A stretch of 64,000 bases of DNA from IMG/VR virus record IMGVR_UViG_3300037541_000797. The stretch is one strand, 5' to 3'. The position numbers and the translations under genes were made by a program. The first letter of the stretch is position 1. Every line of letters starts with the position of its first letter. This DNA is from an uncultured virus (IMG/VR IMGVR_UViG_3300037541_000797). Lineage: Duplodnaviria > Heunggongvirae > Uroviricota > Caudoviricetes. Positions 1 to 64,000 of this stretch are shown piece by piece. Below the pieces are notes generated by a model, which made no database searches, was not told the origin of the DNA, and was given only the letters and a program-made list of their open reading frames with translations.

Positions 1-150
1 GATTTGGCACTACCCCCAGTGCCAGATTTGGCACTACCCCCAGTGCCAGATTTGGCACTACCCCCAGTGCCAGATTTGGCACTACCCCCAGTGCCAGATT
101 TGGCACTACCCCCAGTGCCGGATTTGGCACTACCCCCAGTGCCAGATTTG
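1..150. repeat. Tandem array of six 24-bp repeats (GATTTGGCACTACCCCCAGTGCCA) plus a partial copy; probable replication-origin iterons
   Basis: Copies at 1, 25, 49, 73, 97 (last base G) and 121; each contains the inverted repeat TGGCACT-N6-AGTGCCA; no spacers; lies inside the rep ORF and encodes KSGTGGSA repeats. Confidence 0.9.
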
Positions 151-437
151 GACAGCCTTGGCTGGTGACGCACTCGGTACACGTTCGACTGATGCGGACG
201 GCGCTCCCCTGAAATCCAGCCCTCGGCTTCCAGCCATGCCAGCTCCTCTGATAGGGCAGTGCGCTGCATCCGACATTTCCTTGACAAGGTGGCCAGAGAC
301 GGATCGGCCCTGTCTTCCGGTCCGGCGTAGTGCCAAAGCCAGCAGTAGGCCAGCAGCCTGCCCTTGGATTCGGCGCTGGCCTCCAGCAGCTCAATTGGCA
401 CCACCGCAAACGGGGTACGGCCCTGTGGTTCAGGCAT
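1..437 (-). CDS. Phage replication initiator, N-terminal part (HTH domain followed by iteron-encoded repeats); runs off the window start
   Basis: Manual translation from ATG at 437 (GGAGGG upstream): MPEPQGRTPFAVVPIELLE...PSLATLSRKCRMQRTALSEELAWLEAEGWISGERRPHQSNVYRV-(KSGTGGSA)n; absent from the ORF track because there is no stop in the window. Confidence 0.8.
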   Translation of the reverse strand, partial: MPEPQGRTPFAVVPIELLEASAESKGRLLAYCWLWHYAGPEDRADPSLATLSRKCRMQRTALSEELAWLEAEGWISGERRPHQSNVYRVRHQPRLSKSGTGGSAKSGTGGSAKSGTGGSAKSGTGGSAKSGTGGSAKSGTGGSAK

Positions 438-530
438 CAGGATGCCCTCCTGGCAGTGGCGGCATCAAGAATGGGCACCCGAATGTGGCACGGAGCAAAA
501 AATGCCATAGAATGACTGCGGTGTAAGGTC

Positions 531-1613
531 TTGAGGGCGGTGGCAGCGGTGCCCCGCCCTCTTTTTTATGCCGCCGAAGGCGAACAGAATCCAGAATGGG
601 GCGCAACTGCTCCGCCGTCAACCTGTTCGCGCTGCATTCCGCCGCATGGATGGGGCATCCACCACGCTGGGCGCTCTGACCAGGGCAGAATAGCTATAGC
701 TAACAGCCGGGACCAATTGACTCAACAACTGCCCAAGGCCCTGCAGCGGCATGCCGAAGGGCAAGCGGTATTTGCGGAGCTGTTGCGCTGCTGGATGGCT
801 CGATCGGGCTGGAGTTATGCCGCCATGGCAGACCTGGCGGAAGCGGCTGTGATTGCGCTGGAGGCGCCGACGATACCCGAGATGGCCGTTGGCAGCCGTT
901 ACCGGGCTGACCAATTGCTGTTGGCCAATGGCCATGTGTGGAAGGCCCGCCATGCCGTATTGGTGCAGGAACTTCCGAGGCGGCAGGAGAAAGAACCAAA
1001 CCCCGATTGGGAGGCTGTTGCCTCTGTGCGTCGGGTATTTCCCAGCCAGCTGAACAACATGCAGCGGCAACTACTGCGGCTTGCCACTTGCATAACGTTC
1101 GACACTCTTGGGCGTCTGAATGAATACTTGGCGGCAATCAAGGCTGGCACCATGGAGCCGCCCAGCGATGAGCGGTTGCGGCGCCATGCCCTGGAGGGCC
1201 TTGTGATTGCCGACGCCCAGGGTCCCTACGGCGCCGAGGAATTTTTCAGCGTGTTCCTGGGCTACACCAAACCCCCCATCCTGCGGCCAGATTTAGACGA
1301 TCGCGCCGCGGCCGAGCTCAGCGCCCAGGTGGCCCGCGACATCAGGGACGGCATCAAAAACGCAGGCCTCGACCTGGTGGATGATTGGGGCGTTTGGGTT
1401 CAGTGTTATCCAAGCTCCGATCCTGATCGGCTGGCACGGATCCAGGACGTGGCCACGGGCCGAGGCACCTGGCCGGTGGATGCGGTTTTGGATGAGGCCG
1501 CGGCCGTGAAAATTGGACTGGCTCGATTGGCGCAGCGGCACGGCGCCAAAGCGTTGAAGCTGGAGCAACTGCCCATCCACTCGCTGGAGGGGGGGGAGCC
1601 GCCCCAAGGCTGA
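531..1613 (+). CDS. Putative repressor-like/HTH protein divergent from rep (true start probably further downstream, ~700)
   Basis: Long ORF; FAELLRCWMARSGWSYAAMADLA...FPSQLNNMQR resembles an XRE-like helix pattern; position typical of an immunity region. Confidence 0.45.
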   Translation: MRAVAAVPRPLFYAAEGEQNPEWGATAPPSTCSRCIPPHGWGIHHAGRSDQGRIAIANSRDQLTQQLPKALQRHAEGQAVFAELLRCWMARSGWSYAAMADLAEAAVIALEAPTIPEMAVGSRYRADQLLLANGHVWKARHAVLVQELPRRQEKEPNPDWEAVASVRRVFPSQLNNMQRQLLRLATCITFDTLGRLNEYLAAIKAGTMEPPSDERLRRHALEGLVIADAQGPYGAEEFFSVFLGYTKPPILRPDLDDRAAAELSAQVARDIRDGIKNAGLDLVDDWGVWVQCYPSSDPDRLARIQDVATGRGTWPVDAVLDEAAAVKIGLARLAQRHGAKALKLEQLPIHSLEGGEPPQG

Positions 1614-1625
1614 GCACCGGCCAAC

Positions 1626-1653
1626 AAAAAAGCGGCCATTGCGGCCGCTTTTT
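1626..1653. terminator. Bidirectional intrinsic terminator
   Basis: AAAAAAGCGGCC-ATTGC-GGCCGCTTTTT just after the stop at 1613. Confidence 0.8.
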
Positions 1654-2111
1654 CGATCAATCAATCCAATCACTGCAGAAGTTTGGTAGCCGATGCAGTG
1701 GCTGGTTTTCTCAAGCAAGAACCATTGAAATGATTCTATCTGAAACCTCAGGGGCGCCAACCCCTGCCCCCGCACCCGTTGATGGGTGTGGATGGGTGCA
1801 TTCTACCAGGAAATGCTGCGGCTTGGCGCCAGCCGGTGCTGTTCGTGTTCCCGTTCGTGGGTGATTTCCATTTCGGCTGAGCTGTCGGGACAGCTCCAAC
1901 GCAGCAGCAGCAGCCGGGCGGAGGGCCAGAGCTGCAGCCAGGTGTTGCGCTGTCGCCAGATGGTGTCTGCGGTTTCAGCCGAGTGCGTGGAGAGCTCCAG
2001 CGTGTCGCCGATCAGCTGGAGATTCACATCGCTCGGCATCGGAGAAGCAGCCACCATCCTGAATCCGTGATAAGGTAGGGGTTCGCTCCCCCCCCCCCAC
2101 CATACCGGCTC

Positions 2112-3104
2112 ATGAATGAACCAGCGCGTGCTTTGACGCCCGAGCCGCCACCGCCAGGCCCGCAAACCGCAGACGCTGCGGCCAAAGAGCCAGCAGCCTC
2201 GCAAACCAAGGCTCAGTATTTGGTCACATCGGTCTTGGAGTTGACCGAACAGCAGGCCGCCGCCGACGCCCGGCTCAACGGAGTGAGAGCCTGGGCCGAG
2301 ACGGTCAAGGGGCAAATGAGCGCTCTCCACGCTCAGGTCGCGAGCATGGGCGACGCTCAATCCATTGAGGCGCAACAGATTGCAGTTCTGGCGCAACAGA
2401 TTGCAGTTTTGAATCAGCGCACTGATCCTGGCGAGCGCGAGTTGCCGCCCCCTTCAGCCAGGCCCCACGATGCACCGGATGAAGTGATAGGCTATCGCCC
2501 ATCACCAGAACAGCTCGCTCAGCTGTTTACCGCCCTGGCTGAATGGCAGGCCGCGGCCCCCAGCCTGGGCAAAACTGGTACAGCAAATATTGAGACGCTC
2601 GACGGCAAAAAAGCCAGTTACGATTTCGCCACCCCTGGCGATGTGAGCGCGTTGGCCCGCACAGCTGGTGCCCAGGGATTGAGCCATTTCCACCGAGAAG
2701 TGGTATTGGCCGATTACTCCGTGATCCGCACTTATTTAGTGCATAGTGCTGGTGGGTTTATTTGGTGCGATGTACCGCTCTTGCAGAAGGAAAACAAACT
2801 GTGGAGCCCTATGCAGAAATGGTCTGCGGCTTGCACTACCGCCAAGCGAATGGGCATTTTATCGGTGATGGGGATTCTTCCTGCGGATATTGATGACGAC
2901 GGCAACCCCACAGGTGGAGGGGGCGGTGGTGGTGGTCGCCAGGGCGGTGGCCGCCCACCAGGTGGTGGTGATTCGACTAAGCCGCCGCCGTTGCCGGCCG
3001 CCAATATCCGCCGAATTGGCGCTGCTGCTGGCCCCACTGGCGCAGCGAACGGCACGGCACCGGTCAGCCAGCCGCAGCCCGCAGCCATCAGAGTCCACGC
3101 CTGA
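2112..3104 (+). CDS. ERF-family single-strand annealing protein
   Basis: LFTALAEWQ...YDFAT...TYLVHSAGG...QKWSAACTTAKRMGILSVMGI..DIDDDGN matches the ERF core; Gly/Pro-rich tail. Confidence 0.75.
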   Translation: MNEPARALTPEPPPPGPQTADAAAKEPAASQTKAQYLVTSVLELTEQQAAADARLNGVRAWAETVKGQMSALHAQVASMGDAQSIEAQQIAVLAQQIAVLNQRTDPGERELPPPSARPHDAPDEVIGYRPSPEQLAQLFTALAEWQAAAPSLGKTGTANIETLDGKKASYDFATPGDVSALARTAGAQGLSHFHREVVLADYSVIRTYLVHSAGGFIWCDVPLLQKENKLWSPMQKWSAACTTAKRMGILSVMGILPADIDDDGNPTGGGGGGGGRQGGGRPPGGGDSTKPPPLPAANIRRIGAAAGPTGAANGTAPVSQPQPAAIRVHA

Positions 3105-3371
3105 TGCCTGGGCAGACCAGCCCGATCCTTGGGTGTGAGCCTCCGCCCCCATGCCCTCCACTGCCCGGTTCAGGTGGTGGCCGCCGTCAAGCTGTCCAAC
3201 AGCCAAGCGGCAGGGCCTCTGGGTGAGCCAAGCCGCTGATTCAAGCTTGGGCGGTCCCAGCGAGGACAGCCGTTGATGCCAGCCCCACGTGGGTTTGAGG
3301 GACGGCTGCAAGGCTCAATGGTCGTAAGACCCAACAAAATCTGATCTATTACCTGAATCCATCCCCATCCC

Positions 3372-3839
3372 ATGGAAATGCAGCTTGACAATCGGCCCGC
3401 GGCTTTCTTCCACGATGCCGCCGGCTGCCTCCTGCCCGATGTTGCCGATGCGAAAGCCGGTCACGCGCCCCTGTTGTTGATTGCTCGCTGCGGATCGATG
3501 GGATTGCGGGCGGATGGCACCCTGGTGCGGCTGCAGCGCCCTGCCGAATGGCCTAACAAGGCCTATGGGGAGTGGGTGGAGATCAATGGCCAGGCGCTCA
3601 ACCTCGACCAGGCCGTGGCGGTCGTGGAGGCCGCCGAGGATTTGTTTCTGTTGCCACGCCACACCCTCGACATGGAGAACCTGTGGCTCACCTGCCAGGT
3701 GTGGGCCCTGGCCAGCCAGGTGCATGGTTCACCGCTGCGGGAAGCCCTGGAGCGCGTGCAAGCGCTTGAGCAGCAGCTGGCCGCCACCCACCAGCTGCTG
3801 TGCAGCCTGGAGCTGCCCGATGAAAGCCGGCCTCATTAA
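3372..3839 (+). CDS. Hypothetical phage protein
   Basis: 155-aa ORF, TAATG-coupled to the next gene. Confidence 0.6.
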   Translation: MEMQLDNRPAAFFHDAAGCLLPDVADAKAGHAPLLLIARCGSMGLRADGTLVRLQRPAEWPNKAYGEWVEINGQALNLDQAVAVVEAAEDLFLLPRHTLDMENLWLTCQVWALASQVHGSPLREALERVQALEQQLAATHQLLCSLELPDESRPH

Positions 3840-4276
3840 TGGGCACCCGCATCTATCGCCGCAAACCGGCCGCGGCCACAGGGCCAACTCGGGGTAGCCC
3901 GCTGGAAAATGCCTTTGCCGGCAAATGGTTGCGTGATTGCGCCGATCTGCCCTTCGAGCGGAATTACGTGGTGCCTGGCTGGCGGGACTGGGCTCGCGAA
4001 AAAAAGTCCCTAGGGCTGGTCACTCGTGCCGTGCCGTTCCGGGCGGACTTTGCTTGGCCGGCTGCCCGGGTCTGCGTTGAGATCCAGGGCGCCACCTTTG
4101 TGGTTGGTGGCCATAGCACCGGCCCTGGCATCGAGCGTGATGCCATCAAAAATTTCACAGCTCAGCTATCTGGCTGGGCTTGTCTTGCCCTCACTGCTGG
4201 GATGCTGCTTCACGGCAAAGGTGAGCGCATCTGGCTACCAAAGCTTCGCCAACTGATTTTGGATCGTTCCCGATGA
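3839..4276 (+). CDS. PD-(D/E)xK endonuclease, DUF559/Vsr-like
   Basis: FRADFAWPAARVCVEIQG...GGH...RDAIKN..AQLSGW. Confidence 0.75.
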   Translation: MGTRIYRRKPAAATGPTRGSPLENAFAGKWLRDCADLPFERNYVVPGWRDWAREKKSLGLVTRAVPFRADFAWPAARVCVEIQGATFVVGGHSTGPGIERDAIKNFTAQLSGWACLALTAGMLLHGKGERIWLPKLRQLILDRSR

Positions 4277-5082
4277 CTCGCCACTTGATTGATGATTTTG
4301 TCGCAGGCCCCCTGCGACTGACCTTGAGAGGCAGAAGTGCCCCTGCTGGCGGCATGGGGGTTGATATTGCCGAGCCCCCTGACGTGCGGCCATTTATTTG
4401 CGAAAGGGAAGTGCCAGCCCATTTCTTTTGCGAAGCTCTTTGCTCAGGCATTCACATTCGCAGCTCTGGTCAAGAATATCAAGTTTGGGATTCGTTCAAT
4501 ACTCAAACAATTCAGATGGCACTGCCAGCTAGTGCCACGGTAATCTTTGGCGTTACGTTGAGCGCGGTGGAATTGCCGCGCTTCTGCGATTTCCGGCACG
4601 ATGCCCCCCCCCCTTGTGAGACCGACCTGTGGCTGGCGCGGCCAGAGCCGATTCCTGGGCTCATGGGCAAGCCCCTGGTCACGTTTGATTTGCCGGTGGG
4701 ATCGCTGCGCCTCTGCGATCTCCGGCCAATTGACCAGCCGCCCCCATCGCCAATCACAAACGGGCTCACGTTGTTGGAGCAGACGCAAGCCAAATGGCGC
4801 GGGCAAGGCGTCAAGCGTGTTTTGACACGCCCGATTCTCAATGCAGGAGGCTACGCTGATCCACCTATTCAAGACCGAATAGCCAGCGCGAAGGTGGCAA
4901 CGCCTGGCCACAGACAGCGCAGGTGGCATAAGCGCTATTTCTTCCACAAGGACTCAGCTAAGCCGCATCTGAATACATCAATTGTTTACAGGGATCAAAC
5001 GGGTGCGATTTCCTATGCGGAGGAGTTCACCCGCCGACCTGATGGCGAGATGGTCACCACGGCATTTGAGTTCGAGGATTGA
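4273..5082 (+). CDS. Hypothetical phage protein
   Basis: 269-aa ORF with ATGA overlap. Confidence 0.6.
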   Translation: MTRHLIDDFVAGPLRLTLRGRSAPAGGMGVDIAEPPDVRPFICEREVPAHFFCEALCSGIHIRSSGQEYQVWDSFNTQTIQMALPASATVIFGVTLSAVELPRFCDFRHDAPPPCETDLWLARPEPIPGLMGKPLVTFDLPVGSLRLCDLRPIDQPPPSPITNGLTLLEQTQAKWRGQGVKRVLTRPILNAGGYADPPIQDRIASAKVATPGHRQRRWHKRYFFHKDSAKPHLNTSIVYRDQTGAISYAEEFTRRPDGEMVTTAFEFED

Positions 5083-5107
5083 AGCCGCCCTTGTTCAGAG
5101 ACCAGTT

Positions 5108-5145
5108 GCCCCGCGAGTGTCCCGCACTTGGGACACTCGCGGGGC
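5108..5145. repeat. Perfect 16-bp inverted repeat with 6-bp spacer; 24-bp core recurs inverted at 48082-48105
   Basis: GCCCCGCGAGTGTCCC-GCACTT-GGGACACTCGCGGGGC. Confidence 0.85.
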
Positions 5146-5182
5146 TTGTCTTCAGACTGAATAACCGCTGCTGCTGATACCG

Positions 5183-5992
5183 ATGAGCAAACGCCCCCAG
5201 GCCAGCGCCCCCCCGGCGCAGCGCTCCAGCTCCGATCAAGACCAAACCGCGGCCGATGGCCCAGCAGTGGATCAAGGCGCAAGCAGGGCCCCAGATCCAG
5301 GGTTGGCCAAACCGGTGTTGATGACCATCACAGCCACGGCGGATACCTGGCTCAAGAAAGGCGCCGCACGCGCCGATGAGCTGCCAGCCGGACAGAAGCT
5401 GGCCGCGGCCCGTGGGCAACGCTTTGGCGTTGTGGCGGTTTCCGAGCTGCCCCGCACCGCCCATGTGCAGGTGGAGTTGGCGGCAGGGGCTGGCACCTGG
5501 ATCATCTGGCAGCCCCATTGGCGGGGGTTTTCAGAGCTGCCAACGGGGCTGCCCGGTGGGGCAATTGATTGGAGCGATTTCAGCGCCGCGGTGGGTTCCT
5601 ACCTGACGGTGGGAGAGGTGCTGCAGTTTGATCCGCGCCGTCGCCCCCCGTCTGACAGCGCAGACATTGGCCGGTTGCTCAATACCGCCCGCCAGTTTGA
5701 TGCGGTGCGCAGGGCCTGGGGCGGCCCGTTGGGGGTTACCAGCTTCTACCGCCCCGAGCCGATCAACAGCCAGCTGGGCGGCGCCAGAGCCAGCCAGCAT
5801 GTTGCCGGCTGCGCGATGGACGTCTACCCCATTGACCGATCGCTGGACGAATTTTACAGCTGGATCTATGGGCGGTGGACTGGCGGCATTGGCGATGGCC
5901 GTAACGAGGGATTCATTCACCTGGACACCCGATGCGGCGGCGGGTTTGTGCCTGGGGCTGGCCGCCAGCCTGCGGATGTCTGGGATTATTGA
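5183..5992 (+). CDS. Endolysin, peptidase M15A (D-Ala-D-Ala carboxypeptidase-like)
   Basis: PLGVTSFYRPEPIN..LGGARASQH..GCAMD...FIHLDTR zinc-ligand motifs. Confidence 0.85.
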   Translation: MSKRPQASAPPAQRSSSDQDQTAADGPAVDQGASRAPDPGLAKPVLMTITATADTWLKKGAARADELPAGQKLAAARGQRFGVVAVSELPRTAHVQVELAAGAGTWIIWQPHWRGFSELPTGLPGGAIDWSDFSAAVGSYLTVGEVLQFDPRRRPPSDSADIGRLLNTARQFDAVRRAWGGPLGVTSFYRPEPINSQLGGARASQHVAGCAMDVYPIDRSLDEFYSWIYGRWTGGIGDGRNEGFIHLDTRCGGGFVPGAGRQPADVWDY

Positions 5993-6033
5993 TGCCAGCA
6001 AAAGCTACTGCACACTTTTTTGCTGCTTGTTTG

Positions 6034-6399
6034 TCAGCCCGATGACTCACCGTTGCCTAGGGTGAGTTCCGGTTGGGGCGTTCGCCGAACGACAGTAGCC
6101 GTGCCGTCAACATGCAATGAGACATCCCATGCAGCCATCAGCTGCAGTCGCTCGGCCGTGCATCCAGGAGATAGCTCTTCTAGCAGCACACAAAATGCCT
6201 GGGAAAGCGCAAACATTTTAGCTGCAGTGTTGCCTAATTCGGCAACGCATCCGACAGGATCTGGGCCCGCCCAAATTGTATCCATTGCTAAGCACCACGA
6301 ATTTAGTATTACTTCGTAAGTATTTAAAGCCGTGGTTTGCACGGCCAGCGCTGCTTTTTTCGCCTGGGCATTGCCGGCAAGCATTTGAATCGTGTTCAT
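6034..6399 (-). CDS. Hypothetical protein downstream of tail fibre-like gene
   Basis: 121-aa ORF closely coupled to 6401..8149. Confidence 0.6.
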   Translation of the reverse strand: MNTIQMLAGNAQAKKAALAVQTTALNTYEVILNSWCLAMDTIWAGPDPVGCVAELGNTAAKMFALSQAFCVLLEELSPGCTAERLQLMAAWDVSLHVDGTATVVRRTPQPELTLGNGESSG

Positions 6400-6400
6400 G

Positions 6401-8149
6401 TTAAAAACCTTTTAGCAGTACATAATTTAAGGTTGTGGTGCCACCGGCCCCAGCGGTGGTGACAATCCCCCGAATAGCCTGGGTATTGACGTTGGGAACA
6501 GTATTGCTCACAGGATTAGACGCGTTTCCAGTTAGCGGTGCGCCAATGTTGTACCACAATGCTGATGCCGCCTGCCAATTGTCCTCTGTGCCCTGCATTT
6601 GCACCACCGGGGCAGTGGTGCCGACAGCATCAGCGCTGAGCACCATCTGCAGGTTGCGGCAATTGCCAACGATCAGGGCTGGCGTCACTGAAAGTTGAGT
6701 AGTTAGCGATATGGTGCGGTCATAGCGCTGGCGAATAGCAGCAATGCTATCATTAAAGCTATTTCTGACTATTGAGCGGGTAAGCGATGTTCCGGTGTTT
6801 AAAGTCTGAACGTAGCGCCACCGTGTGCCACCGAAAGCCAATTTTGGAGTTCGATACTGGCCATTCGCGGTAATGCGTGAAAAGTCGTAAATTGTATACC
6901 AGTTTCCCCCACTGTCGCCGGATTCCTCAATTCTGGCGTCCATCCAAGCGTTGGCTCCTGATATGCTGCTAACTGGAATTTCAATAGCATAACTAAGCCC
7001 CCCCGCGGGGGCTACAACAGGTGACGTAGTGCTGGCGTTTATTGACGACGAAGTCACGTCGGTAACGCTAGCGGATGGGGCTGCGCTAATAACCGAACCA
7101 GTTACCGGCAAAATTGCTTGGGTAGTGGGCGTAAACACTGTTTCGCTCCATTGCTGTAGCTGAACATGCGTAATCCCTCCAGTGGTTGCAGCAGAAAGAC
7201 GCACCCGAAACCAAGGTTGAAGAACAGGTATGCTAAAGCTACCAGCCGAAACGCCCGTAGATACAGCGCCACTCGCGACGCTTGACATTTGCGCGGTAAT
7301 TACTCCAGCGCTGAACGAGCTATCAAAAGACCATTCCGACGTGATAATGCCTCCTGTGCCCATTGAAATAGTTTGCAATGTCAACATGCGCGTATTGGCG
7401 CAGTTGATTGGGCCGATCAGGATTGTATTGGCAGCTAGCGGCCCCGACGTTGTCTGCTGGTAGCTGCTAGCTATAGGCGCATTAGGCGATGCGACAACAG
7501 GCAAGGGATTGCCGTTGGCAATCCCTTGCACCGTCAGCACATCAGCGCTGGGGCTGCCGGCGGTGCCTAATGTTGGCTGGAGTGCTGCAATGGCAGCGCC
7601 AGCAGGGAGTGGCATAGACACGGCGCTGATTGGCTGAGTGGCCTGCCAAAACGTGCCGGTTACCGGCACTTGTCCAGCGTTCAGCGCAGGTAGCAAGCCA
7701 GCTAGATAGCGCAGCCAACCGCGAATACCCGTTGAAGCGCCCGGCAATGTTGGCGAGTTAATGCCATCCGAGCCCAGCGCAGCTGCAATTAGGTCATCGG
7801 TCGCCAGCGTGAATCGCTGAGTTTTAGCGGTGATCACACCGCCGCCCACCTCCACGTCAGGCGCGACAGCCTGAGCCGTCAACCCATCATCGTAAAATAC
7901 CTGCAGCGAGTCGGTATTACTATGCGCAGTGGTATCAAAAGCCAGCGCCAGTGTGGGGCTGGACCATGTGCCGGTATAGCTAACACCGTTTGCGCCAACT
8001 TTTTGCGGTAGATAAATCCATGTTTGCCGAGTGATGTTAAAAGCGCCTAAAATTTGCCCTTGGAACGTGGGGATTGGCGCCAAAAACGTCAGACTCCTGT
8101 CTGCAGCGTTGAATTGATATGTGCTTGGATTGCGAACGGGGCCTTTCAT
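6401..8149 (-). CDS. Tail fibre/virion structural protein
   Basis: 582 aa, Thr/Ser/Gly-rich, repeated beta-sandwich-like units; in tail module. Confidence 0.6.
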   Translation of the reverse strand: MKGPVRNPSTYQFNAADRSLTFLAPIPTFQGQILGAFNITRQTWIYLPQKVGANGVSYTGTWSSPTLALAFDTTAHSNTDSLQVFYDDGLTAQAVAPDVEVGGGVITAKTQRFTLATDDLIAAALGSDGINSPTLPGASTGIRGWLRYLAGLLPALNAGQVPVTGTFWQATQPISAVSMPLPAGAAIAALQPTLGTAGSPSADVLTVQGIANGNPLPVVASPNAPIASSYQQTTSGPLAANTILIGPINCANTRMLTLQTISMGTGGIITSEWSFDSSFSAGVITAQMSSVASGAVSTGVSAGSFSIPVLQPWFRVRLSAATTGGITHVQLQQWSETVFTPTTQAILPVTGSVISAAPSASVTDVTSSSINASTTSPVVAPAGGLSYAIEIPVSSISGANAWMDARIEESGDSGGNWYTIYDFSRITANGQYRTPKLAFGGTRWRYVQTLNTGTSLTRSIVRNSFNDSIAAIRQRYDRTISLTTQLSVTPALIVGNCRNLQMVLSADAVGTTAPVVQMQGTEDNWQAASALWYNIGAPLTGNASNPVSNTVPNVNTQAIRGIVTTAGAGGTTTLNYVLLKGF

Positions 8150-8323
8150 GGTGTTAGCCGAAAATCAAAGCCATGGCAATGGCTGTTGCTTCTGCGTCGG
8201 ATGTGTCGGCTGCTGGGCCCGGAGGGCCTGGCACCCCCTGCTGCCCCCGCACGGTCAGATGCAGCTTCAGCGGCTCTCGCTGAGCCTCGATCACTTGCAC
8301 AGCAGTGGGCAGGATTGGGCCAC

Positions 8324-8668
8324 TCATGGGGGGGTGAAATCAACAAACGGCATCAGGCCATCCATGTAGCAGTGAAATGTGCTATCCGGCAACAGCAATC
8401 GCAGCTCATAAGGGAGCTTGCCATCCAGTATGGCCGTTTGGGCTGCTGTAAATCCATGGCTGGTTCGTCCTGGCGACAGGCTGATGTATTGCGTAGCAAG
8501 GGTGGCTTGCACTGCTGTTTTTTTTCGGTCCCACACCACGCAGCTCACACTGGAGCCGGTGAGATTCAAGGGTGCGCCGGCACCGTCGAACCATTCAAAC
8601 TCCCAGCTAAAGTCAAACCCCCTTTTGATTGGCTTGAAATCGTATCGATAGGTGGTAATACTGGGCAT
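8324..8668 (-). CDS. Small virion protein (BppU/LtfC-like beta domain)
   Basis: IKRGFDFSWEFEWFDGAGAPLNLTG...YELRL pattern; tail module. Confidence 0.45.
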   Translation of the reverse strand: MPSITTYRYDFKPIKRGFDFSWEFEWFDGAGAPLNLTGSSVSCVVWDRKKTAVQATLATQYISLSPGRTSHGFTAAQTAILDGKLPYELRLLLPDSTFHCYMDGLMPFVDFTPP

Positions 8669-8672
8669 TGCG

Positions 8673-8927
8673 TCAACTCTGCGGGCGATCTATTTGCTGG
8701 GGCTCTTTGATGTTTGGGTTGTAGGTATTATAGCCTCTCAGGTAGCCAATTTGCTGTGCCGCTTGGGCCAGCCCTGGTACGCCAGCCACCAGGCCACCGC
8801 CAAGCCAGCAAGCAATCCAGCCACCAGGTGGCGGGGGCCCCACTTCGCAGCGACCGATCAGGGCCATGCCAAATACCGCCGCGGCCAGATGTCCAGCCGT
8901 AAGGCTGCTGAAAATGCGGGTGATCAT
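8673..8927 (-). CDS. Small two-TM membrane protein (holin candidate)
   Basis: Two hydrophobic segments; coupled to 8924..9202. Confidence 0.45.
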   Translation of the reverse strand: MITRIFSSLTAGHLAAAVFGMALIGRCEVGPPPPGGWIACWLGGGLVAGVPGLAQAAQQIGYLRGYNTYNPNIKEPQQIDRPQS

Positions 8928-9202
8928 GGCCGGTTCTCCACCAGCCGCAGCCGGCCATCAAGCCTCTCGGTGATGGTTTCCAATCGCGCCAACCCATCGC
9001 GATAGAGGCTGCGGGCATCGCGCTGCGCCTCCAGCAGCTGGCCCAACCTGGCATTGACCCTGGCGTTGTCAATTTGCAAAGCCAAAAACGCTCCGGCAAT
9101 AGCCAATACCGCTGGGGCTACGATGGCCAAGGCCAGTGTTTTGAGCCATGGCTCAGCCCCAGCGCTGCTGATTGGGGGGCCATGGGCCTGGCGTTTTAGC
9201 AT
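8924..9202 (-). CDS. Small membrane protein with one TM segment and coiled coil (lysis-related candidate)
   Basis: WLKTLALAIVAPAVLAIAGAFLAL followed by a charged helix. Confidence 0.5.
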   Translation of the reverse strand: MLKRQAHGPPISSAGAEPWLKTLALAIVAPAVLAIAGAFLALQIDNARVNARLGQLLEAQRDARSLYRDGLARLETITERLDGRLRLVENRP

Positions 9203-9263
9203 GGCCGCTACGAATCATGCCAGGCTAATCAGATTGGGCTGCGCCGCTCTGCCCCCATCGGGC

Positions 9264-9713
9264 TTAGCCCTCCATCTCAGCTCCAGGCAGCTGATAGGTG
9301 TCCGCCAGGCCATTAGCTGCCAGCAACCCCCCGATTTCCGCCCAGTGGGCTACGGTTAGGTTGGTGGCTGCAACGGCTACGTCTGTCAGCGACTGCTGCA
9401 GGGCGGCGACATTAGCAAAGCCCAGCTTTGCATCGGTTAGGTTGGCAATTAGCTCCAGGTTGGCCGTCATCAGCTGCGGCGAGGTTGCTGTTTGAGTTTT
9501 AATTACTTGATAGGCGTCAGTCGTTATCAATCCGTTGTAGAACGCTCGATAGCGAGCGCCATCAGGGATGCGCGGGCCGACAGCCCACGCCTGGCGCATC
9601 ATCCCGTCTTCGCCACGAACGGGGTTGAGAGAGATGAGGACTTCCGTTTCGGGGTCGTACTCGGGGGGAGTGGTGGCTAGAACAGGGATTAAGAGTGTTC
9701 CTGGTAGTGTCAT
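9264..9713 (-). CDS. Tail fibre-associated/assembly protein
   Basis: PPEYDPETEVL motif; directly follows the large tail protein. Confidence 0.5.
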   Translation of the reverse strand: MTLPGTLLIPVLATTPPEYDPETEVLISLNPVRGEDGMMRQAWAVGPRIPDGARYRAFYNGLITTDAYQVIKTQTATSPQLMTANLELIANLTDAKLGFANVAALQQSLTDVAVAATNLTVAHWAEIGGLLAANGLADTYQLPGAEMEG

Positions 9714-12700
9714 TAGCCGAAAAAGCGATTGGATGGCAAGGAGCCGAGCACTTGGGTGCCGGTATTTACGTCTATGCCTTTGTAAAAAGCGCTAATTTTG
9801 AGGTTAGCGGCGTTGTTGTAGGCAAAGTCGTAGGATATTTGTGAACCTCCCGGAGCCGATGTCAAGGTTACGTTTGACGTTAAAGTCGCTCCGCTTGTGG
9901 CCATCTGCCACAGGGAATTATTGTAAGACGGCTCCCTGGCTATTTTTAGACCCTCTTGAACCACAAGACCAACGCAAGGCTGGTCAGTTAGACCCCATAT
10001 TGCGAGGCTAAGGTTTCCAAACGCTCCCGCTATCCCGTGATGTTTATTTGGATATGTATAACCGCTATTCCAGTGCGCATAACCGCCCGTGATAAGAGTT
10101 GAGCCAAAAGCAAGATCGCCGATAAATCCGCTCACTGCCGCCCCCCGTGTGCCGTCAGTGGCCGATCGGTTTGCCACCAGTCCGTAGTTGCCGTTGTCGT
10201 CCAGAATATGAATGCAATTTGTATTAAAATTTTTATCGGCACTACCTACGCTGTCAGGATTATTCTGAAAATACACATTAAAGCCGACCCTTAGAGTTCG
10301 TGACGCACCGCCCGTAGAGGAGCCGATATAGAACCGGCTGTTGAGCACTCCTAGGGCGTTGGTTACTGTAATACCTTTCGCTATTGCCTTGGGCAGGCTT
10401 GCAGTGGTTAAACTGGTGTTTCCAAGATAATAAATGCCGCCTGAATACACTTCAGCATCGCCAGCAACCCAGACATTAAAGGATTGGGTATCAGCTTGTA
10501 TAGACGGGCTCTTGGCGCCAAACACTATGTCGCGCAGGTATTGTAAGCCCTTTCCGACTGAAATGTTATAGAGAGACCAAAAGCCATAAACACTGAAACC
10601 ACTCGGCACGGCGCCGTCAAAGTAGTTGTCAATAAAGTTCGCCAAGCTGATTCCTGATGTCCTATACGTCCGTGTTTCAGCAACGTAAAGTGGGTCCGAA
10701 GGAAAATTGCTGGTATCGGCCAACGTGGCTGAAACACTTAGCCAGCAAACTGCACGTATTGTGCCGCCGTAATTCAAGTCAAGACTGAAGGGAACCGCTG
10801 TAATGAATACATATTGCTGAGGAACAATCTGAGAGATCCTGATCCCTGTAGCGAAACACGGCACAAGGAATGGACTCCGAGCGTCATGCAAAGCTTTTAC
10901 ATCTGTTGTTGGCTTAGTGTTTGCAGATGTGTAGTTTGCAACTACGGCTGTTTCTGGAAATCTAGCGGTGGCTCCTATTACTTCAGCCTTATGGCCCATA
11001 GGTGCGGGACTGTTCCAGTAAGGGCCGTTAGCCAACTGATACCTTACCGTCTCCCCTGGGCTGAAAACTGCGTTTGCATAGGCGACGGCAACCGCAAATG
11101 TAACTGCAGTTGCTCCCGTTAGAGGTGGTGCGTCGAAAACTTCTGCAGCTGACCTAACTGGGTTGAGCGTCAGCGTGACCAACGTGCCGTCAAAATTAAA
11201 GCTCTGCCCTGATGCTGTTGCGCTATCAGGCACAACATAAAGAGTGGCAATTCCAGTTCTACGGGTAAGCACCCCCGCGTTCCGCGCCCAATAGTTCAAG
11301 CCTTTAAGACATACAACTTCAGGCGTGTTGTCTAAACTTGCGTTTAGCTCTGTGTCATTTGCGCCGCTCAGAGTATTGCTAGAACGCAGTGCAGCAGCAT
11401 TGGCTAACCTAACCGTTCCCAGGCTTGTAGTCTTGCCCGCACTGGAGCTTGGGAATAGCAAGCTAGCTAAAGCGCCTAGGTTCCATACTCCAGAGCCAAC
11501 TAATCCATTAATTAAGATATTGGAGAAATCTTGTTGCTTGCTATTTTCCGTTCCAGCCTGGTCGCCAGCCAACACTGTTTCACCTGTTTCGGCATCAGTA
11601 ATGCCTCTATTTGTCACAACTTGCCCGTTTTCGTTTACGCCATTTACCACTACTCGGCCGCCGCCGCCATTCGTGAAATACAGCGAAAATAGATTTGACG
11701 CTGACATCGGCTTCTGCGCCCTCGGCAAACCGGTGGAGTAATTGCCGTGGCCAGCTCCCTGGTCGTAGGTAAAGTTTGAAAGTGTGATTGTAGTAGGGCG
11801 GCGAAGCTCCACAGCCCACAAGGCGAGGCCAGACGCGGCGCCGCCAGATGGCGGCGAAGGAAAATCCGCTGCGCTAGCGGGATTCAGTCTGCGGGTAGCT
11901 GTGGCGCGAGGTGTCAGAGCTGTCCAGGTAGCGCTTTCCGAAAAACCTAATGCGCGCAGCAGTGCGTAGAGGCCTAGTACGTCGGAGCCCGTGCGGTATT
12001 GATCCCGGACAGGGCCGGGATCAGTAAAAATTGTTGTCCAGTTTATACCGCAACTTGTGGTTATGTCATTCGGGTCGGTATCAGTATTAAAAACAATTTG
12101 CGGCGCTTCGTTAGTAATCGGTTCTTCTGGATTATAGGCTTCTGGCATGTGTACGTAAGCCTCATCCCAGTCACTTAACGGCGGGGTTGATGCGGTGGCG
12201 TAATTATCTCGAATAGCCTTGAAGTGCTTGTTGACAGCCTTAACTACTACACCTTTTCGATAAAAAGTGCCAACTGTGTACGTGGTACTGGGACAGCTGC
12301 GCCGCAGCGTCACCCGCGCTCCAAATTCTGTTTTAGAGGTGCTGGTAACAGCCAGCACCTCTTCCCCATCTGGGGCCAAAGGCCTGTTAATGCCGCCACC
12401 TGATACGCCTGCCGATGTCTGCAATATTGCAGACCGATTTGGCGTGCGACTAGAATATGTTGTCAATTCCAGGGATGCTGAGCGCTCTGCCAAAGTGCGG
12501 TTATCTACCACTCGGCGGATGTAGACTGATTTCCCAATAGCGTTGCTAATACCGAAGTTACTGGGTACGTCTGCATTGGTACCACTCTGGCTCAACGCCG
12601 CTGTGATATTGATTCGGGCAGGGGTGCCAGGTGCCCAGGCTGTCGAGGTCAATAACGCTCGCCAATCGTCGCCGTCAGGGTTTTCAACCCATACATAGGT

Positions 12701-14269
12701 GCCGCCCGGCAACGAATAACCGTCTGTGGCCAGCAGTTGAGGGGTTGTACCTGTGGTATCAGCAGACAACGCCTGCGACAGGGTGATGTTCGAGGCGCTA
12801 TGGCTCGCCACCGTCCCCAGTGCGATTCGCCTGATTGCAGGTGTTTTATCAGATAGATTGAGTGGCACGCTGATTCGATTTATCAGCCAGCCTGTATCCA
12901 GCGGAACAGCCGTTCGCGCATAGCCGGTAGCAAGCGCAGCGCAGCTGCCAAACGTGAAATTGCCGTTGGATGAAACGATTTCTCCCCCCAAGTCCGCTCG
13001 AGCCCTTACGGCTTGACCAACACCGAAAACGCTAACTTCGCTACAGAAAGCATCACGAATTACCAGCAAATGGCAGTGAACGCGCTGCGGCTTGATTCGA
13101 CGGTTGTCGGGAATCGTGTCGATGTAGGCCTGAAGGCTGGGAGGGGTGATCCAGCTGCCACCAGAATAAATTTGCAGGCAGTTTATGTCGTTTTGGAGCT
13201 TAACTCCGGTGTATTGTGCTGTGACTACAGATTTCAGGCCGCCTAGGGTGTCCCCATCGATAAACAGGCCGCCCCTTCCCCATTCGCTGCGCCCGCTGAT
13301 GCGCTCAGGGTAGGGGGATGATCCCTTCACTGTGTCATAGGCGGGGCTTGGGCTGCCCACAAACGGGCCAACAGTTTGATATTCGCTGGCTCGCGCCTGG
13401 CTGAGCGCAGCCGACAGGTTGGCGCTAGAGCCTAGGGCGGTGAAGGCCTTGGCGTAAAACGCGTCCAGTTGCGTCCGTGATACAAAGCCAAATTCATAAA
13501 GCAAATGCAAAGACTTATTTTGCCCAGGCGGATCGCGAAACGTAAAATCTACAACATGAGCATCAGGCGTCAAATATAAACAGCACCTGATATTGCTGTA
13601 GTCTGCGGCAATATCCGCCGGCTCGGGAGCCCATTGATGAACCAGTGATGTTTTGCGTAAATCCGCCCCGTCAAATGCGCAACCTCTGGGTATAATTACG
13701 CCGCCGAGGGTGTTATCATTAAATGCAATTAGCTCCTGCCAGGTTGGCTCCTTGCCATTGGTCCAGGTGGTAATGGGAACAGCGCTAGCGTGGCTCCCAG
13801 GATGGTTGAACAGGGGCTGCGGACCCGCTCCAGCATGGATAATAACGCAGTCGCGATGGGCCCTTTCGTCATTGTAGGTGTACCAGTTTAGCGACGTAAT
13901 GATATAGGCCTCTAACACCAGGCGATTTAGCGTCTTGAATGGTGCGTGCTTGCTGTAGCCGCATTCCAACTTTTGATTGCGCAACCGCTTCAGTTTCTGC
14001 GCTATTATTTCTTCGTCAGTACCAGATGATTCAAAGCTGTTAAAATCGCCGGTCACGTAGGTGTCTCGGCCTATATCCCAGTCGTAATACAGATGGAATG
14101 GCGCCGTAAGTGGGTCCGTAGATTCACTGGAGCCGCTAGCGATATTTGCATTGCCAACCAGCTGGCGCAGAGCGGAAACCATGGCTGACCACTGGGCCAG
14201 GGTATTGGCCACAGGCGTATTGGTTTCACCCAGCCAGCCCGAGCGACCACCCGGAACGATTTTTGGCAT
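9713..14269 (-). CDS. Large tail fibre/spike protein (~1518 aa)
   Basis: Long ORF; start reassigned to ATG 14269 (MPKIVPGGRSG) to avoid overlap with 14299..15177; HAPFKTLNR-type motif typical of cyanophage tail proteins. Confidence 0.7.
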   Translation of the reverse strand: MPKIVPGGRSGWLGETNTPVANTLAQWSAMVSALRQLVGNANIASGSSESTDPLTAPFHLYYDWDIGRDTYVTGDFNSFESSGTDEEIIAQKLKRLRNQKLECGYSKHAPFKTLNRLVLEAYIITSLNWYTYNDERAHRDCVIIHAGAGPQPLFNHPGSHASAVPITTWTNGKEPTWQELIAFNDNTLGGVIIPRGCAFDGADLRKTSLVHQWAPEPADIAADYSNIRCCLYLTPDAHVVDFTFRDPPGQNKSLHLLYEFGFVSRTQLDAFYAKAFTALGSSANLSAALSQARASEYQTVGPFVGSPSPAYDTVKGSSPYPERISGRSEWGRGGLFIDGDTLGGLKSVVTAQYTGVKLQNDINCLQIYSGGSWITPPSLQAYIDTIPDNRRIKPQRVHCHLLVIRDAFCSEVSVFGVGQAVRARADLGGEIVSSNGNFTFGSCAALATGYARTAVPLDTGWLINRISVPLNLSDKTPAIRRIALGTVASHSASNITLSQALSADTTGTTPQLLATDGYSLPGGTYVWVENPDGDDWRALLTSTAWAPGTPARINITAALSQSGTNADVPSNFGISNAIGKSVYIRRVVDNRTLAERSASLELTTYSSRTPNRSAILQTSAGVSGGGINRPLAPDGEEVLAVTSTSKTEFGARVTLRRSCPSTTYTVGTFYRKGVVVKAVNKHFKAIRDNYATASTPPLSDWDEAYVHMPEAYNPEEPITNEAPQIVFNTDTDPNDITTSCGINWTTIFTDPGPVRDQYRTGSDVLGLYALLRALGFSESATWTALTPRATATRRLNPASAADFPSPPSGGAASGLALWAVELRRPTTITLSNFTYDQGAGHGNYSTGLPRAQKPMSASNLFSLYFTNGGGGRVVVNGVNENGQVVTNRGITDAETGETVLAGDQAGTENSKQQDFSNILINGLVGSGVWNLGALASLLFPSSSAGKTTSLGTVRLANAAALRSSNTLSGANDTELNASLDNTPEVVCLKGLNYWARNAGVLTRRTGIATLYVVPDSATASGQSFNFDGTLVTLTLNPVRSAAEVFDAPPLTGATAVTFAVAVAYANAVFSPGETVRYQLANGPYWNSPAPMGHKAEVIGATARFPETAVVANYTSANTKPTTDVKALHDARSPFLVPCFATGIRISQIVPQQYVFITAVPFSLDLNYGGTIRAVCWLSVSATLADTSNFPSDPLYVAETRTYRTSGISLANFIDNYFDGAVPSGFSVYGFWSLYNISVGKGLQYLRDIVFGAKSPSIQADTQSFNVWVAGDAEVYSGGIYYLGNTSLTTASLPKAIAKGITVTNALGVLNSRFYIGSSTGGASRTLRVGFNVYFQNNPDSVGSADKNFNTNCIHILDDNGNYGLVANRSATDGTRGAAVSGFIGDLAFGSTLITGGYAHWNSGYTYPNKHHGIAGAFGNLSLAIWGLTDQPCVGLVVQEGLKIAREPSYNNSLWQMATSGATLTSNVTLTSAPGGSQISYDFAYNNAANLKISAFYKGIDVNTGTQVLGSLPSNRFFG

Positions 14270-14298
14270 GTCCGCAAACCCAGTACTCCAGTATGGGG

Positions 14299-15177
14299 TT
14301 ACAGGCCCATCAGCAACTGGATTGTCCCGGTGGTCACAAAACGCACGGAGCCGGTGATCAGCTCTGCGGCGGCAGTTTGGATTGACGTTCCCAAAATCAA
14401 TATCTCTGCCTGGTAATACAGGTCTCCTGGCAGTAGCTCGGAGTTGGCTGTTTCCGGTCGATCGCTCAGCATCCAAAAGCGAGCATCGGCCTTGCAGCCC
14501 CTCTCCACCATCAACAGCAGGTTTAGCAGCGTGGTGGTGTCGGCCGCTCCACTCCGTGATCTGCGGTCTACAAAAAACTCCAAGTCGCCCCCACCCGTAA
14601 GCAGAGTTTTTACACTTTCGCCAAACCTAGCACCCAGCCCGGTTTGATCAACGCTGGCAGCGTCTTGATTGAGCGTCCATTTCTGCAAGTCGCAAAGCAC
14701 CAGCCAGTCACTATCGATTGGTGTAACTGTTAATACATCAAAATCCACGGGTGCCAGCTGCGTTCGGCCAACGGAGCCACCATTGAGTGCTGCGGCCCTT
14801 GTGCTGTAAAAGCCTACACGACCTAGCCGGTTGACGCCGATATAAACATTGGCCGTTGTTTGAATTGGCAGGCTGGGCCAGAAGCTGGTAGGGAGCGTGG
14901 AGGGAAAGAATGTGGTGTTGTTTGTCCAGGATGGATGACGATGTAAAACCGTGCCTGGGATCATCCCCATCCCGCCGGGGCAGAGGGGCACCATGTTGGC
15001 CTCATAAAAGGGCAGCCCCCTGTCTGCGGCAATGGTCACCTGATCGCCGGGCCAGAGCGTGTTACCAGCCAGCTGCAGGGTGCCCACCCCCACATCCGCC
15101 AAAACAAAAGAAATGCTTGTCGGGTCAGGTGTTTCACGCCTTAGCTCAAGCTTGCCGCCGCGGCCAAGAACAGGCAT
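14299..15177 (-). CDS. Tail protein with tube-like C-terminal domain
   Basis: LQKWTLNQDAASVDQTGLG..FGESVKTLLTGGG...VRFVTTG. Confidence 0.6.
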   Translation of the reverse strand: MPVLGRGGKLELRRETPDPTSISFVLADVGVGTLQLAGNTLWPGDQVTIAADRGLPFYEANMVPLCPGGMGMIPGTVLHRHPSWTNNTTFFPSTLPTSFWPSLPIQTTANVYIGVNRLGRVGFYSTRAAALNGGSVGRTQLAPVDFDVLTVTPIDSDWLVLCDLQKWTLNQDAASVDQTGLGARFGESVKTLLTGGGDLEFFVDRRSRSGAADTTTLLNLLLMVERGCKADARFWMLSDRPETANSELLPGDLYYQAEILILGTSIQTAAAELITGSVRFVTTGTIQLLMGL

Positions 15178-15597
15178 TTAGAATTGCCCCCTTAATCTGC
15201 CCTGAACGGTAAAATTAAGCGTTGTCGCCATTGCCTCGCCTACATTCATCGATACCGATGTATTGTCAATGAGGCAGTCTCCGCTAATGGCGCCCTCTTG
15301 GGCATTACTAGATCCAAAAGCATTATTGTAAAACACAAAATGAATTTCGTCTACAGCGCTGCTATCATTCAGGATGCGATTAAACAATGACGAATGGCTT
15401 GGGATGTTCGGATCGTAGAGCACGATCGCCGATCCGGTTGTCGCCCGCAACGTTTGCCTGTACGTGCGGTCATAAACGGCGAGGCCAGTTGTGTCAATCT
15501 TTTCCCGTTGAATGTTTAACGTCCATCCTCGACATGGATTGATTATTTGCCCCTCGAAACGGAAGGAACCATCGCTGCCGGTAAGGACATCGGACAT
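15178..15597 (-). CDS. Tail tube-like protein
   Basis: GWTLNIQREKIDTTGL...ISGDCLI...LNFTVQG tube-fold pattern. Confidence 0.6.
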   Translation of the reverse strand: MSDVLTGSDGSFRFEGQIINPCRGWTLNIQREKIDTTGLAVYDRTYRQTLRATTGSAIVLYDPNIPSHSSLFNRILNDSSAVDEIHFVFYNNAFGSSNAQEGAISGDCLIDNTSVSMNVGEAMATTLNFTVQGRLRGQF

Positions 15598-15634
15598 TTG
15601 TCGGCATCCAGATTGATCCAGTCTACCCAGCGCT

Positions 15635-16036
15635 TTACGCCAGCAATCGACCGCGCATGATCAATGACAGAGTTGAATGGCCAGGTGCACCGGGGATGCT
15701 GTTGATCTCGGGCTCTGCCTGGATCACCCAGTCCAGGTAGGCGGGGAAATTGAGTCCATCGGCCGCCAGGCCCAGCAACAGCCCTGGCGGCACCTGCGTG
15801 CCATAAACCCCGCTGTAGCTGTTCGTCCAGGCCGTCCAGGCCAGCTGGGCTTGCGCATCACTCAGGCACGGCCAGCTGGCTTGGACGCTGGCCCCAGTCA
15901 TTCGATCGCCGAGGAGGATGGGGGTTTCGGCTCCATTCAGCGCCTTGAATACCCTGGAGGGGTGCGCCCCAGGGGTCAGTTTGCGGGCGGCGGGAACCAC
16001 TTCTAACGGGAAGGCAATGGGCAAGGCAATGGGCAT
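15635..16036 (-). CDS. Minor tail (distal tail-like) protein
   Basis: 133-aa ORF in the tail-tip cluster. Confidence 0.55.
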   Translation of the reverse strand: MPIALPIAFPLEVVPAARKLTPGAHPSRVFKALNGAETPILLGDRMTGASVQASWPCLSDAQAQLAWTAWTNSYSGVYGTQVPPGLLLGLAADGLNFPAYLDWVIQAEPEINSIPGAPGHSTLSLIMRGRLLA

Positions 16037-16038
16037 GG

Positions 16039-19000
16039 CTAGACAGGCGTTGCGGTTCTGGTTCCAGCCCTGGGGCTGTCCGGTGCGCTGCTATTGGTTG
16101 CGGTGGCAGTCACCGTATAGGCAGTGCCAGCTATTGGAAAGGCAATGCTGCGGCTAGCACCTGAGCCGGTGATCGTGGCCCCCGCTGGGGTGACGCTCCA
16201 GCTCCAGGCGCTTACCGATGCCGTGCCGGCAACCGTGGCAGAGTAGGTGGTGGCTACGTTACTGGTGGGAGCAGTGGCACCTGTCACCGTTACAATCCCC
16301 AGAACAGGCACTGGCGTTACCGCCCTGGTTTGAGTGCGGGGGCTGTCGGTTGCGCTGCTGTTTGTGGCCGTGGCCGTAACGGTGTAGGTGGTGCTCGGGG
16401 TGGGAAACGTGATGTCAACACTGGAGCCGGTGCCGCTGATCGTGGCATTGGCGGGAAACACCGACCAGGCCCACGTTGTTCCGGCAGCCAGGCCCGCTTG
16501 GGATGCCGTAAAGGTAGCGGCAATCCCAGCACCGGGGGCCGTGGGTCCGGCAATTGCAATATCCCCAATTGTGTTTGCTGGGCTCACATCAACCGATTTT
16601 GTTGCCATTGCCGGGCTGTCAACGGCTGTGACATTGGTGGCAATCGCTCTTAGAAGGCATGGCCCGTCAGCGGTGTAGGTAACGCTGGCGTTGGCGCCGC
16701 TGGCGGTGAGGCTGGCGCTGGTGGATGGTGAAATACTCCACGACCAGGCCGTAGGAGCGACAGCGCCAGAGCAAGCCGCGGTGTAGCTTTTGGTATCGCC
16801 AACGACGGCGGCAGCGGCTCCGGCAATTGTTACGGCGCCAATGGATTCAAATCCAGTAAGCCCAGCTACATTTATAGTTTTTGTAGCTGTTTGCGTTATG
16901 CCTCCCTGTGTTACAGAAAGGCTGATTGTTTTTGATCCAGATCCGGTGAATGTGACTTGCGTGCTGGCCTGGGAGGGGCTGTCAATTGTCATGCCAGAGC
17001 CCGACCAGGCATAGGTGTAGCTGCCCGATGGCCCGGTGACCATGGCGGTGAAAGTGCTCCAGCCATTCAGCGGCGAGGTTGAGTTTCCCAGAATTTGCAC
17101 GCTGGAAAACGGCTGATTAATAGCAAGACTGGATCCACCGGATGTCTGACCTTGAATCACCCAGTTTCCGGCAACATCCCAGCCAGCCACCAGCAATGAT
17201 CGACCATCGGCATCTAGTGGGTACTCGGATGCTTCGCAGATCACGTCGCCATCTTCGTTAAATTCAACCTTTGAAATTTTGAATGTTTGCGATGTGGGTG
17301 TAACCTCCCCAAGCATGAACACCGCCCCCGCATAGGCTGGCGCCTTGCCGTCAGTTATAGCTACGTCATCGCGGATCAACTCTTGGCCGCCGCCATTTGA
17401 CAGCAGCATGGGGTAGGTGCCATCAGGCAGTGGCTCGGAGGCTGCGGCGGGGATGCAAACGACAGTGCCGTTATCAAGGATGATGCCGCTGCGTGGCATG
17501 TTAAAAGTTACCGTGCGCAAGCCCACCTTGATAATGCGGCCCGGCTCAAATGCGGCCTGTTCAGGGATTGTCGTTAGCTTCACACCAGCCGTGATCAGTC
17601 TTCTTTTGCGGCATTCCATTTTGCCAATATGTATTGCTTGGATCTCAGATGTACACCATTTGGATACGTCAATGGGAATGATCGGGGCAGATTCAGGGGT
17701 GCCGGCCTCCCTGACGGAGACCTGCATGGTGACGGGAAATATGCCTCGGTTGCTGATGGCAGAGCTCGGTCGCTCCTGCCGCCAAAGTACCTGAACGATA
17801 GGCGGTGTGCGCTGTTCGGGCTCATACTGGGCATAATCAAACTGAGAGACATTGCCAGCGCTATACATTGCCATTGGCGTATATATTTGCCCCTGCTCTG
17901 CAATGGGCTGCAAATAAAACTGTGAGCCCTTAGAGAGGAGATCCAGTAAAAAGAAATTGGCAAGCTCCGCGCCTTTTACGCGAAAATTAAATGGTTCCGA
18001 CAGCGCACCATCAAAGAAATAACGCCTATTGTAAGTCCAGGTATCCATCTGATCAAAAGATGGAGTTATACAGGTGGGGCTGATTTTTTCGCCTAGACCG
18101 AACACGGGATTGGTGGCCATAATGCGCAAAACAGAGCCGATCAAATGGGTATTGCCAACCCCCTGATCCAGGTAAACGCTAACCTGCTGGGCCGACTGAA
18201 ATTCAAGAGCACTGCGCATGGATAGACCAATAGTGCTCAGGTCCGAGTAGGTAGGACTCACGGCATTAACGCTAAAGCTGTTCACGTAGGCGATCTGGCA
18301 CTCCGGAGAGTTGTTGGAAACCGCAATCTCTTCGTAGCCGAATATATTAGCAAGTCGCCCCCATGGGTCAACATAGCAGTAAGCACCGTTGTCGCCGCGT
18401 TCGTAATCGCCAAGGCCAATATCTTTATTGCTTTGCATTGGAGGCATTGCAAACGTGGATTGATTGCGGGGCAAGAAGCTGCCATTGAATTGAACAACGG
18501 CCCCAGCGCCAGCAATGGTTTGCAACGACGACTGGCTAGCGTCCAACAGGCACAGGGTCCCCGCTGCGTAGCCATGGCGAATCTCCCAGCCATCAATTGG
18601 TAACTGCTTAAATTCATATATCTCATTTGCTGGTAAATTGATGCGAGCATAATCACGGCTTTCGGCGGCTCCCACCCCCTTGAACAGGAAAATATGCGGA
18701 AAATCCGTCCAGCTTTCAGTGCCCATCACCCGAAACGATAGCCGAGACGCTACATAGCGAATTTCCGGGGCCTGAACCGTGCCTGACTGGTACTGGGATG
18801 TGACGACTACTCGGCCAGAAGCTGCGCCCGGCCCGGCCAGGTAGGTGTTGTCGTATGCCAGACAACCATTCCAGTCGGCATACTCGTAAGTCTCAGTGGC
18901 GGCAAAATTGCAGATGCCGCTATAGCGCAAGGAAGCAGTTGTTTTATAGCCTATTTCAATTACCTGGCCTGGCCTTGCCATGGCAAAGGTGGCTGCCGCC

Positions 19001-20502
19001 AGCCGGTACAGGTGGCTGCCCCCTGTGCCGTTTTTGTAGCTTATAGCACTATTTACAAAGAAGCAGTCTTCCGTACCGGAAGCGCCAGCAATAAGCCCGT
19101 CGGTAATGTTTCGGTTCACCTTGTCCCAGGATGTAAAACACATGGGGCCAGGCTCAAGCACCTTAAAAGCATAAACAATTGCTTGGCCGCCGCCGGCTGG
19201 CGATATATCTATGCGGCTGACAAATGGTGCATCTGGGCTTTTGCCCGCCAGTACCAAGATGGCGGAACCGCATTTGTAGAGCGCCCCCAGCACCAAGGCT
19301 TCATCCCAGGCCCTTTGCTTGGCCGCCAGGGTCTGCGCCACGTCCAGGCCATTGGTGGTGCTCTCCTGCTGCCCATTGTCGTACTTCCAGACGGATAAAT
19401 CATCGGATAGGTTAGACATATAGAATAGGCACTCCTGGCCCTTTGAAACGGCGTGTACGGAGTCTGCTGCGGTATCAAATCCACCACCACCTACATAATT
19501 GATGCGGACAAAGCCGCTGCGGCAGCTGAATGGAAATTGTTGCTTTGCCCTGCGCAGTACCGCCTGAGGGTCTTTTTTGCAAACAAGATAGGACCTATCA
19601 TTTTTTTGGCCTGCTTGCTGAGTTTGAGGCCTGCTCATCGGCTCTATTCTTGGATTTACTCTAATGCTTAGATTATTGCCGATTGGAGCATAAAGGCCAA
19701 AAACGGTTTGACTGCTGGGTGCGCTGGCATAGCAAAAGTTAGGCGCCCATGCGCCATCTGCCCCGCGAACTTCAAACACGTCAGCGGCGCCAGCGTTTTG
19801 CGAATTACCAATATCTGCTGCGGCACTTCTGCCGGCAATAAAGTCGCCAGACACAATGCGCCGGCCTGCGTTTTGATAGTAGATAGCAACTCTAGACTCA
19901 GAGCTACCGGACGGATTCAGATCATAGCTGGTTAATAAATTGTCGCCAATGGCAATCTGTTCCGGCCTAGGCGTGCCCAGCCCCGCAACACCCACCATAA
20001 GTAGAGCCTTATACAGCTGGCTATCGCCAAGGGAATATAGCTGCGACCAAAGCAGGTTTGTGTTTACACGCACCCCACCATAGGTGATTCCATCAATGGT
20101 TTCGCGCTTGGCAAATACCACTGGCACAACGCTGCCCAGCTCAACAACGTTTTGCAGGGAATCGAACCCAGACGATGGCGCGTATTTGGCATTGTTTACA
20201 ATCGATTGGCCTTCTATCGTTTCCGACTCTATGCGCGACTGCTTGTTTGATACTTGCTGCGGGGCAAACAGCGCCGATATTGCATAGTTTAGTGCGACGC
20301 CTACAACCAAAGTTATTAGCGCCGGTATAATTAGCAGAGCGGTCGGCTCTCCACTTTTTGCCAGTTCAATAGATGCCTTGCGGTTTTGGCTAAGAAACCA
20401 GTCGTATTCGGCCTCTGTCCAGCCGGTGATCTTTAGCAGCTCAATTTCTTCCGGTAGCAGCCGGCTTCGCGGCTCATTGCCTAGGCGAGGGCTCAGCATC
20501 AC
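16039..20502 (-). CDS. Tail tip/host-specificity protein with C-terminal PKD/Ig-like repeats
   Basis: VELGSVVPVVFAKR..GGVRVNTNLLWSQ (J-like N-terminus); about four W-S-(W/V) beta repeats at the C-terminus. Confidence 0.75.
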   Translation of the reverse strand: MMLSPRLGNEPRSRLLPEEIELLKITGWTEAEYDWFLSQNRKASIELAKSGEPTALLIIPALITLVVGVALNYAISALFAPQQVSNKQSRIESETIEGQSIVNNAKYAPSSGFDSLQNVVELGSVVPVVFAKRETIDGITYGGVRVNTNLLWSQLYSLGDSQLYKALLMVGVAGLGTPRPEQIAIGDNLLTSYDLNPSGSSESRVAIYYQNAGRRIVSGDFIAGRSAAADIGNSQNAGAADVFEVRGADGAWAPNFCYASAPSSQTVFGLYAPIGNNLSIRVNPRIEPMSRPQTQQAGQKNDRSYLVCKKDPQAVLRRAKQQFPFSCRSGFVRINYVGGGGFDTAADSVHAVSKGQECLFYMSNLSDDLSVWKYDNGQQESTTNGLDVAQTLAAKQRAWDEALVLGALYKCGSAILVLAGKSPDAPFVSRIDISPAGGGQAIVYAFKVLEPGPMCFTSWDKVNRNITDGLIAGASGTEDCFFVNSAISYKNGTGGSHLYRLAAATFAMARPGQVIEIGYKTTASLRYSGICNFAATETYEYADWNGCLAYDNTYLAGPGAASGRVVVTSQYQSGTVQAPEIRYVASRLSFRVMGTESWTDFPHIFLFKGVGAAESRDYARINLPANEIYEFKQLPIDGWEIRHGYAAGTLCLLDASQSSLQTIAGAGAVVQFNGSFLPRNQSTFAMPPMQSNKDIGLGDYERGDNGAYCYVDPWGRLANIFGYEEIAVSNNSPECQIAYVNSFSVNAVSPTYSDLSTIGLSMRSALEFQSAQQVSVYLDQGVGNTHLIGSVLRIMATNPVFGLGEKISPTCITPSFDQMDTWTYNRRYFFDGALSEPFNFRVKGAELANFFLLDLLSKGSQFYLQPIAEQGQIYTPMAMYSAGNVSQFDYAQYEPEQRTPPIVQVLWRQERPSSAISNRGIFPVTMQVSVREAGTPESAPIIPIDVSKWCTSEIQAIHIGKMECRKRRLITAGVKLTTIPEQAAFEPGRIIKVGLRTVTFNMPRSGIILDNGTVVCIPAAASEPLPDGTYPMLLSNGGGQELIRDDVAITDGKAPAYAGAVFMLGEVTPTSQTFKISKVEFNEDGDVICEASEYPLDADGRSLLVAGWDVAGNWVIQGQTSGGSSLAINQPFSSVQILGNSTSPLNGWSTFTAMVTGPSGSYTYAWSGSGMTIDSPSQASTQVTFTGSGSKTISLSVTQGGITQTATKTINVAGLTGFESIGAVTIAGAAAAVVGDTKSYTAACSGAVAPTAWSWSISPSTSASLTASGANASVTYTADGPCLLRAIATNVTAVDSPAMATKSVDVSPANTIGDIAIAGPTAPGAGIAATFTASQAGLAAGTTWAWSVFPANATISGTGSSVDITFPTPSTTYTVTATATNSSATDSPRTQTRAVTPVPVLGIVTVTGATAPTSNVATTYSATVAGTASVSAWSWSVTPAGATITGSGASRSIAFPIAGTAYTVTATATNSSAPDSPRAGTRTATPV

Positions 20503-20972
20503 AGGGGCACGTTTCCGGTTGGGGGCAGGTTGCCCACCATGGCCTGGGTAAGGCGCAGGCGGGGGATTTCGTAGCCCACGGCCGCCAAGGGGCTTCCGAG
20601 GCTAATGCTAACTTTTTCTACGCCATTGTGGCCAACTGCCAATATTTCAAATGTATCCTTCATCCAAAGGCTTACAGGTTCCAGGGGCTCGCCATCGAGC
20701 CAAACGGTGCTGATTTCCGCCAGCCACCGATCATTGGCGGCGGTGCCAAAAACCGTAAGGCTCAACTCATTCAGCGCCATCAGCAAAGAGCCACTCACCG
20801 CCGATGCAGATGCGTCAGTGCTGCCGCCTGAGTAGCCAAATCCCGCGTAAACATAATTTTCACCGCTCCAAATTAGGGTGCGACCTGCCGCAAAATTCTG
20901 AAACCTGTAGCCGGTGGGAGAGCCACTTGGAAACAATAACTTCAGGAACGAGCCAATAGCGGGAGCACTCAT
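20499..20972 (-). CDS. Minor tail protein
   Basis: Follows tape measure; YRFQNF...YVYAGF. Confidence 0.6.
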   Translation of the reverse strand: MSAPAIGSFLKLLFPSGSPTGYRFQNFAAGRTLIWSGENYVYAGFGYSGGSTDASASAVSGSLLMALNELSLTVFGTAANDRWLAEISTVWLDGEPLEPVSLWMKDTFEILAVGHNGVEKVSISLGSPLAAVGYEIPRLRLTQAMVGNLPPTGNVPL

Positions 20973-23900
20973 TAACGTATCCCCGGAATCCTGGTTTCAT
21001 TGCGTATAGCTTTACGCCACTGCTGATCGGCTTCTCGCCTTGCCTGCCGCCGCACTTCCTCTGCTGATTGCGCAACACCCTGCCGGAACTGCTCCTCTGT
21101 TACAAATGGCAAATCACCGCTGCCGATGCGCTCATATGTCACTGCAACTGGGTTGGCCTTGCTGGTCGCCGCCTGGTAATTCTCCTCCATCGCATTGAGC
21201 GATGTTGATAGTGCCTGGTTTCTCTCCATTGCATTAAGTGATGTTGCCAATACCTGAGATGTGTCTGATTTATTGCTGCTCCGGCCGGCCGCTTCCCAGC
21301 TATCCAGACCCAGGGGGGCCTTAAGGGCTACATCAATCGCCTTGCCATTGGGCAGCGGAATCACCGCTTCCCTGCCATGCAGCTCCGCCAGATAGCCGCT
21401 GTTGGGGCCGTTGGAGATGCCGCCCACCCGGTAGCTGCGCAGGGCCTCCATCCCGGAGGGGGTGAGGATGCCGCCGTTGCGGGCAAAGCCCTTGATTGAT
21501 GGCACAAATCCGCTCATGGCGTCACCGCCGGTGAGGCCCGGCAGGTCAAATTTGCCCAGGAAGCTGTCTTCCATAGATGGAAACAGGCTGTCAACGCCAC
21601 CGCCAATAGATCCCAGTGCCGCGCCCGCCACACCCTTGATCAGGCTGGCCCAGATACCGCCACCACCGCCACCGCCAGCCCCAGCTGCGGCCATGGTGGC
21701 GGCCTGCAAATTCATGTTGGCCGCCGTGATTTGCACACTGGCGGCACCTGTGTTCTGGGTGGCGGCCACCAACTGTTCAGCGATCAGCTTGCTGTTCATG
21801 CCAGAGAGCAGCTCAAACAAGCTTTTGGTGAGCATGGTTTCCAGAGGCCGCAGCAGGGCATCCAGGGCGGTGGCTGTGGCTCGATCAAATGCACTGGTGA
21901 GGGCTTCTGCCACGGCGCCCCGCACATCGCCGCCCTTCATTGCCGCCGTGAAACTGCCGCGAATGGCCCCGCTCAACCCACCCACCAGGCTGTCGGTGGT
22001 GCCGGCGGCCAGTTGACCCCGGGGGCTTTGCAGCACCCGGTCTTTGGCCGCGGCTTTGCGGCGCTCAAAATCGAACCGGGCTTGAGCCTCCGCATCGCCC
22101 ACCGCCATGGCATCGCGTTGCGCCTGCCGCCCCTGCCGCGTCTCTGGCATCAGGGTGTCGCGCAATGTATTGATTCGGCTGGTTATGTCCGCAAAGCTCT
22201 GCTCAAGCCGCTCCATTGCGTAAATGTTTTCGTTGATGCTGTTGTCCAGGCTTGTGCCCCCCTGGCCGGCGGGCGCGGGCAGGATTGGAGCGGTGGGCAT
22301 GCCAGCCGCGGCCTGGGGCGTGGCCCCCCGTAACTGCGCCAGTTGGTTGTCATAGAAGCGCTTGAGATCACCAAATTTCTTCACCGGCTGGCCGTAGAAG
22401 CTTTTGCCAGCCATGGTGGGGAAACTCGCCCATTCAGGCGCCAATTTGTTGGCCAGCTCCGGTGTGAAGCGGCCCTGATCGGCCAGGGCCAGGGCGCCAC
22501 GCCCCTTGATCAACTGCATGGCGCCCTGATCTTGAACCTGCGGGCCAAATTGCTTCAGGCCCATGGCCTGGGCTACGGAGCGCCAGGTGGTGGTCAGAAA
22601 CTGGTAGGCACCGGCGGCAGTGCTGGAGAAGCCGCCGGCACTGTTCACCTTGTCTGGATGGCGATCCAGGTTGTTCATCAGGCCGCCGCCGAGCATGGTG
22701 CGGTAGCCCCTGTCGCTGCCATTGGCCCAGGTGCCCTCCGCATAGCGAATGGTGTTTAGCAGGGCCCGCCGTTCTGGGCTGATGCCAAACATGCTGCCCG
22801 CCGCCGGCTGCACCATCCCCGCCCTGCCGCCGGCCGTCCCCACCTGCGCACCGCTGAGGCCATCCCTGGTGCGACTGAGCCCCAGAAGTTCCTTGGTGGC
22901 CTTTAGCTGCAACAGCTGCGCGGCCATGCCGCCTCGTTGAATTTCAAGTTGCAGCATGGCGATCCGCTCCTCTGATTCCTCGCGCCACTGCTGGATTTGC
23001 AGTTGGCGGTTGGCTGCGGCCTGTTCCGCCTTGAGCTGTCTTTCCTTTGCATCCCACAGGGCCTTGGTGGCTTCTGCGGCATTGACAAAGCCGGTGCGCC
23101 CCAGTGCCAGGGCTTCTATCTGGGCACCGATCACCGCCTCCACGCTGCGGGGATTGCGCTGAGCATTGGCTTGGGCCTCCGCCAATCCCACCAGCCGCTC
23201 GGCGGCTTTCACGTTGGCATCGGCAACCGCCTTGCTCAATTGAGCCCGGCGGTTTTCCACCTCGGCCAATTTGCTCATGTTCTCGAGCGCCAGCTGCTGC
23301 TGTTCCACCGTTCGGGTTTGGTTGTCCGCTATCGCTTTCTGCTGCTGGGCCTGAGCCTCCTGCTCATTTTTGATCGCCTGCTCCTTCTGGTTGAGCACGC
23401 TGAGCTGGCGCTGTTGCTCCAGCGTCAGCTGGGCCGACTGGCTTTGGATGTCCAGGCCCTGCTGCTGAATATTGAGCCGCTGCTGCTCCAGGCCGTTGAT
23501 TTGGCGTAGTTGGCCTTCATTTTCAAAGGCCAGGCCCACCGCTCTTTGTGCCGCGGCCACCTGCCGGCCAATGATTTGGCCAACATCCTGATACTGCTTA
23601 ACAACCTTGTCCGCCGCCTGCCGCTCCACACTACCTGCCGCAAAATTGCGAGCTTTAAGATAATATTGTGTATATACCAAATCATTTTTCTGTTTTTCTA
23701 CCAACAATTGGGCGACTTGAATTTTAAGCTGCTCCTGCTGGATGGCTGCCTGGCGGATGCTGATCTGTAGCTGCTGCTGCTGAATGCTGCGCTCGCTTTG
23801 CAATGCTTCTCGCCGTTCGTTGATGCGCTGCTGTTCTTGGCGGCCAGCGAGCTCATTTCGCCTATCGTCCGCCAGCTGCTTGGCCTCAGGAGAAGAAGCC

Positions 23901-26065
23901 AGTGAAACGTTGAAATCGGCCCGCTTGCGCTCCAGCCCCCGGCGTCCTTCGGCCAGTTCATTCAGGGCCTGCTGCACAGATTTTTGAGCATTGAGCAGCT
24001 TGAGCCCCTGCTCCAATGCCGTGATCTCATTTTTGTACTGCTTTTCCTTCAGCTCTGCAATTTCTTTAGATATTTTGAATCGCTTTTCTTCTGGAATTAG
24101 GCCTTCATAGCGCTTGGCCAGCTCCTGATCCATCTGACGCGCCAATGGGCTCGGAGCAATGCTGCGCAGTGTGACATCACTCTGATCGCCAATCGATTTA
24201 TCAAATTCTGCCTGAACATCTTTTTGCTTGTTGAGTATCTCCGTGTCGGTGAGGCCCCTGGCCTTGCCATCCAGCCAGGCGGCGGCCTTGGCCGCTTCAA
24301 CGAAAGGCTTTGCGATGGTGATCGACAGCTTTTCGCAGTTGGCGATCAAAGAGTCTAGTGTTTTGTTTATATTGTCAAAGCTTGAGCCGGCTTGGGATTG
24401 GCCCTGCAAACTTATAATTCGGTAGAATGTGCTGATGGGCCGCAGCACTGCCGAAACCAGGCTGGCTATCAGCTGTAAACTCTTGGCCACGAAGGTAAGC
24501 ACTGACGCAAGATGTTGCATGGCGGGCATGACTGCCGACCCAAAGGCATTGTTAAACAACGCCCCAAAGTCAAAAATTATCTGCAGCAAAGACGAGAAAA
24601 TTGACAGTACGGAAATAGCTGCCGATCCCACCTGCCCCAGGTGGCCAAATATCGGCTCCAGTAACTCCCCCAAGCCCCGCAGCATGCCCATGAAGGTGCC
24701 TTTCAGAGCATTGAGCGGCGTCAGGATGGTTTGCAGCATGCGAGCCAGGCCTCGCTCCAGGGCCTGGCCGCCGCCGGTGCTGATTGATTCAAATACATCC
24801 GCAAAATTGCTTTTAACATTGGTCATCGACAGGGCCAATACCTTTTGGCCGTCGTATAGTTTCTCTAGCTTTTGCATCAAGTCATCGTAGTATTTACCTT
24901 CTGCCTGCAGCCGCCGCACCTGTTCGCCAGCGCCTTTGCCGTAGAGCTTTTGTGCTAGCTGGTCATACATCTGGATGTCACCAGACAGCAAACTCCCCAC
25001 CTCCGTTCGCAGTTGCTGGCCGGGGAGGTTTAGCGTATTCATTGCCGCAGCAATGCGTGTACTCAGTTTCGTGATATTAGAAATATTTTCGCCAGCAGCG
25101 CCCAATCCTGAGTTGTTTTGCAGGATAATGTTAAATGCTTCGTAGATTTGCGATGATGTGGCGCCGCTGATTACAGCAACTTCCTTTTGGATCGCCTTGA
25201 ATTCTTTGACCACCCGACCCCGCAGAGCTCGCATTTGATTGGCGGTGCCTTCTATTACCTGCCCATCGGGGCCAATCACTGCAAACGATTGCGCGGTGAA
25301 AATACTGGCCTCTGCTACCTGTTCGTTGAATTTGCCGGCAGCGCCGGCCAGGGCCTCCATGGGGCCAATTACGGCATTGATGGCCATTCCTAGCCCGTAA
25401 AAAATGGTCTGGGCCCCCAGTGCCGCCACGCCTATCTGTTGCAGGACCCCCAGGGCCTGGCTGGCAGCGGGCATGAAGCGCTCGACGCCTTGGCGCAGAC
25501 TTGCGAACCATTGGCCGCCGCCACCATCGCCGCCTTGGCTGGCAGCCGGCGGCAACAGAGGCGGCCCGCCGCTGCGGCCGCCAGATCCGCCGCCGCTTCC
25601 TCCAGCCGCCGGCAGCGGCAAAGGAGGCTGTCTGCCGCCGCCACCGCTGCCGCCGCCAGCGCCCAGGTCGCGCACTGCCACAGGCGTTGCCAGCAGCGAT
25701 CTGTTTGCCGCCGCCAGGGCCATTACAGCGGTGGCGGCGGTGCTGGCATTGGCGGCCACGATCGCCATGGTGTTGCCAAATTGCTGCCAGCCCGCGCCAC
25801 CGCCCGCCGGGCCCCGGGGCATGGAGCCCATGGCTGCATTCAGCCGGTCCACATCTACCCGCAGGCTGCCCACCTGGCGCCTGAGGCCATCAATTTGGTT
25901 ACTGGCCTGGCTGGTATCTGCGCCAAGCTTTACGGCGACCGTCTCCTGGGCAAAACGCTTGGCATCGCGCATTGCGGAAGCAATCTCTTTATCCAGCGCC
26001 GATCGATCGCCGTAGAGCCGCAATACGGCTGAGCCCAGGCTGATCTCACCCCCTTCTGCCATCAC
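20972..26065 (-). CDS. Tape measure protein with internal lambda-R-like lysozyme domain
   Basis: 1697 aa helical/coiled coil; RALLNTIRYAEGT...STAAGAYQFL..TW...LAPEWASFP...YGQP at ~22340-22775. Confidence 0.9.
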   Translation of the reverse strand: MMAEGGEISLGSAVLRLYGDRSALDKEIASAMRDAKRFAQETVAVKLGADTSQASNQIDGLRRQVGSLRVDVDRLNAAMGSMPRGPAGGGAGWQQFGNTMAIVAANASTAATAVMALAAANRSLLATPVAVRDLGAGGGSGGGGRQPPLPLPAAGGSGGGSGGRSGGPPLLPPAASQGGDGGGGQWFASLRQGVERFMPAASQALGVLQQIGVAALGAQTIFYGLGMAINAVIGPMEALAGAAGKFNEQVAEASIFTAQSFAVIGPDGQVIEGTANQMRALRGRVVKEFKAIQKEVAVISGATSSQIYEAFNIILQNNSGLGAAGENISNITKLSTRIAAAMNTLNLPGQQLRTEVGSLLSGDIQMYDQLAQKLYGKGAGEQVRRLQAEGKYYDDLMQKLEKLYDGQKVLALSMTNVKSNFADVFESISTGGGQALERGLARMLQTILTPLNALKGTFMGMLRGLGELLEPIFGHLGQVGSAAISVLSIFSSLLQIIFDFGALFNNAFGSAVMPAMQHLASVLTFVAKSLQLIASLVSAVLRPISTFYRIISLQGQSQAGSSFDNINKTLDSLIANCEKLSITIAKPFVEAAKAAAWLDGKARGLTDTEILNKQKDVQAEFDKSIGDQSDVTLRSIAPSPLARQMDQELAKRYEGLIPEEKRFKISKEIAELKEKQYKNEITALEQGLKLLNAQKSVQQALNELAEGRRGLERKRADFNVSLASSPEAKQLADDRRNELAGRQEQQRINERREALQSERSIQQQQLQISIRQAAIQQEQLKIQVAQLLVEKQKNDLVYTQYYLKARNFAAGSVERQAADKVVKQYQDVGQIIGRQVAAAQRAVGLAFENEGQLRQINGLEQQRLNIQQQGLDIQSQSAQLTLEQQRQLSVLNQKEQAIKNEQEAQAQQQKAIADNQTRTVEQQQLALENMSKLAEVENRRAQLSKAVADANVKAAERLVGLAEAQANAQRNPRSVEAVIGAQIEALALGRTGFVNAAEATKALWDAKERQLKAEQAAANRQLQIQQWREESEERIAMLQLEIQRGGMAAQLLQLKATKELLGLSRTRDGLSGAQVGTAGGRAGMVQPAAGSMFGISPERRALLNTIRYAEGTWANGSDRGYRTMLGGGLMNNLDRHPDKVNSAGGFSSTAAGAYQFLTTTWRSVAQAMGLKQFGPQVQDQGAMQLIKGRGALALADQGRFTPELANKLAPEWASFPTMAGKSFYGQPVKKFGDLKRFYDNQLAQLRGATPQAAAGMPTAPILPAPAGQGGTSLDNSINENIYAMERLEQSFADITSRINTLRDTLMPETRQGRQAQRDAMAVGDAEAQARFDFERRKAAAKDRVLQSPRGQLAAGTTDSLVGGLSGAIRGSFTAAMKGGDVRGAVAEALTSAFDRATATALDALLRPLETMLTKSLFELLSGMNSKLIAEQLVAATQNTGAASVQITAANMNLQAATMAAAGAGGGGGGGIWASLIKGVAGAALGSIGGGVDSLFPSMEDSFLGKFDLPGLTGGDAMSGFVPSIKGFARNGGILTPSGMEALRSYRVGGISNGPNSGYLAELHGREAVIPLPNGKAIDVALKAPLGLDSWEAAGRSSNKSDTSQVLATSLNAMERNQALSTSLNAMEENYQAATSKANPVAVTYERIGSGDLPFVTEEQFRQGVAQSAEEVRRQARREADQQWRKAIRNETRIPGIR

Positions 26066-26080
26066 CGCAAGCCCTATGGC

Positions 26081-26563
26081 TCAGTCTGCTGGTTTCAGCG
26101 TCCCTGCCAAATCGTCAGCCAGCAGGGCGATCACCGGCATCGGCAGGCGGCGCTGACGAATTAACTGATGCAGCGTGGCCAATGCCTCTGATGGCAGCCG
26201 CGGCCGGCCATCAATGTTTTCTACCAGGAACGGCAGAAACTGGGTGTAATCGCCCTGGCCTTTGCCGCCGCTGCCAATTGCCAGCACCAAAGAGGCCAGC
26301 TGGGCGGTGGTGTGGCTCGCCAGGTTGGCGCGGCGCCGATCCTGTTCATCGAGCCATTCAATGGCCGCCAGGATGTGGCGCACCGGTTGACGGCCGAATT
26401 GATCGGCATGGAAGCGCGGATCATGCAAATCTGAACTCACCAGCCGCCAGTAGTAGCGGTTCCAATCCACTGGCGGCTGCTCCAGGTAGCGCCGCAGTTC
26501 AGCTATGCGTTCGTTGATGCTGGCGGGCTGGCTTCTTTGTCCTTGGCCGCCGGTGCGTTTCCC
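26081..26563 (-). CDS. Tail assembly chaperone GT extension (reached by -1 frameshift)
   Basis: -1 frame is open from the heptamer at 26563-26557 into ORF 26081..26470. Confidence 0.75.
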   Translation of the reverse strand, partial: GKRTGGQGQRSQPASINERIAELRRYLEQPPVDWNRYYWRLVSSDLHDPRFHADQFGRQPVRHILAAIEWLDEQDRRRANLASHTTAQLASLVLAIGSGGKGQGDYTQFLPFLVENIDGRPRLPSEALATLHQLIRQRRLPMPVIALLADDLAGTLKPAD

Positions 26564-27069
26564 GGTTTGCCGCCGCTGGCCTCCCGGCCAAGGAAGGCCA
26601 GGATGCCCTCTCTAATTCTGCCGGGCAGTTGACGGCTATCGCTGTCCTCCCAGCGGCCCAGGGGCAGCCAGTCGCCGTCTGGGTTCTGCACGGAGCCCCT
26701 GGCCCGGAGCACCACCGTGAGCATGCGGGTTTGCTGTTCGGCCTGGGCTGGCATCACGGCCGCCACCGCCGCGAGCCCACCCGGACCGCCGTACTTCATC
26801 AGCAGGGCGACCTTGGGTGGTGTAGCCAATGCGGGGTTGGTCAACAACTCCATCGCCTCATCGGCCGTATGGCCGCTATCTGGATGCTCGCCGATGGCCC
26901 GGGCCATCTCGTTCATCTCCAGCAGCGCATTGGCGCTTTCGCGGTTCTGGCGCTCGTACTCCTCGATTTCGCCTCCGAGCAGGTCGTCATAGCGCCTCAA
27001 ACGGATTGCCCCGAACTGCTCAAAGTGCTGGGCGAAGCTCTCGAAAACCAGGGCGCTGGCCGATGTCAT
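26503..27069 (-). CDS. Tail assembly chaperone G
   Basis: Between major tail and tape measure genes; G GGA AAC near the 3' end. Confidence 0.8.
   Translation of the reverse strand: MTSASALVFESFAQHFEQFGAIRLRRYDDLLGGEIEEYERQNRESANALLEMNEMARAIGEHPDSGHTADEAMELLTNPALATPPKVALLMKYGGPGGLAAVAAVMPAQAEQQTRMLTVVLRARGSVQNPDGDWLPLGRWEDSDSRQLPGRIREGILAFLGREASGGKPGNAPAAKDKEASPPASTNA
26557..26563 (-). other. Programmed -1 ribosomal frameshift site GGGAAAC
   Basis: X XXY YYZ in the correct phase (CCG GGA AAC). Confidence 0.8.
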
Positions 27070-27077
27070 AGAGGCAT

Positions 27078-27338
27078 TCAGGAAAGTGGACGGTAGGGCA
27101 AATCCACTGCATACACTTTAGCCGGGTTGCTGCCATTCACACAGCGTGATGGCAACATCACGGCGCAGCGGTCGCCCTGGTAGTCGGCTTCGCTGGTGAG
27201 CTGTGCCCAGGCCTCGGGGAACCCTGGCAGCACAACCATCAGCGCGGCTTGAATGCGGCCGTTGGCCACGGTGCAGTGGATTAAAAACACCCCCCCCTCG
27301 CCATGGGCCAGGAGGGGGTAGAAGCCTGGGTCCTGCAC
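27078..27338 (-). CDS. Hypothetical protein
   Basis: 86-aa ORF filling the gap in the tail operon. Confidence 0.55.
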   Translation of the reverse strand: MQDPGFYPLLAHGEGGVFLIHCTVANGRIQAALMVVLPGFPEAWAQLTSEADYQGDRCAVMLPSRCVNGSNPAKVYAVDLPYRPLS

Positions 27339-27344
27339 TCAGGA

Positions 27345-28364
27345 TCAGGCGGTGCGGAAGGTGGTGGAGAAGCCCTGCAGCGGCCGGCGGATGCCGCTGG
27401 CCGAGGGGTTGCCGCTGGCATCAAGGCTTTGGTTGATGGCGCCATCGGCCACCCGCAACCGCAGGATCGTGGCGGCCGGCAGGGACGCTGTGGGGGTGAT
27501 GGTGATCACGTTGTTGCTGCCGCCGCCCAGGGCCACACCGGCGGAGATTTGCACGCCAGAGCTGGCATTTTCCAATCGGAAACCGCCGCCACCTGCGGGG
27601 GGCAGCGATAGCTGGGTGAGGGCAGTGGTGCCATCGGTGGTGTAGGTGATCGTGATTGCGCTGGACACCACCACGGCCGAGGCGTTATCCAGCGGCACCA
27701 CAGCCCAACGGCGGGTGCCGCTGACGCGATCGGTGCTCAGCTGGCTGCTCTGCAGCGCACCGATGCTCAGTGGCGTGCTGCCGGAGTCGTAGCGGCCAAA
27801 CACCGGGCGCCCCCGCGACATGAATTCGCCGCTGATCGTGGACAGGCCTTGGCTGTCGCCGCCATCGCTATAGCCACGGAATACGCCATTGAAGCCAGCA
27901 TAGTCATAAATAAAATTCCCGGTGGCGCCATTGGCGCGGCCCATTTCCTTAAGCAGCTCGATATAAACCTCAAAATCCAGATCAGAGCGAGATCGTTCAA
28001 TGATCGCAAAATCTTCCGAATAATTGCCCCGAAACTCTGGGGCGGCGGCGCCGCCTGGTAGCTCGATATTGCGCATAAAGTAGCTTTCGTAGCTGGCGGA
28101 GACTTTGCCGCCGGTGGTTACCGAATCGGCCCAGCCATCTTCCCCGAACAGGCGGAATTCGTTTTCATTCGCGTCAACTTTAAACGAGAACTTAGTCATC
28201 CCCTGCATTTCGATGTAGCTGTCACCTGTCACCAAGGTGGGCAGCGTAATCATGCCGGCGGCATCCCGCACGGCGTAGTAGCGGTTGGGCAGGGTCAAGG
28301 GGATGGCCCTGATCAGGGAGCGGGAGGCCTTGTGAAAAGAGCCGCCAATTGCAAAATCAGCCAT
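27345..28364 (-). CDS. Major tail protein with C-terminal Ig-like domain
   Basis: Synteny; C-terminal VVPLDNA..V..SSAITITY...NVITITP..SL (Big_5-like). Confidence 0.75.
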   Translation of the reverse strand: MADFAIGGSFHKASRSLIRAIPLTLPNRYYAVRDAAGMITLPTLVTGDSYIEMQGMTKFSFKVDANENEFRLFGEDGWADSVTTGGKVSASYESYFMRNIELPGGAAAPEFRGNYSEDFAIIERSRSDLDFEVYIELLKEMGRANGATGNFIYDYAGFNGVFRGYSDGGDSQGLSTISGEFMSRGRPVFGRYDSGSTPLSIGALQSSQLSTDRVSGTRRWAVVPLDNASAVVVSSAITITYTTDGTTALTQLSLPPAGGGGFRLENASSGVQISAGVALGGGSNNVITITPTASLPAATILRLRVADGAINQSLDASGNPSASGIRRPLQGFSTTFRTA

Positions 28365-28373
28365 GGTGGATAC

Positions 28374-28814
28374 CTAGGTGAGGGGGAGTGGTTGGATGGT
28401 CACCGCATCGGGCAGCTCTACGGTGAGCTGCTCGTACAGGTCGTCGGTCAAAGGCCGCGGCCGCCGCTGCGCATCCGGGTAGGCCCGGAACAGCAGCAGA
28501 TCAATTGCGTCCAGGCTTTGAGATGTGTCGTAGCTGGTGAGGGTGAGCGTCCAGCGGCGCAGGGCATGGATGGTGCCCACGCCCCCCAGCGACTGGCGCA
28601 CTGGCCGGCGGTTGAGGATGCACTCAATCCCCTCGATCTGCCAATCAGGAGGTGTGCGGTCTTGGCCTTTGCCCCCACCGGTGATCCAAAATGCCGGCTT
28701 GGTGTCGCCCGACGGGAGCTGGTAAAAACCCAGCTGATCGCCAAACAGCGCCAGCAGCTCAGCCCGCAACTGCAACAGGGTGGGGCCCCGTTCAATCAGC
28801 TGGTTACTGCTCAT
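28374..28814 (-). CDS. Tail terminator-like protein
   Basis: Synteny and size. Confidence 0.55.
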   Translation of the reverse strand: MSSNQLIERGPTLLQLRAELLALFGDQLGFYQLPSGDTKPAFWITGGGKGQDRTPPDWQIEGIECILNRRPVRQSLGGVGTIHALRRWTLTLTSYDTSQSLDAIDLLLFRAYPDAQRRPRPLTDDLYEQLTVELPDAVTIQPLPLT

Positions 28815-29221
28815 GGGCCCGGCCTCCGGCGCATGGCAAGGGCATAGCGCTTGCGCACATAGGCCTGGATTTTTTCACGCTGATAGAGCACCGGCCGGGT
28901 CCAGGGGCGGGCCGGCATGGTGCGCAGGTTGCCCCGGGCATCCGGGCGCCTGAACACCGCCCCGTCATGAACCGCAGCGGCGTATTCAGTGGCCCACTTG
29001 AATTCCACCAGGATGCGGCCATCGCTTTCCACGGTGGCTGGTTCCACCCGCAGCGATTTGGCCAGGTTGCCGGTGTCAACGATGTCCCGAGGGGATGGTT
29101 GGTTGGGCCAGGCCCATTTCTCGGCGCGAATCTCATCGGTGAATTTTTTGGCCAGGAAGGCAGCCAGACCGTTGAAGGTTTCCTCCAGCGCCTCATCCAG
29201 CTGTTGCAGTTGGATTGCCAT
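28811..29221 (-). CDS. Neck/tail-completion protein (HK97 gp10-like)
   Basis: IVDTGNLAKS...YAAAVHDG...MPARPW. Confidence 0.75.
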   Translation of the reverse strand: MAIQLQQLDEALEETFNGLAAFLAKKFTDEIRAEKWAWPNQPSPRDIVDTGNLAKSLRVEPATVESDGRILVEFKWATEYAAAVHDGAVFRRPDARGNLRTMPARPWTRPVLYQREKIQAYVRKRYALAMRRRPGP

Positions 29222-29625
29222 CAGCTGCCCCCCAACAGGCGGAATGTGCCCTGCACGCGCTGCCGCAGGTGCTGCTGCAACGCGGCCGGTGCCGTTAGAT
29301 CCAGCGTCAGCTCCAGCCGGCCCTGATGACCATTGATCACGGCCTCTGCCTGCGCCCCATTGCCAATCCGCGAATCGAACTGAGCTGGATTGAGCAGCTG
29401 GCCCGTCACTGAATAGGCGGTCATGTCCGCCCCGGGTTGACTGGTGTGGTTGGGGCTGCGCAGCTGCAGGGCCGCCTGATAAATCAAGCGGTCCTGGCGG
29501 GGCACCGGGTTACCCGTTTCCGGGTCGTCCACGGTGGTGAGGCCACTCACCAAAAAGGTGAGCGTGGCATTGCCCCAGGCGCCCCATGGGTTGCCGTTGG
29601 TGGTGGCGGCCAGGGTGCTGTTCAT
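29221..29625 (-). CDS. Head closure protein
   Basis: Start reassigned to ATG 29625 (MNSTLAA); DDPETGN motif; synteny. Confidence 0.55.
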   Translation of the reverse strand: MNSTLAATTNGNPWGAWGNATLTFLVSGLTTVDDPETGNPVPRQDRLIYQAALQLRSPNHTSQPGADMTAYSVTGQLLNPAQFDSRIGNGAQAEAVINGHQGRLELTLDLTAPAALQQHLRQRVQGTFRLLGGS

Positions 29626-29945
29626 CAGAACACAAAACCAGTGGTGGGTAGCGTTTTGCGCAGCGCCTCGTACTGCTGGCCGTAGAAGGTGGCGCTGCTG
29701 CCCTCCTGGTTGTTGCCGCCGCTGATACCAGTCACCGGCTGGCCCACCATGGCTCCAATCTCCCGGTGGCGCAGATCCACCAGGTGGGCGGCGTAGTAGC
29801 CAGCCCCGGCTTCCGCAATGTCGCCCCACACAGCATCGGGGCAGATGATTGCCCCCATCTCCAGGGCATGCTCCAGCACCGGCACCGGATGAATTCCCAG
29901 CTCCGGAAAGCGCTCCAGGAAAACGGTCAGGGTGGGAGCGGCCAT
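29625..29945 (-). CDS. Head-tail adaptor (DUF4054-like)
   Basis: Start ATG 29945; FLERFPE...YYAAHL...ATFYGQQY. Confidence 0.75.
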   Translation of the reverse strand: MAAPTLTVFLERFPELGIHPVPVLEHALEMGAIICPDAVWGDIAEAGAGYYAAHLVDLRHREIGAMVGQPVTGISGGNNQEGSSATFYGQQYEALRKTLPTTGFVF

Positions 29946-30457
29946 CAGCCCTGGCCCGCCTTGATGGCGTTGATTTTGCGCTGAATCGCCTGGCGCACGG
30001 CATGGCGCTCTTCTATGGGCTGCCAGGTCTGCAGCTGTTTCAGATCGCGGCAGACATGCACCAGCCGCAGGGCCTGTTTCTCCTCCACCCCCTTCAGGGC
30101 GGTCACGCCAGCGGCGGCGGTGTCGCCCACGCCGTTGCCCTCCAGCGGGATCACCTCCAGTGCCCGCAGGGTGTTCAGCTGTTGCACGGCCGGCAGCTCC
30201 TGGAGGCGCTGCCACAGATCGGCATCAATGCCAAAATTGAGGCCCGGCTCCAGGCTGAGCCGCTCAAATTCGCCGATCGAATTGATAACGCTGATCGCAA
30301 ACGCTCCGGGCGGCACGCTGGCGGTAACGGCATCGATCACCTCAGGGGTGTAGGCAATTGCCAGGGTGCCGGTAGCCGCCGACTGGTCGGCCGGCGGGGC
30401 CGCCGCTTTGACGGCGGCGGCAGGAGTGATTGGGCTGGTCAAGGTAGCAGAGGCCAT
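29945..30457 (-). CDS. Hypothetical head-module protein
   Basis: 170-aa ORF following the capsid gene. Confidence 0.6.
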   Translation of the reverse strand: MASATLTSPITPAAAVKAAAPPADQSAATGTLAIAYTPEVIDAVTASVPPGAFAISVINSIGEFERLSLEPGLNFGIDADLWQRLQELPAVQQLNTLRALEVIPLEGNGVGDTAAAGVTALKGVEEKQALRLVHVCRDLKQLQTWQPIEERHAVRQAIQRKINAIKAGQG

Positions 30458-30508
30458 GGGCGGTTGCTGGAGTGGTGGTGGTGCGGTCGCGTCAGGGAGC
30501 AGGCACGA

Positions 30509-31450
30509 TTAGCCCTTATCGACGTAAGTGATCGATTTGGGGTAGTAGGGAGCAAAGCCACCAGATTTTGATTCTCCATTCACGATGAAGGCAAGATTTC
30601 GGGGCTCGGGCGGCAGCAACGTGAGCGGGAGGGAAATATGAAATTCCAGCTTCGCCGGATCTCGCTTGTAGTAGATCATCCGCTTGGCCGTCAGATTACC
30701 AAAGCTCTTACCCAAATCCAATTCGTTGATTGGCTCTACATTCTTGATCGTGCCGTTGGTTTTGAGGAAAAACTCCAGCACAGTGGTGTCACTGTTACTG
30801 CTTCTGGGGGTGGTGCTTACCCTGCGCCAATCGCTAAAGGGCAGCAGCAGCGTATCTGGAGTTTCGACCATTCCGGTCAAGCTGCCCTGGTAGGTAATGC
30901 CCTCACAAAGCAGGGAGTTCATCTGGTCGGGTGTGATGCTAGGCGCATCAAACCAACCGTCAGTGGCGGTGCCCGTGACCACCAGGCGGTCCACGGCCGG
31001 GTGATTGAAAAATCCTCGCAGTCCAGTGCCGGCATAGCCAAACAGGCAGGTGCGGTGCATCCGCTCCTCATAGGCCATGCGCATTGCGTCTATGCGGCGC
31101 TGCTGAAGCGGTATTTTGCTGAATTGCGCCTTTCGCACCTCATCGGTGGTGTATTTCGTTGCGCCACCAAACTGGCGAATAGTGTTGATAACCTCGCCGC
31201 GCTTTACATCAGACATGGGCAGGTCGTCGGCAGCATCGGCCACCAGATCAAAATCGCCTACGCGGTCGAATAGGTCATACTTATAGGTTTCGGCGCCTGG
31301 ATCCAATTCAAAGCTTACGGGGACGATCCGGGCGTAATGGTACTCCGGGTACTGTTTCTCAAATGAGCGGTTGAGATTCTGACGCAGTTCGTTTTCAAGA
31401 AAGATGCCGGCCGCGGCCTGGGCATCCTGTCGGGTTTGGCTGTAGCCCAT
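30509..31450 (-). CDS. Major capsid protein (DUF2184 family)
   Basis: GAETYKY..FDRVG...ADDLP...GLRGFFNHP...PDTLLLP; N-terminal RQD-A. Confidence 0.85.
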   Translation of the reverse strand: MGYSQTRQDAQAAAGIFLENELRQNLNRSFEKQYPEYHYARIVPVSFELDPGAETYKYDLFDRVGDFDLVADAADDLPMSDVKRGEVINTIRQFGGATKYTTDEVRKAQFSKIPLQQRRIDAMRMAYEERMHRTCLFGYAGTGLRGFFNHPAVDRLVVTGTATDGWFDAPSITPDQMNSLLCEGITYQGSLTGMVETPDTLLLPFSDWRRVSTTPRSSNSDTTVLEFFLKTNGTIKNVEPINELDLGKSFGNLTAKRMIYYKRDPAKLEFHISLPLTLLPPEPRNLAFIVNGESKSGGFAPYYPKSITYVDKG

Positions 31451-31495
31451 TGGAGAAATAGTGCGATTGGATAAATGGGGAATGCAGTCGGTTTC

Positions 31496-32062
31496 TTAGT
31501 CGGCGGTGAAGGTGAGCGCTGCGGGTGTGTTGATTTCCACCATCACCACACCATTAGCGGCGGCGGCTTTGCGGATGGCCCAGCCACCAGCAGCCAACAG
31601 CAGGCTGTTGCCGGCGCTAGCCGTGACACCCCAACGGCCAATATTGGTGCCGGATTTGAAATAACGCAGGGTGGTGCCCACGGGGATGGCTTCCCACGCA
31701 TCGAAATAGATCACGCCACGGGTGAGAATGTTCACGGCCCGGCCATCAGGGATGCCATCGGCATAGGCGGGCGATGAATCGGGGCCACCGCGCTCAAATG
31801 CGGCAGTGCGGGCGGAGATCCCCAGGATGGCCCCTGCCGTGGTGCGAGTAATCACCGAGTTGGGCAGCAGACCCGATCCATTGGCAGCCAGCGGCACGCC
31901 GTAGAGCAGCCGGCTGCCGGTTTCATTGTTGCCCGTGAGGGTGGTGGTGGTGGCGCTGGTGGCGATTTGGCCCGGCAAGCCACGATCGGCCTGGGCCGTG
32001 TAGCTGATTTGAGCGCCATCATCAACGGATGATGCGTTGGTGGTAAAAACAAGAGGGGACAT
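31496..32062 (-). CDS. Head decoration/cement protein
   Basis: GLPGQIA...YGVPL...AVNILTRGVIY; between scaffold and capsid genes. Confidence 0.7.
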   Translation of the reverse strand: MSPLVFTTNASSVDDGAQISYTAQADRGLPGQIATSATTTTLTGNNETGSRLLYGVPLAANGSGLLPNSVITRTTAGAILGISARTAAFERGGPDSSPAYADGIPDGRAVNILTRGVIYFDAWEAIPVGTTLRYFKSGTNIGRWGVTASAGNSLLLAAGGWAIRKAAAANGVVMVEINTPAALTFTAD

Positions 32063-32116
32063 GCGATCTCCAGTGTGGGTTTGCTAAGGGCCAATCAAGT
32101 AGCCGTCAAGTAGCGA

Positions 32117-33454
32117 TCAGGGCACGTGATTCATCAGGGGCTGCGTTGAGGCGGCGGCGGTGGCCGCCTTGTAGGCCGCCAAGCCGTCATTGCGGTTGCC
32201 GCCGGAGCGGCGGGCCTTGCCCAACAGCAGGGCCAGGCCTGTGGAGCTGTCCAGCGGCTGGCCATCGGCCCGCTCCGTCATGGCATCGAAGGTGGCGGCC
32301 ACGTATTCGTCCGATTTGCCATCCAACCGATCGGTTTCGTAGCCAACGGCATTCAGGGCCTCCAGCTGGATTTCACGGGCGCTTTTACCGGCGGAATCAA
32401 TCCGCTCGCCCGTCATGGCGTGGGCCTTCTCCAGCAGCTCCACCCGTTCGCTCACCAGCGCATTGAACTGGTCGGCATCCAGCCGCTCGCCTGGCTGATC
32501 AGCGATCTCGCCCTCCAGCTCATCCAGGCGGATGGATAGAGCGTCGAGGCGTCCAAGATCGGCTTCGTGCTGGGAGATACGGGCGGCCAGGGTCGAGCGC
32601 ACCCGGTCGTATTCAGCACGCGGAACGCTGTCGTTGCTGTCGCGGCGGCCGGGGGCCCGCCTGGTACGGCTTTTGGGCGCCACGGGGGGATCCATCACCT
32701 CCTCTTCCATCCCCTCCTCATCGGGGTCTTCTTCCATCTCCTCCTCCATCTCTTCCTCCATGACAGGTGGCATGGGCTTTTTGCCGTAGCCATCGCTGCG
32801 GCTGGAAAATTCAGTGCTCATGTGGTTGCCCTCCGGGGCAGATAGGGAATCAAATTGATGGCAGTCCACCGATTCGGCCCAGTCGGTGACATCGGCCGAA
32901 TCCAGGTGCAGGGCCACCCGGCGGCCATCGGTGGGTGCACCGGCGTCGTTGGAGCGCCCCCGGCGCGTCACCGCCAAGTGGTTGCCGGAGATGCGGCGTT
33001 GCACCGCGTCGTAGCGGGTGCCGTCTGGGGCGACGCCAGGGGTGCGGTCGATTTCCACCCGGTAGCCCACCGAGAGCTCCGTTGCATCGCCCCGCTCCAC
33101 CGCCTCAATCAACTCCCGATCGGTGATCGTGACGACACCGCTGGTGAACCCGTTGTCGTAGGTGACGTGAGTGCCGGTGGAGCCCCGCTGATATTCGCGG
33201 GCATTGTCCGGTGTCAACAGGGTGGGCGGATGCTCATGCGTGACCGGCAACCCTCCCAGCGAAAGGATGCTGTCGCGATGCGCAACCTCGCTTTCGGGGC
33301 GGTACTCAACCACCGTGCTGCCGTCCTGCCGGCGGTAGGTCTGGCAGCCAGTGCGCGAGAAATTGCCGCGGGCCTGCAGAAAGCCCTCTGGAGTTTTGCT
33401 CCAGTTCGGGCCGATTGCGCCCCGATCAAATCTCAGCTCATAGGCCACAGGCAC
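32117..33454 (-). CDS. Prohead protease-scaffold (DUF2213)
   Basis: TPEGFL...RTG.Q.Y...EYRPESEV...PVTHEHP...ELSVGY...GNHLAV..RGR; acidic coiled C-terminal half. Confidence 0.85.
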   Translation of the reverse strand: MPVAYELRFDRGAIGPNWSKTPEGFLQARGNFSRTGCQTYRRQDGSTVVEYRPESEVAHRDSILSLGGLPVTHEHPPTLLTPDNAREYQRGSTGTHVTYDNGFTSGVVTITDRELIEAVERGDATELSVGYRVEIDRTPGVAPDGTRYDAVQRRISGNHLAVTRRGRSNDAGAPTDGRRVALHLDSADVTDWAESVDCHQFDSLSAPEGNHMSTEFSSRSDGYGKKPMPPVMEEEMEEEMEEDPDEEGMEEEVMDPPVAPKSRTRRAPGRRDSNDSVPRAEYDRVRSTLAARISQHEADLGRLDALSIRLDELEGEIADQPGERLDADQFNALVSERVELLEKAHAMTGERIDSAGKSAREIQLEALNAVGYETDRLDGKSDEYVAATFDAMTERADGQPLDSSTGLALLLGKARRSGGNRNDGLAAYKAATAAASTQPLMNHVP

Positions 33455-33517
33455 GCTGATCTCTGTGGCCAGGCTGAGGCAATCCGCCCATCCTGGGGTG
33501 AATTATTCCGCCATGGA

Positions 33518-33748
33518 ATGCAATCAGCCATCGCCCCTGCTTTTTACGTGCGCGGAGTGCTCGGGGGCCGCATGCGCAACCTGCGCCACCAGCGCAACCT
33601 CACCCAGGCCCAGCTGGCGGAAGCAATCGGCTGCCAGCAACCATGGATCGCAAAACTGGAGCTGGGCCAAGCTGCAGCCGCCCCGGAGCAGCTGCGGGCC
33701 ATCTGCCAGGTGTTGGGGGTTAGCGCCGACCTGTTGCTGATGCTCTAG
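33518..33748 (+). CDS. XRE-family HTH transcription regulator
   Basis: LGGRMRNLRHQRNLTQAQLAEAIGCQQPWIAKLELG...LGVSADLL; ATG 33518. Confidence 0.85.
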   Translation: MQSAIAPAFYVRGVLGGRMRNLRHQRNLTQAQLAEAIGCQQPWIAKLELGQAAAAPEQLRAICQVLGVSADLLLML

Positions 33749-33845
33749 CCAGGGGCCGGGCCAGACCATTTTCCTGGCGCCAGGAAAATGGTCTGGTGGT
33801 CCTGCAGGGCAAGGGCGACTATCTGGAAATTCCAAGCAGTTGCCC

Positions 33846-33905
33846 TTGCCAGATCGTTACGGGCGTGTTACCATTCATGCACCGGGGCCGAGGGGCCCCA
33901 CCACC
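33846..33905 (+). promoter_or_regulatory. Sigma70 promoter cassette (family A) with 5' hairpin
   Basis: TTGCCA-17bp-TACCAT, extended -10 TG; GGGGCC-GAGG-GGCCCC; repeated at ~54297, 58899(-) and 59236(-). Confidence 0.8.
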
Positions 33906-33915
33906 AACACGGAAA

Positions 33916-34239
33916 ATGACTGCATCAACGGCTACTGCCGTACTAGCAACTATCCCTGCTGCCGGCAGAGCCAAGCGCACCACAGTTGGCGGAGCTGAAA
34001 AGCAATTACGCAGCCTGGAGCAGCAGACAAATAATTTTGACATTAAACAACTGGCGTATGGAGTGCTTTACTCTGACGCAACAGGGCGGACTTCTGGCAC
34101 TATTTCGATGGCAATTCGTCGCGCTACACCGTGGCAAGCAGCTCAGTTAGTGGCAGCCATGATGCGAGATGGGCTGACCATGACTTCCGAAGTGCCGGCT
34201 TGGATGAACAGCAAAGCCCTGGCCGTCCTAGCTAGCTGA
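33916..34239 (+). CDS. Hypothetical accessory protein
   Basis: ATG 33916 just after the promoter cassette. Confidence 0.65.
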   Translation: MTASTATAVLATIPAAGRAKRTTVGGAEKQLRSLEQQTNNFDIKQLAYGVLYSDATGRTSGTISMAIRRATPWQAAQLVAAMMRDGLTMTSEVPAWMNSKALAVLAS

Positions 34240-34309
34240 CCCCATCACGGCCCGCCGGGAGCCTATCCCGGCAACCTGTAAACCATTTTTCATCACTCAC
34301 AAACCAGCC

Positions 34310-34792
34310 ATGTCTACTGATCCCTGCTCCCTCTACCACGGATTCAAGCGCATTAACGAGCGCGGCTGTAATGTCAAAGTTAACGGCTCCCTGTATAACG
34401 TTGACAATCCAGACGAGTTCTTTGTTGCCGTCTGGTCGATATTCAAGCTGCCAAATCTCCTGGATCGTGCGGCCTATCTAGCAGCCTGTGCAGAGCTAGG
34501 CGTGACGCCTCTAGAGGATCATCAAACTACTCAGTATGTAATCGGAAACTACGACCTGGGCACTTATTTCGCAACTGCCGAGTCTCGCCGACAGCGTGGG
34601 ATCCCCAACACGCTGCACCAGCGCCGTGGATTTGTTTTCAAAGCCGAGCAACGTGATGCTGCAGCTGCTCAAATCCCGGTCGCAGCTGTGCCGCGCATGA
34701 GCGGCGAGCTGTGGGAAGCGTGCACGGGCTGCGGTGCGCAGCCCGTGCACATGCCTCTGCATTTGTGCCGGGGATGCTGGCCCAATGCCTGA
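34310..34792 (+). CDS. Hypothetical accessory protein with C-terminal CxxC...CxxC
   Basis: WEACTGCGAQPVHMPLHLCRGCW. Confidence 0.65.
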   Translation: MSTDPCSLYHGFKRINERGCNVKVNGSLYNVDNPDEFFVAVWSIFKLPNLLDRAAYLAACAELGVTPLEDHQTTQYVIGNYDLGTYFATAESRRQRGIPNTLHQRRGFVFKAEQRDAAAAQIPVAAVPRMSGELWEACTGCGAQPVHMPLHLCRGCWPNA

Positions 34793-34851
34793 CACCACCA
34801 CGGCCCGACGGGAGGCTATTCCGGCAACCCATCCATTCTGCGAATTTATCC

Positions 34852-35103
34852 ATGGTCAACCAACTGCCAAAAGACGACCGGGGCGCCTGGATTCAGTGTT
34901 ATCCAAGCTTTGTTCAAGTCACACTGGTAGGTGGTCCACTTGATGGCGAGGTTTGCGGTGGTGTTGACCCTTACACTGAGTCTATCGTAGTCCCCTTTCG
35001 CCACACAAGTGGCCAAGGCCACTATTTATACAAGAGAAATTACGGCTACCCACCTCCACCCAGCTACCCATTCCAGTATGCTGGAATCGCAGACAGCATA
35101 TAG
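34852..35103 (+). CDS. Hypothetical accessory protein
   Basis: ATG 34852; LVGGPLDG motif common in small phage proteins. Confidence 0.55.
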   Translation: MVNQLPKDDRGAWIQCYPSFVQVTLVGGPLDGEVCGGVDPYTESIVVPFRHTSGQGHYLYKRNYGYPPPPSYPFQYAGIADSI

Positions 35104-35300
35104 ACAGCATACCGCCCAAAAGACCTTAACACGCCCTGCGGACTGACCCATGCCTGACACCACCGCCACGCCCTACACTGGCCCTGGGGTCGGGTTGACC
35201 CATCTTCCGCAAGGGGGGCGCCGTGGCCGATTTTTGTTGGGGTCGGTCTGAAACGGTCCTAAAGCCCGGCTCCACCAATTGCAAGGCCGCGGCCTCAGCT

Positions 35301-35477
35301 TTACCGCTGGGGCCGTTGCCATTTGGTGGATGCTGTGGCCGTCTTGGTGGCGGGCTTGGCTGCAGGGGGCACGGGCTGCATACCGCAATCCTGCATCCGG
35401 GCCCGGAACGCCTCGCGGGCGGCGGCATCGCTGGGAGTGGTGGCCGGGATCGGGCGAGCGGTGCGGCGGATTTCCAT
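35301..35477 (-). CDS. Small RMQDxG protein downstream of ART-1 (candidate immunity/inhibitor)
   Basis: MEIRR...FRARMQDCGMQPVPP; paralogue at 40234..40368. Confidence 0.6.
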   Translation of the reverse strand: MEIRRTARPIPATTPSDAAAREAFRARMQDCGMQPVPPAAKPATKTATASTKWQRPQR

Positions 35478-35537
35478 GGCGCCTGAAGTTGTAAGGCTGG
35501 CTTGCAAGTTGCCACGCTAGGCCCCCTGCCGCTTGTG

Positions 35538-36470
35538 TCAATCGAGCTCCACGTAGATGGTGGCCCCCTGGCGCCGCACGCGCCGCACGGTCTGCGCTGT
35601 GCCCCGAGGCAGGATCGATTCCCGCTCTTTGCGGTAGCCGGAGATGGCACTGATGCCGGTGATGGCCTGGCTGCGGCTCACCAACACGATCGCTGGGGCG
35701 GGGCCATTGGCCTCCGCATAGATGGCCGCCACTCGCCGGTCGTCGGAATAGGAGCCGTAACCCTGATCCGCAAATTTCTCACCAGGCCTGGCCTTGAGCA
35801 ATTGCTGGTACAGGCGTTCCATCTGTGGATCCTTCACGGCCAGGCCCCGATAAAACTGTGCCCCCTCTATGTTCTTGGGCAATTTTTGCAATGCGGCATC
35901 AAAATCTGCTGCCATGGCGGCGGTGGCCTTTTTTTGGCGGCAGCTGGCCGGCTGTCGCAGGCAGCGGTTTAGCGCTGATGCCGCCCGAGGCCCTCTGGTG
36001 ATGGCGCTGTAATCGAAAACCGCTTGGCGTTCTGCCGCGGCCAGGTTGGTGGCCTGCTGCAGCTGATCCCGCTGCTGGCGCTGTTGGGCGGTGGGCAGCG
36101 GGAAGGCCTGCTTAATCTCCGCCGCCGTGATCGCCGCCACTGGAGTGCGCTGGGGGGCCCTCGCCTGGCGGCTGCTTCGCAGCTCGGTTGCGTGCTGGCT
36201 GCGCCGCTGTTGCAGGTTGGCCGCCATGGCCACCGCAGCCGCCTGCCCGGGCACACCTAACCCTCTGGGTGCCACCTCGCCCCGGGCCAGCTGCTGCAGC
36301 CGCTTGAGCCGCTCCTTGCTGATCGAGCTGCCAGGCCTGGCCCTGCACTCCTTCTGAAGGCTGATGCAGCTGTTGCCGCAGCTGTAACCGGTCTGGCAGC
36401 GCTTTCTGGCCGCATCGATACGGGCCCCAAGGGCGGCAAACCGGGCATTGAGGTCAGTGCTCACCGCCAT
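35538..36470 (-). CDS. ADP-ribosyltransferase (R-S-E, VIP2/C3-like) with RxD/Cys leader
   Basis: FYRG, GYGSYS and ERE motifs; N-terminal RIDA..CQTGYSCGNSCISLQKECR. Confidence 0.85.
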   Translation of the reverse strand: MAVSTDLNARFAALGARIDAARKRCQTGYSCGNSCISLQKECRARPGSSISKERLKRLQQLARGEVAPRGLGVPGQAAAVAMAANLQQRRSQHATELRSSRQARAPQRTPVAAITAAEIKQAFPLPTAQQRQQRDQLQQATNLAAAERQAVFDYSAITRGPRAASALNRCLRQPASCRQKKATAAMAADFDAALQKLPKNIEGAQFYRGLAVKDPQMERLYQQLLKARPGEKFADQGYGSYSDDRRVAAIYAEANGPAPAIVLVSRSQAITGISAISGYRKERESILPRGTAQTVRRVRRQGATIYVELD

Positions 36471-39007
36471 GAATCAGCCCTTGGGCAGTTGCCGGCGGCG
36501 GCGGGCTTCACTGCTGAGCCGGTCTGGCACTTCCGACGCAGAGCGTCGATCCGGGCTTCCAGGGAGTCGGCCCAGGGCTGCTTGCGCAGGCCTACGGCCT
36601 CCAGCCCCGCCGGCACGGCATCGACCCGGTGATTGGCGGCTGCGGCCTGGCGTGCCTCCTGGATCAGCCGCTGAATCCGCTCTTCCCGGCTGTCGGTGCG
36701 GCGCGTCATGCCGGCAAAAGTGTTGGTGCCAACGGCTTCCATCAGCTCATCGAAGGCCGGCGCCATCTTCGCGATCTGCTCCTTGGTGGGCCACAGGGGG
36801 CTCTCACCGCCGATGCCCGAGAGGTAGGTGTTTTCCTGCCCCTTGCTCCTCAACTTGTGCTGCACGTACCGCTCGAAGGTCCTGGCGAACACCTCACGGC
36901 CTGATGTCCAATATTTCCACTGACCGGTCGTTGGCTTGATGCCATGACCGTAGAGGCCATCTTCCAGGGTCCGGGGGTAGTCGCTGTCCTCATAGATGGC
37001 CTTGCGCACACCAGCCATGGCTTTCCAGACAGGATCGTTTTCTTGGCTGCTGGTGATGCCTCTGGTGCTATCCCAGAACTTGTCGCTTGTTTGCTCGCTG
37101 AGGTAAATGTCGCCGGTCTTTGCAAACGATTGCCCTCGTGGAGTCCGCGCCCCTATGTAGTCGTCGAGCGCGTGTCCCCATTCATGGGCCAAGGTGCCGA
37201 CGCCGTTCTTGCGGGTGATGTTGATCACCTTTGTGCCCGGTTCGTAGTGGGCTGAGGCCCGTCCCTTGCCCCTGGCTCCAAAGGCCAGGCCCAGCTGACC
37301 GTCCAGGGAGATGGCCCGATCGGGAAGGCCGGTCACGTCCGCCAGGTCCACCAGGGCCTCTGCGGTCTTGCGCAAGTGGTGGGCCCGCTCATCGTCAGTA
37401 ACGCTGTTGCCAAACTGCAGGCCCCTCATCCCCATGCGATTGGCCAGCACCGCCGTGGATCCGGCCGGCGTGTCATCCACACCCAGGGCGCGGCCGCCGG
37501 TGCGTTTTGCCCGCTTCACGTAGAGGTCCGCAGGGTTGATGGTCACCCCGCCACGCTGCACCCCGGTGACCTTGTCGATCGACGCGCCACCCACAACCTC
37601 CTCCGTGGCGTTGCGCATCACATCGGCCAGCTCGGCAAGGCTCTTCCCGCCGTTGGCCTTTCTGAGGCGGAGGCCAAGGGTGTTGATCTGCCCAGTGATG
37701 GACGACTTGGCGTAGCCACCTTGGCTCGCCTTCTTTGTGAGGTCCACCAGGGAGTTGGCCAGAGGGTTGAAGTTATCAGCGGTGCCCTGGGATTGATCGC
37801 CCCTGATGGCCCTAATCCGATCGACGGTCGCCCTGGCAATTTCCGAAAGCATGTTGCGGGGATTTGCGTCGTCCCGGCGCTTGTCGATGATGCCCTTCAC
37901 CTGCTGCAGGTGGTCGTAATAGAGCTTGCGCATCTCGGCCGGCGTCTTTTTGCCGCCGATCTGGGACCGGTTGTAGGCCGAGAAGGCTTTGTCTGTGTAG
38001 GGCTGCGCAGGGAAGGCCTTCAGCGCCAAGTGGCCGGCCAGGCGGGTGAGGTAGTTGGCGTTGGTGATGCCTTCCGTTAGATCAAGGGGTTCCGCCTTCA
38101 GGAGCTTGTCCCGGGTCACCAGGGCCTCGGCCGTCCCCTCTGCTTCTGCTTCTGCCAGGGTTCGCCAGGCGTTGCGCTTGTGGCGGGCGGAGCCCTTCAA
38201 ATCCTCTCCGACGTTGCCCACGGCCGAGGCTCGGGCAAACTCATAGTCAGGGTCGCCTGCTTTGGCGGCCCGATCGGCCTCTCCCCTGGGCGTGCCGGCC
38301 GGGGCCATGCCGGTGCTGGTGTTGGAGGGGGGCGTAGCTGCCTTGGCTGCTGCGGCCGCGGCCGCCTGGGCCTTCTCAGCCGCCGCCTGTTGGCGGGAGC
38401 TCTTCAGCAGGGCTGCCTTCTCGCCCCGTCGTGCGCCGATCGCCCCGGCCAGCTCACCGGCCTCCTTTTGCCGCACCGGGGCGATCCCCCGCTGGGAAGA
38501 GGCCCCGCCAGCAACAAGTTCCCGCAGCCGCTTCAGCCGCTCTTTCCCGATGCTGCTACTCGGCCTGGCCCGGCATTCTTTGCGCAGGCTGATGCAGCTG
38601 TTGCCGCAGCCATAGCCCCTGCTGCAGCGCTTTTTGCCGCCAGCCCCTGGAGCATCAAGACGCAGCCCTGACGATCGGGTCGCCAGGAAACCAGCGCTGC
38701 GGGCCTCCCATTGCCCCTGGCTCAGCCCATCCCAGGCGGGGCGATAAGCGATTTGAGTGGCGTCACAGCGGAACTTGAACACCAGCCCATCGGCTGCCAT
38801 CTGCCCCGCCACCAGGCCCGGCCGGGGCCGATCCCAGCTCAACACCGCAGCGCCAGGCAACAGCTCCCCCAGCGCCTGGGTCAGCAGCTGCACCACTGGA
38901 TCCGCCGATCGCCCAACGGCCGCGGCCACCGGTGCTCGATGCGCCGCACTGAAGCTGGCGGAATCCAGTCGCGCCAGGCGGGCTTCCAGCTGAGCAAGTG
39001 TCAGCAA
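36461..39007 (-). CDS. Polyvalent protein: RxD/Cys leader + zincin metallopeptidase + LPD1-like domain
   Basis: GLQFGN...LGLAFGARG...AHYEP...INIT..NG.GTLAHEWGHALD; YWTSGREVFARTFERYV. Confidence 0.8.
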   Translation of the reverse strand: MLTLAQLEARLARLDSASFSAAHRAPVAAAVGRSADPVVQLLTQALGELLPGAAVLSWDRPRPGLVAGQMAADGLVFKFRCDATQIAYRPAWDGLSQGQWEARSAGFLATRSSGLRLDAPGAGGKKRCSRGYGCGNSCISLRKECRARPSSSIGKERLKRLRELVAGGASSQRGIAPVRQKEAGELAGAIGARRGEKAALLKSSRQQAAAEKAQAAAAAAAKAATPPSNTSTGMAPAGTPRGEADRAAKAGDPDYEFARASAVGNVGEDLKGSARHKRNAWRTLAEAEAEGTAEALVTRDKLLKAEPLDLTEGITNANYLTRLAGHLALKAFPAQPYTDKAFSAYNRSQIGGKKTPAEMRKLYYDHLQQVKGIIDKRRDDANPRNMLSEIARATVDRIRAIRGDQSQGTADNFNPLANSLVDLTKKASQGGYAKSSITGQINTLGLRLRKANGGKSLAELADVMRNATEEVVGGASIDKVTGVQRGGVTINPADLYVKRAKRTGGRALGVDDTPAGSTAVLANRMGMRGLQFGNSVTDDERAHHLRKTAEALVDLADVTGLPDRAISLDGQLGLAFGARGKGRASAHYEPGTKVINITRKNGVGTLAHEWGHALDDYIGARTPRGQSFAKTGDIYLSEQTSDKFWDSTRGITSSQENDPVWKAMAGVRKAIYEDSDYPRTLEDGLYGHGIKPTTGQWKYWTSGREVFARTFERYVQHKLRSKGQENTYLSGIGGESPLWPTKEQIAKMAPAFDELMEAVGTNTFAGMTRRTDSREERIQRLIQEARQAAAANHRVDAVPAGLEAVGLRKQPWADSLEARIDALRRKCQTGSAVKPAAAGNCPRADSWR

Positions 39008-39094
39008 TGGCGGCAGGTTTTAACGCTGCGCCAGTCTGCGGCAATCTGCTGCGGTGCAAGCGATCAACGCCTGCGGCCTGGCAGGCCGTCTGAA

Positions 39095-40237
39095 TCAGCC
39101 TAGATCCGCTCCTTGCGGCTGTCGGTGTGGCGGCACTTGCGCTCCGAACTCCGGCAACTGCAATGCCGCATCAACAAACAGCCGCTCGTCTTCATTTTCG
39201 ATGCTATCCATCCTCTGAGGTTTTGCAATTTTGCCTCCCTTCACCAATGCAATGCCGAGCGGCTTATCATTAGCCTTTGAGCCACTTGGGAACTGAAAGC
39301 CTAAGGCTTTGTACATTTTCATGCGTTGCTCCCCTAAGCCGTCAGAAGCGAACGCGCTACATGTTACCAGGGAGCCATCTGGCAAGCCTTTGAGTATTTC
39401 GGCTGCCTGGCGGAATACGGCTCTAGCTACGTCTGCCCTATTAGAAGTTGACAGATTGGTGCGGCGGCGAGACCAGCCGACGGTATCACGGCTTGGACCC
39501 GTCATGAAGTCTATGTTTATGGCTTTAATTGATGGGGATTGACGATCGCTGCTGGATAGCTCAATCAAGGGTTTAACCCCAACTTGTCTGCCAAGGGCTG
39601 GGACTCTGCTGTGGATATCGTATAGCGCTCCCGGCCACCACTCAGCCTCGGGATCGGTTATCGACTCACGGCGCTGGGCTGGCTTTTTAAGTGAAATATC
39701 ACCCGTTTTGCCTTGAATTTTGGCGTAGATTGATACGGGTTTACCTGCGGCGTCTTCTGTTTCTATTTTGATTTCTCGGGTAATGCTATCCTTGGTCGTT
39801 CTTGCCTTTAATACGTTGATTTTTGTTTTTGACTTTTGATTTTTGGCTTTTTCTTCACTGGTGGCTTTTGGTGGCGCCGCGTTCTTGGCCTTTTTTTGCT
39901 GAGCGATAGGCTCTTTGCCACCACTGCCCTTGGCCATGGCAGCCGCGCTGCTTTGGCCAGCGGCCGGCAACATCAGTAGCTCTTTGAGTCGGGCGGCCTT
40001 CTGCGGGTTGCCCTTGACCCTGCAGGTGCGCCCCTTGGCGATGCAGGTATTACCGCAGGCCAGCCCCCGCACGCATTTTTTGGGCGCATCAAAGCGCACC
40101 AGGCCTTGCTCTGCGGCCAGAAACCCATCCAGCCGGGCACCGCTCCAGCCGTAGAAGGCCGTCAGGTAGCTGCGCGATGCCGCCAGGTGCTGCCGGTCAA
40201 AGGCGGCATCGGGATCAAGGCGGGAGGCGGTGGTCAT
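39095..40237 (-). CDS. RxD/Cys leader protein with GNAT-like C-terminal domain
   Basis: Shared 127-aa leader; RMKMYKALGF resembles GNAT motif B; C-terminal RMDS. Confidence 0.6.
   Translation of the reverse strand: MTTASRLDPDAAFDRQHLAASRSYLTAFYGWSGARLDGFLAAEQGLVRFDAPKKCVRGLACGNTCIAKGRTCRVKGNPQKAARLKELLMLPAAGQSSAAAMAKGSGGKEPIAQQKKAKNAAPPKATSEEKAKNQKSKTKINVLKARTTKDSITREIKIETEDAAGKPVSIYAKIQGKTGDISLKKPAQRRESITDPEAEWWPGALYDIHSRVPALGRQVGVKPLIELSSSDRQSPSIKAINIDFMTGPSRDTVGWSRRRTNLSTSNRADVARAVFRQAAEILKGLPDGSLVTCSAFASDGLGEQRMKMYKALGFQFPSGSKANDKPLGIALVKGGKIAKPQRMDSIENEDERLFVDAALQLPEFGAQVPPHRQPQGADLG
39857..40237 (-). repeat. Leader-coding direct repeat, copy 1 (~381 bp)
   Basis: Near-identical to 40974..41354 and partly to 41848..42162. 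Confidence 0.9.
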
Positions 40238-40368
40238 CGATCAGAGGGCGAAACAGGGGGCGGGGGGGGCTTGTCTTCCTTGGCGGGCAGAATTTCAAAG
40301 CCCACGTCCTGCATACGCCGGCCTAAGCCGCTTTTGGCCGTTGAATTTTCTTTCCTGTTGTCAGGCAT
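40234..40368 (-). CDS. 44-aa RMQDxG protein downstream of ART-2 (candidate immunity/inhibitor)
   Basis: Manual translation MPDNRKENSTAKSGLGRRMQDVGFEILPAKEDKPPPPPVSPSDR; starts 2 nt after the ART stop, ATGA-coupled to the next gene. Confidence 0.7.
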   Translation of the reverse strand: MPDNRKENSTAKSGLGRRMQDVGFEILPAKEDKPPPPPVSPSDR

Positions 40369-40370
40369 GG

Positions 40371-41354
40371 TTAGTCAAGCTCCACGATGAGTGTGTTTCC
40401 TTCTTTTACAATACGACGGATGGTTTGCTCTGCGCCACGAGGTAGGATGGCCTCCTGCTCGTCTGGCATTACGGAAAGCATATTGATTGGCGTCAGACTC
40501 TTGCTGCGGGTTTTGAATAATATGCCAGCGGAGCGATTAAATAGGAATTCTTTCGCCTTGTTTTGATCTGCCGAATAGGAGCCATAGCCCATGTCTCTCA
40601 GTCTTTCCCCTGGCTTGGCTTTTGCTAGTTTTTCATACAGGGCCTGAGCGGCGCCTGGAGTTGTATCGCCAAATGCAGCCGCAACGCCTCTGTAATACTC
40701 AGCGCCGCCTTCATTCTTTGGCAGCTTTGCCAGCGCGGTGTCAAGCTCTTTCGTATACCGCTTCGTCTCACGAGGATTTAAACAGTTGCGCGGCTTTCTT
40801 AGGCAATCATTGGTTTCCTCGTAACCCCTCGCATCGTCGCGGACGGCATCGGTGTAATCAGCTATGGCTTTTTTATCCTTCGCCGTCAACCCCGCGCTTA
40901 ACTGTGCCTTATCACGAGCCTCTTTAGCATTTTGTTCGCTAAGTTTTTTAGGCGCAGCCTCCTTGGCTTTCTGACTGGTGGCTTTTGGTGGCGCCGTGTT
41001 CTTGGCTTTTTTCTGCTGAGCGATAGGCTCTTTGCCACCACTGCCCTTGGCCATGGCAGCCGCGCTGCTTTGGCCAGCGGCCGGCAACATCAGTAGCTCT
41101 TTGAGTCGGGCGGCCTTCTGCGGGTTGCCCTTGGCGCGGCAGGTTCTCCCTTTGGCGATGCAGGTGTTGCCGCAGGCCAGCCCCCGCACACATTTTTTGG
41201 GCGCATCAAAGCGCACCAGGTCTTGCTCTGCAGCCAGGAAGCCATCCAACCGGGCACCGCTCCAGCCGTAGAACGCTCGCAGGTAGCTGCGCGATGCCGC
41301 TAGGTGCTGCCGGTCAACGGCGGCATCGGGATCAAGGCGGGAGGTGGTGGTCAC
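40371..41354 (-). CDS. ADP-ribosyltransferase (R-S-E) with RxD/Cys leader
   Basis: YYRG, GYGSYS, EQE; paralogue of 35538..36470 (LPKN, KPGE, ILPRG, VELD shared). Confidence 0.85.
   Translation of the reverse strand: MTTTSRLDPDAAVDRQHLAASRSYLRAFYGWSGARLDGFLAAEQDLVRFDAPKKCVRGLACGNTCIAKGRTCRAKGNPQKAARLKELLMLPAAGQSSAAAMAKGSGGKEPIAQQKKAKNTAPPKATSQKAKEAAPKKLSEQNAKEARDKAQLSAGLTAKDKKAIADYTDAVRDDARGYEETNDCLRKPRNCLNPRETKRYTKELDTALAKLPKNEGGAEYYRGVAAAFGDTTPGAAQALYEKLAKAKPGERLRDMGYGSYSADQNKAKEFLFNRSAGILFKTRSKSLTPINMLSVMPDEQEAILPRGAEQTIRRIVKEGNTLIVELD
40974..41354 (-). repeat. Leader-coding direct repeat, copy 2
   Basis: 121/127 aa identical to copy 1. Confidence 0.9.
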
Positions 41355-41376
41355 TGTTCAGGAGAAGGCGGGGAGT

Positions 41377-42183
41377 TCAGCGAAACGCCAACAGCGAATC
41401 ACGCATTTTGATCAATCGCTCGAAAACTTTGCGGTCACCGCCCACGTCTGGATGGTGAGTTTTGGCTAGCTGATTAAAAGCTTGCTTGATGTCTCGCGGC
41501 GTAGCCTTTTTGGGGTCTAGGTTGAAAGTGTGCCAGGGCCGGAAGTTCTTCATTACATCAACGCCCCGAATAACACTGCCGCCATCTTTCAGGTTGCGCT
41601 CAGAGGCTGGCACCCCAGCAAATTCCCGGTGCAGCTTGGCCCATGTCTCCCGTTTTTTAAAGTCAATTTTTATGCCTTTGCCGGTCGCCTGCCGGGAGTC
41701 AGCGTCGCCAATCGCCATCAGGAAATCTTTGTTTGTCTTTAGCTCTTCAACGGTTTTTACTTTGAAATAGTCAAGAACGGGCTTTTGTAATTGGGCGATG
41801 GTTTCGCGTTTGGCAGGCTTGCCGGCAGGCTTGGCCGGTGTGCTTGCCTCTTTGCCACCACTGCCCTTGGCCATGGCCGCCGAGCTGCTGCCACCAGCAG
41901 CCGGCAAGGCCAGCAGTTGCTTGAGTCGGGCGGCCTTCTGCGGGTTGCCCTTGGCCCTGCAGGTGCGCCCCTTGGCGATGCATGTATTACCGCAGGCCAG
42001 GCCCTTCACGCACTGCTTGGGCGCATCAACGCGCACCAGGTCTTGCTCTGCAGCCAGGAAGCCATCCAACCGGGCACCGCTCCAGCCGTAGAAGGCCGTC
42101 AGGTAGCTGCGTGATGCCGCCAGGTGTTGGCGGTCGAAGGCGGCATCGGGATCGAGGCGGGAAGTGCTGTAGGAGAAGGGCAT
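41377..42183 (-). CDS. RxD/Cys leader protein with C-terminal DnaJ J-domain
   Basis: PWHTFNL...ATPRDIKQAFNQLAKTHHPDVGGDRKVFERL (HPD motif). Confidence 0.85.
   Translation of the reverse strand: MPFSYSTSRLDPDAAFDRQHLAASRSYLTAFYGWSGARLDGFLAAEQDLVRVDAPKQCVKGLACGNTCIAKGRTCRAKGNPQKAARLKQLLALPAAGGSSSAAMAKGSGGKEASTPAKPAGKPAKRETIAQLQKPVLDYFKVKTVEELKTNKDFLMAIGDADSRQATGKGIKIDFKKRETWAKLHREFAGVPASERNLKDGGSVIRGVDVMKNFRPWHTFNLDPKKATPRDIKQAFNQLAKTHHPDVGGDRKVFERLIKMRDSLLAFR
41848..42162 (-). repeat. Leader-coding direct repeat, copy 3 (~315 bp)
   Basis: SRLDPDAA...MAKGSGGKE shared with copies 1 and 2. Confidence 0.85.
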
Positions 42184-42186
42184 GGC

Positions 42187-42384
42187 CTAGCGGTTGGTGA
42201 TCGGTTTGTAGCTCACGTCGTCACCCTTGATTTTGTAGTCGTAGACCAGTGCGCCTGAGCGGAAACGACCACCAACAGCACCTGTTGCTCGATTGCTATT
42301 GAGAGTTGTGATCGTGATGGGCGCACTTAGCAGGTTTTCAATCAGATCTTTAACGATCAACGCCATTTCTTGCTTGGCATCCAT
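42187..42384 (-). CDS. Small protein similar to the N-terminal domain of 36461..39007
   Basis: GAVGGRFRSGALVYDYKIKGDDVSYKP vs GLVAGQMAADGLVFKFRCDATQIAYRP. Confidence 0.65.
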   Translation of the reverse strand: MDAKQEMALIVKDLIENLLSAPITITTLNSNRATGAVGGRFRSGALVYDYKIKGDDVSYKPITNR

Positions 42385-42419
42385 GGGCTGAGCCGCCGCA
42401 ACTGCACCATTCTGACCGG

Positions 42420-42725
42420 TTAAGCCGCTGCGGATTTTGTGCGGTCTGGGAGCTGGCTTTTTGGTGAATCTGGGGCTGGCTCGCGGCTAGCCCCGACATT
42501 GGGTTCAGGGCTGGGCTCGGGGGCAAGCGATCTTGCGCCGCTGGCGATGGCCGACAACTGATCGCCCAGGTCCTCAGAGCTGTGCGAGGCAGGCGCCAAT
42601 TCGACGGCCAGGGCCAGGGCCTGACGCGCCTCCACCAGGCCATGGAAGGGGAGCCAGCGATCGGCCAGACGCTGAAGTGCATAGGCCAGATCGGGGCCAA
42701 TGCTGTCGGGGAGCTGATCGGCCAT
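42420..42725 (-). CDS. Hypothetical protein
   Basis: ATG 42725 preceded by TAGCCTGG motif. Confidence 0.5.
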   Translation of the reverse strand: MADQLPDSIGPDLAYALQRLADRWLPFHGLVEARQALALAVELAPASHSSEDLGDQLSAIASGARSLAPEPSPEPNVGASREPAPDSPKSQLPDRTKSAAA

Positions 42726-43020
42726 GGGCGGTGCGGAGCGGTTGCGCCAGGCTAGGGCTGGCAACGACGCAGAACGGGCCGAATTTGCATTCTGATTGCG
42801 GTATGGTTGGCCGGTCTGTTCATCACGCCATGCGTCGATCCCGTTTGCCGCGCCCCAGGCAGCGCCACCGCCAGCCCGATCCCCTGCGAGAAGCCCTGCT
42901 GATCACCCTGCCTGTTTTTGTGGTGGTGATCGCCCTGATGGGATTTTCCATCCATCGCGACTACCACGCCCTGCGCCAGAGCCAGGCGTTCAGGTCGGCC
43001 GCCACAGCAGGGGGCTGGTG

Positions 43021-43281
43021 ATGAAAGCTGCGATTGGCCCCTCCCTGGTCACCACCCCACCGGAGCAGCTGTGGTGGGTGCGCTGGCCGGCCCCAGGCGA
43101 CGCCTGGTATTTCGTGCGTGATCGCCACGATTCCGGCATTTGGTTGATCACCAAAGTTCAGCCTGCTCCCGTGTCGCGGCTGGAGGCGTCCGAGGTGCAA
43201 TCGATGGTGGCCAGGCATATCAGCCCAGCACCGGTGCTTGTGCCGGCGCCATCTGGCTGCGTCCTGAATCCAGTACAATAG
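43021..43281 (+). CDS. Hypothetical protein
   Basis: ATG 43021 (MKAAIG) coupled to an upstream small membrane ORF ending at 43021. Confidence 0.45.
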   Translation: MKAAIGPSLVTTPPEQLWWVRWPAPGDAWYFVRDRHDSGIWLITKVQPAPVSRLEASEVQSMVARHISPAPVLVPAPSGCVLNPVQ

Positions 43282-43356
43282 ATAAAGCCAGTTGCTGGCT
43301 CGTTTGCCCCGGTGGCGGCTGGAGAGGTCCGGCCCCATCTACCACCCAACACCACC

Positions 43357-43920
43357 ATGTCGCTCATTCAATTGAAAAAGCGCTCCGGCGTGACGATTCG
43401 GTTCAACTGCGATCTCACCGATGCAGACGCCCGGCAGATCGTGCTCCAGGCCCATGCCGCCCACCAGCAGGTGGGAGATTTTGCAATCAAACTGGCTACC
43501 CAGCGTGCCGGACTTTCGCCGGCTCAATCCGGCTGGCTGAAATATCTGGCCATGGAAATCAGCGGCCAGCTGCGCACCTCCACATCCGGCCCCTGGGCCT
43601 GGTTGCTGGATAGCGGTTTTGCCAACGATCAAATCCGTATTCTGCGGCGCAGCTCCAGCCAGGACCGCTGCGCCTGGGTGGAGCTGCGCCGCGATACCAG
43701 GTTTATGCCACTCAATACAGCCCAACACTTTTGGAAGTTTGTGGGCCGCATCACCCCTGACGGGGGGTTTGAGCTCTGCTCCAATCTGCGCCAGTTGATC
43801 TCGGGAGAGGGCCGCAGTGCCATGGCCGCCATGTTCCCAGCCGAAGAAGATGCTCTGCGCGATGAGGCCAAATGGCTGCAGGTTCAATCCAATCTCCTAA
43901 TGGAGGCCCTGAAGCGATGA
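43357..43920 (+). CDS. Hypothetical protein
   Basis: ATG 43357 (MSLIQLKK) within ORF 43312..43920. Confidence 0.6.
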   Translation: MSLIQLKKRSGVTIRFNCDLTDADARQIVLQAHAAHQQVGDFAIKLATQRAGLSPAQSGWLKYLAMEISGQLRTSTSGPWAWLLDSGFANDQIRILRRSSSQDRCAWVELRRDTRFMPLNTAQHFWKFVGRITPDGGFELCSNLRQLISGEGRSAMAAMFPAEEDALRDEAKWLQVQSNLLMEALKR

Positions 43921-44181
43921 AAAAGGCTGCCACGCTCATCCCAGTGGGTCAGCAGGTATTGGCGGCCCTGCGGACCCATGATTCGCTATCTCCCTCGGTA
44001 ACCCCATGAAAACCCACAGGGCTTTGGCCCTTTGCATCAGCTCCACCATGGCCATGACCGCCTGCTCAGCCCCGCCGCCATGCTCCGCAATGACAACTGA
44101 CCCACAAGCACAAGGCGCAGTTATCAGGGTGCTAGTTGCCCTGGGGATCTGCGGCGCAATATTAATCTTGTGGCACTAATC

Positions 44182-44910
44182 ATGGACTCACGTTTTCGCG
44201 TTGACTTAATCGCCGCCACCCCCCAACCCCAGCAGGTCTGTTGGGCGGCGATGCACCAAGACTACAGCGAGGGCTACGTTTTTGACGACCGCGCCAACTG
44301 GCCTGAGGAAAGCCGCGCTGGCGAGATCTGCGTCAAGCGCCTATTGGCCGGCGAGAGGGGCCACTACGGCCCCCTGGAACACGGCCAGATCGTACTCAAC
44401 GTGGGATGGTTTCCCCATTCCGCGATGCAGCAGGCCCGTACCCACCGGGTAGGAGTTAGCTTCGATTGTCAAAGTCTACGTTATACGGGGGAGCGTATCT
44501 GCAAAGCCGCCACAGGCGAGGTGGACCTTGAAGATGTGTTTTACATTAGGCCGTCGGGGACTTACAGAGACCCAAACTCCGGCAAGGCTTATGAATACAC
44601 AGCCCAAAAGCGCAACCTTGATGTTAAGCGCTGCCACGAAGCCGCCATTCACTACCGCTACAGTGTCGGACTTGGCGAACCGCTTGAGCAGGCCAGGGGG
44701 TTGATTCCATTCGACGTGCGCCAACACTTCGTGGTGAGCTTCAGCCTGCGGGCCTTCCTGCACTTCCTCGACCTGCGGGCGAAGCTCGACGCCCAGGACG
44801 AAATTCGCCAGCTTTGCGATTTGATGTGGCCCCACCTGCAGAGCTGGGCACCGGAGATCGCCGCCTGGTATGAGGCGATCAGGCTGCGCAAAGCGAGGCT
44901 GGCGCCGTGA
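44182..44910 (+). CDS. thyX: FAD-dependent thymidylate synthase
   Basis: GHYGPLEH, QARTHRVGVSFDCQSLRY, LHFLDLRAKLDAQDEIR; cyanobacterial type. Confidence 0.95.
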   Translation: MDSRFRVDLIAATPQPQQVCWAAMHQDYSEGYVFDDRANWPEESRAGEICVKRLLAGERGHYGPLEHGQIVLNVGWFPHSAMQQARTHRVGVSFDCQSLRYTGERICKAATGEVDLEDVFYIRPSGTYRDPNSGKAYEYTAQKRNLDVKRCHEAAIHYRYSVGLGEPLEQARGLIPFDVRQHFVVSFSLRAFLHFLDLRAKLDAQDEIRQLCDLMWPHLQSWAPEIAAWYEAIRLRKARLAP

Positions 44911-45491
44911 AAGAGCGGCCAATTCTCTATTCGGCGCCAATGGTCCGCGCTATTTTAAACAACAGCAAGACACAAACGCGGCGCGTTGTTAAATTTCGGC
45001 ACGACGACGGCTTCCCCGCCAACCCTTACGGCATACCTGGCGACCGTTTATGGGTGCGGGAAACTTGGCGTGTCAGCAGCGCACACAACGATTTGCGACC
45101 ATCTCGAATTCCCAGGGGCACGACTGTTGAATATTTGGCCGACGGGCCAGGGATGCTTGAGGGCAAAACTCGCCCTTCCATCTTCATGCCCCGATGGGCT
45201 TCTCGAATCACGCTGCAGATCACTGACGTGAGGGTGATGCGGCTGCAGGAAATCAGCTCTGCCGACGCCAGGGCAGAAGGGATCGCCGAGCTGCTGCTGC
45301 AGGCTGGCCAGGCTGGCGCCTGGTGGTCCGCTGGTCCCACGCCGGCGCTGCACGGCCGCAGCCCTATTGCCGCATTCCAGCGGCTGTGGGAATCCATTCA
45401 TGGTGATGGTTCCTGGCTCGACAACCCCACGGTTAGGGCCATTTCATTTCAGTTAATCCACTCAGTTAATCCACTCGCAATCTTAACATGA
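44907..45491 (+). CDS. Conserved phage protein (ASCH/PUA-like)
   Basis: KERPILYSAPMVRAIL..KTQTRR...PYG.PGDRLWVRETW...PSIFMPRWASRITL.ITDVR. Confidence 0.75.
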   Translation: MKERPILYSAPMVRAILNNSKTQTRRVVKFRHDDGFPANPYGIPGDRLWVRETWRVSSAHNDLRPSRIPRGTTVEYLADGPGMLEGKTRPSIFMPRWASRITLQITDVRVMRLQEISSADARAEGIAELLLQAGQAGAWWSAGPTPALHGRSPIAAFQRLWESIHGDGSWLDNPTVRAISFQLIHSVNPLAILT

Positions 45492-45578
45492 CTAAACAAG
45501 ACGAGGGGCATCGATGATGATTACTACACCCACCTGGACACTTCTGCCGCATCTTAACCTTCCCGCCACGGAGCAGCC

Positions 45579-46064
45579 ATGATCAGCCGCATCACGCAGG
45601 CCATCGCCCGCCTCTTGACTCCGTGGCGCACCATCCGCCAGCTCGAAAGCGAGGTGGCGCGGCTAGAGGAAATCATTGCCAATCCCTACCTGGCCGGGAT
45701 GGAAATAGGCCGGGAAACAGGCATTGAAGTCGGATGCCGAGGGAGCGGCCCACAGCTGCTGGCCGGAATGTTTGCCGGATTGCTGGAGAAGGACGGGGCC
45801 AACGTTCCCAACTACCTGGAGCTGGAGTTTTTCACTCAGCACCAGGGCCGAATCCTGGTGCGTGTTCAGCGGCTTTACGGCGAAACACCGCATGCGCTGC
45901 GGGTGAAGGCTGAGAAAAGGGTAGCCGCGTGGAAGGCTAATGCCCAGGCATTATTTGATGCTATTAACGATCGGAACCCCTATCCGCTCTTTTGGCCCGA
46001 AGCGGCAGCCGCAATGCGGGCCTACCGAGTTTTGCAAACGTTGGATGCAGATGCGCAGCTATGA
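45579..46064 (+). CDS. Hypothetical protein
   Basis: 161-aa ORF with GGAG RBS. Confidence 0.6.
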   Translation: MISRITQAIARLLTPWRTIRQLESEVARLEEIIANPYLAGMEIGRETGIEVGCRGSGPQLLAGMFAGLLEKDGANVPNYLELEFFTQHQGRILVRVQRLYGETPHALRVKAEKRVAAWKANAQALFDAINDRNPYPLFWPEAAAAMRAYRVLQTLDADAQL

Positions 46065-46239
46065 GCGCCGCTCACGTCATCCAGCCGGTGCCGGTGATCG
46101 AGCGGCTGCCGGGGCCGGAGGATTGCGATATTGCCAAGGGGCAAACGTTCTGCGGATTCTGCCCCGCGCATCATGCCTAACGATGCGCTACACGGGGAAT
46201 GGTGACGGATTGTTAACTGTCCTGGTAATGGGGCGGCAG

Positions 46240-46295
46240 GCCTAACGCTACGCGCTACTATTGGTTCATCGGAGGGGAGGCCCTCCACCACCAAC
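46240..46295 (+). promoter_or_regulatory. Promoter cassette (family B), copy 1
   Basis: GCCTAACGCTACGCGC-TACTAT-TGGTTCATC then GGAGGG-GAGG-CCCTCC-ACCACCAAC; 33-bp core repeated at 46936. Confidence 0.7.
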
Positions 46296-46304
46296 GAGCC
46301 AGCA

Positions 46305-46448
46305 ATGACCACTATTCAACAGCTTGCCGCCGACCTCTTCGCTCAAGGCATGGGCCGCGACGAAATGATCTGCTTCATCTACGGCTGCAGCACCTACGCC
46401 ACCCTGGCCGACATCTACGAAGCGGTTGACGTTGCCATTGCCGCCTGA
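46305..46448 (+). CDS. Small accessory protein (47 aa)
   Basis: Manual: MTTIQQLAADLFAQGMGRDEMICF...; directly after the promoter. Confidence 0.55.
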   Translation: MTTIQQLAADLFAQGMGRDEMICFIYGCSTYATLADIYEAVDVAIAA

Positions 46449-46503
46449 CCTCCACAGCCTGCCGGGGGCTTATCCCGGCGAGTAATCCATTGCACTGAAA
46501 GCC

Positions 46504-46683
46504 ATGCAAACTTTCAAGATTGAAACACTTACCGCCGACGGATGGAGCGACGATGCCAGCCTGCTGGGATTCAGTGCCAGCCAAGACGACAACCGCTGGC
46601 CATCGCAAGCCGCAGCGCTAGCCGCCTGCGTTGAATTATGCGCGGTACTGGACCCAACCCGCTTGCGCGTGGTGCAGCTCTAA
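46504..46683 (+). CDS. Small accessory protein (59 aa)
   Basis: Manual: MQTFKIETLTADGWSDD...; TAATG-coupled to the next gene. Confidence 0.55.
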   Translation: MQTFKIETLTADGWSDDASLLGFSASQDDNRWPSQAAALAACVELCAVLDPTRLRVVQL

Positions 46684-46901
46684 TGCCTGATCCCACCAAC
46701 GCCGACCGCCAGCGCCGCTGGTACGCCCGCCAGAAAGCCGGTACCACCTGGCAGCCGCTTACCTGCCAGGCGTGCGGCGCCAACAGCAAAGGCGTCCATG
46801 GCGCGTTGTGTTCCCGCTGCTGGGAGAGGCTGACCACAGAGGGCAAAGCGGCTAGGGCGTTGCGTGTCAGGTTGAGCAGGGCCAGGCGGCGTAGCGTGTG
46901 A
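46683..46901 (+). CDS. Basic-helix + Zn-finger protein (Aca-like regulator candidate)
   Basis: PTNADRQRRWYARQK...CQACG...LCSRCW..TTEG; paralogue at 58150..58407. Confidence 0.65.
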   Translation: MPDPTNADRQRRWYARQKAGTTWQPLTCQACGANSKGVHGALCSRCWERLTTEGKAARALRVRLSRARRRSV

Positions 46902-46928
46902 CGATATGTGAACTGGCCGCCCTGCCCC

Positions 46929-46978
46929 CTGCCATGCCTAACGCTACGCGCTACTATTGGTTCATCGGGGGAAACCCC
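46929..46978 (+). promoter_or_regulatory. Promoter cassette (family B), copy 2
   Basis: CTGCCA-17bp-TACTAT then GGGG-GAAA-CCCC. Confidence 0.7.
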
Positions 46979-47006
46979 ACACGGCGGCCCAGAGGCTGCA
47001 CTGAAC

Positions 47007-47312
47007 ATGGGGGCCACCACTAAGCTGGTGTTTGCTGATGAAGTCGGAAGCCGGGTCGCTGGTTTCACCGTTCGCAGCGCTGGCACGGTCGAACTGTGCA
47101 GCACTGTTGAGCAGCTGCAGGAAATCGGCGCCACAGCATGGGCCACCAGCGTGGAACTGCTGATCTGGCTGAGCCGGGCCCCTGAGTTCTGGGCAGATCA
47201 CGCCACCAGCGCCACCTTCAACGTATGGGATTGGCAGGCCGATCAGGCGCGAGAGGTGACGGTCCCTCGCAAGGGATGCGAAACACCGTTTGACCGCTGG
47301 CAGCTGGTCTGA
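47007..47312 (+). CDS. Hypothetical accessory protein
   Basis: ATG 47007 after the promoter. Confidence 0.55.
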   Translation: MGATTKLVFADEVGSRVAGFTVRSAGTVELCSTVEQLQEIGATAWATSVELLIWLSRAPEFWADHATSATFNVWDWQADQAREVTVPRKGCETPFDRWQLV

Positions 47313-47320
47313 ACCCTACC

Positions 47321-47344
47321 GCCCCGGCTACCACCGGGGCTTTT
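47321..47344 (+). terminator. Intrinsic terminator
   Basis: GCCCCGG-CTACCA-CCGGGGC-TTTT. Confidence 0.75.
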
Positions 47345-47727
47345 CATGGCCTGACCAGATTGCGACGATATGTGAACTGGCCGCCCTCCAGCGCCAGGGT
47401 TCTTTCTGGATCCTGGACGACATGGAGACCGCCACTGTTATTGCCCGCCACCCACTCCAGCAACCGCTGCTCCCTGAAGGCTGTCCAGCCAATCCGTGGC
47501 CGCCACCATTGCAAAACCTCCTGGCTCCCCTTGCTTCCGTTGCAGGCCAGGCAGGCCGGTACGCAGTTTTCACGAACTGTGGGGCCGCCCTGGCTGCGGG
47601 GGATCACGTGATCGAGTGATTGAGCGGTGGCGCCGCAGTAGGCGCATTGCCCGCCCCAAGCTTCGCGAATGCTGCCATGCCAGCGGCGCCTTGTGACCAG
47701 CTCCGTCTCAACGATCTGGGCCTGCAT
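47344..47727 (-). CDS. HNH endonuclease
   Basis: CAYCG...[11 protein letters not shown]...[14 protein letters not shown]. Confidence 0.9.
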
Positions 47728-48080
47728 GCGCTGCAATCGTCTGCGCCAGGCTAAACCGGCTGGGCAGCCTTGGCCAGACTGGCGCAGCCGATTGCAGCGG
47801 CATGGGAGAACAGATCAGGGCCATCGCCGACGAAGCGGCCGGCGCCAGCCCCCCGCCACCCTGCTGGTGGGGCGGGGTATGTGATTGGCATGTATCCCAC
47901 GAAGGTAGTTCTCATTGGCGGTGCCCTCGCCGCTGGCGTTGCATGCAGAACCGCAGCAGACAGCAGCTAAACAGGCGCTTGGCAGCGCTGCAAAGCCTGC
48001 AAACCTCGGAGATGCGCTTGGCAGCGCTGCAGAGCATGCAAGGGCCACTACCAAACCAAGGAGCGGAACAACCAACCTCT

Positions 48081-48106
48081 TGAGTGTCCCAAGTGCGGGA
48101 CACTCA
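48081..48106. repeat. Second, inverted copy of the GAGTGTCCC-N6-GGGACACTC palindrome
   Basis: 48082-48105 is the exact reverse complement of 5115-5138. Confidence 0.85.
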
Positions 48107-48150
48107 GCAGATCCATTTAGGATTTAGCATGGTGCTAGCAGGCCTGGGCA

Positions 48151-49266
48151 ATGGGACCAACTCTTCACTTAGGCGACTGCCTGGATGTGATGCGCTCCAT
48201 GCCCGACGCCAGTGTGGATGCGGTGGTGACGGATCCGCCCTACGGCCTGTCCTTCATGGGCAAGAAGTGGGATTACGACGTGCCCAGCGTGGAGATCTGG
48301 GCCGAGTGCCTGCGAGTGTTGAAGCCTGGCGGGCATCTGCTGGCCTTTGCAGGCACCCGAACTCAACACCGGATGGCGGTGCGGATTGAGGACGCAGGCT
48401 TTGAGATCCGGGACATGATCGCCTGGGTTTATGGGTCTGGGTTTCCGAAGTCGCTGGACGTGAGCAAGGCGATCGATAAGGCGGCAGGGGTGGAACGGGA
48501 GGTGGTTGGGAGCAAGCTGGGCCAGGCCGGCTACTCCATGGCGGACAACGGCCGGACCAACGCTGTCTATGGCGGTTTCCACGACCCCGCCGCAGAGTGC
48601 GCCATCACCGCCCCCGCCACCCCCGAAGCCCAGCAGTGGGCCGGCTGGGGCACCGCTCTAAAACCCGCCCTAGAGCCGATCACCATGGCCCGAAAGCCGC
48701 TGACCGGCACCGTGGCCGCGAACGTGCTGGAGCACGGCACGGGTGGGTTGAATGTGGATGGGTGCAGGGTGGGCGATGACGATGGAGCGCGCAACCGACC
48801 ACCGGCAAAGCCGTCATCCAGTGCCTACGCTCAAGACCCCTGGACGCTCAACCCTGAAAACCGAAAGCCGTTCGACGCCGCCGGTCTGGGCCGCTGGCCC
48901 GCCAACCTGATCCACGACGGCAGCGACGAGGTGGTGGGGTTGTTTCCGCAGCGGACTGGTGAGTACGCCCCTGACACCGGCAGCGCCGCCCGCTTCTTCT
49001 ACACCGCTAAGGCCAGTCGCGCAGATCGCGGCACCGGCAACACCCACCCCACCGTCAAGCCGCTGGCCCTGATGGCCTACCTCTGCCGGCTTGTCACCCC
49101 GCCGGTTGGCGTCGTTCTTGACCCGTTCATGGGCAGCGGCACCACAATCGTGGCAGCGCTGACAGAAGGCTTCCAAGTCATCGGCATTGAGCGCGACCCC
49201 GGCTACCACGCCATCGCGATGGACCGCCTCAACGGGGCGCAGATTGGCCTGGCGCTTGCCGCCTGA
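48151..49266 (+). CDS. DNA methyltransferase (N4-C/N6-A, beta class)
   Basis: GDCL, TDPPY, HPTVKP, VLDPFMGSGTT. Confidence 0.92.
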   Translation: MGPTLHLGDCLDVMRSMPDASVDAVVTDPPYGLSFMGKKWDYDVPSVEIWAECLRVLKPGGHLLAFAGTRTQHRMAVRIEDAGFEIRDMIAWVYGSGFPKSLDVSKAIDKAAGVEREVVGSKLGQAGYSMADNGRTNAVYGGFHDPAAECAITAPATPEAQQWAGWGTALKPALEPITMARKPLTGTVAANVLEHGTGGLNVDGCRVGDDDGARNRPPAKPSSSAYAQDPWTLNPENRKPFDAAGLGRWPANLIHDGSDEVVGLFPQRTGEYAPDTGSAARFFYTAKASRADRGTGNTHPTVKPLALMAYLCRLVTPPVGVVLDPFMGSGTTIVAALTEGFQVIGIERDPGYHAIAMDRLNGAQIGLALAA

Positions 49267-49292
49267 CCAGCCGCGGCCATTCAGCCATCAGT

Positions 49293-50822
49293 TCAGAGCT
49301 CGGCCACCTCGCGCACGATCGCGTCGTAGGCGGCTTGGGCTGCTGGATCCAGCCAGCCGCGCCTGGGGCACCACACCGGATCGCCTGTGGGCCAGGGGCT
49401 GGCGGCCAGGTTCAGCGGATCCTCACCCCCCAGCCCCTGGCGGGGCACGGATTGGGGCAACTGTTTGCGCTCCATCAGCGGGTAATCGCGAGGGCTGAGG
49501 CGCTCATCACCCGCACCACCCACCGGCCGCAATTTGGCACCCTTGCCATTGGCCCGGAAGAAATGGCCCAGGGTGCTCTTGCTATGGCGCTTGGCCTGGG
49601 CCTCCCACCGCTCGGCTGGTTTATCCGCCAGGTCGTTTTCAATTGCCAGCGATTCCAGGCTCACCGGTGTTTCCTGGCAGCGGCAGTTGGGATGAATCGG
49701 GCTCTTTACTGAGCCGATGTAGTAAATGCAGCCAGAGCGGGGGGCGCAGAACTCACAGGTGCGCTCATCCAAGGTGGCCAGGTATTGCACAAAACCCACC
49801 CGCAATTTGCGCCAACAGCGCTCCTGGGCTTCCCCGGAGGCCATCAGGGTTTCGGTGCGGGCGATGGTTTCCGCCCGATTTTGAAACGCCTCGTTGATCG
49901 TCGGGATCCGTTCTTTCAGATTTTTTGCCAGGGTTTTGGAGTCCGGCCCCTGGGCCATTTGGCGGGCGGTCTCAAACGACACGCTCTCCCCCCACTCGCC
50001 CCACCATTTGGCGTAATAGTGTTTCGCCGCGGCCACGTGTTGATCGGTCGCTGCATCCCGCTCCCGGCGGTAGTTTTCTGATAGGCCTTTGAAATCCCGC
50101 TCGGCGGCCACCACCGCCCCGGAGAGATCAAAGAGGCGCGTCAGCCGCTGGCCCCCCTGATACTGGCGATCGGGGCCGATGCCAGGGCCTCCGCTCGCCT
50201 GGGGCCCTGTGGGTCCGGTGCCCGGAGCTGGGGCGGTGGGCCGCCCGCCGGGGGGGCTGATGCCACCACCAATCAGAGGCCCCGCTGAAGATCGGGGGGC
50301 AGTGCCGGGCAGCGCTGGCGATGCTGGCGCCGCCGGCGCTGCCTCCTGGCCTGGCAGTTGGCGAATGGTGCCATCGGGATCGAGCTGGGCCATGGCCGGG
50401 GCCAGATCTGCCTGAATCAGCTGCAGTCCGTAATTGGTGCCCAGGTCCTGGGCCCGATCGAACAGCTGGCGCAGCTCCCCGTTCAATCGCTCCAGCCGCT
50501 CGGGGCTGAGCGGCACGGCATTGAGCACCACCATCAAATCTTGAATCAGCTGGGGCTGCAGCAGCAGCCCTGCCTGGTTTTTTTGCAACGGCTCAATAGG
50601 AACCGGCCCTTCTGGTGTGCTGCCCAGAAAGGCGCCGGGGCTGTTGGCGGGGTTGTAGTCGGGCTGATCGGCAGCCTTCTCCAGCAGCTCAAACACCCGC
50701 GCCACGGTATCCCTCAGCGCTGCCTCAAAAATGCGGCCGATGCGCTGGATTGCTGGGTCTTCCAGGCCCCGCAAAGCCTCGCTGAGCTGTTCGGCCAGCT
50801 GTTCGCGGCGATCAATTCCCAT
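49293..50822 (-). CDS. Head morphogenesis protein (MuF/SPP1 gp7 family)
   Basis: RAETIARTET...YLATLDERTC..C...PIHPNCRC. Confidence 0.88.
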   Translation of the reverse strand: MGIDRREQLAEQLSEALRGLEDPAIQRIGRIFEAALRDTVARVFELLEKAADQPDYNPANSPGAFLGSTPEGPVPIEPLQKNQAGLLLQPQLIQDLMVVLNAVPLSPERLERLNGELRQLFDRAQDLGTNYGLQLIQADLAPAMAQLDPDGTIRQLPGQEAAPAAPASPALPGTAPRSSAGPLIGGGISPPGGRPTAPAPGTGPTGPQASGGPGIGPDRQYQGGQRLTRLFDLSGAVVAAERDFKGLSENYRRERDAATDQHVAAAKHYYAKWWGEWGESVSFETARQMAQGPDSKTLAKNLKERIPTINEAFQNRAETIARTETLMASGEAQERCWRKLRVGFVQYLATLDERTCEFCAPRSGCIYYIGSVKSPIHPNCRCQETPVSLESLAIENDLADKPAERWEAQAKRHSKSTLGHFFRANGKGAKLRPVGGAGDERLSPRDYPLMERKQLPQSVPRQGLGGEDPLNLAASPWPTGDPVWCPRRGWLDPAAQAAYDAIVREVAEL

Positions 50823-52857
50823 AGCTATCGCACCTCACACCCATGGCGATCAAAGCGAGTCCATCCAGCCGCCTCACCCGGGCGCTGGCCCCTGCCGCGG
50901 TGATCACCAGCTCGGCATCGTTCACACCCACCACAGCGCACCACTGCCCGCCAGCTCCCAGCACCTCCCACAGCCCCTCGCTGTCAAAACCCACCGCTGC
51001 ATTCAGCCCCGCAATCGGCTGGCCATAGGGGCCCACCAGGGCGGCGGAGCCATCGGCCCGCACCTCCAACGGCACGCCCGCCACCACCCGCCGGCCGGTG
51101 ATTCGAGCCCCATCGGCCCGCACGCCGGACGGCCGGCCGCGGCCTCGCGATCGTGCAGGGCCAGGCTTGGCAATCCGCTGGGCGATGGCCGCAGCCAGGG
51201 CCTGGCCGTCATCCGGGATGGGCTCTTCCTCCGGTGCGGAGGTGTCTTTTTGCTGCTGCGCAACCTCTTCATCGCAAGCCGAGCAACAGCCATCTTCTCG
51301 GGGGTCGCTGGCGCTTGCCAGGCCATCACCCCTGGCCGCGGCGGCTTGCTCCTCTGGCGTGAGCTCAGCGGTGCCTGCCGCCGCTGGTGCTGCTGGTGTT
51401 GTGGGTTCAGCCGGGGTATCGCCGCTGGCGGGGTCGCCGCCGGCTGGATCTGCTGATTCAAGATCACCACCGAAATCGGGTCCGGTGCCCTCATCGGGCT
51501 GGGGGATGGAGCCATCTGGCTCCCGATTAAGCAGGGTGGTCTCCAGGGAGAATTTAGCGGCGCTGAATCGGGCCAAGGCCACCTCCACGGGCGTAAGCAC
51601 CTGCTCCCGGATGTAGGCGGTGTCTGTGGTTGCCTGCTTGGAGCGCAAATCGGCCTCCTCTGAATCGGAGAGCACAAAGGTGGGGTAAAAATCGATTTTC
51701 CAGTCTTCCGGCAGCTCCATGGGGGCGGACCCGCGGGAACAGGCCGCCAGCAACTCGTAAAACTGGCGCAGGGGGCGGTCCAGGTGATCCTGCTGCTGCT
51801 GGGCCGTCTCCATTGCAAAAGCGGCATCTTCTGATCGGCCATCAGCACCCAGTCCGGAGGGGGAAGCACCCCAGAGCTTGGTGTGGGGGATGCGGCTGGC
51901 CCCCTGCACCTCCGTTTCCAATTTGCCGATCACCGTATCGATGCCCCCCAGGGATCGGGTGATCCAGGAAACGTCCTCGCCGTCGGCATCGATGGCAATG
52001 CCTCCGAGCACAGACCGGCATTTGCCGATTAGGTCCAGCCGGGCCTGAATTGCCGCCTCCTTTCCATTGGCCACCATCTGGCCTAAACCCTTTATTTTTT
52101 GCACAAAAAGGCTGAAATCGTCGAGGATGGCCGATCCGCTTTTCTGGCCGGTTTCATATCGTTTAAAAACCTCCCAGAGGCTCTGCAGCACAGACACGCC
52201 CCACCAGTTGTTCTGGCCTTTAAGCCCGTGGGGCAGGGGGTCGCCGTCAAAGCGCAGCAAACGGGAACTATGAATTGGCACCCCCATTTCCTTTTCATCC
52301 ATTCCCGCTCGCTTCAAATCGTCGTCTTGATATACAACAAATTGATAACGCTCCGGAGCGCCCACGCCAGACCAACCAGGGGCAGGCCAAATGCGCCAGC
52401 GATCCATTGCGTACAGGCCCCGAATCGAGCGCAGCCGTTTGGGATCCACGGGCTCGTTGATTGGTAGCCCGTCGTCGAGAATTAACACAATCACCGCCCC
52501 GCCATGGTGGCGTGCCATGCGCAGGGCCTCGCGCACATGGTCTCGAATGCCCAGGGCTTCGCCTGCAGATACCAGTTTGTCGAGGCGCTTTTTTTGGGCC
52601 TCGTTCACCTCGCCTCCCACTGTGATGCCCCAGCCGGCTCTCGTGGCTTCACTGGCAACCAGGTCCACCACCCGGCGGCAAAGCCAACTGCTCACGTAGA
52701 GGTTGTTCAGCTCTTCCTCCTGCAACAAGCTGACTGGAGCTATGGCCGTGTAGCTGGAGCGGTCACGGCTGGTGCCCATGCGCGTCAGCGCATTGATAAG
52801 CACGCCATCGTTGCGCTCCTCTGGCAGCGGCAATTGATCGGACATGGGGGATGGCAC
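50812..52857 (-). CDS. Portal protein (DUF1073 family) with long C-terminal extension
   Basis: LYVSSWLCRRVVD..A.EATRAGW...IHSSRLLRF.G...WWGVSVL...IPHTKLWG.SPSG. Confidence 0.88.
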   Translation of the reverse strand: MPSPMSDQLPLPEERNDGVLINALTRMGTSRDRSSYTAIAPVSLLQEEELNNLYVSSWLCRRVVDLVASEATRAGWGITVGGEVNEAQKKRLDKLVSAGEALGIRDHVREALRMARHHGGAVIVLILDDGLPINEPVDPKRLRSIRGLYAMDRWRIWPAPGWSGVGAPERYQFVVYQDDDLKRAGMDEKEMGVPIHSSRLLRFDGDPLPHGLKGQNNWWGVSVLQSLWEVFKRYETGQKSGSAILDDFSLFVQKIKGLGQMVANGKEAAIQARLDLIGKCRSVLGGIAIDADGEDVSWITRSLGGIDTVIGKLETEVQGASRIPHTKLWGASPSGLGADGRSEDAAFAMETAQQQQDHLDRPLRQFYELLAACSRGSAPMELPEDWKIDFYPTFVLSDSEEADLRSKQATTDTAYIREQVLTPVEVALARFSAAKFSLETTLLNREPDGSIPQPDEGTGPDFGGDLESADPAGGDPASGDTPAEPTTPAAPAAAGTAELTPEEQAAAARGDGLASASDPREDGCCSACDEEVAQQQKDTSAPEEEPIPDDGQALAAAIAQRIAKPGPARSRGRGRPSGVRADGARITGRRVVAGVPLEVRADGSAALVGPYGQPIAGLNAAVGFDSEGLWEVLGAGGQWCAVVGVNDAELVITAAGASARVRRLDGLALIAMGVRCDSYGN

Positions 52858-52948
52858 CTGGGCCAGGCTAGGCAGCGGCCAGATAAAAACACCTCAGCCA
52901 CTGCTTCATCCTGCAACCGGGATGGTGCGTCGGTACATTTAGAAGGCG

Positions 52949-53914
52949 ATGCATTGCCAATCGGCCATGGCTCAACGGCGGCTGCCCACCGTGGTGGACT
53001 CGATCCTGAACAGCCTGGAGCATTATCCAGTGCCAACGGCTACAGAACAGATTGAGTACGGACGCGCCGTTCGCGCCTGGCAGGACTGGTCCGGAGGCCC
53101 GGATGCAGCGCCTCCCCGCGTGAGGCGATTTGGGCTCAGAGGCCGGGAACGTCTGGTGACCGGCAACCTGCGACTGGTAGTCAACGTGGCCAAAAAATAC
53201 CAATCACGAGGGATACCACTGGAGGACCTTATCCAGGAGGGCTCGCTGGGCCTGACCACGGCAGCCGAAAAATACGACCCCGGCAGAGGCTACATGTTTT
53301 CCACCTATTCGTATTGGTGGGTAAAGCAGCGGATCGTGCATTATGTAATTGATAAGGCCAGCCTGATTCGGGTGCCAGGCAGCACGAATGACGACCTGTT
53401 CAAGGTCCGGCGACAGCTGGACGGATGTTCCGGGCAGCGCAGCGATAGAGAGCTGTTGGTGGCGGCCGGGCTCAGGGATCTGCCTGACACCATGGTGCGG
53501 ATCCGCGATGCAATGCGGGCCAGGGCATGCGGTAGTACTTCGGTACTGCTGCCCAGTGGTGGCGGCTGCATTGAGGATTTGCAGGCCAGCCCAACAGGTG
53601 GGAAGGACGATCAATACGAGGCGCTGGAACGGGCCGAGCGACAGGCACTGGTGTGCAAATTGCTGGCGGAGCTGCCAGATAACGAACGCCAGGTATGGGA
53701 GCTGCGAGTGGTGGAGGAGGTGCCCCGAGTCGAGGTGGCCCAGATCCTGAATATTTCGGTGAGCGCGGTGGGAGAACTCAAGCGCCGCGCCATAGCTCAC
53801 CTGCAGGCATTGGTAGCCCAGCAGGATGCCGGCTTGCAGGTGGGCTATGGCGCGGCGCTGGCTCCAGTGCCGGCAGCCTGCCAGCAATTGCAGCTCTCAT
53901 TGCTGCCTGGCTAG
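52949..53914 (+). CDS. Phage-encoded sigma-70 family factor (RpoD/group 2-like; likely start 52967)
   Basis: NLRLVVNVAKKYQ.RG..LEDLIQEG.LGL..AAEKYDP.RGYMFSTYSYWWVKQ; region 4 HTH. Confidence 0.92.
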   Translation: MHCQSAMAQRRLPTVVDSILNSLEHYPVPTATEQIEYGRAVRAWQDWSGGPDAAPPRVRRFGLRGRERLVTGNLRLVVNVAKKYQSRGIPLEDLIQEGSLGLTTAAEKYDPGRGYMFSTYSYWWVKQRIVHYVIDKASLIRVPGSTNDDLFKVRRQLDGCSGQRSDRELLVAAGLRDLPDTMVRIRDAMRARACGSTSVLLPSGGGCIEDLQASPTGGKDDQYEALERAERQALVCKLLAELPDNERQVWELRVVEEVPRVEVAQILNISVSAVGELKRRAIAHLQALVAQQDAGLQVGYGAALAPVPAACQQLQLSLLPG

Positions 53915-54296
53915 CGGCTTGGCTAGCCAGGCCCGATTCACGTGCCGGACCTGGCTCCGGTATCGAGCCCTGCGGCGGCCAGAGCCGGCGGCCAGAGCCA
54001 GGGCCCGATTTCGCAGCGACAGCCGGGCAGGTCGATGCCAGCTCCAAAAGCAGCTGGCGCAATACAAAATCCACAACACCATGATTGCCGCAGTGACCTG
54101 CACCTGACTTGCGCATTGGCAGGGCCAGGCTAGGGAACCCGGTAGCCCCTGGCCAGAAATCGAACGGCTGACCGTGGTTTATTGGCCAACAAAGCCATCC
54201 AAAACCCTGAGCAGCCCCCATTGGCGTCCACCACCAAGAACGGCCAGGCCAAACATTGCGTTTCGTAAATGAATTTGACCCCACGCCTCGGGGTTG

Positions 54297-54350
54297 CGTT
54301 ACGGGCGTGTTACCATTTATTCACCGGGGCTGAGGAGCCCCACCACCAAC
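54297..54350 (+). promoter_or_regulatory. Promoter cassette (family A)
   Basis: CGTTACGGGCGTGT-TACCAT...GGGGCT-GAGG-AGCCCC-ACCACCAAC. Confidence 0.75.
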
Positions 54351-54357
54351 AAAAGAA

Positions 54358-54897
54358 ATGACCAGTTCCCTCGCCACAAGTTTCCTCGCCACAATTGAAG
54401 CCGCTGCGGTCTCTGTCGAGACAGCGGCCAGGGCTTCTGCCCCTCACCTGCAAACGGTTGCCCGCGCCGATTGGGGCCAGCACCTGAAGGCCGCGGCCGA
54501 GCGCACCCTGCCGGTGATCGCCGCCATCTGGCTGGCCGTCGAGCTCGCCGGTGCCCTCGTGCTGGGCACATGGCAGGCAGGCCGCGCCACCCGCCTGGCG
54601 GTGGAGGCCGTCAACAACTGGATGGCCGCCATCGCCGGGGATCTGGCCGATCCCACCCGGCACCAGCAGGATGCTGATGTGCCAAGGGCTGAGCAGCCAG
54701 CCGAACAGCCAGCCGAACAGCAGCCAACCGCACCAGTGGCGCCCACAGCCCCAGCAGCCCCCCATCTGCCGGTGTTGGCCCCTGCCCCCCGCCGCCGTGT
54801 CTCACTGGCCGGCTGGCTCCAGGCCGATGGCTGGGATGACGACGCCGTGGCCGACCTGGTGCGCCGCCGCCCGTACCCCCAGGGCATGGCGGCCTGA
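54358..54897 (+). CDS. Hypothetical accessory protein with hydrophobic segment
   Basis: ATG right after the cassette; followed by a GGGGCCCCTGA/TCAGGGGCCCC hairpin. Confidence 0.6.
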   Translation: MTSSLATSFLATIEAAAVSVETAARASAPHLQTVARADWGQHLKAAAERTLPVIAAIWLAVELAGALVLGTWQAGRATRLAVEAVNNWMAAIAGDLADPTRHQQDADVPRAEQPAEQPAEQQPTAPVAPTAPAAPHLPVLAPAPRRRVSLAGWLQADGWDDDAVADLVRRRPYPQGMAA

Positions 54898-54941
54898 TCC
54901 CGAAGGGGCCCCTGATTCAGGGGCCCCAACACCACAGATCA

Positions 54942-55022
54942 ATGGCTTCAGCTGTGCCCCTCCGCATGATTGACACCTTCAGCGGCATTGGAGGCTTCAG
55001 CCTCGCCGCTCGCTGGCTGGAT
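54942..55022 (+). pseudogene. 5' remnant of a C5-cytosine DNA methyltransferase
   Basis: LRMIDTFSGIGGFSLAARW = motif I FxGxGG; no downstream PC/ENV motifs, frame degenerates. Confidence 0.65.
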
Positions 55023-55243
55023 AGTTCTGGCCTTTTGGCGACATCTGGATCGCATGACGCCAGCGGCCTGGGAAGCGGCCGGGGAAGCGGCCTGGGAAGC
55101 GGCCGGGGCAGCGGCCGGGGCTTCCCTTGAGATTCAAGGCGCCGTTTTTATGCGTGCAAACAATCAGCCGTTTTATTTTTTGCCGCTATTTGGGTTTTCA
55201 GATCCAGAGGCTGTCATCGCCGCTACCGTGAATCCCACAACAG

Positions 55244-56707
55244 CTAAATCATTGTAATCCAGCTGTTCATTAGCGGCCGTATCCTGGCGCCGGCATGCCC
55301 GGCCATGGCCAGGGCCATTACCGCGTCATCGTGGTGACCTGGGGCGGCTTTGCGGTCGCCCGTTTCTGTTTGGCGAAAATTGCGCATCTGCTGGCCCACG
55401 TAGCTGTTGGGGGGAATCGTGAGCTCGCCCTGCTCTAGCAGCAGCACCAGCCGATCGCTCATCATGATTTTGCTGGGGCCGGATGTGTAAACCTCTTCCA
55501 GTTCGGTGCCTGGCCGCAGCAGACACAGAGCCTCCCCAACTGCTGCCCCAACCCCGTTTTTTTCCACCACCACCAGAGTGGGCTGATATTCATCAATTAG
55601 CCTGGCGCAGCGCTGCAGTCCGTAATCCCGGCTGCAGCCGGCTTCGTTGAACCCGGCCACCACCCGCCAGGGGCTCTCGGATACATCAAGCACCAGACCG
55701 CAGAAGGCATCGTTGCCGCCGCCGTTTGGATCAATGCCGAGCACATAGTTATGGCCCCAGGTAGGTGCATCCCAGCCCCCTGCAGCCTCCGCCAGCTCGA
55801 TCAGATCGTGAGCGTATATTTCGTAGTCAGATGCGGTGAAGTCGAGTTCGTATTCACTGCGATATTTTTGCTCAGTTAATTGGCGGGCTCGCTTTGTTTT
55901 TGCTGCAAAATCTGGATCCTGACTATATACTGGGTGCTGGGAATAATGAATGCAAACTTTGGCGTATTGATTGTCGGGAGAGATGCGCAGCCTAGGGATG
56001 CCATTAACCCCCATGGGCGTGGGATCCACCACCACCTCACCGTGGTCTTCGTGCCAATGGTCTGAGAAGGTGCCGCTGCGGCCATTTGGCGTGGTAATCC
56101 ATAGATGGCGGGCCATGTCGCCCAGCATCGACGTGGATGGCAATGCGCCCTGCTCAATGCCGGACAATTTGGTGATAAAGGCCGCTTCGTCAAACAGGAT
56201 TGAGGCGGCAGACGGGATTCCCCTGGCGGCTCGCTCGGTGGGCGGCAAAAAATGCAACGCGCCAAAGCCGGCAAAGACGAGCTTCCTGGCTGATTCCTTG
56301 GCAAACTTCGGGCACCGATCGCGAAGTGAAGCCGCCTGCCCCTTGATGCGGCCCGCCAGCTCGCTGGCGTCATCGCCGGTCTTGCTGAACACCACCCCAG
56401 TCCAGGCCGGCCGGCGGCAGGCTTGACACAACTTGTAGCTGATCACTGTCTCGGAGATCCCTGTCTGCCGGCTCTTCAAAACGTAAACATTTTGCACCTT
56501 GCGATGTATTTTTATCAGCTCCCGCTGAGCAGCAAACGGTATAAAAGGGATGTACTTGCCGCCAGAGGCAATCTGGGTTTGCGCCGCAAAATCTGGCCAC
56601 TTCCCAGGCAGCGAATCCCATGGGTTGGCCTTGGCCGGGCCACCAATCAGCGGATCCGGTGAATACCAATCAACGATACTGGGCGGTCGGACAATTAGCG
56701 ATACCAT
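55244..56707 (-). CDS. terL: Terminase large subunit
   Basis: VLKSRQTGIS (Walker A), ILFDEAAF (Walker B), ITTPNG, LGIDP, GHHDDAVMALA. Confidence 0.92.
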   Translation of the reverse strand: MVSLIVRPPSIVDWYSPDPLIGGPAKANPWDSLPGKWPDFAAQTQIASGGKYIPFIPFAAQRELIKIHRKVQNVYVLKSRQTGISETVISYKLCQACRRPAWTGVVFSKTGDDASELAGRIKGQAASLRDRCPKFAKESARKLVFAGFGALHFLPPTERAARGIPSAASILFDEAAFITKLSGIEQGALPSTSMLGDMARHLWITTPNGRSGTFSDHWHEDHGEVVVDPTPMGVNGIPRLRISPDNQYAKVCIHYSQHPVYSQDPDFAAKTKRARQLTEQKYRSEYELDFTASDYEIYAHDLIELAEAAGGWDAPTWGHNYVLGIDPNGGGNDAFCGLVLDVSESPWRVVAGFNEAGCSRDYGLQRCARLIDEYQPTLVVVEKNGVGAAVGEALCLLRPGTELEEVYTSGPSKIMMSDRLVLLLEQGELTIPPNSYVGQQMRNFRQTETGDRKAAPGHHDDAVMALAMAGHAGARIRPLMNSWITMI

Positions 56708-56709
56708 CG

Positions 56710-57162
56710 CTAATCAAAATCCTCATCCGGGTCGATAACAGCTGCCTCTCGGCTCTGCTGGTTGGCCGCAACAGCGTCATCCGGGGCCCGCTCCACAAAC
56801 AGGTTTGCCTGCGCCACACAGGCTTGAATCATGGCGCTGGGATTATTCGCCGCCCTGGCAACTTTATAGCTATTTTCCAAGCGGTAATACACAATCAGCG
56901 CTATGCGCCGCTTGTCGATGCAGGTAAGCGCTTCTTCAAGGGATTCATACATCTCCTTGATATATTTACTAGCAGTGCGGCGCGGCATTGCCCACTTCTT
57001 TTCGCAATGATTACGCAATTCCAGCGGGCTGTAGCCATTTCTGCAGAGTGTCTGCAGCTCCCGTATTCTGAATATTTTTTCTAACTTTGTTGGCTGGTTT
57101 TTTTTGCCTGATTTCTTTGAGCCGTCACCCCCCGCAGGTTTTGGCGCAGGGAGTCTGCTCAC
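56710..57162 (-). CDS. Probable terminase small subunit
   Basis: HTH-like helical protein immediately upstream of terL. Confidence 0.6.
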   Translation of the reverse strand: MSRLPAPKPAGGDGSKKSGKKNQPTKLEKIFRIRELQTLCRNGYSPLELRNHCEKKWAMPRRTASKYIKEMYESLEEALTCIDKRRIALIVYYRLENSYKVARAANNPSAMIQACVAQANLFVERAPDDAVAANQQSREAAVIDPDEDFD

Positions 57163-57436
57163 GAATCAATGGCGATTCACCAGGGTAGGCAACACGGCAT
57201 CAATGCGCCAATGCGTCACGGCTGCATGGGGCGGCTACCGGTGATGTTCAGCTGGTGGCTGGTGGTGGGGACTTGGCTTTTTGGGCCCTGGCGGTGCTGG
57301 CCAGGGCGCTTATTTAGCTGGCGCATGATCCTCACCTCACTGGCCACGTTGGCCCAGTCGATCGCGGGGGGTGCGGCCTGGCCCTGGGCTTCCGCTGGTG
57401 TGCCGTTGCTGCCAGCTGTGGGCATGGTTTTAGCCG

Positions 57437-58090
57437 CTATGCCCCAGTTTGCGGCTTGTCAGAGGCTGTTGCCTTGGCCTTGGCCTTCACTCCACCGGCA
57501 GCTTGCGCGATTACTGCGTGGATCCCCCTGAGATAGATCTCGTCAGCGGAACCCCCCTCGCTGTTGCAGGCCGTATAGAAAACTGCCTGCAGTTCGCGGT
57601 CAAGACCTGTGATGTGGCCGCATCTAGCCGGCAGCGCTGGCTGCCGGCTAGACGCGGCCACGGCGGCTTGCAGGTCAGCCACCTGGTCGGCGCGTTCGGC
57701 ATCGGCGTCGGCGTCGGCGGCCCAGTTGGCGGCCCAGTTGGCGGCGTCAACGGCGGCGGCGGCCAGGTTGGCGGCACAGTTGGCCCAGGTGGCGGCATAG
57801 TTGGCCCAGGTGGTGGCGTCGGCGTCGTCGGCGGCGGCGGCGGCGGCGTTGGCGTCGGCGTTGGCGGCTGACAGCTCAGCCGTCACATCCTCCCCCGCGA
57901 GGCGCCGCTGCAGCAGTCCCCGCACGATGGCAGGGTGCGGGCTGTTGGAGCGCTTCTCCAGACGCTGGAGCAGTGGAACCAGAAATAGATCTCGACACCG
58001 ATCCCAGTCGATTGCCGCACCATCCGGCGCCATGATAACTGGAGCGTTCAGGTCACGTTCTAACTTTGTGAACCAGACGGGTTTAGTCAT
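57437..58090 (-). CDS. Ala-rich repeat phage protein
   Basis: AANWAA-type low-complexity repeats. Confidence 0.55.
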   Translation of the reverse strand: MTKPVWFTKLERDLNAPVIMAPDGAAIDWDRCRDLFLVPLLQRLEKRSNSPHPAIVRGLLQRRLAGEDVTAELSAANADANAAAAAADDADATTWANYAATWANCAANLAAAAVDAANWAANWAADADADAERADQVADLQAAVAASSRQPALPARCGHITGLDRELQAVFYTACNSEGGSADEIYLRGIHAVIAQAAGGVKAKAKATASDKPQTGA

Positions 58091-58149
58091 TGTAAAAACA
58101 AAAAGTGAGGGTTAACAATCTGGTAATCTGGCAATGATTACAAATAGGG

Positions 58150-58407
58150 TCAGCGGCGGATGCAGGGGTTCTGAGTGGCATCGGCCTTGGCCTTGGCCTT
58201 GGCCTTGGCCTTGGCGACTCTGGCGGCTCGCTCCGCCCGGCCTTCTGTGGTTTGGCTTTGCCAACAAAGGCGGCAGAAAGGGCCTTTGGCGCCGGTGTGC
58301 CGCTTCCCGCAGCTCTGGCAGGTGGGCCGATCCCGCAACGGCCCCAGCCCCTTCTGACGATCGCGCCACCGCTGCATCCTGGCCGCGGCCGTGGGGTCAG
58401 TGGTCAC
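58150..58407 (-). CDS. Basic-helix + Zn-finger protein (Aca-like regulator candidate)
   Basis: PTAAARMQRWRDRQK...CQSCG...FCRLCW..TTEG; follows the AcrIII-1 gene. Confidence 0.65.
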   Translation of the reverse strand: MTTDPTAAARMQRWRDRQKGLGPLRDRPTCQSCGKRHTGAKGPFCRLCWQSQTTEGRAERAARVAKAKAKAKAKADATQNPCIRR

Positions 58408-58425
58408 CAGTAACCGAGAAAAAAA

Positions 58426-58827
58426 TTAAAAGCCAGGATGACAGCGGACGGCCATTATGTAATCCGCCATATATCGATGGTGTGCGTCTAGTGCGGCGCC
58501 TAACGTGCCGTGGTAAGTCATTACCAGCCACTCGTACCCCATCTTTTCAATCTCTTCCAGGTCGAGAACAACGCCTTCTGGCGCACGCCCCTTAAGCTTG
58601 AAGCAAAACAGTTTATCGCCTGGCCGTGGGGCGATGGGTACTCGGTTTACGGGGATCCCGATATTTAGCACCTCGCTCATAATTGTGGCTGTACTTTCAT
58701 GGCCTACGGCCGAGACCCAGTTCTGGGTAAGGTTTACTTTGACCGCCGAGGCGGTGGTCGTTTGGATTTCCCAAATCCCGTCTCCTCCATTAGGGACAAC
58801 GGTGGTGGAAAGGAGGTAGTTGGTCAT
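58426..58827 (-). CDS. acrIII-1: AcrIII-1 / DUF1874 (STIV B116/YddF-like) cA4 ring nuclease
   Basis: YLL...WVSAVGHESTA..MSEVLNIGIPVNRVPI...GDKLFCFKLKGRAPEGVVL..EEI family signature; ATG 58827. Confidence 0.85.
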   Translation of the reverse strand: MTNYLLSTTVVPNGGDGIWEIQTTTASAVKVNLTQNWVSAVGHESTATIMSEVLNIGIPVNRVPIAPRPGDKLFCFKLKGRAPEGVVLDLEEIEKMGYEWLVMTYHGTLGAALDAHHRYMADYIMAVRCHPGF

Positions 58828-58840
58828 GGCTGGCAGTTGG

Positions 58841-58899
58841 GTGGTGGGGCCCCTCGGCCCCGGTGAACAAATAGTAGCACGCCCGTAACGGTCTGACAA
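58841..58899 (-). promoter_or_regulatory. Promoter cassette (family A) driving acrIII-1
   Basis: TTGTCA-17bp-TACTAT + GGGGCC-GAGG-GGCCCC. Confidence 0.85.
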
Positions 58900-58983
58900 G
58901 GGCAAAGGGGCGCCGCGGCCACCGCCCCCCACCGCCTCCGATGGCGTGGGTGGGTGACGACAAAGAAGAGTGCGCGGATGCCG

Positions 58984-59166
58984 TCAGGCTTCAACAACGC
59001 TCAGAGTGCCGCCGCAGCAGATGTCAGCGCGAGCCTTAAGGGCCTTGGCATCAGGGAGGCTGACACCTTCTGGAAGGTTGAATGTGAAACACGGCAAATT
59101 GGTGTCTGAGTTCCAGCGGATCCAGGTAGGTGTGGGACCGGCGACGGAGACGACGTAAGAGTTCAT
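58984..59166 (-). CDS. Small accessory protein (60 aa)
   Basis: ATG 59166 after a promoter cassette. Confidence 0.6.
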   Translation of the reverse strand: MNSYVVSVAGPTPTWIRWNSDTNLPCFTFNLPEGVSLPDAKALKARADICCGGTLSVVEA

Positions 59167-59177
59167 GGCTGGTGTTG

Positions 59178-59236
59178 GTGGTGGGGCCCCTCGGCCCCGG
59201 TGAACAAATAGTAGCACGCCCGTAACGATCTGGCAA
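59178..59236 (-). promoter_or_regulatory. Promoter cassette (family A)
   Basis: TTGCCA-17bp-TACTAT + the same hairpin; near-identical to 58841..58899. Confidence 0.85.
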
Positions 59237-59285
59237 GGGCGGGGTCGCCGCGGCCACCGCCCCCACCGCCTCCGCTGGCTGCGGC

Positions 59286-60026
59286 CTATGCCCTGGGCTG
59301 CCGGCGCTGGCGCTGGCGTTCTCCACGGTCGAGGTAGGCCTCGATCACCAGTGCCAGCCGGCCGGTCAGCTCCGCCGGCTCGGGCAGGGCGGCGGCAAGC
59401 TGCACCAGCAGGGAGCCAAACCGATCGAACTCCGCCTGGGTTGCGAACTGCAGCTTGATCTCAAGCCCTGAATTGGGCTTGCTGGGGGGGGGCGGCGGCT
59501 CCGTCTCATCCTCATCCACCTGGTCACCGGCCACCAGCGCGGCAAATTCCTCCTCGGAAAACCAGGGGGAGACGTCCAGCTGGGCATCCTCCTCCACCAG
59601 CTGGGCAAGCATCGCCCCGTCAAATTCAGATGTGTCGCTGGTGCGGTTGTCGGCCAGGGCCAGGCTGGTTTTTTCGGTTTCACTCAGATCGAACCGTTGG
59701 ACGGCAATCAGGGTGTTCCCATCGCTGGGGATGAACAAAACCCTGTCTATGCCTGCATTTATGGCCGCTTCCGCCGTGCCGTTGCCGGCCACCACCCGGC
59801 CGTTTTCATCCACCACGATCGAGCGGGCAGCGCCAAACTCCTCCATCGAGCGGGCCAACATGTCGCGAGAACGGGGCGTGCGCCGGCGGGCATTTTTTCG
59901 ATCTGGTATCAGCTTGCTGATCGGCAGTAAAGCCGCCCTGGGGCTGGAGTCTGGGCCGCCCTGGGCGGGGGCTGTGGGCACGATTTCCGCCGTCAATGCG
60001 GCGGAAGATGGGCGCTTGGGAGGCAT
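59286..60026 (-). CDS. ParB N-terminal-like domain protein
   Basis: ISKLIPDRKNARR...SMEEFG..RSIVVDE.GRVVAGNG...LALADNR. Confidence 0.8.
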   Translation of the reverse strand: MPPKRPSSAALTAEIVPTAPAQGGPDSSPRAALLPISKLIPDRKNARRRTPRSRDMLARSMEEFGAARSIVVDENGRVVAGNGTAEAAINAGIDRVLFIPSDGNTLIAVQRFDLSETEKTSLALADNRTSDTSEFDGAMLAQLVEEDAQLDVSPWFSEEEFAALVAGDQVDEDETEPPPPPSKPNSGLEIKLQFATQAEFDRFGSLLVQLAAALPEPAELTGRLALVIEAYLDRGERQRQRRQPRA

Positions 60027-60033
60027 TTGGGGT

Positions 60034-60081
60034 TGGGTCGAAAACGCACCTCAAGATTGCTTGACTGCCGTTTTCGACCCA
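60034..60081. other. Putative attP site for the serine integrase
   Basis: 48-bp symmetric site TGGGTCGAAAACG-cacc-TCAAG-aTTg-CTTGA-ctgc-CGTTTTCGACCCA ending 7 bp before the integrase ATG. Confidence 0.7.
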
Positions 60082-60088
60082 GGCACCA

Positions 60089-61444
60089 ATGGACCGTGTA
60101 GGCCGGCTAATCGTTGGGTATGTGCGCGTTAGCACCGGCAAGGAGGCGCAAGACACCTCCGTAGAGGGGCAGCAATGGGACATGCAGCAGGCTGGCTGCG
60201 ATCGCGTGATCGTGGAACGCGGGAGCGCTTACTCAGGCCAGCGGCGGCCGGGGTGGGAAGAATTAAGGGCCCTGGTGGCCAAGGGGCTGGTGGCCAAGGT
60301 ACTGGTGGTAGACCTGTCGCGATTGGCACGAGACGGATCTGATCAGGATTTTCTAGAGGAATGCCATTGCGCCGGCTGCACGGTCGCTGATCTGCAGGGG
60401 ATGGTGCTGGAGAACCAAACGGTGAGTGGGCTCGCTCTTACCGGGGTGATGAGCGTGATGAATCGCGTGACCTCCCGCATGATCAGCATCAAGGTGCGCG
60501 ATGGCATCCGGCGGCGGCGGGAGGCAGGTTATGCAGGCAGGGGGCCTGTGCCGTTTGGCTATGCCCACGTTGACGGGCAGGTTGTGCCATCACCTGTTAC
60601 CTGGACTGCAGCCAGGCAGTTGGTTGAATTGATCATTCAGCACGAATGCAATATCTACGCAACACTGAAGGCCCTGCCTGCTGATTTCCCGAGGCAATAC
60701 TCATCTCACGGTTTAACCGGTTGGCTGCACAATCCGATTTTGCGCGGCGGACTGGGCCGGGGGGCCCCCAGCGGCACGCAGGACTACACAGAAATTGAAT
60801 GGGGTCGCACCACTCCGCTGATCTCACCGGCTGAATGGACGCTGATCAAACGCCAACTGGAAACCCGCAGCCAGGGCCCAATGCAACGAGCCGCCAGCGT
60901 TAGGCATTTATTTAGCGGCCTGATTCGTTGCGAGGGGTGCGGTAAAAATTTGCAATGGCATCAAAAACCAAATGTTCACGGCCCCGGCGTGGCGCGATAT
61001 GCCTGCAAACGCCCCGGTTGCTGTTACGTGGGGAAGGGGGTTCGAGAAGACACGCTGCGATCGGCAGTAATTGATGTGTTGGTGCGCCGTGCTGCGCGGC
61101 GCATGGCCCGGTTGGCGCTTGAGGGAGCCGAACCACCAGAAGTGGGTTGCCCTGAGCTGCTGACTTACCGCGAGCAGTTGGCGCAATTGGAGCAGCTGCA
61201 GGACCAGGGGGTGACGGGGCTAGGAACCTCAATCGTTCGTCTCCGAGATCAAATCATCACGATGCAGGCGTTGCCAGCGGAAGCCTGGCCTGGCCTTTAC
61301 GAAAACCTGTTCCGCTCCCCAGACGCGCTAAGCCACGCCACTGATGAACTGCTGCGCCCAGTGTTTTTGCATTTTGTATCAGAGATTTTGTACCAAGGCG
61401 GCCCCAATTCGTTCAAGATCAAATTGCGATCGCGGCTTAGCTAG
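60089..61444 (+). CDS. Large serine recombinase (integrase)
   Basis: GYVRVST..Q catalytic Ser, RPG, DLSRLARD, PFGY recombinase domain, FSGLIRCEGCG zinc ribbon. Confidence 0.93.
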   Translation: MDRVGRLIVGYVRVSTGKEAQDTSVEGQQWDMQQAGCDRVIVERGSAYSGQRRPGWEELRALVAKGLVAKVLVVDLSRLARDGSDQDFLEECHCAGCTVADLQGMVLENQTVSGLALTGVMSVMNRVTSRMISIKVRDGIRRRREAGYAGRGPVPFGYAHVDGQVVPSPVTWTAARQLVELIIQHECNIYATLKALPADFPRQYSSHGLTGWLHNPILRGGLGRGAPSGTQDYTEIEWGRTTPLISPAEWTLIKRQLETRSQGPMQRAASVRHLFSGLIRCEGCGKNLQWHQKPNVHGPGVARYACKRPGCCYVGKGVREDTLRSAVIDVLVRRAARRMARLALEGAEPPEVGCPELLTYREQLAQLEQLQDQGVTGLGTSIVRLRDQIITMQALPAEAWPGLYENLFRSPDALSHATDELLRPVFLHFVSEILYQGGPNSFKIKLRSRLS

Positions 61445-61557
61445 CGCTAACTCGGCTTGCTGTTGCCTGGCCAACTCTTGCTCAGCAATTAAATACAACG
61501 CCCGTTGCACGGTGATGGGTCGAGGCGCGTCTCTAAATTCAGGTCGTTTGTATGGCA

Positions 61558-61833
61558 TTATGCAAGCTTCCGCAAATAGAGATTTGCCTGTCTGCGGCGC
61601 TTAAGAATTAGCTGCCAGGTTTCCTCCACCAGGGGCAGGGTTTCACCTGGCGGGGCCGGCTGCAGCCGGTGAGTGTTCAGCCATTGGTAGGGCATGGTGC
61701 GCTGGGCGTGGGCCCAGTTCGTCACAGGCACCACCGCAAACTCTCCCTTGGTGGTGATCACGCCCCAGCCGTAGCGAGGCAAGGCCAACGCAGCAATGGT
61801 GGCTGCCATGCCGGGGGATGGAGGCCAGTTCAT
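61558..61833 (-). CDS. Hypothetical protein
   Basis: ATGA-coupled in the leftward early operon. Confidence 0.55.
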   Translation of the reverse strand: MNWPPSPGMAATIAALALPRYGWGVITTKGEFAVVPVTNWAHAQRTMPYQWLNTHRLQPAPPGETLPLVEETWQLILKRRRQANLYLRKLA

Positions 61834-62117
61834 GGCTGAGCCTTGGGTGATGCATCAGACGGGCGGCCGGCTTCTCGAATTTGCACCTTGCTACGACCTT
61901 TGGCTGCTTTGGGCAGCCAGTGAATGTCTTCGTCAAAGATTTCCCGCTCGGTCACCAGCGAATACCAGCGGTAACCGCAGCTCACACATTCGTTGCGCCG
62001 CACGCAGCGGGTTCGCTGCGTCTGCTGTCCGGTTGATGGCAGCGTCACGGTTTCTCGCCCCACTACACGGTTTGTGGCCAGCACCCGGCGGGTGCCGCCG
62101 CACTCAGGGCAGTCCAT
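61830..62117 (-). CDS. Zinc-ribbon protein (NrdR N-terminal-like)
   Basis: MDCPECG...RVLAT...VRRNECVSCGYRWYS. Confidence 0.7.
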   Translation of the reverse strand: MDCPECGGTRRVLATNRVVGRETVTLPSTGQQTQRTRCVRRNECVSCGYRWYSLVTEREIFDEDIHWLPKAAKGRSKVQIREAGRPSDASPKAQP

Positions 62118-62328
62118 TCTCCATATCAATTGGCTGGCAATGGGAGACAGGCCAGCAATCAAAGAACGGCTTGCCGCCGGGCCCTTGGCGCTGGATTTGG
62201 TAATAGGGCATTTGCCGTTTTTTGGCATCCACCCAAACCAAGCTGCCGATGATCTGGCCCTGAGCGCCGGCTTGACTGGCCTTGCCCCAGGGGCGGCGCA
62301 CGATGGTGCCAATAGGCAAGCCCTTCAT
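62104..62328 (-). CDS. Hypothetical protein
   Basis: ATG 62328, coupled to neighbours. Confidence 0.5.
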   Translation of the reverse strand: MKGLPIGTIVRRPWGKASQAGAQGQIIGSLVWVDAKKRQMPYYQIQRQGPGGKPFFDCWPVSHCQPIDMENGLP

Positions 62329-62645
62329 GCCGCTGCACCCAGCTCTGCGGCCAATTCTTGGCGCAGCATTGCATCCCACTCATCGGCATGGCTTTCAATC
62401 CAGTCGCGAGCTGAATTGCGATGGGGGATCTCTGGCAAGCCATGGGCAGCACGCCAGGCCCTGGCCTCTACGGCCGAGCCGGATGGCTCATCAAATGCTT
62501 CCAATGGCCACCGGCCTTTGAGCACCCCAAGGGCCAACAGCCGGCCGGCGGATGCCTGGGTTGCCACCGCCCGGGTAAGCCCGGCGGCCTGATCGGCAGC
62601 CCGGCCACGGGATGTGAGTTCGTGCAGCTCCTGAATCATGTTCAT
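62325..62645 (-). CDS. Hypothetical protein
   Basis: ATGA-coupled. Confidence 0.55.
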   Translation of the reverse strand: MNMIQELHELTSRGRAADQAAGLTRAVATQASAGRLLALGVLKGRWPLEAFDEPSGSAVEARAWRAAHGLPEIPHRNSARDWIESHADEWDAMLRQELAAELGAAA

Positions 62646-63160
62646 GCGGCGGCAAGTTCTTGATGGGCAGGTAAACGGGGGTTCGTGACACCGGTGGCCG
62701 CGGCCAGCCGTTCGAGGCGTTCAATGCGCTGAGCCCGGCTGGGCTGCGGCGTTGGCCGGTCCGGCGCTGGGGGCAGGGCCGGCTGACGCTGCTCGAACGG
62801 CACCCAGAGAGGGTGAAAACTGTCTGGGTTGGCCAGCCGTTGAGGCAAATCGAAGCGCAGCCCCTTGGCCGGCTCCGGGGTTTTGACGACCACACCTTTG
62901 GTGTCTGGGTCGCGACCAGTGCTGCAGGGGTAGAGGTAGCGCAACAGAGCCAGGTGGGGGGCCATGGCCGCGGCCGGCTCTGGATCCAGCAGCAGCTGCT
63001 GGCTGGCAAAAACCAACAGCTCGGGCGTGAGCTCCTGCCGAGCACAGGGCGGCAGTGTCAAGTATGCAAACTGCAGATCCTCTGGCTCCAGCCGCTTGGC
63101 AAAGCGGTGCAGTGTTTGGAGGCCCAACAGCACGTTGGCTAGATCGTCATGGGTGATCAT
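62642..63160 (-). CDS. Hypothetical protein following rep (helicase-loader position)
   Basis: Start reassigned to MITHDD at 63160; overlaps the rep stop. Confidence 0.55.
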   Translation of the reverse strand: MITHDDLANVLLGLQTLHRFAKRLEPEDLQFAYLTLPPCARQELTPELLVFASQQLLLDPEPAAAMAPHLALLRYLYPCSTGRDPDTKGVVVKTPEPAKGLRFDLPQRLANPDSFHPLWVPFEQRQPALPPAPDRPTPQPSRAQRIERLERLAAATGVTNPRLPAHQELAAA

Positions 63161-64000
63161 CGGGGCCTCCATCCTCGGGTTTGAACAGGTTGTTGAGCCG
63201 AGCCATGGTTTGCTGGCGGCGGCTGGGTTGACCGGGGTTCGGTCTGCGCGAATCATACATCCTGTTTTCGGGATGAAGGCCCCCACCGGGAAAATCGGCT
63301 CGGGGGTTGGTGGCCAGCTGGTGAGCCGCGGCCAGGCGCTCGATTGCCTCAGCTCTGCCGGCGTGGTCAAGGGATTGCCAACCGGCCATCTCGCCCTTGT
63401 GCAGGTAGGCCCGCAGCACGCCCCGATCTGCGGCGGCGGCGATGGCCGCCAAGTTGCCGGCGCCCAATTTGGTGCAATTGGCCCTGGGGTGTTTTTCGCA
63501 GCGCAGCTGCCACCAGGCCGTGAGCACCTCCAGCTCAGCTGGCTCCAGCGGCGGAGCATCGGGGGGCAGCGGCACCGGCCCGGCTGGCTTGCGGCCTTTG
63601 CGGGTCGGCTTGGCGGCTGCAGGGGGGCTGCAGGGGGCTGCCGGCTCCATGTGCCCGGCGATGGGTCCGGCGGCCTCCTGGGGCCCCGCCAGGGGGCTGC
63701 TCAGCGCCATTGGGGCAGCAATGGGCGCCAATGGGTTTGGGCATGGCGCTGCAAGCGCCTGGGGCTCGATGGCCGCAGCCGGCGGTTCCAGGGGCTGGGC
63801 GATGGCCGTTGGCTGCATTGCGGCGGGCTCTGGCGCTGCTGGCGGCTTTGGGGCTGTTGGCGCTGGCTTCGGATCGGGTCCAACCGTTGCCAACGGCTCC
63901 GCCGGATCAATGGGGGTAAGGGGGTCTTTCTCTTGGATTTCTTCTTTTCTTGTTAAAGCTTCTTGTTTGTGTGCCAAATCTGGCACTACCCCAGTGCCAG
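63147..64000 (-). CDS. Phage replication initiator, C-terminal part (continues from 437..1 across the circular junction)
   Basis: SGTGVVPDLAHKQEALTRKEEIQEKDP...; frame continuous with the N-terminal part. Confidence 0.75.
   Translation of the reverse strand, partial: GTGVVPDLAHKQEALTRKEEIQEKDPLTPIDPAEPLATVGPDPKPAPTAPKPPAAPEPAAMQPTAIAQPLEPPAAAIEPQALAAPCPNPLAPIAAPMALSSPLAGPQEAAGPIAGHMEPAAPCSPPAAAKPTRKGRKPAGPVPLPPDAPPLEPAELEVLTAWWQLRCEKHPRANCTKLGAGNLAAIAAAADRGVLRAYLHKGEMAGWQSLDHAGRAEAIERLAAAHQLATNPRADFPGGGLHPENRMYDSRRPNPGQPSRRQQTMARLNNLFKPEDGGPDDHP

Follow-up and report, generated by a model that had tools for sequence, protein, structure and literature searches.

In MuF polymorphic toxins, a constant virion-addressing part is joined to variable enzymatic C-termini. 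Phage polyvalent proteins, which were predicted to be packaged and injected, occur in late or head contexts and are built from a repertoire of ART, zincin MPTase, LPD1, GNAT, kinase and DdrB-like ParB domains, with processing proposed to be carried out by an embedded MPTase (Iyer et al. 2017, PMC5512222, accessible text). In the case of T4 internal proteins and Alt, and of SPN3US and phiKZ, precursors are cut by a prohead protease of the gp21 fold that also cuts capsid and portal proteins; in these proteases the residue before the cut is Glu (I/L-x-E, A-x-E), and the targeting signal of T4 is a propeptide that is removed (PMC10052503 and PMC12991175, accessible parts). Detailed knowledge of how proteins are chosen for carriage in the head comes mainly from T4.

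The locus described here lies in the window, that is, the whole stretch of 64,000 nucleotides that was analysed, from an uncultured, cyanobacteria-infecting lake virus of the Caudoviricetes (IMGVR_UViG_3300037541_000797), and we judge it to be a new variant of head-packaged effector systems. Its five genes (cargo 1 to 5) resemble polyvalent proteins in their domain repertoire (GNAT weakly) and in their late-strand, head-module context, and cargo 2 matches both phrog_616 (E 2.8e-44) and LPD1. At least two effector domains, a polyvalent trait, are present in cargo 2 (zincin and LPD1) and in polyprotein relatives, with one recognised domain each in cargo 1, 3 and 4. Unlike the embedded MPTase processing proposed for polyvalent proteins, each unit here has its own Cys tag and predicted head-protease site; the main text of PMC5512222, in its accessible form, contains no matches for "cysteine", "DUF2213", "DnaJ" or "linker". 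An Alt-like ART is found as cargo, as in T4. In contrast to the Glu sites of the T4, SPN3US and phiKZ proteases, the predicted site here is [RK]-x-D↓[AS], and whereas the T4 signal is removed, the shared element here would stay on the mature protein. A shared N-terminal signal removed after Glu, of the T4 CTS type, was absent from the cargo: the pro-regions differ and end in Asp, and the Cys tag lies downstream of the site. As in the MuF-, portal- and protease-fused effectors (PMC9503650, accessible part), the enzymatic C-termini vary behind a virion-addressing part that is constant, but the constant part here is a Cys microdomain of ~45 aa that occurs in stand-alone genes or is repeated in polyproteins.

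Results

The RxD-A, Cys4 motif and RLKxL helix that were first noted as common to five minus-strand ORFs were found in all five. The Cys4 leader had exactly five matches in all six frames of the window, corresponding to the five cargo ORFs, and none in 60 triplet-shuffled windows. The Cys motif is not N-terminal, but starts at residues 25, 128, 55, 55 and 58 of cargo 1 to 5, respectively. Nor is the leader a single unit: it has two separable parts, the RxD site and the Cys tag.

Cargo 1 (35538..36470, 310 aa) has a 19-aa pro-region, RIDA (36411-36422), the Cys4 tag (36345-36398) and an ART with the catalytic motifs R-S-ExE (R208, YGSYS at 238, ERE at 282). Cargo 2 (36461..39007, 848 aa) has a pro-domain of ~60 aa, RLDA (38651-38662), the tag (38573-38626), and a zincin (HEWGH, 37172-37186) with LPD1 (E 5.5e-13), followed by more RxD[AS] sites past the enzyme domain and a truncated tag remnant at the C-terminus. 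An LPD5-like domain in this protein was rejected, with no Pfam support even at E up to 10. In cargo 3 (39095..40237, 380 aa), RFDA (40085-40096) and the tag (40022-40075) precede a putative GNAT-fold domain closed by RMDS (39203-39214). Cargo 4 (40371..41354, 327 aa) contains RFDA (41202-41213), the tag (41139-41192) and an Alt/VIP2-type ART (phrog_802, Alt-like, E 2.7e-5) with R-S-E motifs (R222, YGSYS at 257, EQE at 299); the PF03496 matches of cargo 1 and 4 had E values of 8.7e-6 and 7.2e-11. Cargo 5 (41377..42183, 268 aa) contains RVDA (42022-42033), the tag (41959-42012), an uncharacterised domain and a J-domain with HPD (41446-41454; E 1.8e-4, below the Pfam gathering score). A stand-alone 65-aa pro-domain (42187..42384, minus strand), from the family to which the N-terminal domain of cargo 2 also belongs, shares the reading frame of cargo 5, with a single TAG between them. 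The predicted ART, zincin plus LPD1, ART and J-domain C-termini were thus recovered, but the GNAT-like one was weak: cargo 3 had no match in Pfam or NCBIfam, and its similarity to GNAT clusters in the Atlas (feature score 0.91, 146 shared features, TM 0.48) is treated as a weak lead. The mature cargo proteins are basic (pI 9.7-10.6), and the pro-regions fall into three kinds with no relation to one another (19, 50-53 and 118 aa). Values of dN/dS were 0.26 for cargo 1 and 0.045 for cargo 5 against the related locus L002, 0.32 and 0.15 for cargo 2, and 0.65 for cargo 3, the last resting on only 16 changes.

The array lies between MuF and the DUF2213 protease, as predicted, but is next to neither: MuF is 6.9 kb away, across genes that lie mostly on the plus strand (ThyX, methylase, HNH), and the protease is 2.1 kb away. 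The MuF minor head protein (49293..50822, minus strand) has neither tag nor RxD[AS], and carries no toxin. The expected independence from MuF held within the window, where MuF is a separate gene and the five cargo genes have no MuF matches, but is not strict, since tags are fused to MuF, portal and protease in relatives. The array showed no identifiable immunity gene.

Three 300-nt leader repeats (39857-40156, 40974-41273 and 41794-42093; the latter two 94% and 81% to the first) and a second pair of 120 nt (36289-36408 and 38517-38636, 77%) were found. Contigs from public runs break at the three repeats and do not bridge the order of cargo 3 to 5. Promoter and terminator scans gave chance-level results only. 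In L002, the cargo 2 leader (89.5% nucleotide identity) stands ahead of another cargo, which supports a reshuffling of cargo behind the leader in relatives. In a further locus (L030), cargo 4 and the J body are missing and the junction falls within the leader, which could be an assembly collapse. Two-Cys matches that fell in shadow frames, of MuF among other genes, were disregarded in this comparison. Two loci (L001 and L028) match the window at 100% identity and are not independent, and L042 was a false positive.

The RxD[AS] motif was not confined to the leader, but was also found in the scaffold, the capsid protein, the portal end and after cargo domains. The DUF2213 prohead protease-scaffold (32117..33454) has invariant H75, S128 and H159, an acidic scaffold and six RxD[AS] sites, and its structure model matches T4 gp21 (E 8e-5, probability 1.00). 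The major capsid protein (PF09950, 30509..31450) has RQDA at residues 7-10 (31421-31432), where T1-like capsid proteins have their processed K-x-D↓A in the alignment. The DUF1073-type portal (50812..52857) has a long C-terminal extension with its end near RCDS, and the cement protein (PF22758, 31496..32062) has no RxD[AS]; all four are minus-strand genes. Observed and expected numbers of RxD[AS] were 9 and 2.0 in the head proteins (n = 5), 14 and 2.1 in the cargo (n = 5), 2 and 6.3 in the other proteins of the window (n = 22), and 750 and 68 in 120 DUF2213 homologues. Fisher p values for the comparison within the window overstate significance, as the sequences are related. The mature capsid protein of TLS, a DUF2213 phage, begins right after K25-N26-D27 as determined by Edman degradation (PMC11447400), and the cryo-EM capsid model of T1, another DUF2213 phage, begins at residue 27, after K24-Q25-D26 (PMC11945409). 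Because of the gp21-like fold, the motif enrichment and these two N-termini, the DUF2213 head protease most likely cuts at RxD↓[AS]; the cut at K-x-D is documented for the TLS and T1 capsid proteins alone, and cleavage of the cargo is predicted. The E217 capsid is one residue off (the model begins at N66, after D64-S65), the E217 scaffold has no [RK]xD[AS] site, and the portal and scaffold boundaries of Pa193 and the portal boundary of T1 do not fit the motif. Some RxD[AS] also lie within folded domains (at 121 and 147 of the protease, 119 of the capsid protein and 172 of cargo 4). No published specificity of a DUF2213 protease was found in a literature search that covered few subscription papers.

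The tag is a basic Cys microdomain of ~45 aa with a charge of +8 to +10, compared to −26 for the scaffold. No match over the tag was found in Pfam or NCBIfam, in PDB sequence and Foldseek searches (model pLDDT 62) or, in usable form, in the Atlas. In PHROGs, at E below 0.001, its matches were limited to phrog_33618 (unknown) and part of phrog_16619 (minor head protein), and the same literature search yielded no published description. The expectation that the tag matches no named family was therefore borne out by profile and structure searches, and on these comparisons it appears to be a domain without a named family. Its first and third cysteines are kept or lost jointly (219 both, 37 neither, 0 mixed), the substitutes being W, H, F or Y. 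Signal-peptide-like non-phage proteins accounted for 23 of 148 classified matches, and the motif is therefore not intrinsically a capsid signal.

Tag homologues were found in phage head modules with diverse cargo, including kinases and hydrolases and polyproteins with 2-5 tags, but the predicted tie to DUF2213/DUF2184 heads did not hold, as Mu-type heads and secreted non-phage proteins also have them. A portal, protease or Mu G/MuF marker was present in 39 of 51 tagged loci or genomes; the other 12 have no protease or portal in the available DNA. In DUF2213/DUF1073 loci, 43 of 44 distinct tags were preceded by RxD, a share inflated because the search queries contained RxD. In Mu-type loci, no tag of 10 followed RxD, six followed [DE]F[AST] and four neither; Fisher p values overstate significance here as well, the sequences being related, and many of the tagged loci are near-identical phages. 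The protease-scaffolds mostly bear the motif that stands before the tag, and the site before the tag thus appears to change with the head protease type. PaV-LD has seven tagged genes, the tag is missing from S-CBS4, a related DUF2213 cyanophage, and tblastn of P0089 and three other leaders in cultured phages gave no further convincing tagged phage.

All four tagged ORFs of the cyanophage CL131 are present in the proteome of its CsCl-purified virions (23 proteins detected). The tagged protein gp048 had the top score, and gp045 gave 0.27 spectra per residue, while the capsid protein gave 0.28. Neck genes on one side and the tape measure gene on the other flank the tagged genes, and 11 of the 12 genes from gp038 to gp049 were detected, tagged or untagged; both head and tail locations are therefore possible for this cargo. 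Virions of the cyanophage S-CBWM1 are reported to contain APH, ChoK and Rio kinases and NMNAT, as cited second-hand in the accessible part of PMC10665884, which cautions on co-purification. The three kinases start at the tag without a pro-region, and the NMNAT bears a second type of Cys tag, while a PknB-like kinase is untagged and outside the virion list given there. For two of the kinases, the annotated start falls within the tag or downstream of it. The shared tag is unmentioned in the accessible parts of the published S-CBWM1 and CL131 virion descriptions.

Discussion

Taken as a whole, the locus probably serves to load cargo into the head of a freshwater cyanophage of temperate type. A late-made precursor would consist of a pro-region, RxD↓A, the basic Cys tag with its helix, a linker and an enzyme. 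Precursors would enter the prohead core, most likely via the basic tag, whose first partner would be the acidic scaffold. The DUF2213 protease would then cut scaffold, capsid protein and cargo at [RK]xD↓[AS] and remove the pro-regions, as homologues suggest, and in relatives would cut polyproteins into tag-plus-enzyme units. Judging from homologues, tagged proteins would be present in the mature virion. The cargo would ride the packaged DNA into the host and modify host proteins by ADP-ribosylation, acetylation, proteolysis and DnaK recruitment, to which relatives would add kinases and hydrolases. Repeated leader DNA would allow cargo to be swapped, fused or deleted, consistent with the variants seen in relatives. 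Packaging in the head, the binding partner of the tag and injection are the parts that we infer.

It is rather unlikely that capsid targeting depends, as with the T4 CTS, on the pro-region that lies upstream of RxD and can be removed (the ~60-aa pro-domain included), with the Cys tag serving later as a DNA-binding or ejection handle. T4 propeptides direct proteins to the prohead core (PMC10052503, accessible part), and the pro-domain family (~115 distinct sequences) is mostly linked to the tag in both head types (101 of 117 matches with a tag within 75 aa downstream), but the three S-CBWM1 virion kinases and PaV-LD ORF080 dispense with a pro-region, and those in the window are unrelated in kind. 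The basic nature of the cargo, which may stick to DNA and particles, the plus-strand genes that part the array from head genes, and S-CBS4, which lacks the system, would also fit late cytoplasmic effectors that merely co-purify, RxD being a scaffold-binding or decayed motif left uncut in cargo. This explanation is very unlikely given the capsid-like spectral counts in CsCl-purified CL131, the tags fused to portal, MuF and protease, and a motif before the tag that tracks the head protease type.

The substrates that ARTs, kinases, NMNAT, GNAT and J-domains require are cytoplasmic. This, together with a processing motif common to cargo and internal scaffold, makes it highly improbable that the tag is a disulfide-bonded anchor displaying enzymes outside the virion or in the tail for action at the cell surface, even though the joint gain and loss of C1 and C3 fits disulfide pairs, the Cys motif is found in secreted proteins, and alpha/beta hydrolases are among the CL131 cargo, which is encoded next to the tape measure gene.

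Beyond the cargo-loading system of this head, there is nearly an even chance that cyanophages use a portable two-part code, in which a site for the head-type protease ([RK]xD↓[AS] for DUF2213, [DE]F[AST] for Mu-type) and interchangeable Cys tags of at least two families would suffice for head loading and host delivery of any enzyme. If so, injected arsenals could be read from sequence, and reporter proteins could be loaded into the heads of cyanophages by means of the ~45-aa tag. The tag is in any case a candidate sequence-readable label joining unexplained virion proteins of CL131 and S-CBWM1 with the seven PaV-LD genes, and since it is shared with cultured cyanophages, these proposals are testable in existing systems. 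The two published capsid N-termini, once joined to one motif, also point to a candidate specificity of the DUF2213 protease. Head proteases have been reported as triggers of CBASS defence (PMC12991175, accessible part), and the cut motif may therefore be relevant beyond assembly. Matches to DUF2213 were found in 1370 deposited phage records.

Organization and presumed host of the cargo array

The five minus-strand genes proposed in the original prediction, with their Cys4 motifs and helices, were borne out and were the sole five tag matches within the window. The cargo domains assigned to genes 1 and 4 (ART; 35538-36470 and 40371-41354), gene 2 (zincin plus LPD1; 36461-39007) and gene 5 (J-domain; 41377-42183) also stood, and the GNAT-like assignment of gene 3 (39095-40237) was reduced to a weak lead. 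Genes 1, 2 and 5 show purifying selection in their cargo regions, with dN/dS values of 0.26, 0.32 and 0.15, and 0.045, respectively; the value for gene 3 was 0.65, calculated from 16 changes. In run X2, unique pieces of all five genes were present at similar depth (448-474), but contigs were interrupted at the leader repeats.

The minus-strand head genes encode terminase, a DUF1073-type portal, MuF, the DUF2213 prohead protease-scaffold (32117..33454), cement and a PF09950 capsid protein. A distance of 6.9 kb separates the array from MuF, and one of 2.1 kb separates it from the protease. On the MuF side of the array, the head module is interrupted by a mostly plus-strand island (42400-49290) that encodes ThyX and an N6/N4 methylase and includes an HNH gene. 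The portal carries a long C-terminal extension (50812-51400) in which an acidic linker is accompanied by a small domain at the terminus, ending near RCDS; this may be another cleavable cargo. A serine recombinase gene was found at 60089. The nearest cultured capsid protein was that of Synechococcus phage S-CBS4 (47%), tagged relatives were present in Cyanobium assemblies, and at least half of the sampled words of the array were present in six runs from five studies labelled lake or freshwater, one being a possible source. We infer that the host is a freshwater picocyanobacterium.

RxD as a probable head protease site

RxD[AS] was found nine times in the head proteins of the window (2.0 expected) and 14 times in the cargo (2.1 expected), without enrichment in the 22 other proteins (2 observed, 6.3 expected). 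All 120 DUF2213 homologues among the matches listed carried three to eight such sites each. The structure model of the window DUF2213 protein matched the T4 prohead protease gp21, and its His75, Ser128 and His159 were invariant. Residues 7-10 of the window capsid protein are RQDA, which aligns with KQDA of a solved T1-like capsid; the T1 model begins at residue 27 (available text of PMC11945409), directly after KQD. The N-terminus of the TLS capsid protein, known by Edman sequencing (available text of PMC11447400), lies immediately after KND. The capsid proteins of PaV-LD, CL131 and S-CBS4 start with RLDA, RMDA and RMDE, respectively. Against a cut site, the E217 boundary is one residue off the motif, which is absent from the E217 scaffold, neither the boundaries in Pa193 nor that of the T1 portal agree with it (PMC10329688 and PMC11456595, in their available parts), and certain RxD[AS] sites fall within folded domains. 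RxD is probably a maturation site, and this part of the scheme, taken alone, is judged to be quite likely.

For the TLS capsid gene (L064:15087-16061), the sequence record and the Edman N-terminus imply that 27 residues are removed, up to and including K-N-D, and not the 45 surmised in the available text of PMC11447400.

Distribution and structure of the Cys tag

The Cys tag is separable from RxD. The tag profile search returned 312 representatives at E up to 0.001, with 150 among the matches listed. RxD preceded the first tag in 105 of the 148 classified among the matches listed, [ED]F in 4 and neither in 16; the remaining 23 were small proteins classed by a crude rule as signal-peptide-like. 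Among profile-search matches in non-secreted proteins, RxD was within 25 residues of 290/335 distinct motifs compared to 584/4400 random windows, the former share being inflated because the query contained RxD. Of the 44 distinct tags found across 34 DUF2213/DUF1073 loci, 43 had RxD ahead of them; of the 10 in four Mu-type loci or genomes none did, six being preceded by [DE]F[AST] and four by neither motif. These counts exclude the secreted-protein loci L039, L041 and L043, the false positive L042 and records without a tag. At locus L051, where a DUF2184-like capsid protein is found alongside a Mu-type portal and protease, the motif is DFA; the pre-tag motif therefore appears to track the protease and not the capsid.

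Among motifs matching a pattern in which Cys2 and Cys4 were obligatory, Cys1 and Cys3 were gained and lost together in 256/256, suggesting that there are two pairs of cysteines. The tag was modeled as a short hairpin and helix (pLDDT 62), and a PDB search with it gave no match.

The Cys motif also occurs in bacterial small signal-peptide proteins (P0054, P0081, P0086, P0124, P0140; L039, L041, L043, L066), an unnamed family in which tandem copies are common; one 527-aa member has ten copies, and one phage copy lies within an SH3-annotated protein. Tags fused to head proteins (L034:2237-4486, P0052, L040:3373-5010) comprise a Mu-type protease with tag and J-domain, a Mu-type portal fusion with two internal tags, and MuF followed by a tag. 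A second, two-Cys tag, C-x-[RK]-x-D-G-x2-Y-G-T-x-G-x-C (L058:16754, L059:20978, L003:8202, L027:2178-3410, L032:13003), is absent from the window; it takes the place of the first tag, preceded by RxD in DUF2213-type loci and by DFT in S-CBWM1, including the virion NMNAT.

Tagged proteins in virions and the proposed mechanism

Tag matches numbered seven in PaV-LD, seven in CL131 and five in S-CBWM1, with none in S-CBS4. In CsCl-purified CL131, 23/149 proteins were detected, including 4/4 tagged ORFs; gp048 had the top score, and by spectra per residue gp045 equaled the capsid protein (PMC6293099, available text and supplementary table 5). These detections are confounded, as 11/12 genes of the block containing the tagged ORFs were detected. 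S-CBWM1 virions were reported with APH, ChoK and Rio kinases and NMNAT (available text of PMC10665884, a secondary citation). All three of these kinases begin with the tag, which in two cases precedes the annotated start, and the PknB-like kinase does not begin with it; NMNAT begins with the second tag (C-x-R-P-D-G-x2-Y-G-T-x-G-x-C), with DFT just before it. The study cited for these virion proteins is Xu et al. 2018. The tagged virion genes of S-CBWM1 are 9-14 kb or more away from the portal gene, so gene position is a weaker explanation there. Packaging of the window cargo in the virion is judged to be quite likely.

As annotated in S-CBWM1, the Rio-like and ChoK-like kinases (L046:15007-15073; L059:17831-17888) start too far downstream and lack the tag wholly or for the most part; it lies in frame upstream, with an ATG. 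Two mutually similar tagged S-CBWM1 proteins of ~520 aa (L059:32376-33962; L046:11388-12950) are HNH-like by eye, without a Pfam match.

Anatomy, motif enrichment, protease fold, covariation and mosaic arrays are observed in the sequences, and for homologues the available literature places capsid N-termini directly behind K-x-D and reports tagged proteins from virions. Loading would be driven by the basic tag and the acidic scaffold, after which the cargo would be cut, may bind DNA and could be injected to act on host targets. This whole scheme is moderately favored. That the pro-region upstream of RxD is instead the targeting signal is unlikely. Co-purification of cytoplasmic proteins with virions is somewhat less likely still, and external display is the least probable of the three. 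A pro-domain of ~60 aa is found ahead of many tags with either head type, and it also stands alone as the 65-aa window ORF and PaV-LD ORF083.

The proposed system works like the T4 internal proteins and Alt and has its cargo repertoire in common with polyvalent proteins (available text of PMC5512222 and PMC9503650), one of which, bearing LPD1, is abundant in phi24B virions (bioRxiv 10.64898/2026.04.10.717836, available text). It falls outside the T4 CTS system and the MuF toxins by their defining features. Neither the tag nor the specificity of DUF2213 was found described in the literature searched, including the available text of PMC4070988, PMC10052503 and PMC12991175; the PMC5512222 supplementary alignments and the primary PaV-LD and S-CBWM1 papers, outside that scope, could bear on novelty.

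Exchange of cargo behind the leader

In the mapped loci, the same cargo classes recurred in varying order and number, encoded either singly or within polyproteins carrying as many as four tags; kinases, alpha/beta hydrolases, LRAT-like, Zeta-toxin-like and M90 zincin domains were among the further cargo of relatives. In L030, a locus 95% identical, the gene 5 leader was joined to the gene 3 body, and in L002 other cargo followed the retained gene 2 leader. Recombination between leader repeats would be the simplest cause of this reshuffling. The L030 junction might alternatively represent an assembly collapse.

Gene 2 ends in a truncated leader copy (36461-36571) that retains RIDA and the first cysteine; it is probably a scar left by a cargo since lost. 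The 65-aa pro-domain ORF (42187-42384) is in frame with gene 5, with one TAG and one codon between them; their counterparts are fused in the related loci L032 and L033, and the pair may be a split gene or a read-through.
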